A DNA stretch of 64,000 nucleotides, taken from a virus. Within the stretch, counting starts at the first letter, position 1. Every line of letters starts with the position of its first letter. The stretch is taken from IMG/VR virus record IMGVR_UViG_3300045988_144737. One strand, written 5' to 3'. Below are positions 1 through 64,000 of this stretch, one piece after another. The translations under genes and the position numbers were made by a program. The notes under the pieces were generated by a model that was not told where the DNA came from, did not search any database, and worked only from the letters and a program-made list of their open reading frames with translations.

Positions 1-1238
1 TTCTTTAACCATTCTCCGCCATCCCCAAGACCATATCCTAATAATCTATGAATTGTTGAACCATCTTGCCCCACAACTTCACCTAATCTTGATGCAGCCA
101 TGCCAGACAAAGCAGTTAAATTATAATATTCATTAGAACAAGAAATAATACCTTTTACAACAGTTGTCTTTCCAGTACCAGCAGGAGAGTTAATGGCTAA
201 AACATTTTTACTTAACGCTAATTTAATTGCATTGGCTTGCTCATCACTATATTTAAACCCTTGCTCTTCTTCTACTTGAGACATTCTTTTATTAAATTCT
301 TCTACTTCATCTTTACTCATTTGTCTATCTTGCTTTAACAATCTCATCAATTCACGACAAATACCCACCTCTAAATTCCTAGTTTTAACCATGGATATTT
401 TAGTTCGCTCCTCGTTTCTCCATACAATGTTTTTATCAACCAATTCATCCAAAGCGTCTCGTGTCGATAAAATAATTTTTTTCTTAGTTTGCTCATCTAA
501 AACTATATCAGGAAATAATGTATAAACCTTATCTACAATTTGTTGCGAATTCAACCATGTGTCACCGTTACTATTACTTTCTAGTAATGTGTGCATAATA
601 TATCCCCCAATTCGATATGTGCTAAATTTCTTAATGCCGACTTTTAATGCTATTTCATCAGCTTTAGCCCAACCAATTCCAGGAACATCTATAATCAACC
701 TATAAGGGTCGTGCTGTATCATATAGACCGCTTTTGACACATCTGGATAAATATTAGCTATAGTTTTAATAGTGTTCGCAGTTAAGCCATATTGGCTCAT
801 AGCACTAATAAAACTAAAATATTTTTTATTAAGCGTAAATCTTTCAATTAACTTCTTTGCACTAGACTCTCCAATCCCCTTAACCTTAGTAATTGAATCA
901 ATATCTTCGCTCGCTATAACTTCGATTGGATTATCATACACCTCTTTAAATGATTTAATTTGTCGAGGGGTTAAAATAATTCCCAAAAAGCTATCAACAT
1001 TCATCTTATCAACATCGATTGACTCATTAACAAAAACAATGTCTACTTGTTTTCCATACTTTTCATCATTAACCCAATTTCCAATAAGCGAATAAACAAC
1101 GTTTGATTTTGGTTCTGGAAATATCCCTTTCGCAGTAAACGTTTCATTGCTTTCAATATCGAGAAGGGAATAGATGCCCCAATCTCCTTTGCGATATACT
1201 ATTTTCTTAACGTATACACTTGTTTTAATTTCATTCAT
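1..1238 (-). CDS. RecD/RecD2-like SF1 DNA helicase, N-terminal ~412 codons (gene continues past window start)
   Basis: Not in ORF track because it is open at the edge. Minus-strand ATG at 1238 with GGAGGGAG upstream. Hand translation MNEIKTSVYVKKIVYRKGDWGIYS..., two HhH-like segments (KVKGIGESSAKKLIERF; VPGIGWAKADEIALKVG), and Walker A AINSPAGTGKTTVVKG encoded near nt 150-200. Confidence 0.7.
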   Translation of the reverse strand, partial: MNEIKTSVYVKKIVYRKGDWGIYSLLDIESNETFTAKGIFPEPKSNVVYSLIGNWVNDEKYGKQVDIVFVNESIDVDKMNVDSFLGIILTPRQIKSFKEVYDNPIEVIASEDIDSITKVKGIGESSAKKLIERFTLNKKYFSFISAMSQYGLTANTIKTIANIYPDVSKAVYMIQHDPYRLIIDVPGIGWAKADEIALKVGIKKFSTYRIGGYIMHTLLESNSNGDTWLNSQQIVDKVYTLFPDIVLDEQTKKKIILSTRDALDELVDKNIVWRNEERTKISMVKTRNLEVGICRELMRLLKQDRQMSKDEVEEFNKRMSQVEEEQGFKYSDEQANAIKLALSKNVLAINSPAGTGKTTVVKGIISCSNEYYNLTALSGMAASRLGEVVGQDGSTIHRLLGYGLGDGGEWLK

Positions 1239-1255
1239 ACAAAACTATCTCCCTC

Positions 1256-2877
1256 CTAATATGACAAAGTAGTCCACGCTTCAACTAACTCCTTTTTTTC
1301 ATCAGTATCTATCCATTTTTCTTTACCTTTATCAGTAACTATTTTTTTCTTCTTAAACTCTTCTTTGAATGTATTGACCTTTATTATACTATTTAACTTA
1401 AATGGTTGTTTTAGAAAATTAAATCTATTTTTGGTATTCGTAGAAATAATTTCACCATTTTGCAAGTTATATAATTTCATATAAGGTTTACATTCATCTC
1501 TATAAGTTTTATACTCCACTACATAATAAATTGATTTTAAATCATTGTTTGAATAAACAATATTTCCAACAAAGTCACTTTGAACTCTTAATATAAGTTT
1601 AAGCGGTATACTTTTATTTTCAATCTCTTTTTCTATATCTTTTAAAAACGAAATGCAATCAAACTCACTATATCTTTTTGGTGTTTTTTTATTACAATAT
1701 TGACCAACCTTTTCAATATCTACTTCATATGATTTAATTATCTTCTTTTCTTTTGGAGCATACTTTAGTTTATATTCGCTATCAAAAACAATATTATCAC
1801 TCGTTGAAAATTGTTTCTTATTATAAAATCTATCAAAATAATCTAAAATTGTCAATAACTTTTGTGACTTTCCAAATTCTTCAAAAAAATCTAACATAAT
1901 TAATATTTTTAACATTCCAAAATTAATAGACTTGATTTTTAATAATTCACATAACAAGTCAACAAAACTATCATACTCATTGTTTCTCAATAAATACAAA
2001 TCATCGCCAACTTGTTCCCCGATACTTTTTATATTCGACAATCCTTTATAAATCACTTTACTATCTTTATCGAAGAAATAAAATGATTTAGAATATCTAA
2101 ATTTCCAATTTGCGAATGTAATACCTACACCTTTGGCATAGTTAGTAATTCTCTCAACTTTCTCATGATTGTCGCCAAAAATATTCATAAAGGTAGTAAT
2201 AAACTCCAACGGATAATAATATCTTAAATAACCACAAATATAACCAATACAAGAATAAGCATCAGAGTGATTAAATGAGAAACCATATGAACTCGCATCC
2301 AATATAGCTTGAATAAATGGTTTAATAATTTCTTTACATTTTGTAACAGGAACATTATATTCTTGAGAAGTATATGAAATAAATCTACTTTCTATTTCTG
2401 GCAACAAAGATTCAGTGCCAGATTTTTTACTAATTGCTCTTCGAACATTGTCTGACTCCGCCATCGAATATCCACAAAATTTTACTAAGAACATCATAAT
2501 TTGTTCTTGCATTACTAATCTACCTAATGTTGGACTTAAAAAATCATCTAACTCTTTTAAACCATTGTGATAAAATTCTCCATTGGTTGCCTCGTCTCGA
2601 AAACTCGCACAACCAGGTCTGATTAGCCCGTTAGCAAAACTCATTAATTTGATTTTAGAGATATTTTGATTTGTCTCCTCTATTTTTGATAACGTTTTTT
2701 CACTAAACATATTTGATAATGTTTTATATCCTAATGGGGATTCCATTTGGAATATTCCAATGGTATCTCTAGCAATATCTTTCCAAACTTTTTCATCCTC
2801 TAAATCTACATTATCAGGAGTTAGTCTGGGTATGTTGGCTAATTTACAAGTTTCATTAATTAGCCCGATGTTATCTA
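1256..2877 (-). CDS. dnaE: DNA polymerase III alpha subunit (DnaE-type), exon 2 (fingers and C-terminal half)
   Basis: ORF 1256..2746 stays open in frame upstream to 2877 (..DNIGLINETCKLANIPRLTPDNVDLEDEKVWKDIARDTIGIFQMES). Motifs TIGIFQMES, GLIRPG, VMQEQIMMFL, SMAESDNVRRAISKK, GFSFNHSDAYS and YLRYYYPLEF match the DnaE fingers domain. Confidence 0.8.
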
Positions 2878-2895
2878 CAAATTTGTTACACTATG

Positions 2896-3192
2896 CTATT
2901 TTATAATATTTAATAATTTGTTTGTAATGTTATCTTTGTAACTTATTCTCTCTAGTTTAATGTTGTGTTTGCATAATAATTTTTCTTTAAGTTTATCCCT
3001 ATATTGACTATTTAAAAATTTTTGCTTATTTTTATGAAAATGTTTACTATATCTAAAATGTTGATTTCCATCAAACTCAATTACCAAATTTAAAGACTCG
3101 ATATAAATATCTACAAACATATGTTTGTTTGTTTTGTCGTTGACCCACCAATCCCATGTTTTTTCTAATTGATACTTTATATTTTTTTTCAT
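2896..3192 (-). CDS. Homing endonuclease nuclease domain (DUF559/Vsr-like PD-(D/E)XK), in a different frame from the upstream DNA-binding part
   Basis: ..FVDIYIESLNLVIEFDGNQHF.. is the same D-x-Y..IE-x-DG-x-QH core as the endonucleases at 60465 and 62002. It begins inside an A8 run (T8 at 3182-3189 on plus). Confidence 0.55.
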   Translation of the reverse strand: MKKNIKYQLEKTWDWWVNDKTNKHMFVDIYIESLNLVIEFDGNQHFRYSKHFHKNKQKFLNSQYRDKLKEKLLCKHNIKLERISYKDNITNKLLNIIK

Positions 3193-3940
3193 CCAACATT
3201 TTAGTAATAATAATCATGCCACTACTCATATTTCCATAAGAACGATAATTGTTTCCAAACAATTCAAATAATTCTTCTTTATTAAAATAAGTTGAAATAG
3301 CTTGATATGTAAATTCACATTCTAAATCAATAACATATTTAGATATGAATCCATATAAATTATAGCATCTCTTTAATTCCTTTAAAATATGCTCTTTCCC
3401 ATAAACTTTATTTTGTGGTTCATATCCCAATTGTTCAATCATATCATTCCAACCATCAAAATACTTTCTTATAGTGGCACTACTATAAGAACCATGTTGT
3501 TTATATATTCCATAATCAACCTTATTAAAATAGTTAATTACTTTCAACACGTCTTCAATCAATTCATCTTTAGACACATTCTTAGGGGTATTGATTTTCA
3601 AATTATAACTTTTTAACAAGTTGTTATAACCTCCAAAAATTCTTCTTACCGTGCTACTATGAACGCCATATTTTATCAAAGTATCTTTTTTTATTGGAAT
3701 ATTATCAACTATCATTTTCGAGACAACATTGTCAATAAACTCTTTATCAATTTCATTATATTTTTTTAATTTAATTCCTAATTCTTCGCAAACTTTCTTA
3801 AATCCTCCGTATTTGTTAAAATGCCATTGAGCATTTATATCTAAACCGCTATCTTTACTAAAGTCTTTTAAATATACATTACCCTTTTCTTTATAAATTT
3901 CTAATAATTTTTCACATAACAATTCTTTTGTTATTTTCAC
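3077..3940 (-). CDS. Homing endonuclease DNA-binding part (four homing-endonuclease-associated-repeat-like units)
   Basis: Repeated units HFNKYGGFKKVCEELGI, STVRRIFGGYNNLLKSYNL, ATIRKYFDGWNDMIEQLGY, AISTYFNKEELFELFG. GTG start after AAGGTGA. Frame ends 115 nt after the A8 run. Confidence 0.55.
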   Translation of the reverse strand: MKITKELLCEKLLEIYKEKGNVYLKDFSKDSGLDINAQWHFNKYGGFKKVCEELGIKLKKYNEIDKEFIDNVVSKMIVDNIPIKKDTLIKYGVHSSTVRRIFGGYNNLLKSYNLKINTPKNVSKDELIEDVLKVINYFNKVDYGIYKQHGSYSSATIRKYFDGWNDMIEQLGYEPQNKVYGKEHILKELKRCYNLYGFISKYVIDLECEFTYQAISTYFNKEELFELFGNNYRSYGNMSSGMIIITKMLDEKKYKVSIRKNMGLVGQRQNKQTYVCRYLYRVFKFGN

Positions 3941-4239
3941 AATCTATCAATCACCTTAATTATTTTTTTTGCATAGTGGATAAGTCATTTCTGCTTATCT
4001 CTCATGTTTTTCACATGATGTTCAGACTATATAATTCACGAATATTATTCGCTAGTGGGGTTTTTATATACAATCACTTGTATATAAATAAGATATTCTT
4101 ATAGTCGTTGAGGCGGAACTTATCGTGCCTGCTGATTACCCATTGTTACATACTTTGAATTGTCACTTTGTTTCAAGTATCAAAGCCTTTAGGGCTTCCC
4201 AGCATATAACCCACTTTTACTTGGACTAGTAAAACGTCA

Positions 4240-5881
4240 ATCCAAGAATATCAAGTTTCACATACCCCATATGTCCTATTTCGCCCATATTGACACAACT
4301 GACGGGGTACAAGCTATCCTTAGTAGTAAATGTACCAAACTCCCTAAAAATGTTTCTATCACTAATTATTGAACCAGCAGGATGATTTCCTAAAGAAACA
4401 ATTGTACCATTTAAGATATCTACCATTTTAAATTCGTTAGGGTACATCTCCCTATACTTATCTAAACTATCATCTTCCGTAGAATTAGCAACCATACTTA
4501 TAACATCTTCACCATGGCCAAAAGTTGGAAACACATCTCTAATTGCTCCCTTAAGTGCAATGGTATTAAATGTTACAATTTGGCAAGTATATAATTTAGG
4601 ATTATTTAATTTATCTTTTAAAATAAATTCATCAATTCTCTTTTTGTCCTTTTCGTAATAATCGCTATCAATATCAGCCAAAGTCACACGAGATGGATTG
4701 GCATATCTAAAGAAGTTTAAGTCAAACTTAATACTATTCATTTCTGTAATATCCAACAAATAAGCAATCATTGAGCCAGATACAGAACCACGACCAGGTC
4801 CGCAAAAAATACCATTTGACTTTTCCCAATCACGAATATATTTTTGCAATAAAGTAAAGTCAATTAAGTTTGTTTTTTGATATATTGATAACTCCTCATT
4901 AATTCGATGTTTTAATACATCATTAGGAATATCTTTTATATATTCCCATTTGTCTTTCATTCCTTTTAAAATCTTTTGTTTCAAAGTTGTTAAAGGGTCA
5001 TCACTTAATTTTGGATATTTAAACGAAACATCAATTTCATATTCTTCACAACCATTAACCAAAGTATGAGTATTTTCAATTCCCTCATAAACATATTTCA
5101 TATCGATTCCAGTTTTTTCAAACGCATTAATCAATTCATTATAATCCTTAAAGCACAAATCCCAACCATCTTCACTATCAAAATGAATTTTTTTTCTTTG
5201 TTGCAAAGTTTTTCTACCCTCAAATGAATTTTGGTCAATGCAATGGGTGTCAGTTCCAACAATTAAAGGTATACCAAATTTATTATGTAAAGCAATTAAT
5301 TGTTTGTTGTAAGTAATTTGCTCCTCGACATTATGATGTTGAATTTCTAAAAAACATCTATCTTTGTTATCATAAAAGAATTTTATCATCTTTTTTTTCA
5401 TACTTTCACTTGCACTTGGTGAAATTGTGCCACCCAAACATGCTGATGAAAAGTAGAAATTATCACTTAGATTTAATAATTCATCAATAGATATCCTTGG
5501 ATAAAAATAAAACCTTACGACATCATCAATAACTTTAACATTTTCTCTATTAAAACTCTTGCTAACTAATTCATTTAATTCATAAAAAGCCTCTTTGTTC
5601 TTACAATAAATACAAATATGTCGATTATCCCTAATCAATTCATCATGAGTTTCAGTGATATATGCTTCAATCGCATGAATATATTTCAATCCTTGTTTTT
5701 CAGCATATGTCTTTTTATGATACCAAGATAACAAATTTCCATGTTCTGTAAAGACAATTGACTTCATTCCACACTCTTTTGCCCTATCAATAAATTTCGT
5801 ATAGTCATCTATTGAATCGATAATTGTTGTTCCGTTTGACAATTGTGTATGACAATGAATAATATTATAATTATCTTGCAT
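4240..5881 (-). CDS. dnaE: DNA polymerase III alpha subunit (DnaE-type), exon 1 (PHP domain and palm)
   Basis: PHP motif IHCHTQLSNG..FTEHGN. GPGRGSVSGSMIAYLLDITE and RVTLADIDSDY match the DnaE palm. Exon ends ..GYVKLDILG plus 1 nt, and the ORF-track tail LTFY* is intron read-through. Confidence 0.85.
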
Positions 5882-5907
5882 TTTTACACCTCTCTTTTTG
5901 ACAATAT

Positions 5908-6669
5908 TTATTTTTGAATTATATATCTACACTTTTGCGACAAGGCTTTTTTAGATTCTCTATATTCTCCTTGCGATTTAATATATAACACTTCGGTTCT
6001 AATGCCTAATTCTTTACAAGCAATTTCATAATTATAATTATCTTCTTGTTTAGCAGTTCCAATAACTATAATTATATAAAAGTTTTTATATTTATTCAAG
6101 ATTTGTAATAATATTTTTCTACAATGCTCTAAGTCATTGTCTTTTCTAATTACAACCCTTAAATGTGGCTTTGTTTTATAGTCAATACCTACATATTCAT
6201 ATGAATATGCTATCCTTTTATCGTCAAATGTAAAACCATGATTGTGAACACCATCGTTAACATTCTTTCTTAGCTTACGAGAACTGCTAGTTTCAATCCA
6301 AGGAGAGTTTGGCAATAATCTGCTTTTAGCCAATTTAACATGGGTACTACGACAAAAATATTTATTCCCATTGCTAATATAATAATTACCCAAAGCATTG
6401 CTTAATCGTGTTCCAATTCCCAACCCTTGATAGTCAGGCAACACAACTAATCTATGCTCTCTATAACCATTCTTTAATGTACCACTCGGTATTGGCAACA
6501 CGCTATCCATAGCAACGATAACCCCATTCCAAGTAGCAATATACATCTTGCAAGCGTTGTTTAAGTTTACACTTAAATAGTGATGGTTAGCAAACAATCT
6601 CCAAAGCGATTTGTTTGTTGTTTCGTACACTTGCAAGGTAATAACTCCCCCAGCGCTTGACCACGACAA
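5908..6669 (-). CDS. GNAT-family acetyltransferase domain protein, probably the C-terminal part of a fusion with the upstream ATPase
   Basis: RLVVLPDYQGLGIGTRLSNALG is the acetyl-CoA binding motif A. The frame opens right after a TGA, no convincing own start (TTG, first ATG is 42 codons in). Confidence 0.6.
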   Translation of the reverse strand: MSWSSAGGVITLQVYETTNKSLWRLFANHHYLSVNLNNACKMYIATWNGVIVAMDSVLPIPSGTLKNGYREHRLVVLPDYQGLGIGTRLSNALGNYYISNGNKYFCRSTHVKLAKSRLLPNSPWIETSSSRKLRKNVNDGVHNHGFTFDDKRIAYSYEYVGIDYKTKPHLRVVIRKDNDLEHCRKILLQILNKYKNFYIIIVIGTAKQEDNYNYEIACKELGIRTEVLYIKSQGEYRESKKALSQKCRYIIQK

Positions 6670-7304
6670 TCATAAATCAATTCCTCGTCTAAATCAATTA
6701 CAATACTAGGTTGTAAAAAATCTATGTAATCTTTATGACAACTTACAAATACAACATTGTGTAAATCATGCTCTTTAATATACTTACCCAATCCTTTGGC
6801 ACAACTCTTAGCAACATTTCTATCAATTGTTGATGTAAACTCATCAAAAATAGTATGGCTATCAATATTTAAGGCAACATCAGCTCTAAATCCCTCTCCA
6901 ACACTTAAAACATTTCTAGGTCTACACCATGTAGGAATTGAATTTAACCCGACACTTGTTAGTCTGTTAGTCGCATCTTCGACGCTTTTAAAATTACTAA
7001 TTAATGCTTTGGCATTGTCGTATTGTTTGTTTGTAAATTTTGCAAATGTTAATGTTTGTGCTAATGTACTTTTACCACTACCGCTTGCACCGCAAATAAC
7101 AATACTTTGAATATCATTGCTTTTATTAATCTCATTAATTAATTCTTTTGGTAACTCATAAGGATAAAATTTACTTGTACCATCAAAATCATAATCAAAA
7201 TTATTTTGAATTGCATTTGTAAAATCATCTATTGGTACTTTTGATACCAAGGGTTTATCGCCTCTTTTAATGTTGGCAATAACCTTACATTCATTATATT
7301 TCAT
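6573..7304 (-). CDS. ABC-type ATPase domain protein
   Basis: Walker A GASGSGKST, signature-like LSVGEGFRADVA, Walker B IFDEFTSTIDR, H-loop-like VSCHKD. Confidence 0.65.
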   Translation of the reverse strand: MKYNECKVIANIKRGDKPLVSKVPIDDFTNAIQNNFDYDFDGTSKFYPYELPKELINEINKSNDIQSIVICGASGSGKSTLAQTLTFAKFTNKQYDNAKALISNFKSVEDATNRLTSVGLNSIPTWCRPRNVLSVGEGFRADVALNIDSHTIFDEFTSTIDRNVAKSCAKGLGKYIKEHDLHNVVFVSCHKDYIDFLQPSIVIDLDEELIYDCRGQALGELLPCKCTKQQTNRFGDCLLTITI

Positions 7305-7405
7305 TTTTTAATTTCCTTTCTTTTTAAATTAATTTTCTTTCTATGTATATATAATAACCCTCAACTAAATATAAGTCAAGGGTTATTTTGAAAATTTGTT
7401 TAAAA

Positions 7406-7642
7406 TTATTTGAATTTTTTACAGCACCCACAATTAGAATTACCCGATAAACGCTTATTAATAAGTTCAAAGTCATTTTGATTAAATGGCAATATAATAA
7501 TTGGAAGGTTTTCTAATTTAATATCGCCATTTTTTATTTGTTCTAAAGATTCCTCGAACAAATGAATTATATTTTCAAAATCTTTTATCGAACTAATCTT
7601 GTTCAAGTTATAAAACGACATATTTTTATTAGTCATCGTCAT
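7406..7642 (-). CDS. Hypothetical small protein (C-terminal CGCC motif)
   Basis: ATG at 7642 preceded by GGGAGTGAAAAG. The upstream part of ORF 7406..7729 overlaps the neighbouring gene, so it was trimmed. Confidence 0.45.
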   Translation of the reverse strand: MTMTNKNMSFYNLNKISSIKDFENIIHLFEESLEQIKNGDIKLENLPIIILPFNQNDFELINKRLSGNSNCGCCKKFK

Positions 7643-7661
7643 TTTCTTTTCACTCCCTTTC

Positions 7662-7916
7662 TTATTTTTTCTTTCCCATATCTTCAACAAATTTACGTGT
7701 ACTAGCATGGTCTTGAACATTACATTCATTAATTGACGCTATACAATTTCGTACCGTTGTAGTCGTTATATTAATAATTTTATTTCCTATAAGCCCAATT
7801 GCATCATCGTCATATAAAAATGTATAGTTAGCCTCATACAAAATAGATGTAATTAGCTTTGGAAGTTCAATATACAAATCAATCTCGCCCTTGTCTTGAA
7901 ATTCTCTTTTAATCAT
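7662..7916 (-). CDS. Hypothetical protein
   Basis: 84-aa ORF in the operon, AGGAGG upstream. Confidence 0.45.
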   Translation of the reverse strand: MIKREFQDKGEIDLYIELPKLITSILYEANYTFLYDDDAIGLIGNKIINITTTTVRNCIASINECNVQDHASTRKFVEDMGKKK

Positions 7917-7931
7917 AATAATATCCTCCTT

Positions 7932-9119
7932 TTAAAAATTAAAGAAACTATCAACATCATTAACCTCAATTTTATTAGGGTTACTCATATTGACAAAATT
8001 ATCTTCTTCTTTTTGTTTTTCAATATCTTCTAATTGTTTTTTATAAATTGCAAATGGTTTATGATATTTATCACTATAACCACATAAATTATATAAATAA
8101 AAACTGTTTTTCTTTTCATTTACATCATACATGAATACACTATCATCTTCGTTTTGTTCATAAAGTCTTATTTTGTTTTCAATTTCATCACAAGTTTGAC
8201 TTAATTGTTCAATAAATTCTTTTTCTACATTTTCATCAATATCGACATATACATAACAATCATTGAAAACAAACTTATCTTGAATTTCACTCGGCAAACA
8301 CTCTAATGAATTGCTATATTCAACTTCATCTAACAACACTTCGATTTCTTTTGGTTCATAATTAAATTTTTTCAACCATTTTTTAATATCATTTTTTAAA
8401 ACCTTTCCGTACTCTCTACGCTCGACAATTCTATCTTTGAATTTTAATTGACCATCTTTTGTTTTCCCAATTTGTTGTACAGTTATATTATAATATTTTA
8501 AAAAATTCCAACAAGTTTTAATTTTATCATACTCAATTCCTTTGGTTTGATGTAGCCCGATTGTATATAATTTTAGTTGTTGTGAGTTTTGCTCAATCTT
8601 ATTACCTTTGTAAATTGTACTCGTTTTAAAGTCTTGTTGCATCAACACTCCATCGTTGATATTCAACATATCGATATAGCCCATAAATATTCGATTTCCA
8701 ACCTTTGTGTATACAGTGGTTTCACATAAATTATTCCCTTTTAATGGTTTAAAGTTTTCACAATAATCTATCAAATTATTATAATAGTTATAAGCAATTT
8801 GAGCGTCTTTTGTCTCGTCGCTTGTAAAACCAATTTGTAATATTTGCAATTCCTCAAATCTATCTTTAAATCTTTTAGCAATTTCCTCTTTTTTTATATT
8901 TCCTTCATAATATTTTTGTAATAAATCATGAATACAAGAACCTAATTCTAAATACGCTTTGCTTGTTGTTTTGTCTGGTTTTATGTGTTTTACATATTTT
9001 AAAAAATATTCATATTCATCTTGTAAATAACAAGAAACTTCACTCCAAGACCAAACCTTATCAACATTAAATTTGTTTTTTAGTAATTCAATTTTTTCTT
9101 TATGACCGTTTCTTCCCAT
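7932..9119 (-). CDS. PD-(D/E)XK (RecB-family/Cas4-like) exonuclease
   Basis: GYIDML...QQDFKTS (D..D/E-x-K) and QLKLYTIGL (QhxxY) motifs. Sits in the recombination/replication context. Confidence 0.6.
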   Translation of the reverse strand: MGRNGHKEKIELLKNKFNVDKVWSWSEVSCYLQDEYEYFLKYVKHIKPDKTTSKAYLELGSCIHDLLQKYYEGNIKKEEIAKRFKDRFEELQILQIGFTSDETKDAQIAYNYYNNLIDYCENFKPLKGNNLCETTVYTKVGNRIFMGYIDMLNINDGVLMQQDFKTSTIYKGNKIEQNSQQLKLYTIGLHQTKGIEYDKIKTCWNFLKYYNITVQQIGKTKDGQLKFKDRIVERREYGKVLKNDIKKWLKKFNYEPKEIEVLLDEVEYSNSLECLPSEIQDKFVFNDCYVYVDIDENVEKEFIEQLSQTCDEIENKIRLYEQNEDDSVFMYDVNEKKNSFYLYNLCGYSDKYHKPFAIYKKQLEDIEKQKEEDNFVNMSNPNKIEVNDVDSFFNF

Positions 9120-9121
9120 TG

Positions 9122-10186
9122 TTATGCACCCCTTTCTTCTAACAATTTTAAATAGTGCAAATGTTTGCTTTCGTCATATTTTATCCTTTGATTAAACATA
9201 GCTTTATAATCATTATCACATAGGTCAGCAGGAGCCATATGGTCTTGTAGGGCGTTGTTTTTATCATATAGGTAAAATACATTACGAATGTTATAAAATT
9301 GCTCACAAGCCTTATATATATCCAATAATGACACATCTTTGTCAAAACTAATTATAACATCAACATTTAATCCAATTAAAATTTTTGCTTGTTCATTACT
9401 AATCGAATGACAACCTAAACTAACTCCTGTAAAATCGAAACGAGAATGTCTCTTCCAAACGCTTTTCTCCGCTTCATGAACAGTTACATACCCATTTGTT
9501 TGTATTCCATAATAATTATTATATAAACCATATAAATTATTACCTTTAGGATATGCTTTGATAGGAAAATATTTGGGAATATCAAACAATTCATAATTTT
9601 CAATTGTGGTTCTCCTCATAACACCAACCAATTTCCCATCATCGTATTTATAATGCGGAATAATTATTGCTTGTCTATAATAATCATATCCAATATTAAA
9701 TTCTTCTCTAGTAAATTCTGCAACTCCCTCTTTTACTAATGAAATATGTAAATATGGAAATGAGTTTAACAAAACATTATCATCAACTTCTTCGAGTTGT
9801 ATATTTTGATATCTTTGTTTTTTTACTTTTGTAAAAATATCTAATGGATTTTTTACCTCGTCTTTAATAACTTTTCCATTGTATGAATATTTTAGACCAT
9901 ATAATTTGTGTAAGTATTTCATACATTGACCAAACGTTAGGTTTTTATATTTCATAACCAAAGCATAAATATCTCCATGCCAATTTTCGCTGTATATTGT
10001 AACCTTTAAGGTTTCTTTATTTAATGCCAAAGATGTAGAATTAGTGTGGTTTGGTCTAGCACATCTAATTTCTTTGTCATTGGCATTTATTTTAGTACAA
10101 CCAATATCTCTTAGGGTTTTTTCTGCCAAATCATTATCAATAATATATTTTTTTAACTCATTTGGACTCACATATAACCCTCCCAA
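9122..10186 (-). CDS. DNA primase (N-terminal zinc-binding-like region plus TOPRIM-like domain)
   Basis: VTVHEAEKSVWK (TOPRIM Glu) and VIISFDKDV (DxD), immediately downstream of the helicase gene. Confidence 0.6.
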   Translation of the reverse strand: MGGLYVSPNELKKYIIDNDLAEKTLRDIGCTKINANDKEIRCARPNHTNSTSLALNKETLKVTIYSENWHGDIYALVMKYKNLTFGQCMKYLHKLYGLKYSYNGKVIKDEVKNPLDIFTKVKKQRYQNIQLEEVDDNVLLNSFPYLHISLVKEGVAEFTREEFNIGYDYYRQAIIIPHYKYDDGKLVGVMRRTTIENYELFDIPKYFPIKAYPKGNNLYGLYNNYYGIQTNGYVTVHEAEKSVWKRHSRFDFTGVSLGCHSISNEQAKILIGLNVDVIISFDKDVSLLDIYKACEQFYNIRNVFYLYDKNNALQDHMAPADLCDNDYKAMFNQRIKYDESKHLHYLKLLEERGA

Positions 10187-11686
10187 CTAATCCATATCGA
10201 TATACGTATATCCTAATTCAACGATTTTATTTCTACCAAAATCAATTTCGGCTACAATTTGTTGATTTTTATCTCCTTCTCGAGATTTTGATACAAAGAA
10301 AATAATATAAGATTTTCTTTCATCTAATTCAACCAAAACTTGATGAGCAACACCATTCGCATCAATCTCTATTCTTCTAACCTTTAGCGGATTAGAACCG
10401 CAACTCTTTTCATCGTTTCTAACCTTTCTAAACATAACACAAGTCGAAAATACATCAACTACACTTTTAGCCTCGGCTAAGTTATCAATGCTTAAATACT
10501 TTTGTCTAGCACTCCCCTTGTTTGATTGAAATGTACATAACAAATGAACATTTTGTCCTGCTTCTTTACAAACATCATATAGTTTAACACTATCATTGAT
10601 TAATTCAATACGATAATTAGATGTATTTGCGCCTGTACTCATCTTAAAAGTATCTAATACAAAATATTTTACTCCCAACATAGCGTATTTATTTATAATT
10701 TTAATCATTGAATCAACGGTATATCTTTTTAATGGAATTATAGTTAATAGTTTTTTATTTTTCATTGACTTTAGCCATGCGATTGCTTTGGAAATATCTT
10801 CTTCTTGTTTCTTAGTCCATTTACCGCTCTTAAATGTGTATTTATCAATATCTCCATCTTTGATAGCATTATTAATATACCAAATAATCAAATCTCTTTG
10901 AACCTTATCTTTTCCTTCTTCGTTTAATACACAAATAACCTTTTCTCCCATCAACAACAACGTTGGTAACCATAATATCCTCATTATTGTTGATTTTCCT
11001 TCATTGGTTATAGCAGTAATCATTTCTAGGTCACCTAACCTCATACCGCCAGTAGCCCTATTTAACATTGGCATATTAAGCAATTCTAAACCCATCTCTT
11101 CGCCTTTTTTGGCACTTTCAATCATATCATCAATGCCATCAGAGATGTCGTACACTTTATCCATGCCAGCATCTTTATTCAAGATTACATTAGTTAATCT
11201 AACCTCTAAATCTGTATATATATCTTCTAAAGTCCAATCTGTATAGGTTGATAACTTATCCCTAATTGGGTACTTTTGTTTATTTAATTCATAAACAGCA
11301 CACCATTTGTTTAAATCGATGATATACCCCTCTAAGTTGGCTACATTTACATATTCTTTGATTTTGTCAATTATACTATAACCACCATATTTTTCATATT
11401 CTAATTTTAATTTTGGATGTTGTTCCAAATAAAAAGAAATTGTATATTCATCAATAAATGTTTTCTTTTCATTAATTACTAAATCTTTAATTATAGAAAA
11501 GTATACTTTCCATACATTATGTAGAAAATCTTCTATACTTAAATTTGTAAAGCCATACAACAACTCAGGTTCTTTATAAAAGCAACCACAAATATTTGCT
11601 TCGATTGGTTCTGTATACCCTCTTAATATTTTTGCTACTTCATAAACTTCTTGTTGGATTGGTGTTAAATTATTTATATCTACCAT
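10187..11686 (-). CDS. DnaB-like replicative DNA helicase
   Basis: RecA-fold C-terminal domain with LNRATGGMRLGDLEMITAITNEGKSTIM (Walker A) and a DnaB-like N-terminal region. Confidence 0.7.
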   Translation of the reverse strand: MVDINNLTPIQQEVYEVAKILRGYTEPIEANICGCFYKEPELLYGFTNLSIEDFLHNVWKVYFSIIKDLVINEKKTFIDEYTISFYLEQHPKLKLEYEKYGGYSIIDKIKEYVNVANLEGYIIDLNKWCAVYELNKQKYPIRDKLSTYTDWTLEDIYTDLEVRLTNVILNKDAGMDKVYDISDGIDDMIESAKKGEEMGLELLNMPMLNRATGGMRLGDLEMITAITNEGKSTIMRILWLPTLLLMGEKVICVLNEEGKDKVQRDLIIWYINNAIKDGDIDKYTFKSGKWTKKQEEDISKAIAWLKSMKNKKLLTIIPLKRYTVDSMIKIINKYAMLGVKYFVLDTFKMSTGANTSNYRIELINDSVKLYDVCKEAGQNVHLLCTFQSNKGSARQKYLSIDNLAEAKSVVDVFSTCVMFRKVRNDEKSCGSNPLKVRRIEIDANGVAHQVLVELDERKSYIIFFVSKSREGDKNQQIVAEIDFGRNKIVELGYTYIDMD

Positions 11687-12159
11687 AAATCGTCAAATTT
11701 TTCCTTTCCTACACTTTTAACTTTATAATTATTTTTAACTTCATTCATTAATTTAATATCATTTGCGATTTTGCTTTGTTTTTCTTCGTTGATTTTTTTA
11801 TTCCTATGTGCTTGCATGGCTTTTAATTTAATATCATTCAAATTTTTCTCAGCAATTAAACAAACTCCATTAATTTTATGTTGCTCATTCTTAAATGTTG
11901 TTTTTGCAATATAATTTAAAATATTTCTCTCTTCTTTTTTAAAGGCAAATAAAATCATTTTATAAGTATATAGCATTTTATCTTCTTTTCGTGCTATATG
12001 TTTTCCTACTGCCATACCTTTTAGTCTTAATGCCATTTGTTTTGGAAAAGCTAAATCATCTCCATATTGTAAAATATTAGATTTAACATAATTACATAAT
12101 TCATCAAATTCTTCTTTTTGTTTTTTAGACATCTTAGCCATCACTATCACCGTTGCCAA
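11680..12159 (-). CDS. Hypothetical protein (possible helicase-associated/replication organiser)
   Basis: 159-aa ORF whose stop overlaps the helicase start. No motif recognised. Confidence 0.4.
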   Translation of the reverse strand: MATVIVMAKMSKKQKEEFDELCNYVKSNILQYGDDLAFPKQMALRLKGMAVGKHIARKEDKMLYTYKMILFAFKKEERNILNYIAKTTFKNEQHKINGVCLIAEKNLNDIKLKAMQAHRNKKINEEKQSKIANDIKLMNEVKNNYKVKSVGKEKFDDLW

Positions 12160-12184
12160 AACCTTATAAAACTCTATAAAGCTT

Positions 12185-12330
12185 GTTTAATTCCCTATTC
12201 AACGTATCCTATTTTGCTACAAAGCTACTCTAGTTTGATATAATACTCCAAGGGCGTAAATTCCCATACAACGCATGGTACACATTAGTATTATCTTTTA
12301 AGTGACTATTCTACTAATCCATATCTACTT
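12185..12330 (-). ncRNA. Candidate omegaRNA/right-end region of TnpB element 1
   Basis: Directly 3' of tnpB on the minus strand. Hairpin CCATgcgttgtATGG, motif TTACGCCCTTGGAG (12248-12259 region) shared with the 3' region of TnpB-2 (TTACGCCTGTGGAG), terminal ..AATTAAACAAGC resembles ..GGTTCAAGC of element 2. Ends are approximate. Confidence 0.4.
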
Positions 12331-13427
12331 AAATTAATACTTGCATTAAAATCTCTATCTATAATGCAACCGCAATCTTCACAAATATAAGTTCTTTCTG
12401 ATAATGATAACTTAGTTTTTATATGTCCACACTCACTGCAAGTTTTTGAAGATGGATACCACTTGTTTGCTTCAACAAATTCTATTCCATAAAACTCGCA
12501 TTTATATTTCATTTTCACTTTGAAATCATATAAACATTGTTCTGCAACAGCTTTTGACAAATGACGATTTTTCATCATTCCCTTAATATTAAGTGTTTCC
12601 ATAACAACTCTTGATGGCTTGGTTTTCACTATCTTATTCGTTGCTTGGTGAATATGATTGCTTCTTATATTTGCTAATCGCCTATGAAGTAATCTAATTT
12701 GCTTTTCGAGTTTTGCAATATTCTTAGTTTTGACATACTCCTTTCCTTTTTTATTCATATCATATTTTCTTGAACATTGTCTTTGTTTTCTCTTTAATTT
12801 TTTCTTTAGTTTTTTAACTTCTTTAGTTTTATTAATGTTTTTAAAAGTCATTCCGTTGGAACATATAGCCAAGTCTTTTATACCTATATCTATTCCAATA
12901 GATTCCCCTGTTAATTCTACATTTTTTAATTCTCTTTCTATGCCTATTGACAAGTACCAATACTTTCCGTCAAAGCTTATTCTTGGATTACTATATTTAA
13001 CATCTAAAGGAATTGAATGAGGTTTAATATTAATCCATCCAACCTTTTCTATATTTACAACATTGTCCTTAACTTTAAGTTTGACGTTATCATTATAGAA
13101 TGATGGTTTAGATTTCTTTTTGCTTTTAAATCTAGGTTTACCAGCTAACCCTTTGAAGAACCTTTTATAAGAATTACAAGCATCTTTTACAGCTTGTTTA
13201 GCTACATTATTAGATACATCATTAAGCCAAGCCAACTCACCTTTCTTTAATTGAGTTATCTCTTTTCTCAAATCTCCATCTTTTATGAATTTACCACCAT
13301 TCTTATAATTATCTTCTTGTCTTGCAAGTGTCCAATTATATATATATCTAGATGTCCCTGCTGATTGCCATAATCTTTGTTCTTGAATTTTTGTTGGATA
13401 TAATCTAACTCTTTTCGCTAGCATCAT
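12306..13427 (-). CDS. tnpB: TnpB (IS200/IS605-IS607 family RNA-guided RuvC nuclease, OrfB)
   Basis: N-terminal KRVRLYPTKIQEQ, RuvC motifs GIDIGIKDLA, VVMETLNIKGM, DRDFNASINL, and zinc ribbon CSECG..CEDCG. Confidence 0.85.
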   Translation of the reverse strand: MMLAKRVRLYPTKIQEQRLWQSAGTSRYIYNWTLARQEDNYKNGGKFIKDGDLRKEITQLKKGELAWLNDVSNNVAKQAVKDACNSYKRFFKGLAGKPRFKSKKKSKPSFYNDNVKLKVKDNVVNIEKVGWINIKPHSIPLDVKYSNPRISFDGKYWYLSIGIERELKNVELTGESIGIDIGIKDLAICSNGMTFKNINKTKEVKKLKKKLKRKQRQCSRKYDMNKKGKEYVKTKNIAKLEKQIRLLHRRLANIRSNHIHQATNKIVKTKPSRVVMETLNIKGMMKNRHLSKAVAEQCLYDFKVKMKYKCEFYGIEFVEANKWYPSSKTCSECGHIKTKLSLSERTYICEDCGCIIDRDFNASINLSRYGLVE

Positions 13428-13509
13428 CTTCTATCAGCCCCCAATTCCTAAGTGTTTGCTCAATTTTACCAATCAACTTAGCAAACTCACCCATAGAATA
13501 ATAGTTCAT
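13405..13509 (-). pseudogene. 34-codon MerR-type HTH remnant, possibly the 5' stub of an IS607-type serine-recombinase tnpA
   Basis: MNYYSMGEFAKLIGKIEQTLRNWGLIEDDASEKS, GAGGTGA upstream. Runs out of frame into the tnpB start. No recombinase domain follows. Confidence 0.35.
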
Positions 13510-13563
13510 GTTTATCACCTCATTTTTAACTTATGTATTAGGGGAATAAACCCCCTATTTATA

Positions 13564-14724
13564 TTATAGCTTTTTAATTGCACTTGTCAACTCAATTAAA
13601 TCTTTTAAAGATAATTTTTCTAATTCTTTTAACGTTACTTCATATTGTGCAAACAATTCTTTAACTTGTTGAGCTTTTACACTATCTTTAGCATCTCTAA
13701 TATTGCCCATTTTTTCTTTAATAGTGTTAACTAACTCATCTTTTCTTTCGCTAGCTTGTGATTGCTCTAATTGTTGAGATTTTTTGGCAATCATTTCTTG
13801 TTGCTCTTGTTCTTTTTTAATTTGTTCTTTTTCTTCTTCATTTGTGATTTTAGTAGTACGAGAATTTTTAACCCCTAATTCAAAAGCATCCCAAAAACTT
13901 TTTGCTGATAAAGGTAGTTTTTCAGGCAATCCAACAAATCTTCCACCAGCATCAATTAACGGATTATCATCTCTAAAATAAATCATGCGTTCACTAGAAA
14001 TCAAATCCCCTGCCATTAAATTTCCAAAACTGTCTTTTTTGCCACTCGATTTAATATCTCTGTCAACAACAACATTCAAAACCCATTGAGATGTGCCAGC
14101 AATTGATTCAAAAGTTTTATCGTCTAGATTATTTGTAATTCGTTCATACTTCAAACCCGTTTTAGCATCTGTTTTATCTTTATTTTTTGTATGACAAATA
14201 ACAATAGGGTGATAACCAGCATTTTCTAATCTTTCTAATTGACCGTTTAATAATGCAATAACCCTATCACGACCTCTCATGAAACCACCCAAAGCGCTAT
14301 TTAACGAATCTGGATATTCTCCGTATTTTTTCTTGTGTTCATCAAACACCCTTTTAGTTGCAATGTTATACCATTCATCAAGGGTATCTATTCCCACAAT
14401 TTTAATATTTTGTTTATGAGCAGTTTCTACAAGTTCATCAACAATTTCAACAAAACCTCTCGTCCACAAATCTTGTGGCAAATCCTCTTCTTCATATCCA
14501 TATTCTTTAGTCCAACACGGAGCATCTTCAACTTGTAAATTATCTAGTGCTTTATATCCTTTTTCTGCTCCACAAGAAATTAATAAACCATATTCTGGGC
14601 TTCCGTAGCGCTCAATTATCAAGTCTCTAAACATAGTTGTCTTACCTGTTTTTCGTTCACCCATGATAATCGTATGCGGATATGAACAAATATCTGCTTT
14701 AACTGTATTAATTCTAAATGCCAT
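13564..14724 (-). CDS. AAA_24/Sak4-like RecA-fold ATPase with long C-terminal coiled coil
   Basis: Walker A IIMGERKTGKTT, Walker B-like KIVGIDTLDE, E/K/Q-rich C-terminus. Confidence 0.55.
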   Translation of the reverse strand: MAFRINTVKADICSYPHTIIMGERKTGKTTMFRDLIIERYGSPEYGLLISCGAEKGYKALDNLQVEDAPCWTKEYGYEEEDLPQDLWTRGFVEIVDELVETAHKQNIKIVGIDTLDEWYNIATKRVFDEHKKKYGEYPDSLNSALGGFMRGRDRVIALLNGQLERLENAGYHPIVICHTKNKDKTDAKTGLKYERITNNLDDKTFESIAGTSQWVLNVVVDRDIKSSGKKDSFGNLMAGDLISSERMIYFRDDNPLIDAGGRFVGLPEKLPLSAKSFWDAFELGVKNSRTTKITNEEEKEQIKKEQEQQEMIAKKSQQLEQSQASERKDELVNTIKEKMGNIRDAKDSVKAQQVKELFAQYEVTLKELEKLSLKDLIELTSAIKKL

Positions 14725-14794
14725 ATTTTCTCCTCCTAAATTTATATTAAAAATATTAATTATCCATCAAGAATTTCTCAATGGATAACGTTTT

Positions 14795-16024
14795 TTAAAG
14801 TGCTAAATCGCTAAAAAAATCATCATCTCCAAACGCTTCTTCGAATTCTTTATCTAAAATAGCATCACCAACACTCTCTTCTAACGGTTTAATCTCCACT
14901 GTTTTCATTGTTGTATTTTCATTAGTAGATTTAACCAATGATAAAACATTTGTAATATTTTTATCGGTATATGCCTCTTTATTAATTTTGCACACCAATG
15001 AACCGCTATCGTTTTTAATAGTATGCGGTCTAACAAATTCTAAATAATGAACTAAAGAACCCCCAGCAGTAGCTTCCTTTAAAGCATCTTCTTTTGTCAT
15101 TAAGCCACACTCAATTTGTAATTTCATATCTTCACTTAAATCCTCATAGCCTAATTGAACTGTTTCTCCTTGGGTTACAAATAAACACTGTGTATATAAT
15201 TCAATTACATAATCTTTTTGAGGTCTAAGATACGCCTTGATAACTTTTTCATATAAAGGAACTTTCTTAGCATTGATTTTAACTTTGATTGGATATGCAA
15301 CTGTTTCTTTATATTCAACTCCATTAAATTTTCCCAAATACCCAGCCACAAACGCATCACACTCTACAAGACCATCTTCATTTGGTTTTGCTGATTGTTC
15401 TACTGAATCTTTGGTAATCAATAATGGTAAAACACAATTATAAGTCCAATTAGCCTTTTCAGATTGTTCTCCTTCGACTAATTCAATACTTTTAATTTTT
15501 GGTTCTAATCGAGAATAATTGCTACCATTTTCTTTTGTTGTTGCTAATTTTGGTTCTAAATCACCTCTAATTTTAACAATCATTCCATTTTTTAACACTT
15601 CGTTTAAGTATTTGATTGCATCGTATTCTGATAAGAATTTTTTTTCAATTAATTTTCCATCATCATCTTTACCAAGTTTAATTGTAATAAAATCATTTGG
15701 GTCAATCAACGATAGTTCATCAACATCAAATCTTCTAGACCAATCTAATACGATTCTATTAGTCCAATCTCCAACCATTCTACCGTTCATCTCTTTTAAT
15801 CCATGACAATAGATTTTGCTTGAACCATCTTTCATATATCCACCAATTAATCTAAACCAATCAGTTGATGTATTTGAATTTACTTGAAAATCAACGCTAC
15901 TATATACATAGTTAGGGTTGTTTTTTGAATCGTTATCAAACGAGAATGATTTATCACTAATAGACACTTGACCTAAACAATAAAATTTTCTTGAACCTTG
16001 TTTTAATTTAGTTTTATTTTCCAT
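14795..16024 (-). CDS. Hypothetical protein, possible non-canonical ssDNA-binding protein
   Basis: Acidic C-terminal tip EFEEAFGDDDFFSDLAL resembles an SSB tail. Position between the ATPase and small genes. No OB-fold motif verified. Confidence 0.35.
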   Translation of the reverse strand: MENKTKLKQGSRKFYCLGQVSISDKSFSFDNDSKNNPNYVYSSVDFQVNSNTSTDWFRLIGGYMKDGSSKIYCHGLKEMNGRMVGDWTNRIVLDWSRRFDVDELSLIDPNDFITIKLGKDDDGKLIEKKFLSEYDAIKYLNEVLKNGMIVKIRGDLEPKLATTKENGSNYSRLEPKIKSIELVEGEQSEKANWTYNCVLPLLITKDSVEQSAKPNEDGLVECDAFVAGYLGKFNGVEYKETVAYPIKVKINAKKVPLYEKVIKAYLRPQKDYVIELYTQCLFVTQGETVQLGYEDLSEDMKLQIECGLMTKEDALKEATAGGSLVHYLEFVRPHTIKNDSGSLVCKINKEAYTDKNITNVLSLVKSTNENTTMKTVEIKPLEESVGDAILDKEFEEAFGDDDFFSDLAL

Positions 16025-16062
16025 ACATTTTCCTCTTTCGTTATTTGTTATTTATTTTTTTA

Positions 16063-16233
16063 TTATGGTAAAATCACAATTTTAGTTGTATTTCCAACCC
16101 CATCTTCAATAGTAACTTCATTTTCTCCAGTTTCTTTAAATTTATTTAATAAATCTAATAACAATTCTACGTCCTTCTCTTCGATAATTAACGTAGTTTC
16201 CTTTGTTAGTGTTTTACTTTTTGTTTGTAACAT
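16063..16233 (-). CDS. Hypothetical 56-aa protein (below ORF-track cutoff)
   Basis: ATG at 16233 after AGGAGGAAAATT. Translation MLQTKSKTLTKETTLIIEEKDVELLLDLLNKFKETGENEVTIEDGVGNTTKIVILP. Confidence 0.45.
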   Translation of the reverse strand: MLQTKSKTLTKETTLIIEEKDVELLLDLLNKFKETGENEVTIEDGVGNTTKIVILP

Positions 16234-16258
16234 AATTTTCCTCCTGTTTTTACTATTC

Positions 16259-16516
16259 TTAAATTAAAATCATAATACCCTCATATTCATTAGAGACATA
16301 TCCAAATATATATTCATGCTCTAAATATGATTGTAATAATTCACACACACCATCCATAATATCTCTAACTATTTCTGGCGCATTTTCATACTCTACCTCT
16401 TGTGGTGTTAATAACACCTTGTTGTAAATATATTCTTGGTTATTAATTAAATAATTTAATTCCATAATACATTTTTCAACATAATCATTAATTTCATATG
16501 GTAGTACTATGCTCAC
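16259..16516 (-). CDS. Hypothetical protein
   Basis: 85-aa ORF in the minus-strand operon. Confidence 0.4.
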   Translation of the reverse strand: MSIVLPYEINDYVEKCIMELNYLINNQEYIYNKVLLTPQEVEYENAPEIVRDIMDGVCELLQSYLEHEYIFGYVSNEYEGIMILI

Positions 16517-16528
16517 ATTTCATCACTC

Positions 16529-16723
16529 CTAACGATTAATTAATTGTGCAACCCTTTGAATACTACGCTCTGCTTGAATACTAGGTAAAGTCACATTTTT
16601 ATAATGACTTCTAATTTGAGCGTAAGTATATCCCTTCCAAGTTTTTAGTTCTTCATCAAACTCATTTCGTTGAAACCCAACTGCTTGAAATAGCTTAAAC
16701 AATCGTTTTCGTTTCTTGCTCAT
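16529..16723 (-). CDS. Hypothetical protein
   Basis: 64-aa basic ORF, AGGAGGA upstream. Confidence 0.4.
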   Translation of the reverse strand: MSKKRKRLFKLFQAVGFQRNEFDEELKTWKGYTYAQIRSHYKNVTLPSIQAERSIQRVAQLINR

Positions 16724-17036
16724 CTTTATCCTCCTTTAATAATAATTCTTTTATATGAAAGTATGGCACTTCATCTTCGTATATACCATACACTCCCATT
16801 TTTGTTTTTTCTTCATCAATTATTCTAACATGACAAACTTTATCTTTTAATCTATTAATAATTTCTTCATATTTTTCATTGAATTTTCCATCATGGTTTT
16901 TATAGATTACATCGATATTCAAATATACCTCTTGATTATCTTCTAATCTATTTATCAATCCTTTATTTCTCAATGCACTTCTTATAGACTTGTTACTAAT
17001 TTTTTTAGCAAGCGCTCTTCTTTGCTCTCTATTCAT
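16695..17036 (-). CDS. Hypothetical protein
   Basis: 113-aa ORF, GAGGTTGATT upstream. Confidence 0.4.
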   Translation of the reverse strand: MNREQRRALAKKISNKSIRSALRNKGLINRLEDNQEVYLNIDVIYKNHDGKFNEKYEEIINRLKDKVCHVRIIDEEKTKMGVYGIYEDEVPYFHIKELLLKEDKDEQETKTIV

Positions 17037-17047
17037 TTAATCAACCT

Positions 17048-17284
17048 CTAATTAGTTGCGACATAAACAACTTGTCTAGCTTGATATTTTCCTTTAAATT
17101 TTACTAAATCAAAAGAAACTTTGTCACCGCTTTGTAGGGTAATACTACTAATTACTTGTGATTTATGAAAAAACACTTCTTCATCAATATCGTCGCAAAT
17201 GATAAATCCATATTGATTTTCTTCATTATACCACTTAACCTCTCCATTCATATCTACTTTGATTTTTTCTTCTCTTTTTGTCAT
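17048..17284 (-). CDS. Cold-shock domain (CspA-like) protein
   Basis: GEVKWYNEENQYGFII..EVFFHKSQV matches the RNP1/RNP2 CSD motifs. ATG at 17284 after AGGAGGAAG. Confidence 0.7.
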   Translation of the reverse strand: MTKREEKIKVDMNGEVKWYNEENQYGFIICDDIDEEVFFHKSQVISSITLQSGDKVSFDLVKFKGKYQARQVVYVATN

Positions 17285-17435
17285 TTTTCTTCCTCCTGTT
17301 ATATTCCCTTTTAATAATAATTGTATATAAACACGCATCTATTACGTGGACTAACAATATAATAACAAATGAGTTTGTTATTGTCAACTATTAATCACAA
17401 TGAATTGTTTTTAATTTTATACCCGTCTATCATTT

Positions 17436-17660
17436 CTATAATCTATTTTCTTTAATATATTTTCTTGCATCGTATAATGATTCAACTAAATCCTTGTTTT
17501 CTTTTCGCAAATATTCACAAATAATTTGCAAATCATCAAGTTCTTTTCTTAGGACACAATTTTCATTTGTCAATCGCTTGATTTGTCCTTGAACATCGTC
17601 TCCTTCAAATTTATTAATAAACACATATTGCGAATGTCTAAGTTCGTTATTCCTCATCAT
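17436..17660 (-). CDS. Hypothetical coiled-coil protein
   Basis: 74-aa ORF. Confidence 0.4.
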   Translation of the reverse strand: MMRNNELRHSQYVFINKFEGDDVQGQIKRLTNENCVLRKELDDLQIICEYLRKENKDLVESLYDARKYIKENRL

Positions 17661-17680
17661 ATATCTTTTTTCCTTTCTTA

Positions 17681-17935
17681 TTATTTTTCATTACTTTGCG
17701 AATTAGAGTTTTTCTTTTTTAATAATTTGATTTCTCTATCTAAATACCATTTTGCTTTTTCTAAGTCTTCGACGTGCTTATTAGGATTATTGGATTTTTT
17801 CTTCCCTGCTCTGCTAACATATTTAATTACATTACCCAAGCTAAACCCTAAACCCTTATCTTCGATAAAATCAATTACTTCTATTTTACCATCTGTATAG
17901 TGAGATGGATGTGAAACATTATCATTATCAATCAT
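17681..17935 (-). CDS. DUF3310-family protein
   Basis: HPSHYTDGKIEVIDFIE..GNVIKYVSRAGKK..DLEKAKWYL is the typical DUF3310 pattern. Confidence 0.6.
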   Translation of the reverse strand: MIDNDNVSHPSHYTDGKIEVIDFIEDKGLGFSLGNVIKYVSRAGKKKSNNPNKHVEDLEKAKWYLDREIKLLKKKNSNSQSNEK

Positions 17936-18720
17936 TTATTATCACCATAACTTTCTCTAATTTTTTCCAATAATCTAATTTGTCCTACTCCTGTAATTAA
18001 TGTTTTTGTGAAAACCTTTGTTCCATATGGGGTTTTCTTTACAACTTCAACCACCTTAAACATACCATTGTTAATATATTTTTGATAAGGATTGTTGTTA
18101 CTCATCAAATAATGGTTGCTTTTCAACCATTTGAACAAATTGTTCCTTCCCATTTTTATATTTTCGTCTCTAATGGTTTTAGCAAACTCTCCAACATCAA
18201 CACAATCACTTGAATCAGATACTTGTTGAGCAAATCCAACCAATGGTTTTTGTTCAATAAGTTGTTGACTTTGTTGTTCAATTAGTTTAGATTGTTCTAT
18301 TCTAACCATTTCTTCCTCAATCCATCTCTTTGCTCTTTCGATTGGGTTTTCAATCATATAACTATCTCGAGATGCAATCATATTGTGTTTAACTTTGAAA
18401 TAAGTTTCCTCTAAAATATCAAATTGTTTCCATGCTTGGTCTGTATCCAAAATCTTACTATGTCGGTTAGCGCCACGTTCAGTCCATAAATACATGCTTC
18501 TGATTTTTGATTGATTTTGTAAGTGACTATTAGTCACCTGCAAAAATTCTTTAAGTTGTTCGCCCTTTAATAAATAATAGTCACGCCCCTCAATGAAGCG
18601 CCCTTTATTTCTCTTGAAATTTTGTTTAATATTTTCTGTTGAAGTCTCGTAAACTTCAGCCAATTGACGAGTTGTTAAAACTCTAATTCCTTCATGTTCA
18701 ATAATTTGTAATTCATCCAT
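17932..18720 (-). CDS. Phage antirepressor (ORF6N N-terminal domain plus KilAC/ANT C-terminal domain)
   Basis: VLTTRQLAEVYETSTENIKQNFKRNKGRFIEGRDYYLLKG (ORF6N-like). C-terminal ..LFKWLKSNHYLMSNNNPYQKYINNGMFKV (KilAC-like). ATG at 18720 after AAGGAG. Confidence 0.7.
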   Translation of the reverse strand: MDELQIIEHEGIRVLTTRQLAEVYETSTENIKQNFKRNKGRFIEGRDYYLLKGEQLKEFLQVTNSHLQNQSKIRSMYLWTERGANRHSKILDTDQAWKQFDILEETYFKVKHNMIASRDSYMIENPIERAKRWIEEEMVRIEQSKLIEQQSQQLIEQKPLVGFAQQVSDSSDCVDVGEFAKTIRDENIKMGRNNLFKWLKSNHYLMSNNNPYQKYINNGMFKVVEVVKKTPYGTKVFTKTLITGVGQIRLLEKIRESYGDNK

Positions 18721-18731
18721 TTTCTTACTCC

Positions 18732-19304
18732 TTACACGCACAAACTAGATACGTGCATAACACTATATCCATTGCGTTCTGCCCTACGTAAATTCTCTAA
18801 TTCATCATCAATTAATAATACTTTTTCTTTGCTTAATTTTTTAACCTCTTCTTGTGGAATAAACGTTTCTAATATTTGCTCAATGGAATTGATTTTATAT
18901 TCTTGATTACCAATAAAGAAAATATCCTCATTGTCAACAAAATCAACCCAATTTTCCAACCATTTTAATTTATCATGTATAACAACATTATTAGGCGCTC
19001 CTGATAAAATAAACACTTTGCAACCTAATCTTTGAGATAATCTTTTAATCATCATAATATTAGATAATAATGGCTCTTTATAATAAAATTGCAACGGTTC
19101 AAACCAATTATCAATAAACATACTTCTATTATTATAATATTCTACAATAGTTCCATCCATATCTAAAAATATATATTCAATATCTAAGGCTTGTAATCTA
19201 TGTAATAATTTATCAAATTTCATTTTTGCCAACTCATTAAAATCAATTTCAAAATCACTTGTAATAGATTTTGTATTTAAAATACTATCTTTATCTAACT
19301 TCAT
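18732..19304 (-). CDS. HAD-superfamily hydrolase (5'(3')-deoxyribonucleotidase-like)
   Basis: DMDGT motif I (IFLDMDGTIVEY), SGAP (motif II-like), LLIDDELENL (motif IV). Confidence 0.5.
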   Translation of the reverse strand: MKLDKDSILNTKSITSDFEIDFNELAKMKFDKLLHRLQALDIEYIFLDMDGTIVEYYNNRSMFIDNWFEPLQFYYKEPLLSNIMMIKRLSQRLGCKVFILSGAPNNVVIHDKLKWLENWVDFVDNEDIFFIGNQEYKINSIEQILETFIPQEEVKKLSKEKVLLIDDELENLRRAERNGYSVMHVSSLCV

Positions 19305-19684
19305 CTTTGCTCTCCTTTTGTTGTTTTATTGTCTAAATCCAAGATGTTTAATCTCATACACTCTTTAAAAATCATGTCAATATTTGGGTCATTTTTGTTT
19401 TTATTTAAACAATTGTAAAACAATTCATTATTTATCTTTTTATATTTATCAACTTTTTGAACTCGTAAATAATCAACTAAAATGCAAGTCATATCATAAT
19501 ATAACAACAAATTAACAATTTTATCATTATATCCACTCAAATCAACTACACCAAAGTCAATCAAGTTTCTTAAAACTACTTGTAAAGGTATGTTTTTAGT
19601 GTCATTTTTTAAATTACTATATCTATCTCTTTCTCTAACTTCCACATCTCTCAACAAAGTATTAAAACTAATCAATGTACTCAC
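19301..19684 (-). CDS. Hypothetical protein
   Basis: 127-aa ORF, translationally coupled to its neighbours. Confidence 0.4.
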   Translation of the reverse strand: MSTLISFNTLLRDVEVRERDRYSNLKNDTKNIPLQVVLRNLIDFGVVDLSGYNDKIVNLLLYYDMTCILVDYLRVQKVDKYKKINNELFYNCLNKNKNDPNIDMIFKECMRLNILDLDNKTTKGEQR

Positions 19685-20354
19685 TCCAAACTTCTACAAC
19701 CTTTCTACCCCAATCACTATTATCCCAACGACAACCAATTGTATAGGGTGTGTTTAATCCATATTTATCAACATATTTTATTAATAATTTGAATAACCCA
19801 TGAAACCCATCTTCTTGAGAAGAATAACTATGATAATTATTTTGACCACCAATGCCCCCTGGGTTGTTTTTAGTCAACCATACCGAACTAGTTCCATTGC
19901 TTGTTTCTAGCCTCCATACAGAGTAAGCAAACCCAATATCGATTTGTGGATAATTTTGAGCAACGCTTTTAAACAATTGATTATCAATTTTATTTGGGTC
20001 AGTTAATTGAGCATTAATATTTGTATGAATATCAACACTATGGTTATACATAGCCAACCTAGCTTGTCTCTCTTGTTCTGCTTTTTCTAACTTCAATCTC
20101 TCTTCTTCTTGTTTTCTTTGCTCTTCTCTTGCCCTAGCTTGAGCAAGTGAATATTGCCTAATTCTTTCATCTTCTTGTTGTTTTTCCAATTGTTTCTTTT
20201 TAACATTGTCATCCAATGCTTTCATTTGCCTTTTTGCCATATTGGTTACTTTTTCTTTGTGCTTAGTATTTAGTTTTACAATTGGGTGAAACACCGAACT
20301 AATAGACAACATCAAGGCTGTTGTAACGCCAATTGCTTGTTTCTTTGTTTTCAT
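19668..20354 (-). CDS. Membrane-anchored putative peptidoglycan hydrolase (glucosaminidase/FlgJ-like C-terminal domain)
   Basis: N-terminal hydrophobic segment, E/R/K-rich coiled coil, C-terminal WRLETSNGTSSVWLTKNNPGGIGG resembling the glucosaminidase motif. Confidence 0.4.
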   Translation of the reverse strand: MKTKKQAIGVTTALMLSISSVFHPIVKLNTKHKEKVTNMAKRQMKALDDNVKKKQLEKQQEDERIRQYSLAQARAREEQRKQEEERLKLEKAEQERQARLAMYNHSVDIHTNINAQLTDPNKIDNQLFKSVAQNYPQIDIGFAYSVWRLETSNGTSSVWLTKNNPGGIGGQNNYHSYSSQEDGFHGLFKLLIKYVDKYGLNTPYTIGCRWDNSDWGRKVVEVWSEYID

Positions 20355-20404
20355 AAAATCCTCCTATTTGAGACAAATAACCTAATTAATTATAGACAAA
20401 TAGC

Positions 20405-21280
20405 CTACAATTGATTTAATAATCCATTAGCACTCATTCTATTAACCATTTTATTTTTTGTAACATGAGAGTAAATATTTAATGTGGTACTAATATCACT
20501 ATGCCCCAATTCTTCTTGTAACTCTTTAACATTTGCTCCATTTTCAATTTGAATACTTGCAAAACTATGTCTTAAACAATGAAAATGAAAGTCTTTGTAA
20601 TCTTCAAATCCGTTTTTTCTTAATACCGATTTAAAATTGTTATTAATATTTCTTTTATCTATTTTATTACCATGTTTAGTAATAAATAAAATATCATTAT
20701 TTGCTTGCGGTCTATCATTAACAATATAATCTTTTATGTAGTTTAAAGTAGGTTTGGAAAATCCTAAAAATCTTTCCTTGTTTCCCTTACCGATAACTCT
20801 AACGAATCCACCATCTTCGCTTTCTTGAATATCTTTAATACAAATATTTGTAACTTCTCCATAACGCATACCAGTTTCTAAGATTAAACTGTACAAAGCC
20901 TTATCTCTTGGTTTTTTAAGACCACGAATTAATTTTAAAGCATCTTGTGTATTTAGAAATTTTGTTTCTTTCTTATTTCTAATTTTGTATTTTAACAAAT
21001 ATGGACTTTTGTCAATCAATCCTCTTTGATAAAAATAATTATATAGTTGTTTGATAGGCATTGTATAATTAAATTGAGTATTAACAGACAATCCTTTTTT
21101 TACCAAAAAATAATTATATTCTTCAATATCAAAAGATGTAATTTTTAACAAATCATCCAATGTTTTAATTTCTTGGAAATCAAACCACATTTCTAAATTC
21201 TTTTTGTAAATGTTATATGTATTATCTTTGCCATCATTTTTAATTAATCCATTTAAAAATATTTCTACTTCTCTTATCAT
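20405..21280 (-). CDS. int: Tyrosine recombinase/integrase (XerC/D-like)
   Basis: C-terminal HCLRHSFAS..LGHSDISTTLNIYSHV (R-H-R-Y catalytic region). ATG at 21280 after AGAGGT is preferred over the SD-less TTG at 21361. Confidence 0.8.
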   Translation of the reverse strand: MIREVEIFLNGLIKNDGKDNTYNIYKKNLEMWFDFQEIKTLDDLLKITSFDIEEYNYFLVKKGLSVNTQFNYTMPIKQLYNYFYQRGLIDKSPYLLKYKIRNKKETKFLNTQDALKLIRGLKKPRDKALYSLILETGMRYGEVTNICIKDIQESEDGGFVRVIGKGNKERFLGFSKPTLNYIKDYIVNDRPQANNDILFITKHGNKIDKRNINNNFKSVLRKNGFEDYKDFHFHCLRHSFASIQIENGANVKELQEELGHSDISTTLNIYSHVTKNKMVNRMSANGLLNQL

Positions 21281-21371
21281 TTTCGCACGACCTCTTTCTA
21301 TTTGTTTTCTTAATACAACTACATTATATAATTTATTTTTCCACAAGTCAATACAATTCAATCACAAATTT

Positions 21372-21725
21372 TTAATAAATTCTTAATGCACATTTTAAAG
21401 CATTTTCTAAATCTTCCATTTCATCGTAATACAATTTGTCTAAGGTTTTTACAACTTGTTTTTTTGCAATAGTTGTAATTTGCTCACACAAACAAATACT
21501 TTCTTTGTAATTTAGATTTAATATTGTATGAGTTGGCAAGCGCTTTTTCTTTTTTGAAGTTAATGGTACAACAATTAGAATATCGCTATATTGATTACCA
21601 ACATTGTTACTAACAACAACGCATGGTCTTACACCGCTTTGAATATTATTTTCTTTTTGTTCTCCCAAATCAACTAATACCACATCTCCTCTTTTAAAAT
21701 TTTTATCTTGTTCATTTTTATCCAT
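21372..21725 (-). CDS. mazF: MazF/PemK-family endoribonuclease toxin
   Basis: KRGDVVLVDLGEQKENNIQSGVRPCVVVSNN..ILIVVPLTSKKKKRLPTHTIL matches the PemK fold signature. GGAGGAAG upstream. Confidence 0.75.
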   Translation of the reverse strand: MDKNEQDKNFKRGDVVLVDLGEQKENNIQSGVRPCVVVSNNVGNQYSDILIVVPLTSKKKKRLPTHTILNLNYKESICLCEQITTIAKKQVVKTLDKLYYDEMEDLENALKCALRIY

Positions 21726-22732
21726 ATGTACTTCCTCCGTATTTGTAATTTAATAAAATTATTTTTATTGATAAAACTCCGTTTTGAAAAAATATTTTTA
21801 TTATGCAATCTAGGATTTTGAAAAATAAAAAATTATTTTTATTAACAAAACTATAAAATAAAAAAATATTTTTAGCGTTATTATATAGATACTATATATA
21901 TTTTATTATAGTTTTATTGATATCTTTTATATCAAACCTTGATTACGATACTAATTATATCATATATTTAACTAATGTCAATATTTAATTTCAATTATTT
22001 ATTTTTGAACGTTTAATATAGTATAAGCATAATACTACCAAACAAATTATTTAGATTTAATCAATATAATTCTATTTTTAAAACAACACAACCATTAATA
22101 CAATTTATTAATACTTTGCAACATTCCATTATCGACCATACGAGAGCAATAATGAATGATTATATATAGTTATCATAAAACAATAAAACAACTCTACACA
22201 ATGTCATATGGTTTATATACACCCATATATAGATTTGATGAATTATATTAACTTTGTAGACCATAAACACATTCTATTAAATCTATTAATTATAAACATA
22301 ATAACAAATACAACTAGCTAATACTTACAACCATCTTATTTACAATCAACATTCCTTACGCCAAACACAAGCGAAGTCACCACATTGTATAGCAATGAAA
22401 TGGTTACAAAAGCAATTATGAAACCCTTATATTAATAACTTTTAAGAACCAAAAGCGACGATAAATGTATCAATTGTAAAATTGTTTGCTTTTAAAACCC
22501 ACATTTTACATACCACGGTTTAAAACTTTGCGACATTATACATTGTACGCTTTACTCGAATTGCGACATTGCAAACTTTAAGCCCTTTATTTTTTGTAGA
22601 AAGGATAAACCCCCTGCTTTACTGGATTTCCGACATTTCGAATTTTCCTATTTATTCCCTATAACCCAACTATATCAAGAAAAAACAGATCCGTCAAGAG
22701 ATTAACTAAGAAAATTTTTTAAAAAATAATTG

Positions 22733-22761
22733 TTGACTTATTTATTGAACACTAGTATAAT
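22733..22761 (+). promoter_or_regulatory. Sigma-A-type promoter of the rightward early cassette
   Basis: TTGACT (22733-22738), 17-nt spacer, TATAAT (22756-22761), A-rich upstream tract. Confidence 0.6.
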
Positions 22762-22787
22762 ATTAGATGAAAGGAGGCATAATAATA

Positions 22788-23156
22788 ATGAAACTAAAGG
22801 TAAAAGAATTAAACAACAATAATATTATTACATTAGATAACGTTAAAAGTGCAATTGCAATTAAGAAAAGTAATGATATTCTTGTAACTACAAAAGACAA
22901 CAAAATAAATACATTAAATAATTGCTCTATATGCAATAATGTATTAGTAGATATTTTAGAAAATGATTTAAGAAATAAAAATATTAATATCTACGATGAT
23001 TTGACAAACGAGTTTCTTATCTATGGCAAAGGTGAAAAACTCTTTCAATTGTTAAACTTTAACTATATGACATACCACGAGGTAATAGCAATTGCGCAAA
23101 ATAAAGATAGTTATGATATATTTGTAACTAATCTTAAAACAAAAGAAATTAAATAA
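22788..23156 (+). CDS. Hypothetical early protein, paralogue of 26376..26738
   Basis: ATG at 22788 after AAAGGAGG. The C-terminal ~80 aa are nearly identical to the paralogue. Confidence 0.6.
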   Translation: MKLKVKELNNNNIITLDNVKSAIAIKKSNDILVTTKDNKINTLNNCSICNNVLVDILENDLRNKNINIYDDLTNEFLIYGKGEKLFQLLNFNYMTYHEVIAIAQNKDSYDIFVTNLKTKEIK

Positions 23157-23176
23157 AAAAAAGAAAATATAAATAA

Positions 23177-23223
23177 TTCTTTACATTATTAATAAAGTAG
23201 TATATAATTAATAGTGTAAAGAA
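23177..23223 (+). promoter_or_regulatory. Palindromic promoter/operator unit 1
   Basis: TTTACA (23180-85), 17 nt, TATAAT (23203-08), embedded in inverted repeat TTCTTTACATTATTAAT / ATTAATAGTGTAAAGAA. Confidence 0.6.
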
Positions 23224-23247
23224 TTACTAAGAAAGGAATGACATTAA

Positions 23248-23652
23248 ATGAAATTTGTTTATAGTGATGGCGGTAGAAATAGATATTTTAAAGCTAACAA
23301 CGTTAATGATTGCGTAATTAGAGCTATATGCAATGCTACACAAAAAGATTATTTAGAAGTTTACAATGATTTGAAAAAATTAAATGGTGGTAAATCTTGC
23401 AGAAATGGAACACCGTTAAAAGTTGCTAAAAAATACATTAATAGTTTAAAGGGGTGGGAATGGGTTCCAACAATGCTAGTCGGACAAGGTTGTAAAGTCC
23501 ACTTAAAAAAAGATGAACTACCAAAAGGGATTCTTATTATTTCCTTAAGCAAGCATTATACTTGTGTAAAAAATGGGGTAATATATGATACATATGATTG
23601 CTCGCGCAATGAAACGAGGTGTGTATATGGTTTTTGGATTAAGAAAAATTAA
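23248..23652 (+). CDS. Hypothetical protein (NDCVIRAI..., ...HYTCVKNGVIYDTYD motifs)
   Basis: 134-aa ORF with AAAGGAATG-type RBS. The motif arrangement C...H...D is compatible with a small thiol hydrolase, but this is not verified. Confidence 0.5.
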   Translation: MKFVYSDGGRNRYFKANNVNDCVIRAICNATQKDYLEVYNDLKKLNGGKSCRNGTPLKVAKKYINSLKGWEWVPTMLVGQGCKVHLKKDELPKGILIISLSKHYTCVKNGVIYDTYDCSRNETRCVYGFWIKKN

Positions 23653-23834
23653 GTTTGCTTATTATTTAAATATTTTTAAAATTAGGTATATTAATAGGAA
23701 TTGTATATAAATTATGATTAGTATTTTTAACACCTATAAACACCAATTTAAAGGTGGTGAAGATAATTGGGCGCGTTAATTGTATTACTTATTATTTGGA
23801 TATTTTTAAAATTAGATAAATTAGTTTAAAATAA

Positions 23835-23881
23835 TTCTTTACATTATTAATAAAATAGTATATAATTAATAGTGTAAAGAA
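23835..23881 (+). promoter_or_regulatory. Palindromic promoter/operator unit 2
   Basis: Near-identical copy of unit 1. TTTACA 23838-43, TATAAT 23861-66, arms 23835-51 / 23865-81. Confidence 0.6.
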
Positions 23882-23902
23882 TAATAAAAGGAGAAAAGAA
23901 AA

Positions 23903-24190
23903 ATGGAAAAATTAAATTATTATTTAAAACCACAATACGATAAAGCAAAGTCTTTTTACAACAAAGCCGAGGTTGTAGATTATGGAGAAGTTAAATATTT
24001 GTATTCTTATAATACTTTAGTATGTACTTTAAAAAATGGTAAACTTGAATTAAATTATAATATTGATGAACATTTATTATTTAGTAGAACAACCCTAAGA
24101 CATATTAAAGAGTTCTTAAACCAACATTTTAAAGATAGCGAACGCTTTAAGACAAAAAAAGAAATTATTGAATTTGCAATAAATAAATAA
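23903..24190 (+). CDS. Hypothetical protein
   Basis: 95-aa ORF after AAAGGAGAAAAG. Confidence 0.5.
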   Translation: MEKLNYYLKPQYDKAKSFYNKAEVVDYGEVKYLYSYNTLVCTLKNGKLELNYNIDEHLLFSRTTLRHIKEFLNQHFKDSERFKTKKEIIEFAINK

Positions 24191-24215
24191 GGGCAAACCC
24201 CTAAGGAGCACGAAA

Positions 24216-24770
24216 ATGAACGCAAAAGAAAGCATATTAAAATTATACATAGAAAACAATTTAAGTGACGAAGATTTATTAAATTTATTTAAGGCATATG
24301 ATGGATATTCTGGTAATTATGAATTTTGTAATACATGGGATTTAGAAGAATTATGCTTTTGTTATAATGCTTATGACGTAGCAAAAATGATTATTAACGG
24401 AAATGTAAATAGTGTCGATGATGATGTTAGGTTCGATGATGATGGAAATTTAGAAAGCATAGACAATTATGATTTATACGATGAAATGTATGATTACTTA
24501 GGTAGTTTATGCGACGATTTATTGTCTAGTTGGTATAATATTGATAGTGAAATTGAATTTATAGATTATGATTTAAGAGCATTATTAGAGCATTTAGATT
24601 GTCGAGACGATGAATTATATATTAGATTAAATGATAACAACATTACAAAAGATGTTTTAATTAGTGATATCGATTTCGATAAAATTGATGATGTTTGCGA
24701 TGTAAATTTAATTTGTGAAGAAGTAGATAATGATAATTTTGTTTTTATTGAGTTAGCTTGTAACTTTTAA
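24216..24770 (+). CDS. Highly acidic hypothetical protein (candidate DNA mimic)
   Basis: Hand count about 33 D plus 15 E versus about 10 K/R in 184 aa. AAGGAG RBS. Confidence 0.5.
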   Translation: MNAKESILKLYIENNLSDEDLLNLFKAYDGYSGNYEFCNTWDLEELCFCYNAYDVAKMIINGNVNSVDDDVRFDDDGNLESIDNYDLYDEMYDYLGSLCDDLLSSWYNIDSEIEFIDYDLRALLEHLDCRDDELYIRLNDNNITKDVLISDIDFDKIDDVCDVNLICEEVDNDNFVFIELACNF

Positions 24771-24786
24771 ATTTTATTTAAAATAA

Positions 24787-24833
24787 TTATTGACACTATT
24801 AATGAATTGATATATAATTAGTAGTGTCAATAA
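24787..24833 (+). promoter_or_regulatory. Palindromic promoter/operator unit 3 (variant)
   Basis: TTGACA 24790-95, 17 nt, TATAAT 24813-18, arms TTATTGACACTATTAAT / ATTAGTAGTGTCAATAA. Confidence 0.55.
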
Positions 24834-24966
24834 AAATTATATTAAAGGGGTGAAAAATAATGAAACTCAAACTAATTAAAGGCTTATATAAATTACATAT
24901 TATCGATTTAGAAAAAGCCATGGCACTAAGCAAATAAAGCATATTAAAAATAAATTAATAAAAGTA

Positions 24967-24995
24967 TTGCAATTATAATACATATATGATATATT
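24967..24995 (+). promoter_or_regulatory. Promoter (extended -10)
   Basis: TTGCAA, 17 nt, TGaTATATT. Confidence 0.45.
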
Positions 24996-25043
24996 AATAA
25001 TGTGGAAAATATCCATAAAAAACATATGAAAGAGGTAAACAAA

Positions 25044-25505
25044 ATGGAAAAACAAAAAATCACAAAATTTGGCGATGATTATTATTTATTAGGGATCAAC
25101 CAAAACAATGAAAAGGTATGGTTAGAAAAACCTAGTTGGGATTGCAATTGGTATTGGGGTTTGGGATATGTAGAAATCTTTAACCAAAATTATAGCGATA
25201 TTGATACACATACGCACTTTAATTTATTGTTCTTTAACACAAACAAAATGAGCCGTGACGCTTTTAAAGAATATTTTAAAGAAACAACTCTAAATAATAA
25301 AGAACTATGGACGTTGTTAGAATGTATGAAATCTTTATATACACTAAGCGAGTATAGTGAACTCTTGCATATAGGCGGAAGTAACTACACATCAAACCCT
25401 TGCAAAGAATTATTAAAAAATGAAAATGAATATGATAGAATTAATAATATTTTAATTCCTAACTTATGGGAACAAGTAGAAAATATTTTAAAGGGGGATA
25501 AATAA
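25044..25505 (+). CDS. Hypothetical protein
   Basis: ATG at 25044 after AAGAGGT. The upstream extension in the ORF track lacks an RBS. Confidence 0.5.
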   Translation: MEKQKITKFGDDYYLLGINQNNEKVWLEKPSWDCNWYWGLGYVEIFNQNYSDIDTHTHFNLLFFNTNKMSRDAFKEYFKETTLNNKELWTLLECMKSLYTLSEYSELLHIGGSNYTSNPCKELLKNENEYDRINNILIPNLWEQVENILKGDK

Positions 25506-25507
25506 AA

Positions 25508-25747
25508 ATGACAAAAAAGGAAATTATCCAAAACACTAAACCTTTTGCTTATTATAGCGGTTACAGCGGTATAGAATTACATCATATTGAGTATGGGATT
25601 GATGACCATGTGTATTTTATAGCAGGCACACGGACTGCTAACAAGTCATATCACAAAAGTAAGGTTTACTTTAACTTAAATGGTGATAGTTATATTAAAT
25701 TTAATGGAAATAGAATTCCATTAGGTGAATGTATTATGATGAATTAA
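25508..25747 (+). CDS. Hypothetical protein
   Basis: 79-aa ORF, coupled to the upstream stop. Confidence 0.45.
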   Translation: MTKKEIIQNTKPFAYYSGYSGIELHHIEYGIDDHVYFIAGTRTANKSYHKSKVYFNLNGDSYIKFNGNRIPLGECIMMN

Positions 25748-25764
25748 AAAGGAGAAGGGTAAAA

Positions 25765-25959
25765 ATGGAAACAAGATTAAGAAAATTATTAAAAAAAGAA
25801 CTACTAACAGAAAATGAAGTTAAGGAAGTTGAAGAACACGAAGAAGTATTAGAATGTATATATAACGGATATTTTGATAATAAATACGCTCCAAGTACGT
25901 CGTGGTTTAGCGTTAAAACAATCGACAATGGGGAGTTTGATATTTATTGCAAATATTAA
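25765..25959 (+). CDS. Hypothetical protein
   Basis: ATG at 25765 after AAAGGAGAAGGG. Confidence 0.45.
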   Translation: METRLRKLLKKELLTENEVKEVEEHEEVLECIYNGYFDNKYAPSTSWFSVKTIDNGEFDIYCKY

Positions 25960-25969
25960 AAAATAATGC

Positions 25970-25998
25970 TTTACTTTATAATATAATTATGGTAATAT
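25970..25998 (+). promoter_or_regulatory. Promoter of the reiterated AATGCTTTACT type
   Basis: TTTACT, 17 nt, TGgTAATAT. Confidence 0.45.
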
Positions 25999-26051
25999 AA
26001 TATACGTGAAAGGGTTATATTGATTAATTACATAATAAGGAGGTGAATTTT

Positions 26052-26138
26052 ATGGAATGGTTTATTATGTTGCCAATGATATTATTTATAGTATTTAGTC
26101 TAGCAATGTTATTAATAGATAAATTTAGCAAAAAGTAA
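26052..26138 (+). CDS. 28-aa hydrophobic micro-protein
   Basis: AAGGAGGTG RBS, translation MEWFIMLPMILFIVFSLAMLLIDKFSKK (single TM). Confidence 0.4.
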   Translation: MEWFIMLPMILFIVFSLAMLLIDKFSKK

Positions 26139-26316
26139 TAACTATACATAAAAAAATAATAACCCTTTTACATTTTTCTTTGATTTAATTAGGTAGCTAC
26201 GCATTAATATGCTTATGTACTTTTGTTTTCGATTACATTCTAAATATTCTATGTTTGGATTTTATAAAAATGTAGTTACCTAATTAAATTAAAGAAAGAT
26301 ATATTTAAAATAATTC

Positions 26317-26345
26317 TTTACTTTAATATATTAAACGCTTATAAT
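26317..26345 (+). promoter_or_regulatory. Promoter (AAAATAATTCTTTACT type)
   Basis: TTTACT 26317-22, 17 nt, TATAAT 26340-45. Confidence 0.55.
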
Positions 26346-26375
26346 AGTAGGTGTAAAAAACAAGGAGGATAAAAA

Positions 26376-26738
26376 ATGAAATTAAAATTTAAAGAATTAT
26401 CTAGCAATACGATATTTACATTAGATAATATTAAAAGCGCAATCAAGGAAAGCGAAAATATTACCATAACAACAAAGGACAATGAAACAAGTATTTTACT
26501 TGATTGTTCTATATGTAATAATGTATTAGTGGATATTTTAGAAAATGATTTAAGAAATAAAAATATCAATATCTATGATAATCTAACAAATGAGTTTCTT
26601 GTCTATGGTAAGGGTGAAAAACTTTTCCAATTATTAAACTTTAGTTATATGACATATCATGAAGTTATAGCAATTACACAAAATAAAGATAGTTATGATA
26701 TATTTATAACTAATCTTAAAACAAAAGATATTAAATAA
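26376..26738 (+). CDS. Hypothetical early protein, paralogue of 22788..23156
   Basis: AAGGAGGA RBS. ..CSICNNVLVDILENDLRNKNINIYD.LTNEFL.YGKGEKLFQLLNF.YMTYHEVIAI.QNKDSYDIF.TNLKTK.IK is shared. Confidence 0.6.
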   Translation: MKLKFKELSSNTIFTLDNIKSAIKESENITITTKDNETSILLDCSICNNVLVDILENDLRNKNINIYDNLTNEFLVYGKGEKLFQLLNFSYMTYHEVIAITQNKDSYDIFITNLKTKDIK

Positions 26739-26774
26739 GGAATAAAAAATTTTACTTATGGATTAAAAAAATAC

Positions 26775-26803
26775 TTTACTTTATAATATTATTATGATAT
26801 CCT
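26775..26803 (+). promoter_or_regulatory. Weaker promoter copy
   Basis: TTTACT then TGaTATCCT at 17-nt spacing. Confidence 0.35.
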
Positions 26804-26851
26804 TATATTGTAGAAAGGGATAGGAAATTAATTCCTATAAAGGTGAAAGAA

Positions 26852-27127
26852 ATGTTTGTAAAAAATTGTGGTAATGTTAAAATGGTTTTATTCTTAAATG
26901 ATGGTTGTTGTGATATGTGTTTGATTGATGAATATAATACATATAACAAGTATAGTGATTTTTCAAGTGTGATTGACACTTTCGAAACACAAATGATATT
27001 AATTTCTAGTGGTGATGATGTTAAAACATTCTTATTATATAAAGAAGAATATTATGAAATTGGTGAATTGATTGATATATTTGAAGAAGGATGTAAATAT
27101 GTTTATGGCATGAAAGGTTGTGAATAA
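26852..27127 (+). CDS. Hypothetical protein
   Basis: ATG 26852 after AAAGGTGA. Confidence 0.45.
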   Translation: MFVKNCGNVKMVLFLNDGCCDMCLIDEYNTYNKYSDFSSVIDTFETQMILISSGDDVKTFLLYKEEYYEIGELIDIFEEGCKYVYGMKGCE

Positions 27128-27128
27128 A

Positions 27129-27323
27129 ATGAACTTAGGCGAATTATTAATGAAAGATTTTAAAGATGATGTTACTATTTTTGATAAAAATAATAACATT
27201 ATTGCAAGTGGTAATAACGATGATTTATTTGATATGCTAGGGTATTATTTCCTAGATTTAAAAGTTCTTAGAAATGACGATGGTATGATTAATGTTGATA
27301 TTAGTTTAGGAGGTAATGAATAA
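27129..27323 (+). CDS. Small protein, member 1 of a tandem paralogue family
   Basis: MNLGELLMKDF..VTIFDKNNNIIASG..LFDMLGYYFLDLKV..INVDISLGGNE. ATG right after the upstream stop. Confidence 0.5.
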   Translation: MNLGELLMKDFKDDVTIFDKNNNIIASGNNDDLFDMLGYYFLDLKVLRNDDGMINVDISLGGNE

Positions 27324-27517
27324 TGACGTTAAAAGAATTATTACTTGAAAACTTAGATAGAGAAGTTGTTTTATTCGACAAAAACGACAATATAGTTGCA
27401 AATGGTAGAGCAGGTAATTTATTTAATACATTGAGTTATTATTTCCTAGATTTAAAGGTTATTTTTAATGGTAAACTTTGGGTTAATGTTGATTTTAAAT
27501 TGGGAGGTGATGAATAA
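27323..27517 (+). CDS. Small protein, member 2 of the tandem paralogue family
   Basis: MTLKELLLENL..VVLFDKNDNIVANG..LFNTLSYYFLDLKV..VNVDFKLGGDE. ATGA-type overlap with the upstream stop. Confidence 0.5.
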   Translation: MTLKELLLENLDREVVLFDKNDNIVANGRAGNLFNTLSYYFLDLKVIFNGKLWVNVDFKLGGDE

Positions 27518-27906
27518 TGGAATTATTAAAGGATTATTTAGAAAGTGAAGAGTTTAATAAAAAAATATTTATCCATGATAAAAATGAAAGGCTAGTTGTC
27601 TACGGGGATAAAGAATCATTAAAACACCAATGCAACCATAAGCTTCAAAGCGCAAGAGTAGCCAAAGTCTTAGATTATGGAAATACCTTTTACATTTTTG
27701 TGGATTTTATGGCTCCATTAAAATTAGGAGATGTTTTACGGGATTACTACTATGATTTTGTGTATATCTATGATTCTAATGGACAAGCAATAGTAAAAGC
27801 CAAAAGCTCAAGCATTTTAAAAATAATGGAAAAATCTTTATATAATAAAGAAGTCTTTGCCATCAAAGAATATGTTGATGATATTTATATTGGAATCAAT
27901 TTATAA
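27517..27906 (+). CDS. Protein with two divergent copies of the same module (members 3-4)
   Basis: MELLKDYLESE..IFIHDKNERLVVYG.. and ..LKLGDVLRDYY..VYIYDSNGQAIVKA.. repeat the pattern. Confidence 0.45.
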   Translation: MELLKDYLESEEFNKKIFIHDKNERLVVYGDKESLKHQCNHKLQSARVAKVLDYGNTFYIFVDFMAPLKLGDVLRDYYYDFVYIYDSNGQAIVKAKSSSILKIMEKSLYNKEVFAIKEYVDDIYIGINL

Positions 27907-27927
27907 ATATAAATAAGTAAATAAAAT

Positions 27928-27955
27928 ATAACCCTATTTTAATAAGTAGGGTTAT
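27928..27955 (+). terminator. Hairpin terminator ending the early cassette
   Basis: ATAACCCTA (27928-36) / TAGGGTTAT (27947-55), 10-nt loop, followed by TTTAT. Confidence 0.55.
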
Positions 27956-28140
27956 TTATAGTATCTAATAAAATACATATAATAATCTACAAGCTAAATA
28001 TAAAGCCATAGAGAAACGTTTTAGGAATTTAGGTATTGTTATACCCTTTTAATAAAACAACGCCCTAATGGCTTGTATTTAGCTTATTTTAATATATCGA
28101 TAATGTAAGTGTTTTTATAATCATAATTGTAATTACAAAG

Positions 28141-28174
28141 TGCTATATCAATATATTTGCTATATCAATATATT
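28141..28174. repeat. Perfect tandem direct repeat 2 x 17 bp (TGCTATATCAATATATT)
   Basis: Read directly: 28141-28157 and 28158-28174. Confidence 0.9.
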
Positions 28175-28462
28175 AAGGTGTTAGATTATAAAGATTATTA
28201 GAATAAGCTATTTTAAAGCCTATACAAGCGCTTTTGTGTGTAATAGGTATTATTTATCCTATCATAGTAAAACGATTGCCTATGGGCTTATATTTGCGTT
28301 CTAGGGCTATCATATGCTTTTATATCTATACTATGTGGAACAATGTTATTTGATTGTAATGATAATGATATAGTATTGATTATTGTTGAATGTAGTTTTT
28401 AAAACCATGTTTAATAGTTGGTATAATCAAATGAATGTTATTAAGTAATAATGTATATATGT

Positions 28463-28530
28463 AATAATGTTATAACAATATAATGATAGGTAATAATGTA
28501 AGTTCATTGTCATATTGTTATAACATTATT
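28463..28530. repeat. 19-bp perfect inverted repeat with 30-nt spacer
   Basis: AATAATGTTATAACAATAT (28463-81) / ATATTGTTATAACATTATT (28512-30). Confidence 0.85.
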
Positions 28531-28883
28531 AAGTTAGATATATATTATTATTGTATTGATATATCATGGTTATATAGTTATGTAGTAATGTTAATGTATG
28601 TAATATGATGTAGTATCATATACTATGTAATGTAATGATAATGAATATGTATTGTAATATAAATATGATAATTATATTTTATTATTTAGATAAATATATT
28701 ATTGTTTATATTTATATTAATATGATTTAGTGTGTGATGTCTATTGTAGAGCATTTAACGCTTGTATGAGCGTTGTTTGTGGTAGTTAGGTATAATTGGT
28801 ATAGTTATATAGTTTATGCGTGTATGGTCTTGTATTGTGATTGTATGGTGTGTAGTAGGATATATGATTATATTTATATATTG

Positions 28884-28896
28884 TTAAGGTGCTTAA
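28884..28896. repeat. Palindromic 13-mer TTAAGGTGCTTAA, copy 1
   Basis: Exact copy also at 29159-29171, degenerate TTAAGGTGTTA at 28173-83. Confidence 0.8.
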
Positions 28897-29158
28897 CTAT
28901 GTTATATATGTATGCTATGGTGTATGGCTTATACATGGCTTGTGTGGTGTGTTTAATGGTATATGGTGTAAATGTATTAGTTAATAGGTTTGGTGCTTAG
29001 ATTGGCTTGTATTGTCCTTGTGGTGGTTGTTAGGGTAATATGGTTAGTGTGGTATAGGTAGTATGGGTAATGGTATAGGATAGTAAGCGGGTTGGTGATT
29101 GTGTGTGTTGTGTGTGTGTGGGTAAGTATTTTTTAAAAGGTATGCCATAGTCCAATCG

Positions 29159-29171
29159 TTAAGGTGCTTAA
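29159..29171. repeat. Palindromic 13-mer TTAAGGTGCTTAA, copy 2
   Basis: Exact repeat of 28884-28896. Confidence 0.8.
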
Positions 29172-29889
29172 GTATTGGGGTAATTTTAAAATGTATTATA
29201 ATATTTAGAATTTAAAATTATATTTCTTTTTATTTAAAAAATACAATCTAATATGTATTAGGTTGTATAAAATAGGGGGCATGGTACAAGTTAGCGTATA
29301 TGGGGGCATATTTGAAAATATAATCGCTATTTTATTTGATAGGATGGTGCTTGTACTTATCACATACGCTTTATATCAATTTCGTATGTTCGTAGTTCAA
29401 TTCATTAACTATGGCTTAAAATTTAACGTATTCGTGAACGATATATAATTTATAATGTAATTTAGCCATATATTCCGTTTATGATATATTATTCATATAT
29501 AGTCGTTACCGTGTTATATGATAGTCGCATAAATTAATGTTCTTATACTACTATGTATATGCAATTGTTGATAAAATAGTACCTATGGCATTGTAATTTA
29601 TGATATATGCGATAAATAAGTGTGATTTTAAAATAGATTGATTTTATGTATGATAATATGATTGAATTACTATATATAAACGTGCATAAAAGGCATAATG
29701 ATAAAAATTGTAACCACATTGGGTGTATTAGGTGTATTAAATATTAAATTTATTAAATTAATTGATTTTATTAGTTGCTGTATATAACTATATAATATAT
29801 ATACACTGACTATCAAAAACTTATAAACTTATAAATTTTATAAAATTTAATCTATCAACTCATCACAAGTTACAAAAAATAAATATAAT

Positions 29890-29956
29890 ACTCGAACGAA
29901 TGTGAGAGCAAGTGAACAAAGTGAACGCCCAAGCAACGAAATTGAACGAAGTGAAA
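29890..29956. repeat. Iteron-like cluster of GAACGAA / AGTGAA(C/A) motifs
   Basis: CGAACGAATGTGAGAGCAAGTGAACAAAGTGAACGCCCAAGCAACGAAATTGAACGAAGTGAAATGAG. Confidence 0.6.
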
Positions 29957-30273
29957 TGAGTACATATATAAAGACAAAACAACTAATACACATATAATAC
30001 TTTATCAATTGCGAATTGCTTAATTAACAATGGATTAATTTATCTACCACATTTCACTATGCAAGAGATAATTACTTAATCAATAATAACATATTGCAAT
30101 AAGAAAACTTGTACGCTAAAGAAATATATATATTGATTAAGTATTTCCAATGCAACTAGCGCTTACGCCTACCGCACTTCGTTTGGTACAACATTTCATG
30201 TTGTAATTATATTTTTATTTAATATACATTTAATTAATAATAAATATAATATACCTAAGCAACGACGAAGTCA

Positions 30274-30289
30274 TTTCACGCTAGTGAAA
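30274..30289. repeat. Perfect palindrome TTTCAC-GCTA-GTGAAA
   Basis: Same GTGAAA half-site as the 29.9 kb cluster. CACTTCGTT at 30175-83 is the inverted copy of AACGAAGTG. Confidence 0.7.
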
Positions 30290-30404
30290 CAATCATAGTA
30301 CAGCAAATTAAAATATTGAATAAATTTAATAATGGGTATTGAAATGATATTATGTATATGTTATTATTATCTTGTGAATAAGATATTTATGAAAGGAGAT
30401 ATAT

Positions 30405-30923
30405 ATGAATAAGACATTACTAGATGTTGAAGTGCCTAAAACTTGTGGCGAGTGTATGTTTTATAGAAAGCACAGAGATAGATGTATTGACCATGTATCA
30501 TGTGTTTTGGGTTCTTATGATGATAGCAATACTAAATATGATGCAAACTATGATAATTCAAGACATTATAATTGTGCTATTGTAAAAGAACGAGCTATGC
30601 AACAATTAGTTGAATACAAAAGTAAAAGAAAACAAAGAGAATTATTAAAAGCCTTACAAGAATACTCATTGAGAGAATTTGGTGATATAACATATAAATC
30701 TATTGATGATATACCAAATGTTATTAATCTTGCTTATGATATAATGGGAGATGAAGAGCATGAGGTACAAATTGATTTTGACCTTAAAAGACTTCAATGG
30801 AAAGAATATATAGATTATGAACTAAAAAGAACAAAGCAATATACAAGTCTCGATGAATTTATTAATAAATTAAAAAGATGTGCTTATGAGGATATTGCTT
30901 ATGAAGCTTTTTATGATTTATGA
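30405..30923 (+). CDS. Hypothetical protein (N-terminal Cys-rich)
   Basis: 172-aa ORF after AAAGGAGAT. Confidence 0.5.
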   Translation: MNKTLLDVEVPKTCGECMFYRKHRDRCIDHVSCVLGSYDDSNTKYDANYDNSRHYNCAIVKERAMQQLVEYKSKRKQRELLKALQEYSLREFGDITYKSIDDIPNVINLAYDIMGDEEHEVQIDFDLKRLQWKEYIDYELKRTKQYTSLDEFINKLKRCAYEDIAYEAFYDL

Positions 30924-30952
30924 TTGTATTACAAATAGAAAGGAGATAAAAA

Positions 30953-31390
30953 ATGTCAATGATTAGTAATATGTTTTTAAAAAAGAAACAAGATAAGAAT
31001 AATGCAATTAAATCAAACTTAATAGAATTGGAAACAGGACATAAGTGTACAAACGAAGTATATGATATAGTTGAAAGAACATTAAAGTCAATGCGAGAGG
31101 ATAATTCATCATTATCAACGTGTTACAATGTTTCAAAAAAGGAAAATACTAATTATCAAAATAATGATTTTGCAAATGGTGAAGTTGTAATCACCTTAGG
31201 CAAAGAAACAAAACAAAGAACAATAACAAATAATGCAAATTACAATTTCCTTAAACAAACGCAAGAAAAAGATATATGGATAGCATATTTAAAAGGGCAC
31301 GAGGAAATATGGGGATGTGGAAAAACAAGAATGGATGCAATTCAAGATTTGGAGAAATCAATAGCATATGAAAAAACTACTAGAAATTAA
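30953..31390 (+). CDS. Hypothetical protein (C-terminus weakly HicB/UPF0150-like)
   Basis: AAAGGAGAT RBS. ..WIAYLKGHEEIWGCGKTRMDAIQDLEKSI. Confidence 0.45.
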   Translation: MSMISNMFLKKKQDKNNAIKSNLIELETGHKCTNEVYDIVERTLKSMREDNSSLSTCYNVSKKENTNYQNNDFANGEVVITLGKETKQRTITNNANYNFLKQTQEKDIWIAYLKGHEEIWGCGKTRMDAIQDLEKSIAYEKTTRN

Positions 31391-31446
31391 GAGATATGTA
31401 AAATGTTTTTCAATAGAATATTCATGCCCCCCATTGTGGAAATGTT

Positions 31447-31650
31447 ATGAGCAAACCATTTGTAGTCAAACATTTAGATTACGAGGAAATTAAAGATTTG
31501 TTAGAAAAATATAAATCAAATAATAATATATCCCACAATTATTTATTGGAGTATGGTTTGTATGTGGCAAAATGTGAGCATTGTCATGAAATTTGTATAA
31601 TTAATATAAAAAATAAAAGAAAGAAGAGGAATATAAAAAATGGAAAATAA
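31447..31650 (+). CDS. Hypothetical protein
   Basis: 67-aa ORF. Confidence 0.4.
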   Translation: MSKPFVVKHLDYEEIKDLLEKYKSNNNISHNYLLEYGLYVAKCEHCHEICIINIKNKRKKRNIKNGK

Positions 31651-32089
31651 TAATTTAAAATTTGAAGAAGTTAAGGTTGGTCATAGTTATTTGTTAGTAT
31701 TAAAAAACGGTCATAGCGTTACGCTAAATAATGTTGCTATGGTTGAATATAATGATACTTATTATTTTTATGAGGCATATGATAAGGGATTACTAGTTGA
31801 TATGTTGGATGATGTTGTTTTGCAAGATAAAGTTGAATTAGATGCTGATGATGTCAAAGACTTGGTTTGTCATGAAAACATTAATATTGTTGACATTGAT
31901 GAGGAACACGCAATTGGTGTTAATGATTGTCTTCATGATAAATTTCACAATCATAATTTAGAGAATTATTTTCATATTGAAGATTTTGATACTTTGATTG
32001 GAGTGTTTAACAAAAGCGAAGTTTGTTATGTATTGGATATTACCAATGAGCAAAACGACAATGAAGATTATCCTTCATTAGTGTCATAA
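31640..32089 (+). CDS. Acidic hypothetical protein
   Basis: 149-aa D/E-rich ORF overlapping the upstream stop. Confidence 0.45.
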   Translation: MENNNLKFEEVKVGHSYLLVLKNGHSVTLNNVAMVEYNDTYYFYEAYDKGLLVDMLDDVVLQDKVELDADDVKDLVCHENINIVDIDEEHAIGVNDCLHDKFHNHNLENYFHIEDFDTLIGVFNKSEVCYVLDITNEQNDNEDYPSLVS

Positions 32090-32101
32090 GGGGTGTTATT
32101 T

Positions 32102-32251
32102 ATGAAGAATGATTTAAGACTATTATTAATATATATATTATTTGTGTTGGGGTATTTTATTATGACATACCCCGATGCTTTTATAACAATGTTAATAGTT
32201 GTGTGTTTTGTTTTTATCATACTTAGTAATGACAATAATAAATTAAGGTAG
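32102..32251 (+). CDS. 49-aa two-TM micro-protein (below ORF-track cutoff)
   Basis: ATG 32102 after AAGGGGTG. Translation MKNDLRLLLIYILFVLGYFIMTYPDAFITMLIVVCFVFIILSNDNNKLR. Confidence 0.4.
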   Translation: MKNDLRLLLIYILFVLGYFIMTYPDAFITMLIVVCFVFIILSNDNNKLR

Positions 32252-32264
32252 TGTATAGGGGGAT

Positions 32265-33599
32265 ATGATGAATTTAGATAAGTTAAGCAATGGTCAAGTT
32301 GTTAAAAACTATAAAACAATGTGCGAAATATTAGAAGAGCCTTACATGGGTGGTAAAAGTAGGGTTATACAATTAGATAAATGGAGATTGTATTTTGATT
32401 ATGGTAAAGACGGTGTAAAGTTTATAATCAATGATATTTATACACAAGAAAAAACAAATAAATTAAAACAAGCATTAGATGATGTAAAAAGAAATAAAAT
32501 AGAAAATAGAAAAAAAGAAACTCAAAGAAAAAAAGATTTAGAGAAAAAAGAGAAGGAACAAAAAAGAGAAGAGAAAAGAAAAGAAAGAGAGCGATTGGAG
32601 AGGGAAAAGTCAAAAAAGAAAAAATTGAGAGAACAAAAGAAATTAGAGAGAGAAAAATTAAAGAAAGAAAAAGAAGAACGAAGGAAGCTAAGAGAACAAA
32701 AGAAATTAGAAAGAGAAGAAAAACAAAGAGAAAAAGAAATAAAAAGAAAAGATAGAGAGCGATTGAATAAAGAAAAAGAAGAAAGAAGAAAATTAAGAGA
32801 AGAAAAAAAATTAGAAAAAGAAGAAAAGAAAAAATTAAGCAAAGAAAGAAGAGAAAACGGTCTTAGCAACTTGTTATACAACAATATATGTTGTGTCTTG
32901 AATAAATACAAAGAAGATAAAATTGTATTAACAAAAAGTAAACTATTAAAAGATGTTGGTATGATTAACGATAAGTTTGGAATGAAGTTAAGCGATAAGG
33001 AATTGGAAAAGATTAATTCAAATCAATTTAACTATAATGAATTTAATAAAATTGTATTAAGTAGAATATCATCAACCCTTGATTATGTGTTTAAAAAAAT
33101 GTCTAATGATTGTTTAATAAAAAGAGATACTTATTTATTAAGATATGATAATCACGAATTTTATGATTTATCAACGTTTAGAGAAGTTGATATGAATGAA
33201 GAATATATTATTAAAGATATTTATAATCAAGTCTTAGCAGAGTTTGAATTAGGAAAAGAAGCAGACCTTATGTATAAATCTAATAGCGTTAAAGAAAGTT
33301 TTTACGCTAAGGTCAGCGAAGAAATAAATAATAGATTTGATTGTAACGGACATTGCAAAGCGTATGATATTCAAATTTTAAATAGGGATAAGTTAAAAAA
33401 TAAAACATTAGATAAAAGAAGATTAAATAATACATTTGTTACAATATTAAAAGATACTATCAAAAACAAATATACCAGAACTAATAATAAGGGCATGATT
33501 ATGTTATCTGAAAATAATGACAAGGCTTTTATGTATGATAATTACTTTTTATCTAATCAATATGATTTATTAAATAAATTTATAAGATTAAACAACTAA
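32265..33599 (+). CDS. Hypothetical protein with a ~120-aa E/R/K charged single-helix-like spacer
   Basis: Central KKETQRKKDLEKKEKEQKREEKRKERERLEREKSKKKKLREQKKLERE... flanked by globular N and C domains. GGGGGAT RBS. Confidence 0.55.
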   Translation: MMNLDKLSNGQVVKNYKTMCEILEEPYMGGKSRVIQLDKWRLYFDYGKDGVKFIINDIYTQEKTNKLKQALDDVKRNKIENRKKETQRKKDLEKKEKEQKREEKRKERERLEREKSKKKKLREQKKLEREKLKKEKEERRKLREQKKLEREEKQREKEIKRKDRERLNKEKEERRKLREEKKLEKEEKKKLSKERRENGLSNLLYNNICCVLNKYKEDKIVLTKSKLLKDVGMINDKFGMKLSDKELEKINSNQFNYNEFNKIVLSRISSTLDYVFKKMSNDCLIKRDTYLLRYDNHEFYDLSTFREVDMNEEYIIKDIYNQVLAEFELGKEADLMYKSNSVKESFYAKVSEEINNRFDCNGHCKAYDIQILNRDKLKNKTLDKRRLNNTFVTILKDTIKNKYTRTNNKGMIMLSENNDKAFMYDNYFLSNQYDLLNKFIRLNN

Positions 33600-33618
33600 A
33601 AGAAATAACAAAAAAGTA

Positions 33619-33647
33619 TTTACAAAGGCGATGGTGTATGATATACT
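33619..33647 (+). promoter_or_regulatory. Promoter upstream of the RNA polymerase operon (extended -10)
   Basis: TTTACA 33619-24, 17 nt, TGaTATACT 33639-47. Confidence 0.5.
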
Positions 33648-33694
33648 ATAATAGTAAAGTAAATCACATGAATTATAGGAGGAAATAAAGTAAA

Positions 33695-33874
33695 ATGGAA
33701 AATAAAATTATTTATGATGATTGTTATGGTGATGAAGAGGGAGGAACAGAATGGTCAGAGATGTCTTATAACAGATATAAGCCGAAAAGTATCAAAGATG
33801 AATTAATTGTTGATGAATATGATTTTTGGTATCGCAAACAAATAGAAGATTTTCGTGATGATTATAATTTCTAA
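33695..33874 (+). CDS. 59-aa acidic hypothetical protein (below ORF-track cutoff)
   Basis: ATG after TAGGAGGAAAT. Translation MENKIIYDDCYGDEEGGTEWSEMSYNRYKPKSIKDELIVDEYDFWYRKQIEDFRDDYNF. Confidence 0.45.
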   Translation: MENKIIYDDCYGDEEGGTEWSEMSYNRYKPKSIKDELIVDEYDFWYRKQIEDFRDDYNF

Positions 33875-33964
33875 AATAAATTGAAATAAAAAGAAAATAA
33901 AAGAAATTATAGGAAATTAAGAAAAATTTTAAGAAAATAAAATAGGAAGTTGTGGTGATTATTA

Positions 33965-35520
33965 ATGAAATCTCCAAAGTTGTATAAAGTTTTAAATTTT
34001 AATTTAAAGGAAATTATTGAAGAAAACTTTATGATAGTTGGCGATAATCAATATATCAAAAGTCATTTAAAGTATACCAGTGATAATCAAGAGTTTAGAC
34101 AAATTAGATTAATTACGAATACAAATAATAAAATGAATAAATATATTGCTTTTGTTGAATTTGATGGAGGAACAAAGGAAGAGGATTTAAAATCAATAGT
34201 TAGAAACGGTTTTAGATTTAATGACCAAGAATTTGTATTAAGTGAACGCAGTGGTTCTATGAGCAGAACTGGGAAGTTAAGTTTTGTTGATAAAACTATC
34301 GCACAAGAATTAGATAAAAGAATATCTATGGATAATAGGATTGACAAAACAGTAGTAAGCAAATTATCAGCATACAGAGGGTTGATGTTAACTGGGTGTC
34401 ATATGTTAGAAAATTATATGCCTAAGATAATTATTACCAAAGGATTAAATAGAACTATAAAAAATGTAAAAATTAAATGTTTGCATGATAAACAAGATAC
34501 ATTCAAAAATGAAGATGGAGAAATTATCGAATATACTAAAAAAGTAATAGAGGAAGAAACTAGAGATATTGAAATAGATTGTTTTGATGGAATGGGTATA
34601 GTTCATCCTTTAGTTGTTGAAGAAATGACTAAAGAGTTAGATTTGCCAAAGGATATTAATACTATGATTGTTAGAGCGTGCTATATGAAGGGTTGTATTC
34701 ATAAGGTTGATTATACAAAGTTTTTTGTTGACCATGGTGTTGAATGGATAGAAGATATTTGGGGTGTTAAACATAGCGTTTATGAACCTATGATTATTAT
34801 GGATAAGTCTATGTATAAAGGTTTTAATTATTTCAAATATTACAACGATTATAGAGATTGGGAATATTATTTATCTAAGTTAGAAGAGTATGACCATGTA
34901 TTTGGCATTGCTAAATACAATTTTAATGAAAAAGATGAGAAAATTTATACAAAGGCAAATTATCAAATATTACAAGATTTAAACATCCCATTTTCAGATT
35001 TTGAGAAGTTGGGAGATAAAACTTTGGATTATTTTCAAAAAGTCATAGATGGCAAAGAGGAATATGTAAAAACATTCTTAGGAATTTGTGGAGATAAGTA
35101 TAAACTTAGTAGTAATTATATTAAAGCCATTGCTAAAAATCCAGAGATGCTTAAGCAAGAGGGTGTAGTAAATCATGTTATAAATTTATTAAAAGGAAAT
35201 ATAAACGATGCTAAATGTGGAAAGTTATATTTAAGAGGTTGTTTTAAGTTTGCAGTTCCTGATTTGATTTTGTTTATGGAGCATATTGGTGGACTAGAGC
35301 CAAATGGTTGTTTAGGATTTCAAGAGTTTTGGACTAGAGGTAGATGTGGTTACGAAGTTGGAAAAGAATATCTCATTACACGAAATCCACATATTTGCAG
35401 CTCAGAACACGATGTAGTTACATATGTAAGAAATGAACTAATCGAAAAGTATTTAGGGCATTTGCAAAATGTTTGTATGGTGGACTGTAATAGCCCACAC
35501 ATGGCGAGATTAAATGGGAT
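33965..35520 (+). CDS. YonO/RdRP-like single-subunit RNA polymerase, exon 1
   Basis: ..YLITRNPHICSSEHDVV..VCMVDCNSPHMARLNG parallels the RdRP/YonO RNPCLHPGD...SG segment preceding DxDGD. The ORF-track tail IGQSVPLYRNI* is intron read-through. Confidence 0.7.
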
Positions 35521-36433
35521 AGGACAATCTGTCCCACTATATAGAAATATATAGTTAAAAACACAGTGAACCTAGAAATCTAGGGTGTATGATTTACGAT
35601 AAGGAATAGTAGGAAATGACTATTAGAAATCATGCTAACAGGGGAAGCATTAATTGTAATCCTGTGTTGTATTAAATTATAATCTATATTATATTAATTT
35701 AAAGGAGGTGTTGATATGTCATTTGAAATAAAAATTAACAATGAGAAGGAATGGAAAGAAGTCAATATTAATGGATTATCATATGTTATAAGTAATTATG
35801 GTGATGTTGTTACCTTATCAAATCGCTCTCATAAAATCGTTCCACATTTGAATAAGGACGGTTATCCAATAGTAACAGTTGGAAAAAATCCTAGAGTTGG
35901 AAAACCAGTTCATTTATTGGTTGCCATGTTATTTGTAGATGGATATAAAGATGGATATGAGGTAAATCACAAAGATTTTGATAGAACTAATTACCATTAT
36001 TCTAACTTAGAGTGGGTAAGCCATAAAGATAATATTAATTACTCTTATAAAAATGGTAGACACACTAAAAGAATAAATAGTTTGTATGGAAATAATAGAA
36101 AATTAAAAAAAGAGGCTTTCTTAGATATATTAAATAAACTAGAAAATGGTATGCCTTGTTGTGATATAGCAATATATTATGGCGTATCTGTTGACGTTGT
36201 TTATAACATAAAAAGCGGAAAGACTTATAAAGAATATAGATAATATAGATATAGTTTAATGTAATCAACAGACTAGCGAAAGAGTATTGTATGTTCCTAT
36301 GGGAATATACAAGAGTAATTGAGTAGGGTACATTTGGAGTGAAACTCTCTATTTGGAAGCGCTGTGAGCCTAAGTCAGTAATGATATGGCTATGATATAG
36401 TCGGATATAAATACAATATATGTGTTTATATAG
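35521..36433 (+). mobile_element. Group I intron with HNH homing-endonuclease gene, in the RNA polymerase gene
   Basis: P1 TGGGAT (35515-20) / GTCCCA (35531-36) with U.G at the splice site. P10 GGATT (36434-38) / AATCT (35526-30). R-like AATCAACAGACTAGCG, S ATGATATAGTCGG. Intron ends in G 36433. 1556+1039 nt = 865 codons in frame. Confidence 0.75.
35716..36243 (+). CDS. HNH homing endonuclease (NUMOD4-like N-terminus plus HNH_3 plus C-terminal HTH)
   Basis: WKEV..YVISNYGDVVT, GYPIVTV, VHLLVAMLF, EVNHKDFDRTNYHYSNLEWVSHKDN. AAAGGAGGTG RBS. Confidence 0.8.
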   Translation: MSFEIKINNEKEWKEVNINGLSYVISNYGDVVTLSNRSHKIVPHLNKDGYPIVTVGKNPRVGKPVHLLVAMLFVDGYKDGYEVNHKDFDRTNYHYSNLEWVSHKDNINYSYKNGRHTKRINSLYGNNRKLKKEAFLDILNKLENGMPCCDIAIYYGVSVDVVYNIKSGKTYKEYR

Positions 36434-37472
36434 GGATTTTGACGGTGATTTATTGTTCGTTTTAGACGAACCAACCATGATTAAAGGGGTTGATATGTCG
36501 ATTCCAGTAACTATGGATATTCAAGATAAAATAACTGTAGAACCAGATTATTATAATATTGATAGCATCGAAAAATTAATAATTAATAATTCTAGTAATA
36601 GAATTGGAGAATATTCTAACTACAGCAGTTGCTATCATAACAAGATGAAAAAAACAGAAAAAACAAAAAAAATACATGATGATTATATCTCTACGCTAAG
36701 TATTTTTGTTGGCAAAGAAGTTGATGCGTCAAAAACTGGGATAAGATTTAATTTACCAAAAGCAATTGCCAAGTATGCAAGACCAATTCCATACTTTATG
36801 AAGTATCGTAGTCCATATTATGCCACCTTAAGAGATTTTAATAAATACCGAAGTAATATGAACGCAATGTGTTTTAAAATAGAGAATTGGGAAAGAAAAA
36901 TAAAATACACAAGAACTTATGATAACTTTGATTATACTATTATGATAGATGAAGGTGTTGAGGATAATCAAGATGTTATGGGTAAAATAGAAAAGATTTA
37001 TTTAGAATTTGTTAACTTATCGCAAGATTTAATTATTGAACAACGTAATTTAAATACTTATGGAGACAATAGAATAAAACAAGTAAAGGATAAAAATAAT
37101 TTAACTATTAAAGAAGCCAAGGATTTGAATAGATATGAAAAAGCAAAAGAGTATATCCAAGATAATTATTTAAGTGTTAATAAAAGGTTTGCAAAAGAGT
37201 ATCAAGTTGATTGGGCTTATTATTATGAGGATTATAAAGACAAGTTGTTAAAAATTACAAGCAACAAAAAATTGATTGTAAATTGTATTGTTAAATTATG
37301 TTATGAGAAATATCCAAAAAAAAGCAAAAAGATTTTATGGGCGGTGGTTGGAGATTGGTTACCTAATAACATAGAAGCAGTCACTCATAATATACCATAT
37401 CGAGATGATAATGGTGATATTGAGATATTAGGAGAAAGATATTCATTAAAAGAAATTAAAAGCGAGGTGTAA
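36434..37472 (+). CDS. YonO/RdRP-like single-subunit RNA polymerase, exon 2
   Basis: Begins (M)DFDGDLLFVLDE, the double-psi beta-barrel metal-binding motif (compare NADFDGD of beta-prime and DLDGDLYFV of RdRPs). Confidence 0.7.
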
Positions 37473-37475
37473 GTT

Positions 37476-38105
37476 GTGACAAATGAAAGACTAAAAGTTA
37501 ACGATATATTAAATGGAGTTGACTTGAACGCTTATCATATGAGATATTATTGTACTTTACTCGTTAGGCATTATTATGGTTTGGGGATTAATGATGAGGT
37601 TGAAATTAGAAAGTTGATTTTTACTTGGGCTAACAAATATGGATTATATATAAAGCTAAGTGTCAAACATTTGATTAGAGATGTTCTTGAAAAATATGTA
37701 TCTATTGATAGTCATGATGGGGTGGTTAATATATCTAAGGATGATATAGAATATATTAAAACACAAAGCACTAAAAAATCAACAAGAAAATTAGCCTTAT
37801 TAATATTATGTTATGCTAAAGCATTTGCAAATAATGATGGTGATTTTGATGTTAATATTAGAATACTCTCTGAATGGGGAGGGTTAAATGTTAATAATGT
37901 TTATAATAGACAACTAAAAGAATTATTAGAGGTTGGTTATGTTGAAGATTTAGAAGAAATTCAAAAGTGGAAAGACTATATTCAAAAGTATACTAGAAAA
38001 CTAAGAATAAACTATAAATTAGATAACAATAATCCCGACTATATATTAAGAGACAATAATTTTATGAAATTCTATGGAGAAATTGATTGGGGAAAAAGAA
38101 AATAA
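37476..38105 (+). CDS. Hypothetical protein
   Basis: GTG start after GAGGTG, 209 aa. Confidence 0.45.
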   Translation: MTNERLKVNDILNGVDLNAYHMRYYCTLLVRHYYGLGINDEVEIRKLIFTWANKYGLYIKLSVKHLIRDVLEKYVSIDSHDGVVNISKDDIEYIKTQSTKKSTRKLALLILCYAKAFANNDGDFDVNIRILSEWGGLNVNNVYNRQLKELLEVGYVEDLEEIQKWKDYIQKYTRKLRINYKLDNNNPDYILRDNNFMKFYGEIDWGKRK

Positions 38106-38110
38106 TTTCA

Positions 38111-38147
38111 ATATACTTGATGAGCATATTTTTGCTCGTTGAGTATA
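38111..38147 (+). repeat. Imperfect hairpin, candidate left-end structure of IS200/IS605-type element 2
   Basis: ATATACTTGATGAGCA / TGCTCGTTGAGTATAT around a TATTT loop. Confidence 0.4.
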
Positions 38148-38266
38148 TTATGAATATACTATAATAAACACTCATTTTTGGAATTTATGGCTTAGGCGAT
38201 AACGCTTGCCATTTTAGTAGTGAAATGAATCACCAAAGAGAAAATATACATATAAGGTGATGAATA

Positions 38267-38323
38267 ATGGAAGTAACTCATGGGCGTGGATATGTATATT
38301 TAATGCAATGCTATATTGTTTGA
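38267..38323 (+). pseudogene. 18-codon stub resembling the N-terminus of a Y1 (IS200-type) TnpA
   Basis: MEVTHGRGYVYLMQCYIV* after AAGGTGA. Resembles the ..VVY.CKYHIVW.. start of HUH transposases. The rest is absent. Confidence 0.25.
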
Positions 38324-38347
38324 TGTGTGAAAAGCGAGGTAAAATCA

Positions 38348-39451
38348 ATGGAGAAAGCTTATAAATATAGGATTTATCCAAATAAAAAGCAAAAAGAAAT
38401 AATTGCTAAAACATTTGGTTCATGTAGATTTGTTTACAATAAATATTTAGCAAAACGCATTGAAATGTATGAAAATAATAAAGAAACATTTTCATATGTG
38501 CAATGTGCCAATGATATGAAACAACTTAAATCAAAATTAGAATGGTTGAAAGAAGTTGATTCCACTGCTCTCCAATCTTCTCTCAAAGACTTGGATATGG
38601 CTTATCAAAAGTTCTTCAAAGAACACTTTGGTTATCCTAAATTCAAATCTAAGAAAACACATAGATTTTCATATAAATCAAAATGTGTAAATAAAAATAT
38701 TCAGTATTGCGGAAAACATATTAAACTTCCAAAGTTAGGAATGGTAAAAACGAAAAACAAGTTGATACCACAAGGAAGAATACTCAATGCCACCGTTTCA
38801 CAAGAACCGAGTGGAAAATATTATGTGTCTATTTGTTGTATTGATGTTGATATTACTACATTAGAAAATACAAATAATTACATTGGATTAGATTTGGGAA
38901 TTAAAGAATTTTGCATCACAAGCGATGGAGAAATGATAGAAAATCCTAAGTATCTCAAGAAGTCATTAGATAAACTTGCAAAATTACAAAGAGAATTATC
39001 TCGAAAATCAAAAGGTAGTTCAAATCGTAATAAAGCAAGAATTAAGGTGGCAAGATTACAAGAGCATATTACTAATCAAAGAAAGGATTTTCTACATAAG
39101 TTGTCTACAAAAATAATTAGAAACAATGATATCGTGTGCATAGAAGACCTTCAAGTAAAGAATATGATTAAAAATCATAAACTTGCTCGTAGTATTGCGG
39201 ACGCATCATGGTCAGAATTTGTTAGACAATTGGAATATAAAGCAAATTGGTGTAATAGAAAAGTTATTAAAGTAGATAAATTCTTTGCAAGTTCTCAAAC
39301 TTGTAATGTATGTGGATATGTAAATAAGGGAACTAAAAATCTTAGTGTCAGAGAATGGGATTGTCCTTGTTGTCATACTCACCATGATAGAGATATAAAT
39401 GCTGCTATCAATATTTTTAATGAAGGATTAAGAATGTCGCAAGTAGCATAG
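38348..39451 (+). CDS. tnpB: TnpB (IS200/IS605 family RNA-guided RuvC nuclease, OrfB)
   Basis: [65 protein letters not shown] 38348 after GAGGT. Confidence 0.85.
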
Positions 39452-39560
39452 TAACCATAAAGCTAGGGTTGGAATAATCCGAAGTTACGCCTGTGGAGAT
39501 AGAGGTTACGAAGTCTGTGAAACAGGAATCTTGTGGCTTTAGCCATAAGAGGTTCAAGCA
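39400..39560 (+). ncRNA. Candidate omegaRNA/right-end region of TnpB element 2
   Basis: Overlaps the tnpB 3' end. TTACGCCTGTGGAG (39485-98), hairpin CTTGTGGC-TTTA-GCCATAAG (39530-49), then AGGTTCAAGC. Ends are approximate. Confidence 0.45.
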
Positions 39561-39606
39561 TTTTCCAAAATATTTTGTCAATTTGTTTGTAGAAAGGAAG
39601 GGTTGT

Positions 39607-39915
39607 ATGAAACTAAACAAAGAAGATTTTGCAAGAAGATTAGCCGAAAATCTAAACACCACAATAGGAGATAGCAAATGGATTACTGATGTATTTTTAG
39701 AAACCATTGTAGAAGCCATGGAGCAAGGGAATACTATTATGTTCTCTGGTTTTGGTAAATTTTATACAGTAGACAAATCTCCACGCAGAGGGTTAGACTT
39801 GAATAAGAATGAAGTTATTGTGCCTGGATTTAAGGCGATGTTATTTAAACAAGGCGGTAATTTAAAAGAAAGGCTAACTAACTCAATGGGTGAATTACAT
39901 GAAGAAGATGAGTAA
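39607..39915 (+). CDS. HU/IHF-family DNA-binding protein
   Basis: MKLNKEDFARRLAE..ETIVEAMEQGNTIMFSGFGKFYTVDKSPRRGLDLNKNEVIVPGFKAMLFKQG is collinear with bacterial HU. ATG 39607 after GAAAGGAAGGG. Confidence 0.8.
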   Translation: MKLNKEDFARRLAENLNTTIGDSKWITDVFLETIVEAMEQGNTIMFSGFGKFYTVDKSPRRGLDLNKNEVIVPGFKAMLFKQGGNLKERLTNSMGELHEEDE

Positions 39916-41113
39916 AAATTATTTTCAAGGGAAAAATGAAAGTCGCTTTGACTATATTAAAAGAATGGTTCAAATGAGAAAAGATGGATTATTCAAAGGA
40001 AGTCATGCTGATTGGATAGAGATAGTATTTAATATAAGACATAGTGAAGATGTCGCACGTAGAGAATATTATGGTTGTAAAATGATGGTTAATGACTTGG
40101 AAGAAGAAATTGTTGAATCGTCTCCAAATGAAATTCAAGAAGCTATTATGCGTTCTAGTATTAGGCTCGAAAAAGAAAGAATTAAAATTAACGACGAGAA
40201 AAGATTGTTAAGAAGAATTAAGGTACAAGATGCTCGATATGAGCAAGCGTTTGATTTTGCGAGAGAATATGCTTTGATAATGAAAGATTCAAAGCCTTTT
40301 TTGACTTCTAATAATTTTAATTATAAAAAAAATATAAATGGTATGTATAAAGGCATTTTGTGTCTATCTGATTGGCATTATGGTATTGAGATTGATAATC
40401 ATATAAATAAATTCAATCCTCAAATTGCCAAAAAAAGAGTATCAAAAATATATGAGTCAGTTGTAAAAGATATTGATTTGTTTAAATTGGATGAATTAGT
40501 TATTGTAAATCTTAATGATTTGTGCAGTGGGATTATTCATCCTACTATTAGACTAGAAAATGTAAAAGATGTTATGGAGCAAGTTATGGAAGTATCTGAA
40601 ATGATAGCTGAGTTGATTTATAACATTAGTCAAACAGGGATTAATATTAGATACTATTCTACGTTGGATAACCATTCTAGGGTAATGCCAAATAAAAAAG
40701 AGTCTTTGGATGGCGAAAACTTTACAAGATTAATTGATTGGCATTTAAAGAACAGGTTTGAAGATGTTGATAATGTTGAAATTTTGGATAATGAATTAGA
40801 CGATGAGTATGCGACTTTTAAAGTTTATAATCATAATATCATTGCTAGTCATGGGCATAATGATAATCCTAAAAACTCGGTAAATACTTTATCAAGTTTA
40901 ATTCATAGAGATTTTGATTTACATATATTAGGTCATAGACATTCTCCAGCATTGAGTGAAAGTAACGAAAGAAGAACTATTGAAAATGGAACTTTAAGCG
41001 GAACAGACGCTCATGCTAAGAAATTTAGATTTTCTTCAACGCCAAGTCAAAACCTAATAATTGTATCAAAAGAAAATGTAAGTGAATATCTTAGAATTAT
41101 TAATTTAAAGTAA
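39899..41113 (+). CDS. Calcineurin-like metallophosphoesterase with an N-terminal extra domain
   Basis: LCLSDWHYG, VNLNDLCSG, ASHGHND, LGHRHSP motifs. The start is uncertain (39890 GTG / 39899 ATG / 39908 ATG). Confidence 0.55.
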   Translation: MKKMSKNYFQGKNESRFDYIKRMVQMRKDGLFKGSHADWIEIVFNIRHSEDVARREYYGCKMMVNDLEEEIVESSPNEIQEAIMRSSIRLEKERIKINDEKRLLRRIKVQDARYEQAFDFAREYALIMKDSKPFLTSNNFNYKKNINGMYKGILCLSDWHYGIEIDNHINKFNPQIAKKRVSKIYESVVKDIDLFKLDELVIVNLNDLCSGIIHPTIRLENVKDVMEQVMEVSEMIAELIYNISQTGINIRYYSTLDNHSRVMPNKKESLDGENFTRLIDWHLKNRFEDVDNVEILDNELDDEYATFKVYNHNIIASHGHNDNPKNSVNTLSSLIHRDFDLHILGHRHSPALSESNERRTIENGTLSGTDAHAKKFRFSSTPSQNLIIVSKENVSEYLRIINLK

Positions 41114-41149
41114 AAAGTGCGAAATTCTCTCTTCTATAAGTAGAGAATG

Positions 41150-41295
41150 GCTTAATATGTTAGTAATTATGGCTTTACGCCCTTGGCGATTGTTCATTTA
41201 TTAGGGTGGTGAACCCGAGTATATTGAGGAGGGTCGCTCCTTCCTTTATTTTGCACGTGCATGAAACAATCGCAGACCGTGTGTGGCGGTCTATT
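41150..41295 (+). other. GC-enriched structured intergenic element (candidate ncRNA or orphan IS right-end remnant)
   Basis: TTACGCCCTTGG (41175-86) identical to the TnpB-1 3'-region motif. Long-range stem GCGATTGTT (41186-94) / AACAATCGC (41265-73). Hairpin AGACCG-TGTGTGG-CGGTCT (41274-92). Confidence 0.4.
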
Positions 41296-41392
41296 GTTAA
41301 TAAATATACCACACATTAGTATAGTTTTATACCAAATTTAATTGTTTGGTGTAAATTTACAATTTCCATAAAGATTATAAGGAGGATAAAAT

Positions 41393-41677
41393 ATGGATAC
41401 AAGTATTATTTTAGAAATGATTAACCCTTATGTGTTCTTAGGTTGTGTAATGTTAGGATTTTTAATTAAACTATGGGTTGGATTAGATTGGGTAAATAAC
41501 AAATTAATTCCTACTATCTTAGCTGTAGTTGGTTGTGTCTCTTATTATTGTATTTACACTTCGATTGAAAAAGCAGTGATTGGTGCTTTTGTTGGAGTTA
41601 TGGCTACTGGTGGATTTGAATTAGTGAGAAATTTAATTACATTAGTTAGTGAAAAAGTAGATTCTAAAGAAATTTAA
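41393..41677 (+). CDS. Holin (three predicted TM segments)
   Basis: 94 aa, hydrophobic helices, charged C-terminus, directly upstream of the endolysin. AAGGAGGAT RBS. Confidence 0.65.
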   Translation: MDTSIILEMINPYVFLGCVMLGFLIKLWVGLDWVNNKLIPTILAVVGCVSYYCIYTSIEKAVIGAFVGVMATGGFELVRNLITLVSEKVDSKEI

Positions 41678-41742
41678 AAAATAACTAGTAGAAAGTAAAC
41701 TCTTTCTGCTAATACATAAAAAGAAAGGTGGTAGTGAATAAT

Positions 41743-42717
41743 ATGAATATTGGAATAAATGCAGGTCATACTAAAACGAGTCCTGGAAGTGGGGCAAACG
41801 GTATTATTAATGAAAGTAACGAAACTAGAGCAGTGTCTGCTCCTTTAATGGAAATGTTAAGAACAGCTGGTCATAACGTAGTAAATTGTACTATTGATAA
41901 AGCACCTAGTCAAAGTTCTTGTTTGAGTCAAATTGTTAATATGGCAAACAGAGATGATTTGGATTATTTTATCTCAATCCATTTTAATGCAGGCGGTGGT
42001 CGAGGAGTAGAAGTATATACTTATAACGGTAGACAATTTGCCGATGCTCTAGAGGTTTGCCAAAATATTTCAAATCTAGGATTTAAAAATCGTGGTGTAA
42101 AAGCTGGGAACGGTTTATATGTAATCAAAAAAACAAAAGCAAAATCTATGTTAATTGAAGTGTGCTTCGTTGATACAGAAGATGCTAATTATTATAAATC
42201 AATTGGGGCAACGGAAATCGCTCGAGCTATTTTTAACGCCATTGTGGATGTTAATAATGGTGGCGGTAGTCAAGCTACCCAAAATACTCAAACTAAGCCA
42301 CAAGCAAGCGGAAATGACTTAATTAGAGCAGGACAACAACATTCTATTAACTTTACAGGGCATATCATTAGTGTTGATGGAATTAAAGGTGGCGACACTT
42401 TAAGAAATGTTAGACGTTGTGTGCAACATGCTATTAATTTAGATTATGGAAAGCACCTTGACCCAGATGGTTATTTTCAAACAAAGTCAAAAGATGCTTT
42501 TGGTAAACACTATGTTAAACGAGGAGAAAAACAATACATGGTTACAGCTTTAGAAATTGCTTTAATGTGCCATGGGTATAATCCTAACGGTGTAGAGTGC
42601 CCAGGTCAATTTGGAAAAGGATTAGAAGCGTGTGTAAAACAATATCAACGTGACCATGGATTAAATCCTGATGGGGTAGCTGGAAGAAAAACTTTCTTTA
42701 GTTTAATGGGTATCTAA
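41743..42717 (+). CDS. Endolysin: N-acetylmuramoyl-L-alanine amidase (Amidase_3) plus C-terminal PG_binding_1 domain
   Basis: MNIGINAGHT..GANGIINESNE..SIHFNAGGG..MLIEVCFVDTEDA. C-terminal YQRDHGLNPDGVAGRKTF. ATG 41743 after AAAGGTGG. Confidence 0.8.
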   Translation: MNIGINAGHTKTSPGSGANGIINESNETRAVSAPLMEMLRTAGHNVVNCTIDKAPSQSSCLSQIVNMANRDDLDYFISIHFNAGGGRGVEVYTYNGRQFADALEVCQNISNLGFKNRGVKAGNGLYVIKKTKAKSMLIEVCFVDTEDANYYKSIGATEIARAIFNAIVDVNNGGGSQATQNTQTKPQASGNDLIRAGQQHSINFTGHIISVDGIKGGDTLRNVRRCVQHAINLDYGKHLDPDGYFQTKSKDAFGKHYVKRGEKQYMVTALEIALMCHGYNPNGVECPGQFGKGLEACVKQYQRDHGLNPDGVAGRKTFFSLMGI

Positions 42718-42719
42718 CA

Positions 42720-42965
42720 ATGTTAAAAAAAGAAATAGAAGTGAAAATATTGACATTTCTAGCATTATTATCTTTGTTACTTGGCATAAACTATACCAAG
42801 GTTAAACATGATAATGATGTTTTAAAACAAGAATTACAACAATCTCAAGAGGGCTTAAATAAAGCTAAGAGAGATGTTGAATATTATTCTAATCAATATA
42901 ATAAATATAGAGAACTATCTATTGAGTTGGAAAACCAAATTGGTGTGTATAGTTATGAACCATAA
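42720..42965 (+). CDS. Membrane-anchored coiled-coil protein (lysis accessory?)
   Basis: N-terminal TM ILTFLALLSLLLGI followed by a coiled coil. Confidence 0.4.
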   Translation: MLKKEIEVKILTFLALLSLLLGINYTKVKHDNDVLKQELQQSQEGLNKAKRDVEYYSNQYNKYRELSIELENQIGVYSYEP

Positions 42966-43149
42966 TAAAGTATGTTTAGCCGAAAATAATGTCGACATAT
43001 TTGGGAAAAATGTAAATCCATATTGCGAATATTATTTAATTTGCAAAAGCAACACTCATAGTGTAGTTTCTAATGGAGTGCAAGACTTCATTTTAAGTAA
43101 TAAGTTTATTATCTCCAAGGACTTGTTTTGTAAAATTAGTCCTTTTTAA
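42953..43149 (+). CDS. Hypothetical small protein
   Basis: ATG 42953 within ORF 42874..43149. Confidence 0.3.
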
Positions 43150-43169
43150 TATCACTTCCCTTTTAATTA

Positions 43170-43197
43170 TATGAGGAGTTTTTCCATTCTCCTCATA
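43170..43197 (+). terminator. 9-bp perfect hairpin after the lysis cassette
   Basis: TATGAGGAG / CTCCTCATA with 10-nt loop. No clear T-tract. Confidence 0.45.
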
Positions 43198-43245
43198 ATA
43201 CATAAAAATTGTAAGAATGTTTTTGGTGAAAGGAGGTCATTTTCA

Positions 43246-44190
43246 ATGGCTGTTAGTTCAAAAAAGAAATTAATTAATACAAAGCCACAAAAGGAAAAAT
43301 GGCGTTGTTTTCATTGCAAAGAAGAATTGGACGAGTCTAAATTTTATAAATCTCGTTCTAACGCTTTTTACATTATGCCAATTTGTAAGGAATGTACTAA
43401 AAAAATGTATATCCAAATGGTAAAAGAGTATGATAGCGTTCATAGAGCAATATTTAGATTGTGCGGTTTATTGGATGTTTATTATGATAAGAATTTAGTT
43501 GATTCGATTATCGATAAAGCGGTAGAAAAAGAGTGGGGAGAAGAACAAATCTTACCAGAATATATTAGATTTGTCAATAGTGCAACCCAATATCGTGGAT
43601 TAAACTTTTATAATAGTGACGAAAATAGGGGTTCAGTCGAAGATGTTCCTTTGGTGACTGTTGAAAAAGAGAATATGGAAGTTTGGGGCGGAGGTTATTC
43701 CGCCGAAGATTATAAAAGATTAAATCAATTGTATAAAAAATGGTCTGATGGTGTTCCATTAGATGATGTTATAAGTATATCATATATTAGAGATTTGTGC
43801 AGAGTGGAATTAAGTATTGAAAAATCTGTAATATCAAATGGTAAACCAACCGAATCGTTATTAAAACAAAAGTCATCAATTATTAAAGATATGGGCTTAG
43901 ACCCTGCAACTCTAAAGAAAAACAAAGAGGCAAGCGAGGGAAATAAGACATTTGGAAAATGGATTGATGATATTGAACAAAATATGCCTGCTGAGTTTTT
44001 CTCAGATAGAAATCTTTATAAAGACCATCAAGGTTTTGAAAAATACTTTAATTTACACATTGTTCGCCCTATAAAGAATTTATTATTGGGTCATAGAGAT
44101 TTTCCACACATTAACTACAATGAAGATGAAATTGATGGTAGTTTTGAGAATGATATGGAGATATCTTATGACAAATTCGAAGGTGAATAA
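43246..44190 (+). CDS. Putative terminase small subunit (Cys4 N-terminal region)
   Basis: ATG 43246 after AAAGGAGG, immediately upstream of and coupled to the large terminase. Call based on position only. Confidence 0.45.
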   Translation: MAVSSKKKLINTKPQKEKWRCFHCKEELDESKFYKSRSNAFYIMPICKECTKKMYIQMVKEYDSVHRAIFRLCGLLDVYYDKNLVDSIIDKAVEKEWGEEQILPEYIRFVNSATQYRGLNFYNSDENRGSVEDVPLVTVEKENMEVWGGGYSAEDYKRLNQLYKKWSDGVPLDDVISISYIRDLCRVELSIEKSVISNGKPTESLLKQKSSIIKDMGLDPATLKKNKEASEGNKTFGKWIDDIEQNMPAEFFSDRNLYKDHQGFEKYFNLHIVRPIKNLLLGHRDFPHINYNEDEIDGSFENDMEISYDKFEGE

Positions 44191-44192
44191 AT

Positions 44193-46022
44193 ATGGCTTT
44201 GTCTAAAAAAATGGCATCAAACAAGGATAAAATATCTTTATATGAAAGAAATAATGATAAAACCATTGAGAGATTAAGGCATTGGATTACTTTTTATAGA
44301 AGAAATGTAGAATTATTTGCTGAGCATTATTTGGGTATATCTTTATTTCCATTTCAAAAACTTGTATTACACTTAATGATGACAAATAATGTGTTTGTAT
44401 GGATAGCTGCTCGAGCCATAGGAAAGAGTTTCTTGACTGCGTTATTTATTTGTTGTTATGCAATATTATATCCTGGGGCTAGGATTGTTATCGTTGCATC
44501 AAAATTATCGCAAGCTGGATTGATTATTACCGAGAAGATAGAAAAAGAATTAATGAGAATGTCTCCCAATTTGCGTAGAGAAATACTTAAAATTACAACA
44601 GGTAATAACGAATATGAAGTTAAATTTAGAAACGGTTCTTCAATTATAGTAACAGCACATAATGATAATTCTCGTGGTTTGCGTTCGAATCTAATAATAC
44701 TAGAAGAGTTTAGAACTTTAAATAAAGGAATTGTTGACTCTGTAATTATTCCTTTTAATGTTCCTAGAAAACCACCATATATGTTGTTGAGTAAATATGA
44801 AAACTTAAAAGCTGAACAATCTAAAAAAATATATATATCTTCTGCTTATTGGAAGAGTAATTGGATGTGGAAACAAATTGTTGAAACATCTACTGACATG
44901 TTTAATGGGAAAAAGCGTTGTCTCGTGGCATTTGATATGTATCTAGCATTGGAACACCAATTAAAAACACCAGAGGATATTTTTGGAGAAAAAAGTACAA
45001 TGGATGACCTAACATTTAAGATGGAGTATGAAAACAGTATGATTGGAGAGTCTGGAGATTCATATTTTAAATTAGATGACATGGATATTAATAGAAGGCT
45101 TAGAGAGCCTTTTTATCCATATAGCAACGTTGAGATAGTTGGCAAGAGACATATTGATAATCCTTATAATAAAACAAGAAGTGATGACAATATTAGGATT
45201 GTTACAATTGATATCGCAACAAAAAAAGGTAAGAAAAACGATAACACCATTATAGGTTGCATTGAGGGAGATTTTGATGGAACTAGATATAAAAGAGATA
45301 TTGATTATATAGAAAGCCACAATGGTGCTACTGCGTCTCGTCAAGCACTTAGAATAAAACAATTGTATTATGAGTATGGAGCTGATTATTTGGTTATTGA
45401 TACTCAAAATGCTGGTATTACAGTTTATGATGAATTAACAAAAGAGATTATTGATGACATTACTGGCGAAGTTTATCCTGCTTGGACTATTATAGATGAT
45501 GATAAGTTACACGTTTTAAGCAAAGAAACTATAGGTGACTTAAGAGATAGGACGGTTGAAAGTGGGGCGTTGCCTGTCATCTTTCCAATTCAAGGCTCTT
45601 TGGCTTTGAATAGTAGGATTGCTGTAGATTTTAAGAAGCAATTAGATAATAACAGTATATCATTTTTAGTCAACGAACAAAGAGCAATAGATATTTTGAC
45701 TTCAAAGGATTCTTTGTTCAGGAATAATGATAATCCAAATTATAGAGCGTTAAAACTTGCTCCATATGTTCAAACATCAGAACTAATAGAAGAATGTATA
45801 AATTTAAGTATGGAGATACTTGGCGGAAACATTAGACTAACTGAACCAATCAATGGTCGAAAGGATAGGTATTCGTCAATATCTTATGGTAATTATTTTA
45901 TATCTTTAAAAGAGATAGGTAAATTAAAAGGTGGGAATAATTCATATTCTGCCGAAAAATTTAAAGAAGCTATGAAAACTCGTTCTACTAATAAGCGTAG
46001 AGTAGGGTTTAAATTTAGATAG
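44193..46022 (+). CDS. terL: Terminase large subunit
   Basis: Walker A-like WIAARAIGKSF, Walker B LIILEEF, 609 aa, followed by the portal. Confidence 0.8.
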   Translation: MALSKKMASNKDKISLYERNNDKTIERLRHWITFYRRNVELFAEHYLGISLFPFQKLVLHLMMTNNVFVWIAARAIGKSFLTALFICCYAILYPGARIVIVASKLSQAGLIITEKIEKELMRMSPNLRREILKITTGNNEYEVKFRNGSSIIVTAHNDNSRGLRSNLIILEEFRTLNKGIVDSVIIPFNVPRKPPYMLLSKYENLKAEQSKKIYISSAYWKSNWMWKQIVETSTDMFNGKKRCLVAFDMYLALEHQLKTPEDIFGEKSTMDDLTFKMEYENSMIGESGDSYFKLDDMDINRRLREPFYPYSNVEIVGKRHIDNPYNKTRSDDNIRIVTIDIATKKGKKNDNTIIGCIEGDFDGTRYKRDIDYIESHNGATASRQALRIKQLYYEYGADYLVIDTQNAGITVYDELTKEIIDDITGEVYPAWTIIDDDKLHVLSKETIGDLRDRTVESGALPVIFPIQGSLALNSRIAVDFKKQLDNNSISFLVNEQRAIDILTSKDSLFRNNDNPNYRALKLAPYVQTSELIEECINLSMEILGGNIRLTEPINGRKDRYSSISYGNYFISLKEIGKLKGGNNSYSAEKFKEAMKTRSTNKRRVGFKFR

Positions 46023-46035
46023 AAAGGAGGACACA

Positions 46036-47643
46036 ATGGCTAATCGAAATTATAAAAACAAACAAAAGCCAATAAAAATAAATAAGCCACAAAGCAATTC
46101 TAAAAAGCCAATTACTTCACAAGAGTTTGGTGAAAGTATTCATGCTTATGCTCAATCTTTAAAAAGAAGCGTAGAACAAGCACAAATGTTAGCTACTTTG
46201 TCGGCTCATAATGGTGTCTCTCAACCTTATTTAGAGGAAAGATTTTTACAAGACATGAATTTCAACCCTGCAGAAGCTACTAGCGATGATATTGAGACTT
46301 GGTTATTAGCACCCCAATATAACGATAGAAAACTAAGGGCGCTATCGCAATATTTGGAGTATGCAGTTGGTCAATACAATCGTTTTGTTCATTATTTTGC
46401 TGATATATTGAGTTTTAATTGTATGTTATTGCCAGGAAGTAGTACGCAAATTAGTAGCTCATCACTAAAATCATATCAAAACAGTTATAGAGTTGCAAGC
46501 GATGTTATTGCTAAAGCGAAGCCAAAACAAAGATTTAGAAGTATGGCGTTGGCAACTATGCAAGATGGTGTTTCTATTTGGCATATAGAAAAAACCGAAA
46601 ATGATATAAACTTTTTGCAATTGCCTACTGATTGGTGTATAATTACATCAAAGTGGGCTTATGGTTGGACTGCTTCATTGGATTTGTCTTATTTTGATAG
46701 AATGGCTTATATTCCTAATATAATTCCTAATCTTTATAAGCAATATGAGTTATTTAATGAAAAAAGAAAAGATGGATTGGCAGGAAAAGCCTTAGCACCA
46801 TATCAATATTTGGCATTAGACCCTAACGAAACATTTGTATTAACTTTTGACCCCAATAAAGCCTTAAAGATACCACCGTTAAGTAATACTTTTGGTAGTG
46901 CTTTAGATATACTTTCGTACAGACAATTATTAAAAGATAAGTCTGCTCTAGAGTTATGGAAAGTGTTATGGGGTAAAATTCCACAAAAGAAGAATACTGA
47001 TGAAATGATTATGCCTTATGAAGAGGCAGCTGAGATTGTAGAAATGATACAATCTACATTACCAGATAATATTACTATGTTTGCCTCTCCTTTTGATATT
47101 GATGATGTATCGACCGCTCAAGCGAGTAATCTAGATAATATCGTTAATTTATCAAATGATACATTTTATGCAGGTGCTGGAACAACGGGGACATTCTTTG
47201 GGGATGACGATACAAAATCCGCAAAGGCTATTACAATCAATGCTAGAAAAGACTATTTATATGTAGCCAAGGCGTTATATCCACAATTTGAATTAATGAT
47301 GGATTGGCAAATTTCAAACGCAACCAAGACATATTCTTGGGTAACAAAATTTAGCGGAAATGACTTAGAAAGAGATGAAGAAATTAATACAGCGTTAAAG
47401 CTAACAACTTCTGCGAACTTTCCAATTCAACATCTTGCTAGTGCAGCTGGTTATTTACCTCATGAATTAGAGGGATTAACATTGTTGGAAAATGAGTTTG
47501 GATTAAAGAGTGCAATGCAACCTCTAACATCGCAATTCCAAGCATCACAAAAAGTCAATGCAACAAGTGGCAGAGATAAAATAGATACTATGAATTTGAG
47601 CGATGAGGGAATAGCAACCAGAGATAGCAGGGGTCAAGAATAG
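46036..47643 (+). CDS. Portal protein
   Basis: 535 aa directly after terL. Call based on size and position, no motif verified. Confidence 0.6.
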   Translation: MANRNYKNKQKPIKINKPQSNSKKPITSQEFGESIHAYAQSLKRSVEQAQMLATLSAHNGVSQPYLEERFLQDMNFNPAEATSDDIETWLLAPQYNDRKLRALSQYLEYAVGQYNRFVHYFADILSFNCMLLPGSSTQISSSSLKSYQNSYRVASDVIAKAKPKQRFRSMALATMQDGVSIWHIEKTENDINFLQLPTDWCIITSKWAYGWTASLDLSYFDRMAYIPNIIPNLYKQYELFNEKRKDGLAGKALAPYQYLALDPNETFVLTFDPNKALKIPPLSNTFGSALDILSYRQLLKDKSALELWKVLWGKIPQKKNTDEMIMPYEEAAEIVEMIQSTLPDNITMFASPFDIDDVSTAQASNLDNIVNLSNDTFYAGAGTTGTFFGDDDTKSAKAITINARKDYLYVAKALYPQFELMMDWQISNATKTYSWVTKFSGNDLERDEEINTALKLTTSANFPIQHLASAAGYLPHELEGLTLLENEFGLKSAMQPLTSQFQASQKVNATSGRDKIDTMNLSDEGIATRDSRGQE

Positions 47644-47649
47644 AAGGGA

Positions 47650-48174
47650 GTGATAAAATTGTTAATTAGCGAAGAAACAAATGAGATGTTGGATAAATTG
47701 GTTCAACAAGGATTTATTTTGAATAGAATATGGGATAGAGGTTTGTCTGTATTAAATGTTAAGTATGCTATGAATAATTTTGAAAAAATATTTCATGAAG
47801 GGTTTGCACATTTATTTCCCATTGCGTGGAGTGATACTATTTCAAATATTCAATCTATGTATAATGTAACTACAAAATACTTACCAACACCATTAGATGA
47901 TTCAGATTACAATAGTCCAAGAGAGTTTTTTTATAAGAACTTAAAATATCATGAAGAAACTTATAACATATTAGTTCAAGCTATAAAAGTAGCTAACGAA
48001 CATGGTGATTATAATGTTTCCAAGGAATTGGATAGCTTTATGAGAACATTTAATAAATTTATGGAACAATCCATATTATTAGTGGATAAAGCCAATGCAG
48101 TCAAAAATGATGATTGGTTTACATTTGATTATATGTGTGATAAATTCTTTGTATTCGATGGTGGTGATGATTAG
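47650..48174 (+). CDS. Hypothetical protein
   Basis: 174-aa ORF. Confidence 0.4.
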   Translation: MIKLLISEETNEMLDKLVQQGFILNRIWDRGLSVLNVKYAMNNFEKIFHEGFAHLFPIAWSDTISNIQSMYNVTTKYLPTPLDDSDYNSPREFFYKNLKYHEETYNILVQAIKVANEHGDYNVSKELDSFMRTFNKFMEQSILLVDKANAVKNDDWFTFDYMCDKFFVFDGGDD

Positions 48175-48401
48175 TGAGAATTGTTAATACCGAAGAAATC
48201 GAAGATAGATTTAAGATTAAATATTTTAAATGTGGTTCTATACCTTTGTGTAAATTTTTAGAACAAAATAATGTATTGCCAGTTGGTGACTTTATAGCTA
48301 AAAATGGCAAAGTTGTATACAAATATGTAGAATGTGAAAGCCTTTCTAAACTCTTAAAAGAGTGGGGATTGAGAAAACAATCAGAAAGGGGTGAAGAGTA
48401 G
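48174..48401 (+). CDS. Hypothetical protein
   Basis: 75-aa ORF, overlapping stop/start on both sides. Confidence 0.4.
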   Translation: MRIVNTEEIEDRFKIKYFKCGSIPLCKFLEQNNVLPVGDFIAKNGKVVYKYVECESLSKLLKEWGLRKQSERGEE

Positions 48402-50152
48402 TGGAAAAAGTTAATAAAATGAATTTGGAATTTTCGTTAGATTATTTAAGCGTTATTGAAGAAGATAAAGATACTTGTTTAGTTTCATTAGATTTGTGTC
48501 ACTTAGGCGTGAATAGAAATAAAACTGACATTGATATGGATTGTATTGAATGTTCTAAAGAAACATTTAGAGATAAACCAATTATTTATCGTCTTAATAA
48601 TAGCGTGATTCCAAGTATGAGTACGGATGTACTAGAACACGCTAGAGATGGCGATGCTACAATGCTAATTGCTGGTCACGTTCCATATTTAACCCCTATC
48701 GAATACGTAGAAAGAGATGGTCGTACCTATGTTCGAGTAATAGGTGTAATTCATAAAGTATATCTTCCTACTTTAATGCGTATTATCGAAAAGCGTGATG
48801 GTAGTTTAAAAATAAGTATTGAAATTATTGTTTTAGATGGTTGGCAACAAGATAATGGTATTCTAAAAATTAATAAAATGAAATTAAGAGGAATTGCTCT
48901 ATTAGGTAGGGATGTACTAGAGGGCATAGAAGGGTCTGAGATGAATGTTATTAAATATTCATACGATGACTATAACAATACTTATTTAAAATTTTCTAAA
49001 AACACAAAATATAAATTGCCTTTAGAATTAAAAAACAATATCAATGATAACATGAACAATTATTTAATCAACAGAAAATCAACAAATAAGGATATTGATT
49101 TAGTCCTTAATGATGTTAAAGATATTGTTTACAATTCTTATATATCTCATAGTAAATTAGTTGAAATTGAAAATAGTATGAAAGAACATAAAGATGGAGA
49201 TATTTATAGTCTTTATGGAGGTAATAAAATGAAAGAATTTATTGAAAGTTCTTTATTTGCCAAAAAGGAAGATTTAGGCAAAGAAAAAGCAATAAAGGTT
49301 AATAAATCAAGTGAAAAAATGTCTGATTCTAGTTGGGGAGACGTAGATAAAACAACACTTAGAAATAAAGTTTTAAGTGCTAAAAACTATAAGACGTTAG
49401 TTAAAGATGTTTATTTGCTTGTTGAACAAGGGTGGGAAAAAAGCCCAAGTTCTAAATTAAAATATCCAGTCATGGAAATTGTTGGAGATACTGCTGTTTA
49501 TAATCGAGGAGGGTTAGCTTCCGCTTTGGGTTATGCTAAAGCCGAGGGTGATACCAAAGTGGTTGATAAGGTAGAAAGTATCTACAAAAAATTAGGATTA
49601 GACAAAGAAAAGGAGGATGCTTCTATGGCAGAAGAAATCAAGAACAAACTTGATAAGGATAACAAAGACATCGAAGAAATCAAAGATGATGCTGAGGCAC
49701 AAGAAGATGATGTCAAAGAAAAAGAAGAAAATGTTAAAAAGAATAAAATCGAACCCCATGATAAAGGCGAAGAGGGATTAGAAGATGATGTTGACGCTGA
49801 CAAAGATTATTGGGAAAAGAAATATGCTATTCTTGAAAACAAATTAAAAGAAATCGAACATGCTAAAAGTGTTGAAGCTATGAACGCTTTAGTAAAAGAA
49901 TATGCTAGTTGCTTGGGCGATGAAGCTGAAACATTTAAAGCTGAAATTGCTAAATTTGGTTGTGGTGAATTGGATGAAGAAAAATTCTCATTAAAAGTAT
50001 ATGCTGCTGTAGCAAAAAATGCTAAGAAAGCAATTGAAGAAATTGATGAAACTAAAAAATTCTCATTTATGCCTATTGATAATACTTCAATGGCTCAAAA
50101 GAACCAAGACCCATTAGAAAGTTTAGCTAAAAAATATAGAAAAGGTAAATAA
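48401..50152 (+). CDS. Putative head morphogenesis/scaffold-like protein with acidic coiled-coil C-terminal third
   Basis: Position between the portal and the capsid genes. K/E/D-rich C-terminal region. Confidence 0.3.
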   Translation: MEKVNKMNLEFSLDYLSVIEEDKDTCLVSLDLCHLGVNRNKTDIDMDCIECSKETFRDKPIIYRLNNSVIPSMSTDVLEHARDGDATMLIAGHVPYLTPIEYVERDGRTYVRVIGVIHKVYLPTLMRIIEKRDGSLKISIEIIVLDGWQQDNGILKINKMKLRGIALLGRDVLEGIEGSEMNVIKYSYDDYNNTYLKFSKNTKYKLPLELKNNINDNMNNYLINRKSTNKDIDLVLNDVKDIVYNSYISHSKLVEIENSMKEHKDGDIYSLYGGNKMKEFIESSLFAKKEDLGKEKAIKVNKSSEKMSDSSWGDVDKTTLRNKVLSAKNYKTLVKDVYLLVEQGWEKSPSSKLKYPVMEIVGDTAVYNRGGLASALGYAKAEGDTKVVDKVESIYKKLGLDKEKEDASMAEEIKNKLDKDNKDIEEIKDDAEAQEDDVKEKEENVKKNKIEPHDKGEEGLEDDVDADKDYWEKKYAILENKLKEIEHAKSVEAMNALVKEYASCLGDEAETFKAEIAKFGCGELDEEKFSLKVYAAVAKNAKKAIEEIDETKKFSFMPIDNTSMAQKNQDPLESLAKKYRKGK

Positions 50153-50168
50153 TTAGGAGGAAATATAT

Positions 50169-50726
50169 ATGGCTATCAAACATTTTTATTGCGCACCAAT
50201 TACTCGTGTGCCTGACCGTTTAGTATTCACTGCAAGCGTTCCAGAAGGACAAACAATCCAAGCTGGTGCAGTATTAACATTAGAAGAATTGGATGCAACA
50301 TTTGGAGCAAGAAACGTTGATGTTTACAAAGGTGCTGCTCCTACTGATATTAAGACTCAAAGATTTGGTTTAGTTATTAATGGTGGTTTTGAACAATTAC
50401 CTGATGGTAGACGCCCAGAAGGACAACCAGACTATACTCAATACGAATTTAAAGAAGGAGATGTTGTTACAGTAGTAATGATTGATAATTATGTTCGTTT
50501 TGAAATTTCTCACGATGCAATTAAGAACGCTACAGCAACTGCTAAAAACTTCTTAATTCCAGTACAAGCTGAGTATGCTTTGGTCAACAATGCCTCTCAT
50601 GCAACTGCTAAATGTTATTTAAGAGTTGAAACTGCTGGTGAATATTTACGTGCTGGTGGTTTATTTGGTGCTGAATTTATCAAAACTGTAATCGCAACTG
50701 GTTTCATCGGTGACGATGTAGCTTAA
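50169..50726 (+). CDS. Abundant structural protein (head-associated, function unknown)
   Basis: TAGGAGGAAAT RBS, and a marked shift to GGT/GCT/ACT-rich codon usage shared with the next gene. Confidence 0.45.
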   Translation: MAIKHFYCAPITRVPDRLVFTASVPEGQTIQAGAVLTLEELDATFGARNVDVYKGAAPTDIKTQRFGLVINGGFEQLPDGRRPEGQPDYTQYEFKEGDVVTVVMIDNYVRFEISHDAIKNATATAKNFLIPVQAEYALVNNASHATAKCYLRVETAGEYLRAGGLFGAEFIKTVIATGFIGDDVA

Positions 50727-50750
50727 TAAGGAAAGAGAGGATAATATAAG

Positions 50751-51890
50751 ATGGAAAAAGTAATTAATGTAGTACAAAACTTCTCAGCTACTGACAACGA
50801 GGCAGCTGTGATTGTTGATGGGTTAACTGAATTAGCTTTAGCTTATAGTTCAGACCATTATGTAAGCAAAGGTTTATGTGATGACTCATTCAAAATGGAT
50901 AAAAAAGAATATTCTCATAAAAACAAAAACGTTAAAGATGCGTTATTAGGATATTGTGCTTCTAAATCTGGTTTAGAACATTTATCATTAAACACAAAAG
51001 AAGGAGTTGCAAGAGCGTTTTCTAACCCGACTTTTGGTGCTTTATATAATTCAATTGTAGTTGAGGCAATTTCAGGAGTTGTAGCTAACTCTAACCCAAC
51101 TGCTTTATTAAATTTATGTAATATCGAAACAGTAGGATTAGGAGATTCTTATACTGCTGAAATTGAACCAAAAGGGTTACCTGTTGCACAAAGAAGTTCT
51201 TATATGACAAATGTAACTCGTTTAAACGGTGTTACTAAACAAAGTATCACAATCACTCCAAAAGAATACGCTTTAGGTGTTCAAATGGATTATATTCGTA
51301 TTGTTGATAGAACATTTGATTTTGGTAAAGAAGTGGCTAAAGTTGCTATGGCTTTATTATATGCTCAATATCAATTAGTTGCTGGATTAATTTTCGATAC
51401 TAATAAATTAAATGGTACACCATTCTATTCTGCTACTTATGCAAGTGATAAAGTGGTTAAAATGATTAGTGATTTACAAGCTGTAAACGGTGGTGCTGAA
51501 GTTAAGGCTTATGGTACTTTAACTGCATTTAACAAAGCTGGTACTATCGCTACAACTAACTTTGGTTTTGAAAGTCAAGACCAAATGATTAGAGATGGTT
51601 TCTTAGGTCGTGCTTTTGGTGTTGATAACATTGTTATCCCACAAGCTACTGATTTATCACAACCATTCACTGGAGAGGCTCCAACAATCTTATTGCCTGC
51701 TGACGTAATTGTATTATTAAGTTCAGTTGGTGACAAACCAGTAACATTAGTTCGTGAAAATTATGCTTATGCAAAAGAAACAGATGCTACTCGTGGTTCA
51801 TTACACAAAGTAAGCTATTCTTATCATATGCAATTTGATGCTGCTATTGTTACACAAGCACATTATGGTTTAATTAAAGTTGCTCAATAA
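50751..51890 (+). CDS. Major capsid protein (putative)
   Basis: 379 aa, highly-expressed codon usage, followed by a hairpin terminator. Call based on position. Confidence 0.6.
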   Translation: MEKVINVVQNFSATDNEAAVIVDGLTELALAYSSDHYVSKGLCDDSFKMDKKEYSHKNKNVKDALLGYCASKSGLEHLSLNTKEGVARAFSNPTFGALYNSIVVEAISGVVANSNPTALLNLCNIETVGLGDSYTAEIEPKGLPVAQRSSYMTNVTRLNGVTKQSITITPKEYALGVQMDYIRIVDRTFDFGKEVAKVAMALLYAQYQLVAGLIFDTNKLNGTPFYSATYASDKVVKMISDLQAVNGGAEVKAYGTLTAFNKAGTIATTNFGFESQDQMIRDGFLGRAFGVDNIVIPQATDLSQPFTGEAPTILLPADVIVLLSSVGDKPVTLVRENYAYAKETDATRGSLHKVSYSYHMQFDAAIVTQAHYGLIKVAQ

Positions 51891-51922
51891 TTGTAAAAAT
51901 AATATAGTGGAATAATGATATT

Positions 51923-51943
51923 GGCTAGGGTTTATTCCTAGCC
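51923..51943 (+). terminator. Hairpin terminator after the capsid gene
   Basis: GGCTAGG-GTTTATT-CCTAGCC then TCTTAT. Confidence 0.5.
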
Positions 51944-51978
51944 TCTTATATCATTGTTGTAGAAAGGAAATTGATATA

Positions 51979-52740
51979 ATGGAAAACAAACAAGTAAATA
52001 TCTCGTCTGAAAATGATGAAACAAAAGAAGCAAAGACGCCAAAACGTGGTAATGCCAAAAAGAAAGAGCCAAAGGTTGTGCAAAAAACCAAAGATGCCAA
52101 AGATGAAGAACTTGAATTAATGAAAAAACAATTAGCCGAAGTAAATGAAATGTTAAAACAACAAAGTGCTTTGGTTGAAATGTTTAAACAACAAGCCCAA
52201 CAAGCTAATCAACTTCAACAAGCCACGATTGAAACAAAAGCCGATGATGATTTAGGTGAAACTATTATGGTGGGTTGTAATGCGGTTTATGGTGTTACGC
52301 TAACATCACAAAAAGGCGATGTGGTTCTCCAATTTGAATATGGGGAAGAAGTTGAATGTGATAGAGCGGATTTAAAAGAAGTATTTAAGAAAGCGTCTAA
52401 TAAAAAAGTATTTGAACAAGGGCTTTGTTATTTTGATGATGACAATGAATATAAAGAATTCAGAATTAAACGTACATTTATTTATGATGAAGATGAAATC
52501 ATGGATTTAATTAATGGTGGAGACGCCAACCAAATTTATAGTTGGCTAGATGGTAAGACCAAAACTAAAACTAACATAGATATTATGCACATGATTCTAT
52601 ATAAATTAGCTGACTTAGAATTGGATAAAAGATTAGAACGTATTCCTTATGCAAGTAGGGCTACTATCGAAAAATTCTTTGGAGTAGAATTAGTTCAAGC
52701 AGCTAATTCTTTACAAATTTTAAAAAATTTAGTTCACTAA
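51979..52740 (+). CDS. Hypothetical structural-module protein
   Basis: 253 aa, K-rich and Q-rich N-terminal region. Confidence 0.4.
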   Translation: MENKQVNISSENDETKEAKTPKRGNAKKKEPKVVQKTKDAKDEELELMKKQLAEVNEMLKQQSALVEMFKQQAQQANQLQQATIETKADDDLGETIMVGCNAVYGVTLTSQKGDVVLQFEYGEEVECDRADLKEVFKKASNKKVFEQGLCYFDDDNEYKEFRIKRTFIYDEDEIMDLINGGDANQIYSWLDGKTKTKTNIDIMHMILYKLADLELDKRLERIPYASRATIEKFFGVELVQAANSLQILKNLVH

Positions 52741-52766
52741 TATAACAATGAATGGAGGGAGTATTG

Positions 52767-53447
52767 ATGACTACATTTGAAGAAATATATTGTTTAAACG
52801 AAGTTATTAGAAAAGACCCTAAATTGGCTAAACTTCCTCTATATCAATTTTATTCTTTGTGTTATCGACAATTACAATATGCCATAGGGGCATTTTTGTA
52901 TGATTGCCATAAAGACCTAACTAAAATAAAGGGATATAGCGAGAGCGAATATTTTTTTGATGGAGATGGGGTAGAAACCCAATTTCAATTAGACCCAATC
53001 CCACAAGACGGTCAAACCAATATTTGGGTTGGTACAAAAAGAGATGATGATGATTATTATGTGGAGTTATTTGGTTACCAATATGACCCACTTACTCATA
53101 TTATCACCTTTGACCAAGCCCCACAAGTGGGGTTGTCTATTTTAGTAGGTGCTTATGAAATAGGATATTTTGAAGAAACTTTGGATATAGATGAAAAAAT
53201 TATTCTTGCTGAGGGTATGAATATTCCTTTTTTGGAGGCATATGCAGCAAATGACAGGTCGCTGAATCAAATTGTTTATAGTAACAGTTATAAAGTTCAT
53301 AGTCAAGCTGAACAAATTAAACAATTATCAAACTTATCTATTACTCAATGGAGAGATAGAGTTCATGATTTAATTGTAAAATATAGTTATCGAAAATCAA
53401 AAGATAAACTTAAAAGATTAGCAGGTAGGCGTATGTATGGTCGCTAA
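52767..53447 (+). CDS. Hypothetical head-tail joining module protein
   Basis: ATG 52767 after GGAGGGAG. Confidence 0.4.
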   Translation: MTTFEEIYCLNEVIRKDPKLAKLPLYQFYSLCYRQLQYAIGAFLYDCHKDLTKIKGYSESEYFFDGDGVETQFQLDPIPQDGQTNIWVGTKRDDDDYYVELFGYQYDPLTHIITFDQAPQVGLSILVGAYEIGYFEETLDIDEKIILAEGMNIPFLEAYAANDRSLNQIVYSNSYKVHSQAEQIKQLSNLSITQWRDRVHDLIVKYSYRKSKDKLKRLAGRRMYGR

Positions 53448-54444
53448 GCCAAAGAGAACAAGAGGTTGTTCTTCTATGATTATGGATATTATGAACAAGG
53501 GCGATTCCTTAAAAGATAGCACTAGCGATATTGTTCAAGATGGATTTGAAGATGCAGTGGATTTTGAATGGGTTTATAAAAATATGGACTATGATAAAAA
53601 ATATAAAACATGGATTATGGAAGGAAATTCTGACGATAAGACATTGGGTTATAAAAAAATGTTATCATATCCTTATCAAACTTTGCAATTTGGAATAGGT
53701 GATTATATTCATTTTAATTATTTGCACATTCGTGATGTTCCCCAAAAGTGGACTACATGGTTATTAATTTCATTAGATACATTGAGATTATTTAATGTTA
53801 ATGGAAGGATGGTTCCTTGCAACCAAACTTTAAATATGTCAACTTCGGAGGGAGTTGTTTCTTATCCTTGTAATTTTGAGGACACTATGAAATATACGAC
53901 TTTAGACATGGGGCAACATGGTTTTGTAGAGCCTAATTGTGATATTGTTGTATATGTTCAAAACAATAAAGACACAAAAAATATCTATATCAACCAAAGA
54001 TTTTTGTTTAACGGTAGGGCATATGTTGTTATTCAATATAATAATAGTATTAATAACGGTTTATTAAAACTATTTATGAATAAGGTTTCTGAGCAACCAG
54101 AGGACGACTTGGAAAAAGATATTGCATGGAATGGAAATAATTATACACCAACTTATGTTGATGGAATTAATATTACTCCTAGCGATGTTACTAGTTTAAA
54201 GCAAGGCGAATCGCAAGAGTATGAGGTTAGATATTATAGTAATGGAAAACCTAATGACGATGCTTTTGAAATAACATCAATGGGTGTTCCCCAACAATAT
54301 TATTCTATTGAAAATGTTGGAAATAATAAATTTACTATTAAATGCAATAAACAATATAGAGCAAACTCGTTGACAATAAAATTAAAAGATATAGAAAATC
54401 AAGAGGTTAAAGATTTAGAAATTTGGTTAAGGGGTGTTGTATAA
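53437..54444 (+). CDS. Hypothetical structural protein
   Basis: 335-aa ORF overlapping the upstream stop. Confidence 0.4.
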   Translation: MVAKPKRTRGCSSMIMDIMNKGDSLKDSTSDIVQDGFEDAVDFEWVYKNMDYDKKYKTWIMEGNSDDKTLGYKKMLSYPYQTLQFGIGDYIHFNYLHIRDVPQKWTTWLLISLDTLRLFNVNGRMVPCNQTLNMSTSEGVVSYPCNFEDTMKYTTLDMGQHGFVEPNCDIVVYVQNNKDTKNIYINQRFLFNGRAYVVIQYNNSINNGLLKLFMNKVSEQPEDDLEKDIAWNGNNYTPTYVDGINITPSDVTSLKQGESQEYEVRYYSNGKPNDDAFEITSMGVPQQYYSIENVGNNKFTIKCNKQYRANSLTIKLKDIENQEVKDLEIWLRGVV

Positions 54445-54445
54445 A

Positions 54446-55021
54446 ATGGATAATGTCAATAATTTTAGAGATTACGCAAGCTACAAATCAATTAGAACTA
54501 TCCCATATGATGTAATTAATTATTTGGCGATTAATTGTCCTAATTTGTGGAAACTATTAAAATACGAAAATCCAATGGGAAAAAGTGATTTGTCACAAGA
54601 AGAAATAAAAGGTATGATTGCTCCTAGTTCTATACACTTAGAGAATTATAATGTTGCATTTCAAAAATTCTCTGATGAAGCTATGACGAGCGATAAAGGA
54701 GAGGTTTTCTCGCAACTAAGAATACAAGTGTTGAATGGGTATTCCCAAGATACGCAAGTGGCTAAGGTTAATATATTGTTGCAAATTATTGTAAATAATC
54801 GAAAAATGATATGCGATACAGACCAAGTCGCATACGACAATAGAGCAACTGCTATAATGCAAGAATTGGTAGATGCTCTAAATGGAAAGCCATTATATGA
54901 TAATGGTAGATATTTATTCTTGAATGGACTAGAAGATTATAGCGGTGGTTTTAAATTGGTTAATTTTAATAATGAATATAGTGGTTATAATCTAATCATG
55001 ACTACTATTGTATCTGATTAA
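54446..55021 (+). CDS. Hypothetical structural protein
   Basis: ATG 54446 after AAGGGG, just past the upstream stop. Confidence 0.4.
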   Translation: MDNVNNFRDYASYKSIRTIPYDVINYLAINCPNLWKLLKYENPMGKSDLSQEEIKGMIAPSSIHLENYNVAFQKFSDEAMTSDKGEVFSQLRIQVLNGYSQDTQVAKVNILLQIIVNNRKMICDTDQVAYDNRATAIMQELVDALNGKPLYDNGRYLFLNGLEDYSGGFKLVNFNNEYSGYNLIMTTIVSD

Positions 55022-55977
55022 TGGAACTACAAGATTTTTATAATGATGATAACGACATATGGGGAAAACCACAAACTTTTAAAAATTTAGAGTTTTACCC
55101 CATTCTTGTTGTTGAGAAATATAAAGAAAACCTAGTTTCCATAATCTTATGTCACTCTAAAAAAGAATTTATATATCCAACCATGAGCGTATTGGAGAGA
55201 AAGGCGATATATAAAGCCTCTTATCTAAAGGCGTTATTGATTGCTTATTTGTTCACTAATCCAATCTCATTTGTTAATATTCAAAAAATAATACAAGAAA
55301 TGTTGTTTGATGTTTGCAAGCTAGAAGAGGTGTATGGTTGCTCCAAAGATGATATTAATAAAATCATTAGGATAACAACAAATATTGAGATAGATAGTGT
55401 TGATGCTTTGAGTTTAGCTCAAATTAAAATAATAATTTCTATCGATGGTAGAGAAGAAGTTGTGTTCGATGAAAGTGATTTTGATTTAATAAGGCAATTG
55501 ATATTAAAACAAAATGCAATAAGCATTAAGCGCATTGAACAGTATCATAAAGATATGGAAGAAAAATTAATTGAGTTAAGCAAAGATAATCCACCTCAAT
55601 CATTTTCAGATGAGATATTTAATTTTGCTAGTTTATCGGGTTTAGCTATTAATGATGATAAATTTGTTAAATATACATTATATCAATTCAGGCATCATTT
55701 ATACTTCCTAAGACAACAAAAGGATTTTGAAGTCATGTACCCTTTGGCAGTGTCTGGAAAAGTTAAATTTGATAGAAAAATTAATTATTATGCAAACCCT
55801 TATGTCGAAAAGGGTAGATACGATGGCTTATTAGTTACTCAAAGTGATTTTGAGAATAGTGATTTGTCTAAGTCGGTAGGAAATATTGATTTAGACAAGC
55901 CAAAAGATGGGGTCGCTTCTCAAAAGAATGTTTTTATTGATAAAATAAATAAGGCAACTAAAGGTCAAGTAAAATAA
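55021..55977 (+). CDS. Hypothetical structural protein
   Basis: 318-aa ORF, ATGA-type overlap with the upstream stop. Confidence 0.4.
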   Translation: MELQDFYNDDNDIWGKPQTFKNLEFYPILVVEKYKENLVSIILCHSKKEFIYPTMSVLERKAIYKASYLKALLIAYLFTNPISFVNIQKIIQEMLFDVCKLEEVYGCSKDDINKIIRITTNIEIDSVDALSLAQIKIIISIDGREEVVFDESDFDLIRQLILKQNAISIKRIEQYHKDMEEKLIELSKDNPPQSFSDEIFNFASLSGLAINDDKFVKYTLYQFRHHLYFLRQQKDFEVMYPLAVSGKVKFDRKINYYANPYVEKGRYDGLLVTQSDFENSDLSKSVGNIDLDKPKDGVASQKNVFIDKINKATKGQVK

Positions 55978-56002
55978 ATAAAAAATTTAGGAGGAAATAT
56001 AT

Positions 56003-57052
56003 ATGGCAAAAAAATTTGCTGTTTCTGTAGCTAACGTTGTTGCTCGTGATACTTCAACTGGTAACGGTTTATTTTGGGGTACTACTTCAACTTCAACTGC
56101 TGTTAATATGGCTATGACTGCTACTGATGTTCGTGGTGGTATTAACAACGTAATGCAAGCACGTTATATGCACGATAAAACTATTACTTGTACTATCACA
56201 AAACCTACATTTAGTAAAGTGTTCTTACCATTAAATGCTGGTTCTGATATTCAAAATAAAAACATCAAGGTAGTACAAACTGAATGTATTACTTTAGATG
56301 CCAGTGGTAAAGGAGAGTTATCTAAAACTCCTGTTGGTAGAGTATCTGTTTTCTATGATGAAGATACTGTAACAGTAGTGGATGCTAGTCAAAAAGAAAT
56401 TACAGTGGTTGGCGGAAAAGGAAAAATGGTTACTGCTATTTATGATGCTATGGAAACTGTCGATGTTTTAAGCATTGAAACAAAAGAGCCACCAAAAGTT
56501 GTTGATTTAACTCTAATTATCGAAATTAGAAACGAAGCTATGGAATTAGTAGAATACTTACATTACAATATTCCACGTTTCCAAATTGATGGTAACTATG
56601 AATTAGCATTAAGTGCTGATGGTGTTTCTAGTGAAACATTAACTGGTACTGCGTTAAATGTTTCTGGTCAAGATTGTACTAGTGGAGACGTTTATGCTTA
56701 CGTTAAATGGGTTCCTGTTTTAGAAGATGCTTTATCTGAAATTGGTGGAGTTGTAATTACTAATGGAGATATTACAGCAACTCATGGGATGCAAAAAACG
56801 GTTCAATTAAATGTAATTGGTTTACGTGGTGGTGTAAAAGGAGATATTGAAATTCCTGCTACTGATGCCAAATTAGGGTTTGCGGTTGCAACGAAGCCAG
56901 CAGCTACTGGTTCTAATATTTCTGTAGGAGCGAAAACAGGTATTGTAACTATTGCTACTGGAGCGCAAGTTAATGATAACGCTGTTATTACAGTAACTTA
57001 TACTAATGGCGGAACTATTTACAAAGATTCTATCCTTGTAACTGTATCATAA
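56003..57052 (+). CDS. Major tail protein with C-terminal Ig-like (Big_2-like) domain (putative)
   Basis: TAGGAGGAAAT RBS, highly-expressed codon usage, C-terminal ..TVQLNVIGL..VTYTNGGTIYKDSILVTV, two genes upstream of the chaperone/TMP block. Confidence 0.55.
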   Translation: MAKKFAVSVANVVARDTSTGNGLFWGTTSTSTAVNMAMTATDVRGGINNVMQARYMHDKTITCTITKPTFSKVFLPLNAGSDIQNKNIKVVQTECITLDASGKGELSKTPVGRVSVFYDEDTVTVVDASQKEITVVGGKGKMVTAIYDAMETVDVLSIETKEPPKVVDLTLIIEIRNEAMELVEYLHYNIPRFQIDGNYELALSADGVSSETLTGTALNVSGQDCTSGDVYAYVKWVPVLEDALSEIGGVVITNGDITATHGMQKTVQLNVIGLRGGVKGDIEIPATDAKLGFAVATKPAATGSNISVGAKTGIVTIATGAQVNDNAVITVTYTNGGTIYKDSILVTVS

Positions 57053-57054
57053 TT

Positions 57055-57273
57055 ATGTCTTTTTGTAAATTTGGTCGTGAGCAAAGAGAGGGTAGTGGAG
57101 TATATTATATATGTTCTCAAACAAATGGGGCATGTATGTTCAGTAGATGGTGTAATCTTGAAAACAAGTTTAAACCATCTGCAAACTATCAATCTTGCAC
57201 ACTAAAAGACAAACAAGAAGGACTTGTGATTACTCGTGGGGCAAAGGCTAGAAGTTCTAAGAAACAAAAATAA
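57055..57273 (+). CDS. Small Cys-rich basic protein
   Basis: 72-aa ORF. Confidence 0.35.
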   Translation: MSFCKFGREQREGSGVYYICSQTNGACMFSRWCNLENKFKPSANYQSCTLKDKQEGLVITRGAKARSSKKQK

Positions 57274-57281
57274 CAACGATA

Positions 57282-57320
57282 ATAAGAGTGATATAGTAAT
57301 ATATTACTCTTATTTTTTTA
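57282..57320 (+). terminator. Rho-independent terminator
   Basis: ATAAGAGT (57282-89) / ACTCTTAT (57306-13) followed by T7. Confidence 0.7.
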
Positions 57321-57353
57321 CACATCTTAAATATAAAATAGGAGGATTTAATT

Positions 57354-57887
57354 ATGTCAAATGATAAAATATTGTTAAAATTTAAAAAAAAGAATAAAAA
57401 AAGATTTGTGTTTAATGGGGAAACTGTATTAGTAAAACCTTATATTGAATATCCAGAGATTAAAACAATCATTGATATGTCTATTGGAAAATTAGGTGTT
57501 GAAAATGATTTTGATGGTATCTTAACATTAGATGATATCTATACAGCAAAGGCTTGCGCTGATTTATATCTAATTCAATTATTGACAAATGTAAACCTTG
57601 AAAACGTTGAATACGAAGAGGCGTTACAAAGTGGGTTAATTACTTTGGTTAAGAGTAAAATTGATAATATCAAAGAGTTTGAAAGTGTGTTTGATAGCTA
57701 TCTAAATGTTTTGAACAATCAAATGTTGCTTAATGGAATTTTAAAGGGAGTACCAAATTTAGAGGAGCTAGATTTATTGAGTCAAAAGGTTGTTAAAGAT
57801 TTTAATGATGTTGACAAAGATAAAGTTGATAAAATTTTACAACATGATATAGTTTCAAAAGTTGCCAAACAAAGTGTCAAAGGTTAG
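57354..57887 (+). CDS. Putative tail assembly chaperone
   Basis: Position upstream of the tape measure. TAGGAGGAT RBS. Confidence 0.4.
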   Translation: MSNDKILLKFKKKNKKRFVFNGETVLVKPYIEYPEIKTIIDMSIGKLGVENDFDGILTLDDIYTAKACADLYLIQLLTNVNLENVEYEEALQSGLITLVKSKIDNIKEFESVFDSYLNVLNNQMLLNGILKGVPNLEELDLLSQKVVKDFNDVDKDKVDKILQHDIVSKVAKQSVKG

Positions 57888-57896
57888 ATAATCATT

Positions 57897-58394
57897 ATGG
57901 GAGAATATATTATTGATATAGACACATTTCAACGTGATATGGAAAATGGCATACAATTAGCGTTAGAAGATGCGAGTGAAACCATTTACAAAGAGTTATT
58001 AAAATGTATTAAAACCTACACCTATGTTGATATGAGTAATGAAGATTATTTTAATGGCGAGGGGGCTACTGGTGAATTTGCCAATAGTTTTGATGTAACT
58101 CCATTAAAGCATGACATTAGTGGATTTGTCAAAGAGTTATACTTCGACCCTAATAAACTAAGTGTGCAATACGCAGGCGGTGGATATGGTTGGAACGCTC
58201 ATGCAAGTGTAGGCGGAGAAGATGTTCGAGAAGATATGTTGGATATTTTGAACGTTAGTGGCATACATGGATTAGGTGGTAAAACAAATCGACAACCATA
58301 TTTAGATTTATTTTTAAATTGGCTAGAAAACAACTTCAAAGATATAATTAAATCTTCCTTATACAAATATGATGTATGGGTTTATAACCTCTAA
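57897..58394 (+). CDS. Hypothetical tail-module protein
   Basis: 165-aa ORF directly upstream of the tape measure. Confidence 0.4.
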   Translation: MGEYIIDIDTFQRDMENGIQLALEDASETIYKELLKCIKTYTYVDMSNEDYFNGEGATGEFANSFDVTPLKHDISGFVKELYFDPNKLSVQYAGGGYGWNAHASVGGEDVREDMLDILNVSGIHGLGGKTNRQPYLDLFLNWLENNFKDIIKSSLYKYDVWVYNL

Positions 58395-58419
58395 ATTTAT
58401 GAAAGGAGGGTGAAAAAAC

Positions 58420-59712
58420 GTGGCTCAAGAAAAATATATTGCTAGTATTAAAGTAGCATTGGATAAGGCTAGTATTGAAGATGTTACCAAAAGACTTGAT
58501 ACAATAACTTCTCAAAAACGAGAAATGTCGTTGGCAATCAATAAGGGCGATATGGATGCCTTCTACAATTCGGTTGCAAAGGTTGAAACGGAGACAAAGA
58601 AATTACAATCGTCATTGAATATTACTGCCAAAGACACTAAGACTTTAATTAGTAGTTATAATCAAGCTAATAATTCTAGCAATAGATTAAATCAAACACT
58701 AGATAAACAAATACAAAAATTAAATAAAATTAGAGCATTACATCAAAGCGCATTTGAAGATGAAGGTATTGGCGGTCAATTCGATAAGGTGAATGAGGCT
58801 ATTAGCAAAGCCCAAGCCGATACTACAGCGGAAAATGTTTCAAATGTAAAAAAGCAAATAAGTTTATTGAGTGATGAAGTTTCTATTTATAATAATAGAG
58901 AAAAGTCGTTAGGGGAACAATTAAGGTATAGTGCCGAAAGATTTACTAAGTATGTAATTGGTGCACAAGCATTGTTTATGACTATTTCTGTCGTTAACAA
59001 AATGATTGATAATGTCAAGGAGTTAGATAGTGCATTAGTCGAAATACAAAAGGTTACAAATCTTAGCGGACAAGCATTGCAAGATTATACCGACAAAGCA
59101 TTTCAAGTAGGCGAAACGGTTGGTAGAACTGGTACTGAAGTATTAAAGGCTGCTGGAGATTTTGCTCGAAGTGGATATGCTTTAAATGAAACCTTGACAT
59201 TGGCTCAAGAAGCTGCTACAATGTTAAATGTAGCCGATGAAATGAGTGATATTTCAACTGCGTCATCAACTTTAATTTCAGTAATGAAAGCATATAATTT
59301 ACAAGCTAGTCAAGCTGGTGAAATTACTGATACGTTGAATGAGGTAAGTAATAATGCTGCGATATCTTTTGATGATTTGGCAGAAGGAATTTCCAGATCT
59401 GGTGCAGTATACGCTCAAGCTGGAACTTCTATGGGCGAATTAACGGGATTGCTTACAGGTGCAAACGAAGTATTACAAAATATTGAGAAAACTTCTACTG
59501 GTTTGGTAACAATATCTCAACGTATTAGAGGTATTGAAGAAGCAGGAGATGAGGCTACACCAGGGGTTGCCAAATTAGGCAAGGACTTGGAAGAAATAGC
59601 TGGAATTAATTTAATGGATAGCGAGGGTCAACTAAGAGATACTTATGATATTCTCAAAGACTTGGCAGAAGTCTATCCTACGTTGACTACAAATCAACGT
59701 CAATATTTGGGT
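58420..59712 (+). CDS. Tail tape-measure protein, exon 1
   Basis: GTG after AAAGGAGGGTG. Coiled-coil N-terminus then a PhageMin_Tail-like core (..ALVEIQKVTNLSGQ..GRTGTEVLKAAGDFARSGY..). Ends ..TTNQRQYLG. The ORF-track tail WLLCLAQ.. is intron read-through. Confidence 0.8.
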
Positions 59713-60087
59713 TGGCTACTATGTTTAGCCCAATTAAAACAATTTGAATTGTTGGGAAGTCCTAAAGTCTATTAAACTACAACGTGGCTTGAAAAGGCGA
59801 GCGTGAATGTGAACGAAAGTTAGAAAAAATTAATAGAATGGCATATGGTGAAATATGAATGTGGTGACATAGCCCTAAGTGCTTTATAATGGATAATCAA
59901 CAGCCAAGACTCGTATAGAGTAAGGTTTAACGACTATCTCGTAAGAGAGTAGGGTCACAAGCGATTGGTGACTCGAAGCGGATTGGCTCTCAATGAGAGT
60001 ATGATATAGTCTGTTCTCATGCGAAAGTATGAGTATTTGATATAATTCAAATAGGCTTAGTCTAGCGAACTAAGTTTCACAAAAAAG
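59713..60087 (+). mobile_element. Group I intron A in the tape-measure gene (ORF-less, 375 nt)
   Basis: P1 TTGGGT (59707-12) / GCCCAA (59728-33) with U.G. Q AATCAACAGCC, R GGTTTAACGACTATC, S ATGATATAGTCTG, P9 CTCATgcgaaagtATGAG. Ends in G 60087. Confidence 0.7.
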
Positions 60088-60102
60088 GAGCAGATAGCTG
60101 GT
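60088..60102 (+). CDS. Tail tape-measure protein, 15-nt micro-exon (EQIAG)
   Basis: GAGCAGATAGCTGGT. Preceded by G, ends in U that pairs in the P1 of intron B. Keeps the frame. Confidence 0.6.
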
Positions 60103-61419
60103 TAATCTTTAGCCAGAGTGTATAGAGATATACACCAAGTACAGACCTAATTGCTGGGAACTCTCGAAGTATTTATAAACTAAACATACTTAGAAATAAG
60201 CATGTATAAGTGATATATATAAATATATGTGACAATCAGCAGCGAAGCCCCTAAGTCGTTTAGATATGGGGTGTGTTCAACGACTATCGAAATTAATAAT
60301 AAATATAACTCTACAATGTAGAGAATAAGGCACGTAAAAGTGGATGAATAAAGTAGAGTACGCCTTTATGGTGGAAATGGTCTGCCCCTATTATATAGGG
60401 TGAAGATATAGTCTAGTCTTGCATGAGAGTGTAAGGATTTTTTATTGTTGAATTGAATAATGATATGAAGAAAAAATTAGATGAAAAAATAGAAGATGCT
60501 AAAAAGTTTATAAAAGAAAATTATAATAATAAGTACGAATTTGTAGATGCTTATTATAAAAACACTAAGAGCAAAAGAAGGAAAAATGGGCGCAATGAGT
60601 TTTTTATTAAATTAAAATGTAACACATGCAGCGAAGTGTTTGAAAGAAAATATTGCGCTTTTAAAGCTAATGATAGATGTTTTTATTGTGTTACATATAC
60701 TCAAAATTCATTTTTGCATAATCAAATCAGCTTAATGGCAAAACGATATTGTGATAATGTTGAAACAGAAAAAGACATAGGCTTTAAAGGCTTGAAAGGA
60801 AAGCCTAGTAAATATGATTTATATATTCCAAATCATTATGAATTTGGAAATGTTTTAATAGAATTTCAAAGTAGATTCCATGATAACAAAAGGGATTTTG
60901 ACATGAAGAAAAAGCAATACGCTTTAGAAAGTGGATTTAATTTCATGGAGTTTGATGAGCGAGATTACAATATTGATGATGTTAGTTTAATATTATTTGG
61001 TAAGGTTGTTGATGAAGATATTAAAAATAATTTCTTAAAAAGACCAATCGATTTTGATGAAGTTCAAAAACTTTTAGATAAAAATATGACGTATAAAGCG
61101 ATTGGAGAAAAATTAAAAATATCACCAAATATTATTCAAAACCATGTCAACCGAGGTAGGTTGTATTTAAGAAAAGATAGAATGAATTATACTCATAACA
61201 AAACACCATTGATAAGAATTGACGCCCAAGGGAATATAACCGAGGTCGACAGCGCTTGGGGGTATTTTAAATCAACAGGTGACAAAATACCCAGACCAAA
61301 ACAAGGAAGTATGATTTTTAGTCACGGTTATTTTTGGGTAAGAAAAAATGACTATATTAATAACAATTACAAAGAACACAGGAGATTTAAAAAAATTCAA
61401 CAATAAATAAATTAAAACG
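60103..61419 (+). mobile_element. Group I intron B in the tape-measure gene, with homing-endonuclease gene
   Basis: P1 CTGGT (60098-102) / GCCAG (60112-16). P2 GTGTATA/TATACAC. P AATTGCTGGGAAC, Q AATCAGCAGCG, R GTGTTCAACGACTATC, S GAAGATATAGTCTAG. Ends in G 61419. Confidence 0.7.
60465..61406 (+). CDS. Homing endonuclease: zinc ribbon plus DUF559/Vsr-like PD-(D/E)XK core plus C-terminal HTH
   Basis: CNTCS..CFYC; KYDLYIPNHYEFGNVLIEFQSRFH; MTYKAIGEKLKISPNIIQNHVNRG. ATG 60465 is preferred over the TTG at 60453. Confidence 0.6.
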   Translation: MKKKLDEKIEDAKKFIKENYNNKYEFVDAYYKNTKSKRRKNGRNEFFIKLKCNTCSEVFERKYCAFKANDRCFYCVTYTQNSFLHNQISLMAKRYCDNVETEKDIGFKGLKGKPSKYDLYIPNHYEFGNVLIEFQSRFHDNKRDFDMKKKQYALESGFNFMEFDERDYNIDDVSLILFGKVVDEDIKNNFLKRPIDFDEVQKLLDKNMTYKAIGEKLKISPNIIQNHVNRGRLYLRKDRMNYTHNKTPLIRIDAQGNITEVDSAWGYFKSTGDKIPRPKQGSMIFSHGYFWVRKNDYINNNYKEHRRFKKIQQ

Positions 61420-61531
61420 AAGAGACAAGTTGCAGTTTTAGAAAGTTTATTAACAAATTGGCAATCTGTAGACAAAGCAGTACAAGCAGCTGCAAATAGT
61501 ACAGGTAGTGCAACTGAGGAACAAGAGAGGT
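61420..61531 (+). CDS. Tail tape-measure protein, exon 3
   Basis: KRQVAVLESLLTNWQSVDKAVQAAANSTGSATEEQER plus 1 nt. Not in ORF track (no start codon). Confidence 0.7.
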
Positions 61532-62939
61532 TAGAATAAAATAGCCTATGTGTATAGTAATATGCACTAAGAATATATTTAATTGCAGGTAATCCCTAAA
61601 GTCTTGCACCACAATAATGGCGAAAGCACATTATGAAGGTACGAAAGTAGAAACAACGCAAGAATGGCATATGGTCAAAAGCCTAAGTGTCTATACAATG
61701 GGTGTTCATGCAACCAAGTTCCCTAACGTTATACACAAATCATGTGTTAGTTAAGTCGAGGGAAAAGGTTCAACGACCAGATTCATGTCGAGATTAAAGC
61801 AAGAGAATAAGGGTGGAAATCCCGAATACTTTAATCAATAATCGTAGGGCGCAATCGCTATTGGCGTGGGTGAGAACCCCTTAAATCGAAAAGGTATACC
61901 CCTATATAATATTAGGGTGAAGAAATGGTCTGCGCATATGCGAAAGTATATGAATTAAATATCGAGTTATTATAAAAGGGGATGGTATTATTAAAAGAAA
62001 ATTGTGGGATATAAATAGTGTAAGAGAGTTTTTAAAGGAGAGAGGATATAATTTAATTTCTGAAGAATACAAAAATAACAAAGAAAAGATATTTTTTGAA
62101 AAAGATGGTTATAAGTATTCGAGTACCATAAATTGTATCACGAGACAAAAAGATGTTCAATCTAAGTTTTCGGCACGCAACCCATATATGTTGGAAAATA
62201 TTAAAAAATATATGCGTGACAACAATTGGAAAATTAAATTATTAACTAAAATAAATCCTCATAAAAATGATGATAAGTTGGAGTTTCAATGCGTTTGTGG
62301 TGCTAAATTTAGTGCCACGTTTAAAAATTTGAGAAAAAATGTAGACCCATTGTGTCCTGCTTGTTCAATAAGAAGACGTAGCAATATGCTTAAAACCACA
62401 AAGGAAGAGGCTAATAGGTTTTTAAAAGAAAATGGTTATAAAATAAAAATTATAGGAAACTATACAAAAGGTAATGCGCCTACGACCTTTTTGTGTGATT
62501 GTGGTAATGTTTTTACTACTACATTTCATGATGTTAAGTGGAGCAAGCGAATTCAATGTCCTGAATGTAATAACGTTATGTCAAAAATAGAAAGATTAAC
62601 TGAAAATTATTTAAGGGATTTGGGAATGTTGTTTGAGATGCAAAAAACTTTTGATGGATGTAAGATGAAAAGGTTGTTGCGCTTTGATTTTTATTTACCC
62701 AAATTAAATACTTGTATAGAGGTGCAAGGAGAGCAACATTATAAGAAAAAGTTTTATGTCAAAGATTGGGAATTAACTCAACGTAGAGATGAGACAAAGA
62801 GGGATTTTTGCTTAAAAAATGGTATCAAGTTAATAGAAGTTCCTTGGTATCTCTATAAAGACAATCAATATAAGACTTACATATTAGAACAACTCGATAT
62901 TTAATTAGTTAAAATTAGCGATTTTAATTAACATTACGG
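61532..62939 (+). mobile_element. Group I intron C in the tape-measure gene, with homing-endonuclease gene
   Basis: P1 AGGT (61528-31) / GCCT (61544-47). P2 GTGTATA/TATGCAC. R GGTTCAACGACCAGA and S GAAGAAATGGTCTGC carry compensatory P7 changes (GACCA/TGGTC versus GACTA/TAGTC in the other introns). Ends in G 62939. Confidence 0.7.
62002..62904 (+). CDS. Homing endonuclease: two (helical module plus zinc ribbon) repeats plus DUF559/Vsr-like PD-(D/E)XK core
   Basis: VREFLKERGYNLIS..CVCG..CPAC and ANRFLKENGYKIKI..CDCG..CPEC. ERLTENYLRDLG..RFDFYLPKLNTCIEVQGEQH. TTG start. Confidence 0.6.
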   Translation: MWDINSVREFLKERGYNLISEEYKNNKEKIFFEKDGYKYSSTINCITRQKDVQSKFSARNPYMLENIKKYMRDNNWKIKLLTKINPHKNDDKLEFQCVCGAKFSATFKNLRKNVDPLCPACSIRRRSNMLKTTKEEANRFLKENGYKIKIIGNYTKGNAPTTFLCDCGNVFTTTFHDVKWSKRIQCPECNNVMSKIERLTENYLRDLGMLFEMQKTFDGCKMKRLLRFDFYLPKLNTCIEVQGEQHYKKKFYVKDWELTQRRDETKRDFCLKNGIKLIEVPWYLYKDNQYKTYILEQLDI

Positions 62940-64000
62940 ATTTAAATTCTATTGAGGGTAAAACCCAACAAATGTTGTCGGCATTTGAACAATTATCTAC
63001 TAATACATTAGATAGTAATTGGCTTAAAATGTTAATAGATGCCTCAACCGCAGTTATTGAATTAACTGATAATGTAGGGTTATTAAATGTAGCTTTTGGA
63101 GCATTTGTTGCTTATGCTACTTTTAAAAATGAGGGTAAGCCAACTAAATTGTGGGAAACATTAAAAAACAATATTATAGAAATAAGGGATAACGTTAAGA
63201 GCACAACGGTTTCTTTAAGCAAACAAGATGAAGGCGTTAAGGAAATCTTGTTGTCACAAAAGAATTTAAAGACCTTAGAAGAACAAAGGGCTTATCTTAA
63301 AAAAACCGAAACAAAATATAACGAGGCTACATTGGGTCTTATTCACCAACAAGTTGCAGCTGAGAGAACAAAAAATCAAGTGGTAGCAGTTGGTAAATCA
63401 TTAGCAATGGGGCTAGTTGGTGTTTTGGCAGGTATGGCACTAAGTGCTGTTATTTCTTCAGCAGCCGAGGCATTTCATGAATGGACTCATCCAATTGAAA
63501 CAGCCAAAGAAAACTTAGATGAAATATCTAATGAGTTAGAAAGTGCCAATAGTGAACTTGAGGGGTTAAAAAATTCTACAAAAGACTTAACTCCACAAGA
63601 AGAAACTAGGTTACAAGTATTACAAGCACAAACTGAGCAATTAAAACAACAACAAGAATTGCAGGCACAAGAAACTGGTAAAATGCAATTCAAAGACACC
63701 AGTGGTGGTCAAGTTGAAAGAGTTCAAAAATATGATGGTACATTTACTTATAAATATAAAGTAGATACAAGCGAAGTAGATGCGTTTAACGCTAAATTGG
63801 AAGATGGAACTAATTATACGGTTCATGCCGATATGAGCGAGATTGAAGATGCTAAACAAACTATGATTGATGCAGCCAACGCTATTAGTGAAGCTGGTGT
63901 TGATGCTACTGATGAACAAAAAGAAGCATACAATCAATCGGTTGAAAATTACAATGAGATAGCTACTCAATATGCTGATATATTCGCTCAAATGACCGCA
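62940..64000 (+). CDS. Tail tape-measure protein, exon 4 (open at window end)
   Basis: (Y)LNSIEGKTQQMLSAFEQLSTNTLDSNWLKMLIDAS.., TM-like GLVGVLAGMALSAVISS, then coiled coil. Frame open to nt 64000. Not in ORF track. Confidence 0.75.

Follow-up and report, generated by a model that had tools for sequence, protein, structure and literature searches.

The end of the window (the whole 64,000-nt stretch of DNA that was analysed) holds a tape-measure gene in four exons, separated by three insertions, here called introns A, B and C; introns B and C each carry an ORF (Table 1). These exon pieces and their frames had been proposed in an earlier note on this DNA, and the ORF list and translations bear them out. 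The ORF at 58420-59775 reads ..TTNQRQYLG and then continues through 60 nt of intron A before its stop; exon 1 itself ends ..CAA TAT TTG GGT (QYLG), and the P1 helix of intron A pairs its final U with a G. Reading on in frame from the exons meets a stop codon after 0, 5 or 60 nt of intron sequence; in intron B the very first codon is TAA. The exon strand of P1 in intron B is supplied by the last 5 nt of exon 2, exon 3 encodes KRQVAV..EEQER and ends with a single extra T, and the product of exon 4 begins (Y)LNSIEGK.., with the gene running on past the window.

Table 1 Exons, introns and intron ORFs of the tape-measure locus, in window positions.
Feature	Position	Strand	Description
Exon 1	58420..59712	+	431 codons, GTG start; from the ORF list, with PF10145 and TIGR01760 matches
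Intron A	59713..60087	+	375 nt, ORF-less; group I intron with the architecture of subgroup IA
Exon 2	60088..60102	+	15 nt, GAGCAGATAGCTGGT (EQIAG)
Intron B	60103..61419	+	1317 nt; ribozyme core 60103-60435
ORF in intron B	60453..61406	+	317 aa, 3' of P9; putative homing endonuclease
Exon 3	61420..61531	+	112 nt, KRQVAVLESLLTNWQSVDKAVQAAANSTGSATEEQER plus first base of Tyr codon
Intron C	61532..62939	+	1408 nt; ribozyme core 61532-61952
ORF in intron C	62002..62904	+	300 aa, 3' of P9; homing endonuclease
Exon 4	62940..64000	+	AT TTA AAT..: (Y)LNSIEGKTQQMLSAFEQL..; open at window end

Joined, exons 1-4 give one continuous ORF that is the same as in intron-less alleles, so the frame is restored at all three junctions, as had been claimed. 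The joined protein is tape-measure-like, again in agreement with the earlier reading: residues 225-436 match PF10145 in one stretch with 97.9 bits against a cut-off of 33.2, covering profile positions 2-201 of 201 and stopping at the final residue of exon 2, and TIGR01760 matches with 113.4 bits (cut-off 28.8; residues 191-525, profile positions 7-329 of 349) in a single stretch that spans all three junctions. Alignment with a 40% identical protein (P0002) is gap-free through the junction region, and the five residues of exon 2 are therefore needed for spacing. This 15-nt exon is the most unusual detail of the gene.

Ribozyme cores and their detection

Group I cores with their pairings are present in all three insertions. 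Intron A has P1 (59707-15/59725-33), P3 (59740-46/59979-85), P4 (59750-55/59897-902), P7 (59932-37/60006-11), P8, P9 (60016-33), P9.1 (60034-53) and P9.2 (60056-74), as well as P7.1 (59937-48) and P7.2 (59953-73), both recovered by energy folding; intron B has P1 (60098-105/60109-116), P3 (60142-47/60379-84), P7 (60282-87/60408-13) and P9 (60418-35), with P2, P4, P6 and P8; intron C has P3 (61574-79/61893-98), P7 (61775-79/61926-30) and P9 (61935-52), again with P2, P4, P6 and P8. At each 5' splice site P1 holds a U·G pair (UUGGGU/GCCCAA in A, CUGGU/GCCAG in B, AGGU/GCCU in C), and each intron ends in G (60087, 61419 and 62939), both as described earlier from the DNA letters. Candidate P10 pairings were found for intron B (TCTT at 60106 with AAGA of exon 3) and intron C (AAAT at 61539 with ATTT of exon 4); a search for a P10 of at least 4 bp in intron A found none.

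Complementarity holds throughout P1 to P9, and P3, P6a, P7, P8 and P9 vary among the three introns with pairing kept. The change noted earlier in P7 of intron C (GACCA/TGGTC for GACTA/TAGTC) is real and puts a C-G pair in place of U-A. Folding on energy alone recovers P1, P2, P7.1, P7.2, P8, P9, P9.1 and P9.2; the z-scores lie between -2.2 and -2.9. The stretch from the 5' strand of P7 to the 3' strand of P3, which in subgroup IA holds the additional helices P7.1 and P7.2, does so in intron A; in introns B and C the corresponding stretch is about 90-115 nt long and contains hairpins. The motif search placed Q at 59895 and 60234, R at 59925, 60275 and 61768, and S at 60001, 60403 and 61920, where core motifs had been reported; the R-like pattern TYAACGACYA occurs four times in the window (0.32 expected) and the S-like pattern also four times (0.28 expected), a count that none of 100 shuffles reached for either pattern. 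The cores are similar at the DNA level to the phage K lysK intron and the SPbeta bnrdF intron, as well as to numerous gaps between genes of Staphylococcus, Enterococcus and Listeria phages.

The Rfam model RF00028, run on short stretches, aligned over its full length with all three introns. Intron B scored 68.6 bits (E 1.6e-17), above the gathering threshold of 50 bits; intron A (48.6 bits, E 1.8e-11) and intron C (32.9 bits, E 1e-6) fell below it. The splice-site U of the model coincides with the proposed one in B (60102) and in C (61531). For intron A, the model's own P1 puts the U at 59704, in conflict with the junction of the empty allele in phage L006; because that allele fixes the 5' splice site, the model P1 is misplaced. 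The validated SPbeta bnrdF intron, taken as control, reached only 41.8 and 36.9 bits, so the gathering score is too strict for this phage subgroup.

Over the whole window RF00028 gave zero matches, and a 3.7-kb scan, made for the check proposed in the earlier note (59.7-63.0 kb), likewise returned nothing; large-stretch scans miss these introns because of speed filters, and the empty result, a filter artefact, would have spoken wrongly against the finding. Run on stretches of 400-500 nt, the model found four introns in the window: A, B, C and one inside the DNA polymerase III alpha gene. A count of five in 64 kb had been suggested; the fourth stands, and the fifth candidate (35555-36419) has intron-like motifs with no RF00028 match. 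A standard Rfam scan of the window thus recovered none of the four. Surveys of phage genomes for introns, if run with default filters and gathering scores, will consequently undercount them.

Occupied and empty sites in relatives

Comparison with intron-less relatives, as had been advised, gave the predicted junctions. In the IMG/VR phage L004 all three introns are absent and the gene reads QRQYLGELIAGKRQVSV...EEEARYLDSIEGK. A second IMG/VR phage, L006, has intron B without A and C, and its positions 4699|4700 correspond to 59712|60088 of the window joined directly (98% identity); L005 has intron A only. Thomasclavelia phage TR-TP1 also has intron A only, in a copy 98.5% identical to that described here whose P9.1 loop holds an inserted nuclease ORF of 1.2 kb; the intron A of the present phage either had a nuclease gene and lost it or has never had one. 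EQIAG or ELIAG is followed by KRQV without interruption in TR-TP1, L004 and L005, which lack intron B, and ..(D/E/A)RYL(S/D/N)SI(Q/E)GK is uninterrupted in TR-TP1, L004, L005 and L006, which lack intron C; exon 4 is collinear with all four. Each empty site matches the predicted joined sequence, which confirms the exact insertion boundaries to the base. Position -1 is T at occupied sites and A or G at empty B sites, in synonymous Gly codons.

In GenBank, the tape-measure genes of TR-TP1 and TR-TP2 are listed as fragments together with 'HNH endonuclease' genes (TR-TP1 has two 'tape measure' CDS), and the paper describing these phages makes no mention of introns. The closest GenBank records thus show one gene as fragments. 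Tape-measure length determines tail length, and structural inference consequently needs the joined gene.

Close relatives use at least five insertion sites in the tape-measure gene (Z, A, B, C and a downstream D). In one sibling phage, exon 1 has a second site occupied by the intron C ribozyme, 98.5% identical and lacking the nuclease gene; the target there is AGAGGGT|ATTT, compared with AGAGGT|ATTT, and the guide sequence is altered by one base. A tentative reading of this pattern is that introns may be actively moving within the tape-measure gene of this gut-phage lineage, a process that population data would show directly, with independently assorting introns and a recent intragenic transposition accompanied by retargeting, and that skipping of the 15-nt exon between introns A and B could give a second isoform. 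All combinations of filled and empty sites that were tested occur among the sibling phages, which amount to a natural experiment; their alleles are ready substrates for work on how introns home, are lost and retarget in phages of the human gut.

Open reading frames in introns B and C

The ORF of intron C combines repeats of a zinc-ribbon module with an I-Bth0305I/Vsr-like nuclease domain at the C terminus. It matches phrog_559 (E 8.6e-51), phrog_9084 ('homing endonuclease') and phrog_7140 ('intron encoded nuclease'), and its homologues carry PF14311, PF05265 or PF10881, some of them being named very-short-patch-repair endonuclease. Residues D229, E240, G243 and H246 are invariant (for D229, E240 and H246, in 49 homologues). 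In the AF2 model (pLDDT 91) the nuclease domain is predicted to have an I-Bth0305I/Vsr-like fold with conserved catalytic acidic and His residues: the top Foldseek match among PDB structures was 3r3p_B, the catalytic domain of I-Bth0305I (TM 0.75 by target length, probability 1.00, with a modest E of 0.011), and Vsr (1vsr) came next among single-domain matches. Like I-Bth0305I (PDB 3R3P, Vsr-like fold), the product of this ORF is an intron-encoded phage nuclease; sequence identity between the two is only 17%, a phmmer search of the ORF against PDB sequences did not find I-Bth0305I, and the N-terminal zinc-ribbon repeats have no counterpart in its solved domain.

The ORF of intron B has a nuclease motif of divergent sequence (DLYIP..IEFQSRFHD) ahead of a helix-turn-helix at the C terminus, and is 96.6% identical at the nucleotide level to its copy in L006. 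Its family matches are weak (phrog_4538, E 3.2e-7; phrog_323; HTH_38, E 0.012), and its nuclease activity is therefore uncertain. In a comparison with the intron C ORF, the motif aligned to the catalytic region at E 0.099, a faint similarity suggesting that the ORF may be a divergent relative of that protein. HNH identity, the label used for the TR-TP1 relatives, was considered for the intron ORFs and rejected: neither ORF matches any HNH family in Pfam, and the fold of the intron C protein is Vsr-like. The PHROG label 'HNH endonuclease' is a family name only.

Splicing, alternative readings and known systems

We estimate a probability of about 92% that three mobile group I introns of the phage IA type, each a separate insertion, split the tape-measure gene of this Thomasclavelia-type gut phage; that they really splice and home is our inference. 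The whole gene would be transcribed as one pre-mRNA in which each ribozyme folds P1-P9. Exogenous guanosine would cut after the U of the P1 U·G pair, the terminal G of the intron would then enter the G-binding site, and the exons would be ligated, in introns B and C probably with the aid of P10 pairing. The spliced mRNA (..QYLG|EQIAG|KRQV..EEQER|YLNSIEGK..) would give one continuous tape-measure protein. In co-infection, the nucleases of introns B and C presumably cut intron-less alleles, and repair would copy the intron in (homing).

Splicing might be non-constitutive, with exon 2, a mere 15 nt between two ribozymes, skipped in some transcripts or with splicing efficiency gating late-gene expression, giving isoforms or a regulatory delay. 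Loss of exon 2 would remove exactly five codons and keep the frame; EQIAG/ELIAG, however, is conserved and lies within the PF10145 profile, and introns A and B are mutually independent because each is found alone in relatives, so that we regard this as unlikely. A skip of exon 2 corresponds to joining of the 5' splice site of intron A to the 3' splice site of intron B.

Less probable still is that the insertions are decayed, non-splicing relics, the gene being a pseudogene of a defective prophage or expressed in fragments. The separate CDS in the TR-TP1 and TR-TP2 records and the scores of introns A and C under the Rfam threshold would fit such decay, but the validated SPbeta intron likewise scores below gathering, every core helix is intact together with the U·G pairs and terminal G, and the exons are free of frameshifts and stops and 91-99% identical to relatives. 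Nor could the 15-nt and 112-nt pieces be expressed separately, since they have no start codons, and TR-TP1, with intron A in this essential tail gene, was isolated from faeces as a phage. Free-standing nuclease genes are known to split phage genes, and two of the insertions hold nuclease-like ORFs, but mobile cassettes of this or another kind, splitting the gene DNA with no working ribozyme, are the least credible reading, given that intron A, though without an ORF, is a distinct insertion whose group I core is complete, that in introns B and C the ORF is preceded by a ribozyme of about 330-420 nt, matched end to end by the model, and that a U·G pair and a terminal G mark the boundaries, which the group I mechanism demands.

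Group I introns of the kind preferred here are already known in phages, and the present case is a further example. The earlier note called their density unusually high; among Firmicutes phages it is not exceptional, as three systems illustrate. In lambdaBa01-like prophages of the Bacillus cereus group, the tape-measure gene holds introns TMP-IVS1, IVS2 and IVS3 (Tourasse & Kolsto 2008, PMC2504315). The host gene family, the three insertion sites, the IA-type ribozymes and the patchy presence are shared with the present case, as are related ribozymes at different sites, altered P1 guides and copies without a nuclease gene. In the combinations described for those prophages at most two sites are filled per gene (e.g., E33L, IVS1 and IVS3a; KBAB4, IVS2 and IVS3a; PMC2504315), whereas three are filled at once here, two of them just 15 nt apart, and in a different lineage, an Erysipelotrichales gut phage.

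The tail tube gene orf142 of Staphylococcus phage Twort is reported to have three self-splicing group I introns, with exon skipping (Landthaler & Shub 1999, cited in PMC11878797). Both phages infect Firmicutes, and in both a single structural gene of the virion holds three group I introns; the gene is a different one, and splicing in Twort was shown experimentally, whereas in the present phage it is read from sequence. The cores of introns A, B and C are similar in DNA to introns of Twort- and K-like staphylococcal phages. Polymerase and terminase genes of Bastillevirinae hold two or three introns (PMC11878797, PMC2504315).

The SPbeta bnrdF intron (with yosQ) has P, Q, R and S elements and an IA layout in common with the present introns. 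Its host gene, in contrast, is a ribonucleotide reductase gene, its nuclease ORF is placed between the P4-P6 region and P7, not 3' of P9 as here, and yosQ is annotated as HNH, whereas the intron C nuclease is of another family. Between P7 and P3' of intron C (61844-61894), the two introns are 96% identical over 46-48 nt.

Coding pieces and ribozyme cores

The tape-measure gene is read, with a probability of roughly nine in ten, as interrupted by three group I introns (A, B and C) with the junctions listed in the first table; this reading, put forward in the earlier note, is supported by matches to the group I model RF00028, by helix pairings and by empty alleles in relatives. A GTG-start ORF runs from 58420 to a stop at 59773-59775 (ORF listing of the window), and the four coding pieces named in the earlier note were recovered by three-frame translation of the region. 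In the predicted joined RNA, the TTGGGT ending exon 1 is followed by GAGCAGATAGCTGGT and then by AAGAGACAAG (exons 1, 2 and 3), and GAGAGGT by ATTTAAAT (exons 3 and 4); in-frame stops lie 0, 5 and 60 nt into the introns. The joined partial protein (827 residues) matches PF10145 over the entire profile, ending at the last residue of exon 2, and TIGR01760 at residues 191-525, in a single unbroken stretch spanning all three junctions, as the comparison proposed in the earlier note had anticipated. The 15 nt of exon 2 serve both as 3' exon of intron A and as 5' exon of intron B; a 40%-identical tape-measure homologue (P0002) aligns without gaps over the junction region, so the five residues that they encode are needed for spacing.

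Features of the window (exons were obtained by three-frame translation; RF00028 matches of A, B and C are from query stretches of 380-500 nt, aligned over the whole model length; gathering score, 50)
Feature	Position	Strand	Description
Exon 1	58420-59712	+	ends ..TTNQRQYLG
Intron A	59713-60087		RF00028, 48.6 bits, E 1.8e-11
Exon 2	60088-60102	+	EQIAG
Intron B	60103-61419		RF00028, 68.6 bits, E 1.6e-17
Intron B ORF	60453-61406	+	long ORF between exons
Exon 3	61420-61531	+	KRQVAV...EEQER plus extra T
Intron C	61532-62939		RF00028, 32.9 bits, E 1e-6
Intron C ORF	62002-62904	+	long ORF between exons
Exon 4	62940-64000, open	+	(Y)LNSIEGKTQQMLSAFEQL..
Fourth intron	region 2747-4258	-	in DNA polymerase III alpha-type gene
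Fourth intron, RF00028 match	4258-4001	-	36.2 bits, E 8.8e-8
Fourth intron, internal ORF	3077-3940	-	homing-endonuclease-associated repeat PF18780
Polymerase III alpha exon ORF	4226-5881	-	PHP + DNA_pol3_alpha
Polymerase III alpha exon ORF	1256-2746	-	finger + HHH_6
Fifth-intron candidate, region	33965-37472	+	
Fifth-intron candidate, gap	35555-36419		
ORF within gap	35716-36243		HNH_3/NUMOD4 nuclease
TnpB 1	12306-13427 (element 12191-13427)	-	RAGATH-18 RNA 12254-12191 at 3' end, 70.8 bits
TnpB 2	38327-39451	+	

R-like (TYAACGACYA) and S-like (GAWATRGTCTR) motifs occur four times each in the window, versus about 0.3 expected, and three of each lie within 59.9-61.9 kb. P1-P9 are complementary in all three introns, as are P7.1, P7.2, P9.1 and P9.2 in intron A (helix-by-helix check). 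In the helix table of the three introns, P3 differs in sequence with pairing kept (CAAUUUG/CGGAUUG, CAGACC/GGUCUG, UAUAUU/GGUAUA), as do P6a, P8 and P9, and P7 is GACUA/UAGUC in A and B versus GACCA/UGGUC in C, the compensatory change pointed out in the earlier note. A U·G pair at the 5' splice site and a terminal G, both likewise predicted there, are present in all three introns. The splice-site U is placed by RF00028 at 60102 (B) and 61531 (C); in intron A, P1 is misplaced by the model (low posterior probability) and the junction is fixed by an empty allele instead. A P10 candidate of 4 bp lies beside the guide sequence in B and C; none was found in A. Energy-only folding recovers most peripheral helices (z-scores -2.2 to -2.9). 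Hairpins between P7 and P3' place A, B and C in subgroup IA, and by distant blastn all three cores are similar to intron-bearing regions in many Firmicutes phages, including those that hold the phage K lysK and SPbeta bnrdF introns.

RF00028 was unmatched in a gathering-threshold Rfam scan of the whole window and in an E<=10 scan of 59500-63200, a 3.7-kb query covering the intron region as suggested in the earlier note. That these large-stretch scans refute the introns is rejected on two grounds, the SPbeta control and the short-stretch matches, the latter marking the negatives as speed-filter artefacts. The control, the validated bnrdF intron, chosen via its 46-48 nt match to intron C, scores 41.8 and 36.9 bits, under the gathering score of 50; and cmscan, default or 'permissive', detects none of the four introns when queried with 64 kb or 3.7 kb, and all four with stretches of 380-500 nt.

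Empty alleles and insertions in relatives

The nearest deposited relatives are the Thomasclavelia phages TR-TP1 and TR-TP2 (exon identity 91-99%); three more close relatives (L004, L005, L006) were obtained by scanning IMG/VR with the joined peptide. Site occupancy is combinatorial among the five genomes compared.

Occupancy of the three insertion sites (+, occupied; -, empty)
Genome	A	B	C	Remark
Window	+	+	+	
TR-TP1	+	-	-	A with added 1.2-kb nuclease ORF; second interruption past the window's end
L005	+	-	-	extra intron 'Z' in exon 1
L006	-	+	-	
L004	-	-	-	

At site A of L006 the equivalents of 59712 and 60088 are contiguous (TTGGGT followed directly by GAGCAGATTGCTGGT); site B is uninterrupted in TR-TP1, L005 and L004 (GCTGG(A/G) AA(A/G)..); site C is empty in all four relatives (..(A/C)G(G/A/T) TAT TT(G/A)..). 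These junctions define the three insertions as discrete elements, and the comparison with intron-less relatives recommended in the earlier note thus returned the predicted junctions, its insertion ends being exact to the nucleotide. Position -1 of site B is A or G in every empty allele and T in both occupied alleles, which fits the U·G pair that would be required there.

By established group I chemistry, guanosine-initiated two-step transesterification would yield one mRNA, and nuclease-driven homing would carry the introns into empty alleles. The boundaries, cores, pairings and protein continuity are observed directly. Splicing of A, B and C in vivo is probable, with indirect support from TR-TP1, which was isolated from faeces as a phage (PMC12694917) and whose copy of this essential gene contains intron A at 98.5% identity.

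Further insertions were seen in relatives. L005 (IMGVR_UViG_3300045988_134720) holds at 3084-3612 a copy of the intron C ribozyme core (98.5% identical, without the nuclease ORF) at a different site, 'Z', in exon 1, equivalent to window 59384/59389; the target, CAGAGGGT followed by ATTTCC, resembles site C (GAGAGGT followed by ATTTAA), with G to C in the guide sequence. The simple in-frame parse of 'Z' is non-canonical (G at -1, or T as final intron base); a canonical one would insert one Ser codon. Within the second interruption of TR-TP1 (8171-9680), a 415-aa nuclease ORF belongs to the family of the intron C ORF (phrog_559, E 2e-49); a regex scan of this interruption detected neither an R nor an S motif. 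In a 40%-identical tape-measure gene (L003; ENA ERZ10622448 NODE_6227), sites A, B and C are empty and interruptions lie elsewhere (3060-3461 and 4122-4886, one containing an opposite-strand ORF), which suggests that tape-measure genes of the wider group are recurrent insertion targets.

Putative intron nucleases and known introns

The intron C ORF has PHROG matches whose labels name a homing or an intron-encoded nuclease (best E 8.6e-51); its homologues carry DUF4379, DUF723 or DUF2726, and a few are named very-short-patch-repair endonuclease. Its AlphaFold model (pLDDT 91; alignment of 49 homologues, TR-TP1 proteins left out) has as top PDB match the I-Bth0305I catalytic domain (3r3p_B, TM 0.75 by target length), followed by Vsr; by this predicted fold the protein is not an HNH enzyme, although its relatives in TR-TP1 are annotated as such. 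The intron B ORF, a putative nuclease less well supported than that of intron C, has a resembling D..Y.P...IE.Q...H motif (aligned at E 0.099) and a helix-turn-helix. For both ORFs, phmmer against PDB sequences gave spurious matches alone (e.g. interleukin-2, ribosomal proteins), and Pfam and NCBIfam nothing beyond sub-threshold zinc-ribbon and HTH matches. The nuclease ORFs of B, C and the TR-TP1 intron A all lie 3' of P9, the last in place of the P9.1 loop.

Tape-measure host gene and group I introns are shared with Bacillus cereus-group prophages, in which such introns occupy three sites, are of IA1 or IA2 type and show patchy distribution and retargeted guide sequences (PMC2504315). Twort orf142 contains three introns and undergoes exon skipping (PMC11878797); two or three introns occur in Bastillevirinae polymerase and terminase genes (PMC11878797), capsid- and tail-gene introns in mycobacteriophages (PMC3706429), and very short intervening exons between organellar group I introns (PMC5436844). 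Given the precedents in phage tape-measure, tail and polymerase genes, introns of this kind are already known; distinctive here are the three sites occupied within one tape-measure gene, the 15-nt exon common to A and B, and a Vsr-like nuclease where an HNH or GIY-YIG enzyme would be usual. Introns are unmentioned in the paper on TR-TP1 and TR-TP2 (PMC12694917) and unannotated in their GenBank records, which list two 'tape measure' CDS along with 'HNH endonuclease'.

A fourth intron, a fifth candidate and mobile elements in the window

The earlier note had counted five introns in 64 kb; the fourth is borne out by an RF00028 match in the DNA polymerase III alpha-type gene, and the fifth stays a candidate, RF00028 being unmatched on 35520-36450. 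The gap of the latter splits a 529-aa ORF from a second ORF whose match is to the C-terminal portion of RdRP family PF05183, and holds group I-like elements (AATCAACAG, GAGTAGGGT and, at 36392, ATGATATAGTCGG); PF05183 in a phage presumably indicates a YonO-like RNA polymerase.

Two TnpB (IS605 OrfB / Cas12f-like) genes are also present in the phage genome. That the first, with its RAGATH-18 RNA, is part of an IStron, in which an IS element and a group I intron are joined, is rejected by reasoning, because the upstream ORF is just 137 nt away and the nearby Q-like motif lies within TnpB coding sequence. No Rfam match was found beside the second copy; RAGATH-18, at the 3' end of the first, is placed as the guide (omega) RNA of a TnpB element would be.

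Follow-up and report, generated by a model that had tools for sequence, protein, structure and literature searches.

A predicted 15-nucleotide exon between two independent group I introns in the tape-measure gene of a Thomasclavelia-phage-like genome

Among the closest described systems is the tail tube gene orf142 of Staphylococcus phage Twort, in which three group I introns leave an internal exon of 23 nt (Landthaler & Shub 1999, cited in PMC11878797 and PMC10136302). The shortest exons of this kind cited for phages and bacteria in the literature consulted are those of Twort (23 nt) and Coxiella (34 nt) (PMC10136302). In phages, natural skipping of a short exon flanked by group I introns has been reported for Twort orf142 and for a gene of phage SIOphi (PMC11878797; PMC10136302), the SIOphi gene being a terminase in the Results and a polymerase in the Discussion of PMC11878797. 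In the cob and cox genes of fungal mitochondria, exons of 3-18 bp lie between mostly group I introns (PMC8208691, PMC6506933 and PMC12308204). They include 12-15 bp exons in Armillaria (PMC6506933), a 3 bp exon (Xavier 2012, cited in PMC8208691) and an 18-nt 'pseudoexon' in Ophiostoma cob-201 (PMC12308204). Phage group I introns with homing endonucleases are known from the lysin and polymerase genes of phage K, bnrdE/F of SPbeta, the DNA polymerase gene of SPO1 and the polymerase, terminase and RNR genes of Bastillevirinae (PMC3984707, PMC11878797); those reported in PMC11878797 are in DNA-metabolism genes, a point stressed there. Tail-gene introns have been reported in Cluster J mycobacteriophages (PMC3706429). 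An intron is annotated in the tape-measure protein (TMP) gene of phiCD211.

The tape-measure gene is needed for tail building in tailed phages. In the window, the whole 64,000-nt stretch of viral DNA analysed here (IMG/VR record IMGVR_UViG_3300045988_144737), the TMP gene was split by two group I introns, A and B, 15 bases apart, and again downstream by a third, C. The genome is Thomasclavelia-phage-like. We compared the locus with the alleles of Thomasclavelia phage TR-TP1 (L001) and of three IMG/VR contigs (L011, L012 and L013), with protein homologues and profiles, and with the Rfam model RF00028. The features were as follows, with the basis for each in brackets.

58420..59712, plus strand: TMP exon 1, 431 codons, ending ...QRQYLG with last base U59712 (ORF list, L012 allele, PF10145/TIGR01760 tape-measure domain)
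59713..60087, plus strand: intron A, group I, 375 nt, no ORF (RF00028 match, helix complementarity, alleles)
60088..60102, plus strand: micro-exon GAGCAGATAGCTGGT, coding EQIAG (alleles, ten intron-less homologues, end of the PF10145 match)
60103..61419, plus strand: intron B, group I, 1317 nt (RF00028 match, helix complementarity, alleles)
60453..61406, plus strand: ORF of intron B, probable homing endonuclease (ORF list, weak phrog_4538 match)
61420..61531, plus strand: TMP exon 3, KRQVAVLESLLTNW...EEQER and the first base of a Tyr codon (alleles, homologue alignment)
61532..62939, plus strand: intron C, group I (RF00028 match, alleles)
62002-62904, within intron C: ORF of 300 aa, homing endonuclease (PHROG matches)
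62940..64000, plus strand: TMP exon 4, continuing past the window end (alleles)

The spliced TMP translation was open up to the window end and read ...QRQYLG-EQIAG-KRQVAVLESLL... across the junctions. We regard it as probable, at about 0.88, that A and B are two independent group I introns, each spliced separately, which would leave the 15-nt exon EQIAG in the TMP mRNA.

The locus resembles Twort orf142 in being a phage tail gene with several IA-type introns and a very short internal exon between ribozymes, and the core motifs AACGACUAU ... GAUAUAGUCUG are common to both by our reading of the Twort record. However, the exon is 15 nt here against 23 in Twort, the flanking introns are about 55% identical whereas Twort I2 and I3 are near-duplicates, and all four states of intron presence occur here as a natural series. 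Splicing and skipping in Twort were shown by experiment; for the window locus splicing is predicted from sequence. As in fungal mitochondria, two group I introns that carry endonucleases and were inserted independently into a conserved gene leave a tiny coding exon between them; those cases are organellar and often spliced with the help of protein cofactors, in contrast to a phage gene in a Firmicutes host. The ribozyme class, the endonuclease ORF in a peripheral loop, the presence or absence among close relatives and the synonymous changes beside the insertion sites are shared with the known phage introns, but the host gene here is a tape-measure gene. A preliminary description had called such five-codon exons rare; this holds for phages and bacteria, given the lengths cited for Twort and Coxiella, but not for fungi, in which organellar exons of 3-15 bp are documented. 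The 15-nt exon is an extreme example of a known phenomenon.

Close relatives of the window supplied each of the four combinations of A and B: both introns in the window, A alone in TR-TP1 and L011, B alone in L012 and neither in L013. The alleles at the junctions (slashes mark boundaries) were:

Window, A and B: TTTGGGT / A / GAGCAGATAGCTGGT / B / AAGAGACAAG
L012, B without A: TTTGGGTGAGCAGATTGCTGGT / B / AAAAGACAGG
L011, A without B: ...AAAAAAG / GAACAGATAGCTGGGAAGAGACAGG
TR-TP1, A with an endonuclease ORF, without B: ...AAAAAAG / GAGCAGATAGCTGGAAAACGTCAGG
L013, neither intron: TTTGGGCGAGCTCATCGCTGGGAAAAGACAGG

In TR-TP1 and L011 the 15 nt ran on into exon 3. In L012 they followed directly on exon 1, the position equivalent to 59712 abutting 60088, and in L013 they were continuous with both exons. 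Because the 15 nt run straight into the neighbouring exon wherever an intron is missing, both intron boundaries are fixed. The same observation excludes a twintron or single composite intron from which the 15 nt would never reach the mRNA, the alternative raised in the preliminary description. Two cores do lie back to back, and tandem modules spliced as one exist in fungal mitochondria (PMC12308204), but A without B and B without A were found at identical sites, and the equivalent of the 15 nt was ordinary coding sequence in every such allele and in L013; we therefore give this alternative almost no credence. A pseudo-exon of the Ophiostoma cob-201 kind, copied from the exon downstream, was ruled out as well, since the 15 nt show no such duplication. 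A search for a second contig with both introns, using a string of the 3' end of A, the micro-exon and the 5' start of B, gave zero matches in IMG/VR, the JGI metagenomes and the GTDB genomes, and intron B was present at the same site in one IMG/VR contig only.

Inspection of the micro-exon agreed with the preliminary description: GAGCAGATAGCTGGT is preceded directly by G60087, lies in frame, is stop-free and codes EQIAG. The bases after it are TAATC. The Gly codon ending it was T-ending only in alleles with intron B, as expected if the 5' splice site needs a U.G pair. We also tried moving the boundary of intron B by one base (GCTGG/T...C/G), which reproduces the GGG codon of L011; it was rejected, as it leaves C instead of G at the 3' end and loses the U.G pair.

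At the protein level, ten intron-less TMP homologues (27-40% identity) aligned without gaps across QRQYLG/EQIAG/KRQ, and the column of the last micro-exon codon was Gly in all ten. The IAG(K/R)xQ motif, which the preliminary description had named as typical of this TMP region, proved real: the homologues carry IGGKTQ, MGGKHQ, IGGKRN, VAGRYQ, LAGRYQ, ISGKNH and AAGTRQ at this site. With the 15 nt included, the PF10145 match covered profile positions 2-201 of 201 (101 bits) and ended at the Gly of EQIAG, compared with positions 2-194 (98.7 bits) when they were left out; TIGR01760 scored 112.5 bits with and 105.4 bits without them (cut-off 28.8). The spliced product thus passed as a TMP by profile, with the match continuous over the splice junctions, and the EQIAG region is the conserved end of the TMP PhageMin_Tail domain. 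A word-indexed protein search retrieved only three matches, and tblastn against phage genomes was far richer.

In a short slice, RF00028 matched intron A at 59703-60033 over model positions 1-253 with 48.3 bits, slightly short of the gathering score of 50 yet highly significant (E 2e-11). The predicted helices were all fully complementary:

Intron A, P1 to P5: P1 59707-12/59728-33 (U.G at the splice site), P3 59740-45/59980-85, P4 59749-55/59897-903, P5 59759-62/59891-94
Intron A, P7 to P9: P7 59932-37/60006-11, P7.2 59952-58/59968-74, P8 59987-91/59995-99, P9 60016-22/60027-33
Intron A, 3' end: 3' hairpin 60056-61/60069-74, omega-G 60087
59722..59726, plus strand: proposed P10 intron strand UGUUU, pairing with GAGCA of the micro-exon (60088-60092)

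P1 pairs UUGGGU at the end of exon 1 with GCCCAA, with U59712.G59728 at the 5' splice site, and no P2 helix was found in intron A. The candidate P10 has 5/5 pairs, two of them G.U, and one unpaired base (A59727) separates it from the P1 guide strand. Its pairing persists in L011, where the exon reads GAACA, without a compensatory change, and UGUUU/GAGCA may represent P10 of intron A. In TR-TP1 the 3' part of the intron at this site holds an endonuclease ORF of 1197 nt, and A was absent in L012 and L013; the intron A of the window either lost its endonuclease ORF or never had one.

Intron B was matched at 60094-60435 with 65.5 bits, above the gathering score of 50 (E 1.3e-16, model positions 1-253), and its predicted helices were likewise all fully complementary:

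Intron B, P1 to P4: P1 60098-102/60112-16, P2 60118-24/60129-35, P3 60142-47/60379-84, P4 60151-57/60236-42
Intron B, P6 to P9 and 3' end: P6 60247-51/60268-72, P7 60282-87/60408-13, P8 60386-91/60395-400, P9 60419-23/60430-34, omega-G 61419

RF00028 aligned P1 to exactly the bases proposed earlier, a 5-bp helix CUGGU/GCCAG (C60098-G60116, T99-A115, G100-C114, G101-C113, T102.G112) closing a loop of 9 nt. For P2, the hairpin proposed at 60118-60135 (GTGTATA/TATACAC) had 7/7 pairs and a GAGA loop, and the P4 element AATTGCTGGGAAC was present at 60149-60161, just beyond the end of the interval that the preliminary description covered. For intron B, the possible P10 suggested there joins TCTT (60106-09) and AAGA (61420-23), which are complementary (4/4 pairs, only 4 bp), but in L012, the other allele with B, exon 3 reads AAAAGA and the register is shifted. 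The window and L012 differ at 60242 (G to A), and the P4 pair with T60151 is kept (U.G to U-A). Intron B was absent in TR-TP1, L011 and L013.

The core helices P3-P4-P6-P7-P8 and the P3/P7 pseudoknot were present in both A and B. P7 (GACUAU/AUAGUC) is flanked by conserved J6/7 and J8/7 motifs, P4 covaries between the introns (UUGUUGG/UCAACAG in A vs UUGCUGG/UCAGCAG in B), and the omega-G residues, G60087 and G61419, are the last bases before the exons as the intron-less alleles delimit them. Model match and complementarity together establish the predicted ribozyme cores of both. The cores are about 55% identical and differ in the sequences of P3 and P8, so A and B are not duplicates; P7.1/P7.2-type insertions assign both, by predicted structure, to the IA type. 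By blastn, both cores were similar to unannotated regions in many Staphylococcus, Enterococcus and Lactococcus phages, and one match was to the annotated ORF30/ORF32 of phage K, which we take to be the intron-containing lysin region.

That RF00028 places P1 on exactly these bases, and that the same 15 nt are fused to exon 1 or exon 3 in relatives that lack A or B, make the micro-exon more than chance. The alleles, the ten homologues, the TMP profiles and the full-length Rfam matches bear out what the preliminary description had claimed, a 15-nt micro-exon between back-to-back group I introns, and confirm GAGCAGATAGCTGGT as a predicted genuine exon of the TMP gene with independent introns on either side. 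Comparison of sequences likewise demonstrates the predicted exon/intron boundaries, the independence of A and B and the conservation of the encoded residues.

The ORF of intron B (317 aa from TTG, first in-frame ATG at 60465) lies downstream of P9. Its match to phrog_4538 was weak (E 3e-7), but the endonuclease ORFs of intron C and of intron A of TR-TP1 match the same family, and it probably encodes a homing endonuclease. A Pfam search of this ORF and of that in intron A of TR-TP1 gave no match. Intron C was matched by the full RF00028 model at 61522-61952 (32.9 bits, E 1e-6), and positions 61844-61894 are about 96% identical to the bnrdF region of SPbeta. Its ORF matched phrog_559, 9084 and 7140, annotated as HNH or homing endonucleases; the homing-endonuclease PHROG matches of this ORF and of that in intron A of TR-TP1 had E values of 1e-41 to 1e-51, and Pfam gave only sub-threshold zinc-ribbon matches for the ORF of intron C. 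Intron C was absent in TR-TP1, L011, L012 and L013. A, B and C thus all show presence/absence polymorphism at fixed sites. With a further site in contig L011, the TMP genes of this phage group have the three group I intron sites of the window and one more; TR-TP1 may have yet another further downstream, at the point where its gene is broken by a second endonuclease ORF.

GenBank lists separate CDS for this gene in TR-TP1 and TR-TP2 (in TR-TP1, two 'tape measure' and an 'HNH endonuclease'), which would fit a gene that is dead or made as separate polypeptides and interrupted by free-standing endonuclease insertions. Rfam scans of the whole window at the gathering threshold and of 3.8 kb at E <= 10 also returned zero group I matches. 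Yet short slices matched A, B and C over their full length, so the misses in long windows reflect a filter effect and not absence. Furthermore, neither the 15-nt piece nor the 112-nt exon 3 can be a stand-alone gene, the intron A of the window has no ORF, and in the intron-less homologues the TMP is one uninterrupted ORF. TR-TP1, a phage that has been isolated and propagates (PMC12694917), has intron A in its TMP gene, so A must be removed in vivo. We consider a dead or divided gene very improbable.

Under the two-intron reading, two distinct mobile group I introns would have entered the TMP gene at sites 15 bp apart; each, a full ribozyme with a guide of its own, would be spliced separately. 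Intron A would use P1 between UUGGGU of exon 1 and GCCCAA, and in P10 UGUUU could hold GAGCA, the first five bases of the micro-exon; intron B would pair the micro-exon end CUGGU with GCCAG in P1 and end at omega-G 61419. The two splicing events would join exon 1, the 15 nt and exon 3. The first 5 nt of the micro-exon are thus the possible 3'-exon strand of the P10 of intron A and the last 5 nt the 5'-exon strand of the P1 of intron B, so 10 of the 15 nt would dock into two different cores with a linker of just 5 nt, and splicing of A and B would presumably be sequential rather than simultaneous. We infer from these features that both introns would self-splice and that most mRNA would keep the 15 nt. 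The arrangement may have been born when one intron homed into a genome already holding the other.

Skipping of the micro-exon as the main or a substantial outcome, with 59713-61419 removed as one unit by a composite ribozyme or by step-wise use of the distal 5' splice site, would give a TMP without EQIAG. As the preliminary description had noted, the reading frame is also kept when 59712 is joined directly to 61420 (YLG-KRQ). Twort orf142, with its 23-nt exon, and engineered tandem Tetrahymena introns are documented cases of skipping (PMC10136302), and the skipped form is a dominant product in SIOphi (PMC11878797). Here AAGAG of exon 3 can form 4/5 pairs with UGUUU of intron A, and a 15-nt exon leaves scant room for two folded ribozymes. 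However, a hybrid A/B ribozyme could form no P3, given about 55% identity and P3 strands of CAATTT/GGATTG in A and CAGACC/GGTCTG in B, and the guides differ (GCCCAA vs GCCAG), a condition reported to favour inclusion (PMC10136302). The skipped product would also lose the invariant Gly and the last 7 profile positions of PF10145. We judge substantial skipping to be unlikely, though less remote than the other alternatives. It is similarly doubtful that, among phage and bacterial genes, this is the shortest exon known between two self-splicing introns, that it entails a forced splicing order or regulated skipping with two TMP isoforms (with and without EQIAG), and that each insertion destroys the target of the other endonuclease; if true, A and B would be homing elements that compete directly or protect each other.

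In the closest published relatives, TR-TP1 and TR-TP2, the TMP gene is mis-annotated, with 'tape measure' fragments and 'HNH endonuclease' genes listed separately, and a five-codon exon would escape any gene caller and give a wrong or truncated TMP. Detection has its own pitfall, as all three introns were missed in long-window Rfam scans although one passes the curated threshold in a short slice. Only Twort and engineered constructs have served to study how skipping is avoided or exploited by tandem group I introns, and the four natural alleles offer ready controls whose exon is shorter than in any earlier test. In this phage group the TMP gene is an intron hot spot, and it adds to the known group I introns of phage structural genes, beyond those of DNA-metabolism genes.

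The gene for the tail tape-measure protein (TMP) lies on the + strand from window position 58420, and its first open reading frame (58420-59775) runs to a point where the match to homologues breaks off. In silico splicing of 58420-59712, 60088-60102, 61420-61531 and 62940-64000 gave an open frame, ...TTNQRQYLG-EQIAG-KRQVAVLESLLTNW..., in which EQIAG is encoded by the 15 nt GAGCAGATAGCTGGT (60088-60102). The preliminary description had read these 15 nt as a micro-exon between two group I introns; the observation was confirmed, and the interpretation is supported by alleles, homologues, profiles and Rfam. Sequence inspection bore out its structural details: G60087 just before the micro-exon, a 5-bp helix (C60098-G60116 to U60102.G60112) that closes a 9-nt loop, 3' of that helix a GAGA-looped hairpin of 7 bp (60118-60135), the P4 element AATTGCTGGGAAC at 60149-60161, and complementarity between TCTT (60106-09) and AAGA (61420-23).

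Introns of the TMP gene (+ strand) and their matches to RF00028 (Intron_gpI; gathering threshold 50 bits)
59713-60087, intron A: match 59703-60033, 48.3 bits, E 2e-11
60103-61419, intron B: match 60094-60435, 65.5 bits, E 1.3e-16
61532-62939, intron C: match 61522-61952, 32.9 bits, E 1e-6

All three matches spanned the full model (positions 1-253) when short slices were searched, the 65.5 bits of intron B coming from a 376-nt slice. Rfam cmscan found no Intron_gpI match in the whole window (gathering threshold) or in a 3.8-kb slice (E <= 10). Given the full-length matches in short slices, these misses are an effect of speed filters, which, when the input is long, mask phage introns rich in AT and in insertions such as these. 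The sole match at gathering threshold in the whole-window scan was the RAGATH-18 RNA motif (12191-12254, - strand; 70.8 bits, gathering 44.9; E 3.6e-12). The listed helices of intron A (P1, P3, P4, P5/P6, P7, P7.2, P8 and P9) and of intron B (P1-P4 and P6-P9) were all fully complementary, with P4 covarying between the two (UUGUUGG/UCAACAG vs UUGCUGG/UCAGCAG). Both introns have a 5' splice-site U paired with G in P1 and a 3' terminal G. Across the 64 kb there are exactly three copies of the conserved J6/7-P7 motif GTTYAACGACYA, one in each intron. At only ~55% identity, A and B are distinct introns rather than copies of one another. In blastn, both cores resembled unannotated regions of numerous phages of Staphylococcus, Enterococcus and Lactococcus; one match fell within phage K, on its annotated ORF30/ORF32, which is the intron-containing lysin region.

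Related TMPs were found by tblastn in 143 phage records. Eight of these and two metagenomic proteins (27-40% identity) were aligned, and all 10 aligned gap-free to the spliced product from ...TL... through ...NW.... Opposite EQIAG these homologues have SLIGG, EVMGG, EMIGG, VEVAG, VTLAG, EAISG, VQLAG and FAAAG; the final Gly never varies, and K/R-x-Q comes next, as the preliminary description proposed. PF10145 scored 101 bits over positions 2-201 of 201 with the 15 nt included, its match stopping at the Gly of the micro-exon, and 98.7 bits over 2-194 without them; TIGR01760 scored 112.5 and 105.4 bits, respectively. A 140-aa protein 98% identical to TMP exon 4 is labelled 'hypothetical protein, partial [Enterobacter asburiae]' at NCBI; since the phage group infects Thomasclavelia, this record is probably a contaminant or mis-binned contig.

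The nearest published relatives were Thomasclavelia phages TR-TP1 and TR-TP2 (95.5% identity). Three further alleles from IMG/VR contigs (L011, L012 and L013) were aligned with the window and TR-TP1.

Alleles at the intron A and B sites (slashes mark junctions)
Window: A and B present; TTTGGGT / A / GAGCAGATAGCTGGT / B / AAGAGACAAGTT
L012: A absent, B present; TTTGGGTGAGCAGATTGCTGGT / B / AAAAGACAGGTT
L011: A present (ORF-less), B absent; ...CACAAAAAAG / GAACAGATAGCTGGGAAGAGACAGGTT
TR-TP1: A present (with 1197-nt endonuclease ORF), B absent; ...CACAAAAAAG / GAGCAGATAGCTGGAAAACGTCAGGTT
L013 (83% aa identity): A and B absent; TTTGGGCGAGCTCATCGCTGGGAAAAGACAGGTT

All four states of presence and absence were found. 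A and B are therefore independent mobile units, the limits of intron A are unambiguous, and in each allele that lacks an adjoining intron the 15 nt are plain coding sequence. The same four states exclude the twintron-like alternative, in which the 15 nt would belong to a nested intron and 59712 would be joined directly to 61420. The limits of intron B could slide by one base from sequence alone, and the T/...G/ register alone obeys the U.G rule as well as the omega-G rule. A T at the third position of the Gly codon is confined to the two alleles with B, and synonymous differences are concentrated around the B site (GGA AAA CGT CAG vs GGT AAG AGA CAA), which fits the trace expected of co-conversion during homing.

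Identity was 99.4% between window 59389-60101 and L011 (A only), and 96.5% between 60088-61529 and L012 (B only), a pattern that fits homing of one intron into a genome already holding the other. Searches of IMG/VR, JGI metagenomes and GTDB genomes found no second contig with the string from the end of A through the micro-exon to the start of B. The ORF of intron B (317 aa) weakly resembles, via phrog_4538, the endonuclease ORFs of intron C and TR-TP1 intron A, which gave strong matches to homing-endonuclease PHROGs. The TR-TP1 ORF (398 aa; 4621-5817 of L001, our TR-TP1 sequence) is inserted after P9 (compare window 60037-60055). Intron A of the window has no ORF but retains the 3' hairpin with which the end of the ORF overlaps in TR-TP1; in the window and in L011 only the last ~25 nt of the ORF are present, and they form a conserved hairpin of 6 bp (60056-61/60069-74) shortly before the 3' splice site. 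Either the tail of the TR-TP1 ORF may double as ribozyme structure, or the ORF may have been cleanly lost.

Intron C, the third group I intron of the gene, lies 112 nt downstream of B, encodes a 300-aa homing endonuclease (phrog_559, E 9e-51) and was found in none of the four related alleles examined. Over 50 nt it shares ~96% identity with the bnrdF region of SPbeta/phi3T. L011 (IMGVR_UViG_3300045988_134720) carries a copy of its ribozyme at 3087-3612 (98% identity over window 61535-61953) at a different TMP site, equivalent to window 59387/59388. The guide of this copy is ACCCT vs AGCCT in the window and fits GAGGG(T), the exon sequence upstream of the new site; the copy looks re-targeted by a single guide-sequence change. 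Its junction is ambiguous by 1 nt, one reading giving G-C instead of U.G at the 5' splice site. In the published annotation of TR-TP1 (PQ571309; L001 3001-9517) and TR-TP2 (PQ571310), no introns are marked and the TMP is divided among 'tail length tape measure protein' CDS that alternate with 'HNH endonuclease' genes. In TR-TP1 a second endonuclease ORF with a NUMOD4 domain (L001 8270-9517) points to another intron farther downstream in the TMP of that phage. Clostridioides phage phiCD211 (NC_029048; L008 31-296) has an annotated Intron_gpI directly upstream of the homologous TMP segment, and TMP genes of large Firmicutes siphophages therefore seem to be recurrent intron targets.

Most likely, A and B act as two separate ribozymes, each removing itself. 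Intron A would recognise exon 1 via UUGGGU/GCCCAA, and UGUUU (59722-26), separated from its guide strand downstream by one unpaired base (A59727), could form P10 with the first five micro-exon bases; all five pairs can form (two of them G.U), and the pairing is kept with the GAACA variant of L011. Intron B would recognise the last five bases via CUGGU/GCCAG. Ten of the 15 nt would thus be guide partners of two different cores, joined by the linker GAUAG, and splicing would be sequential rather than simultaneous. The TMP gene is required for tail building in tailed phages, and TR-TP1 carries intron A in it. That TR-TP1, an isolated phage, propagates (PMC12694917) with A in a tail-essential gene argues that A is spliced in vivo. 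A hybrid A/B ribozyme is disfavoured because P3, P8 and guide sequences differ between the introns; in engineered introns arranged in tandem, such a situation is reported to promote inclusion of the exon (PMC10136302). Exon skipping, which would keep the frame, may yield a minor or regulated product.

We know of no shorter exon between group I introns described for a phage. PMC10136302 describes a 23-nt exon in Twort orf142, where exon skipping occurs, and a 34-nt exon in Coxiella 23S rRNA, both longer than the 15 nt here; the 'small exon' of phiNIT1 RNR is also known, and in SIOphi the exon-skipped product is dominant (PMC11878797). Fungal mitochondrial genes, according to PMC6506933 and PMC8208691, have exons of 12-15 bp between introns and reach 3 bp, which is shorter than the window's. 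The arrangement is a new, extreme case of already documented short exons between group I introns. Its worth lies in the correct annotation of the TMP gene and in a natural four-allele system for studies of tandem group I splicing.
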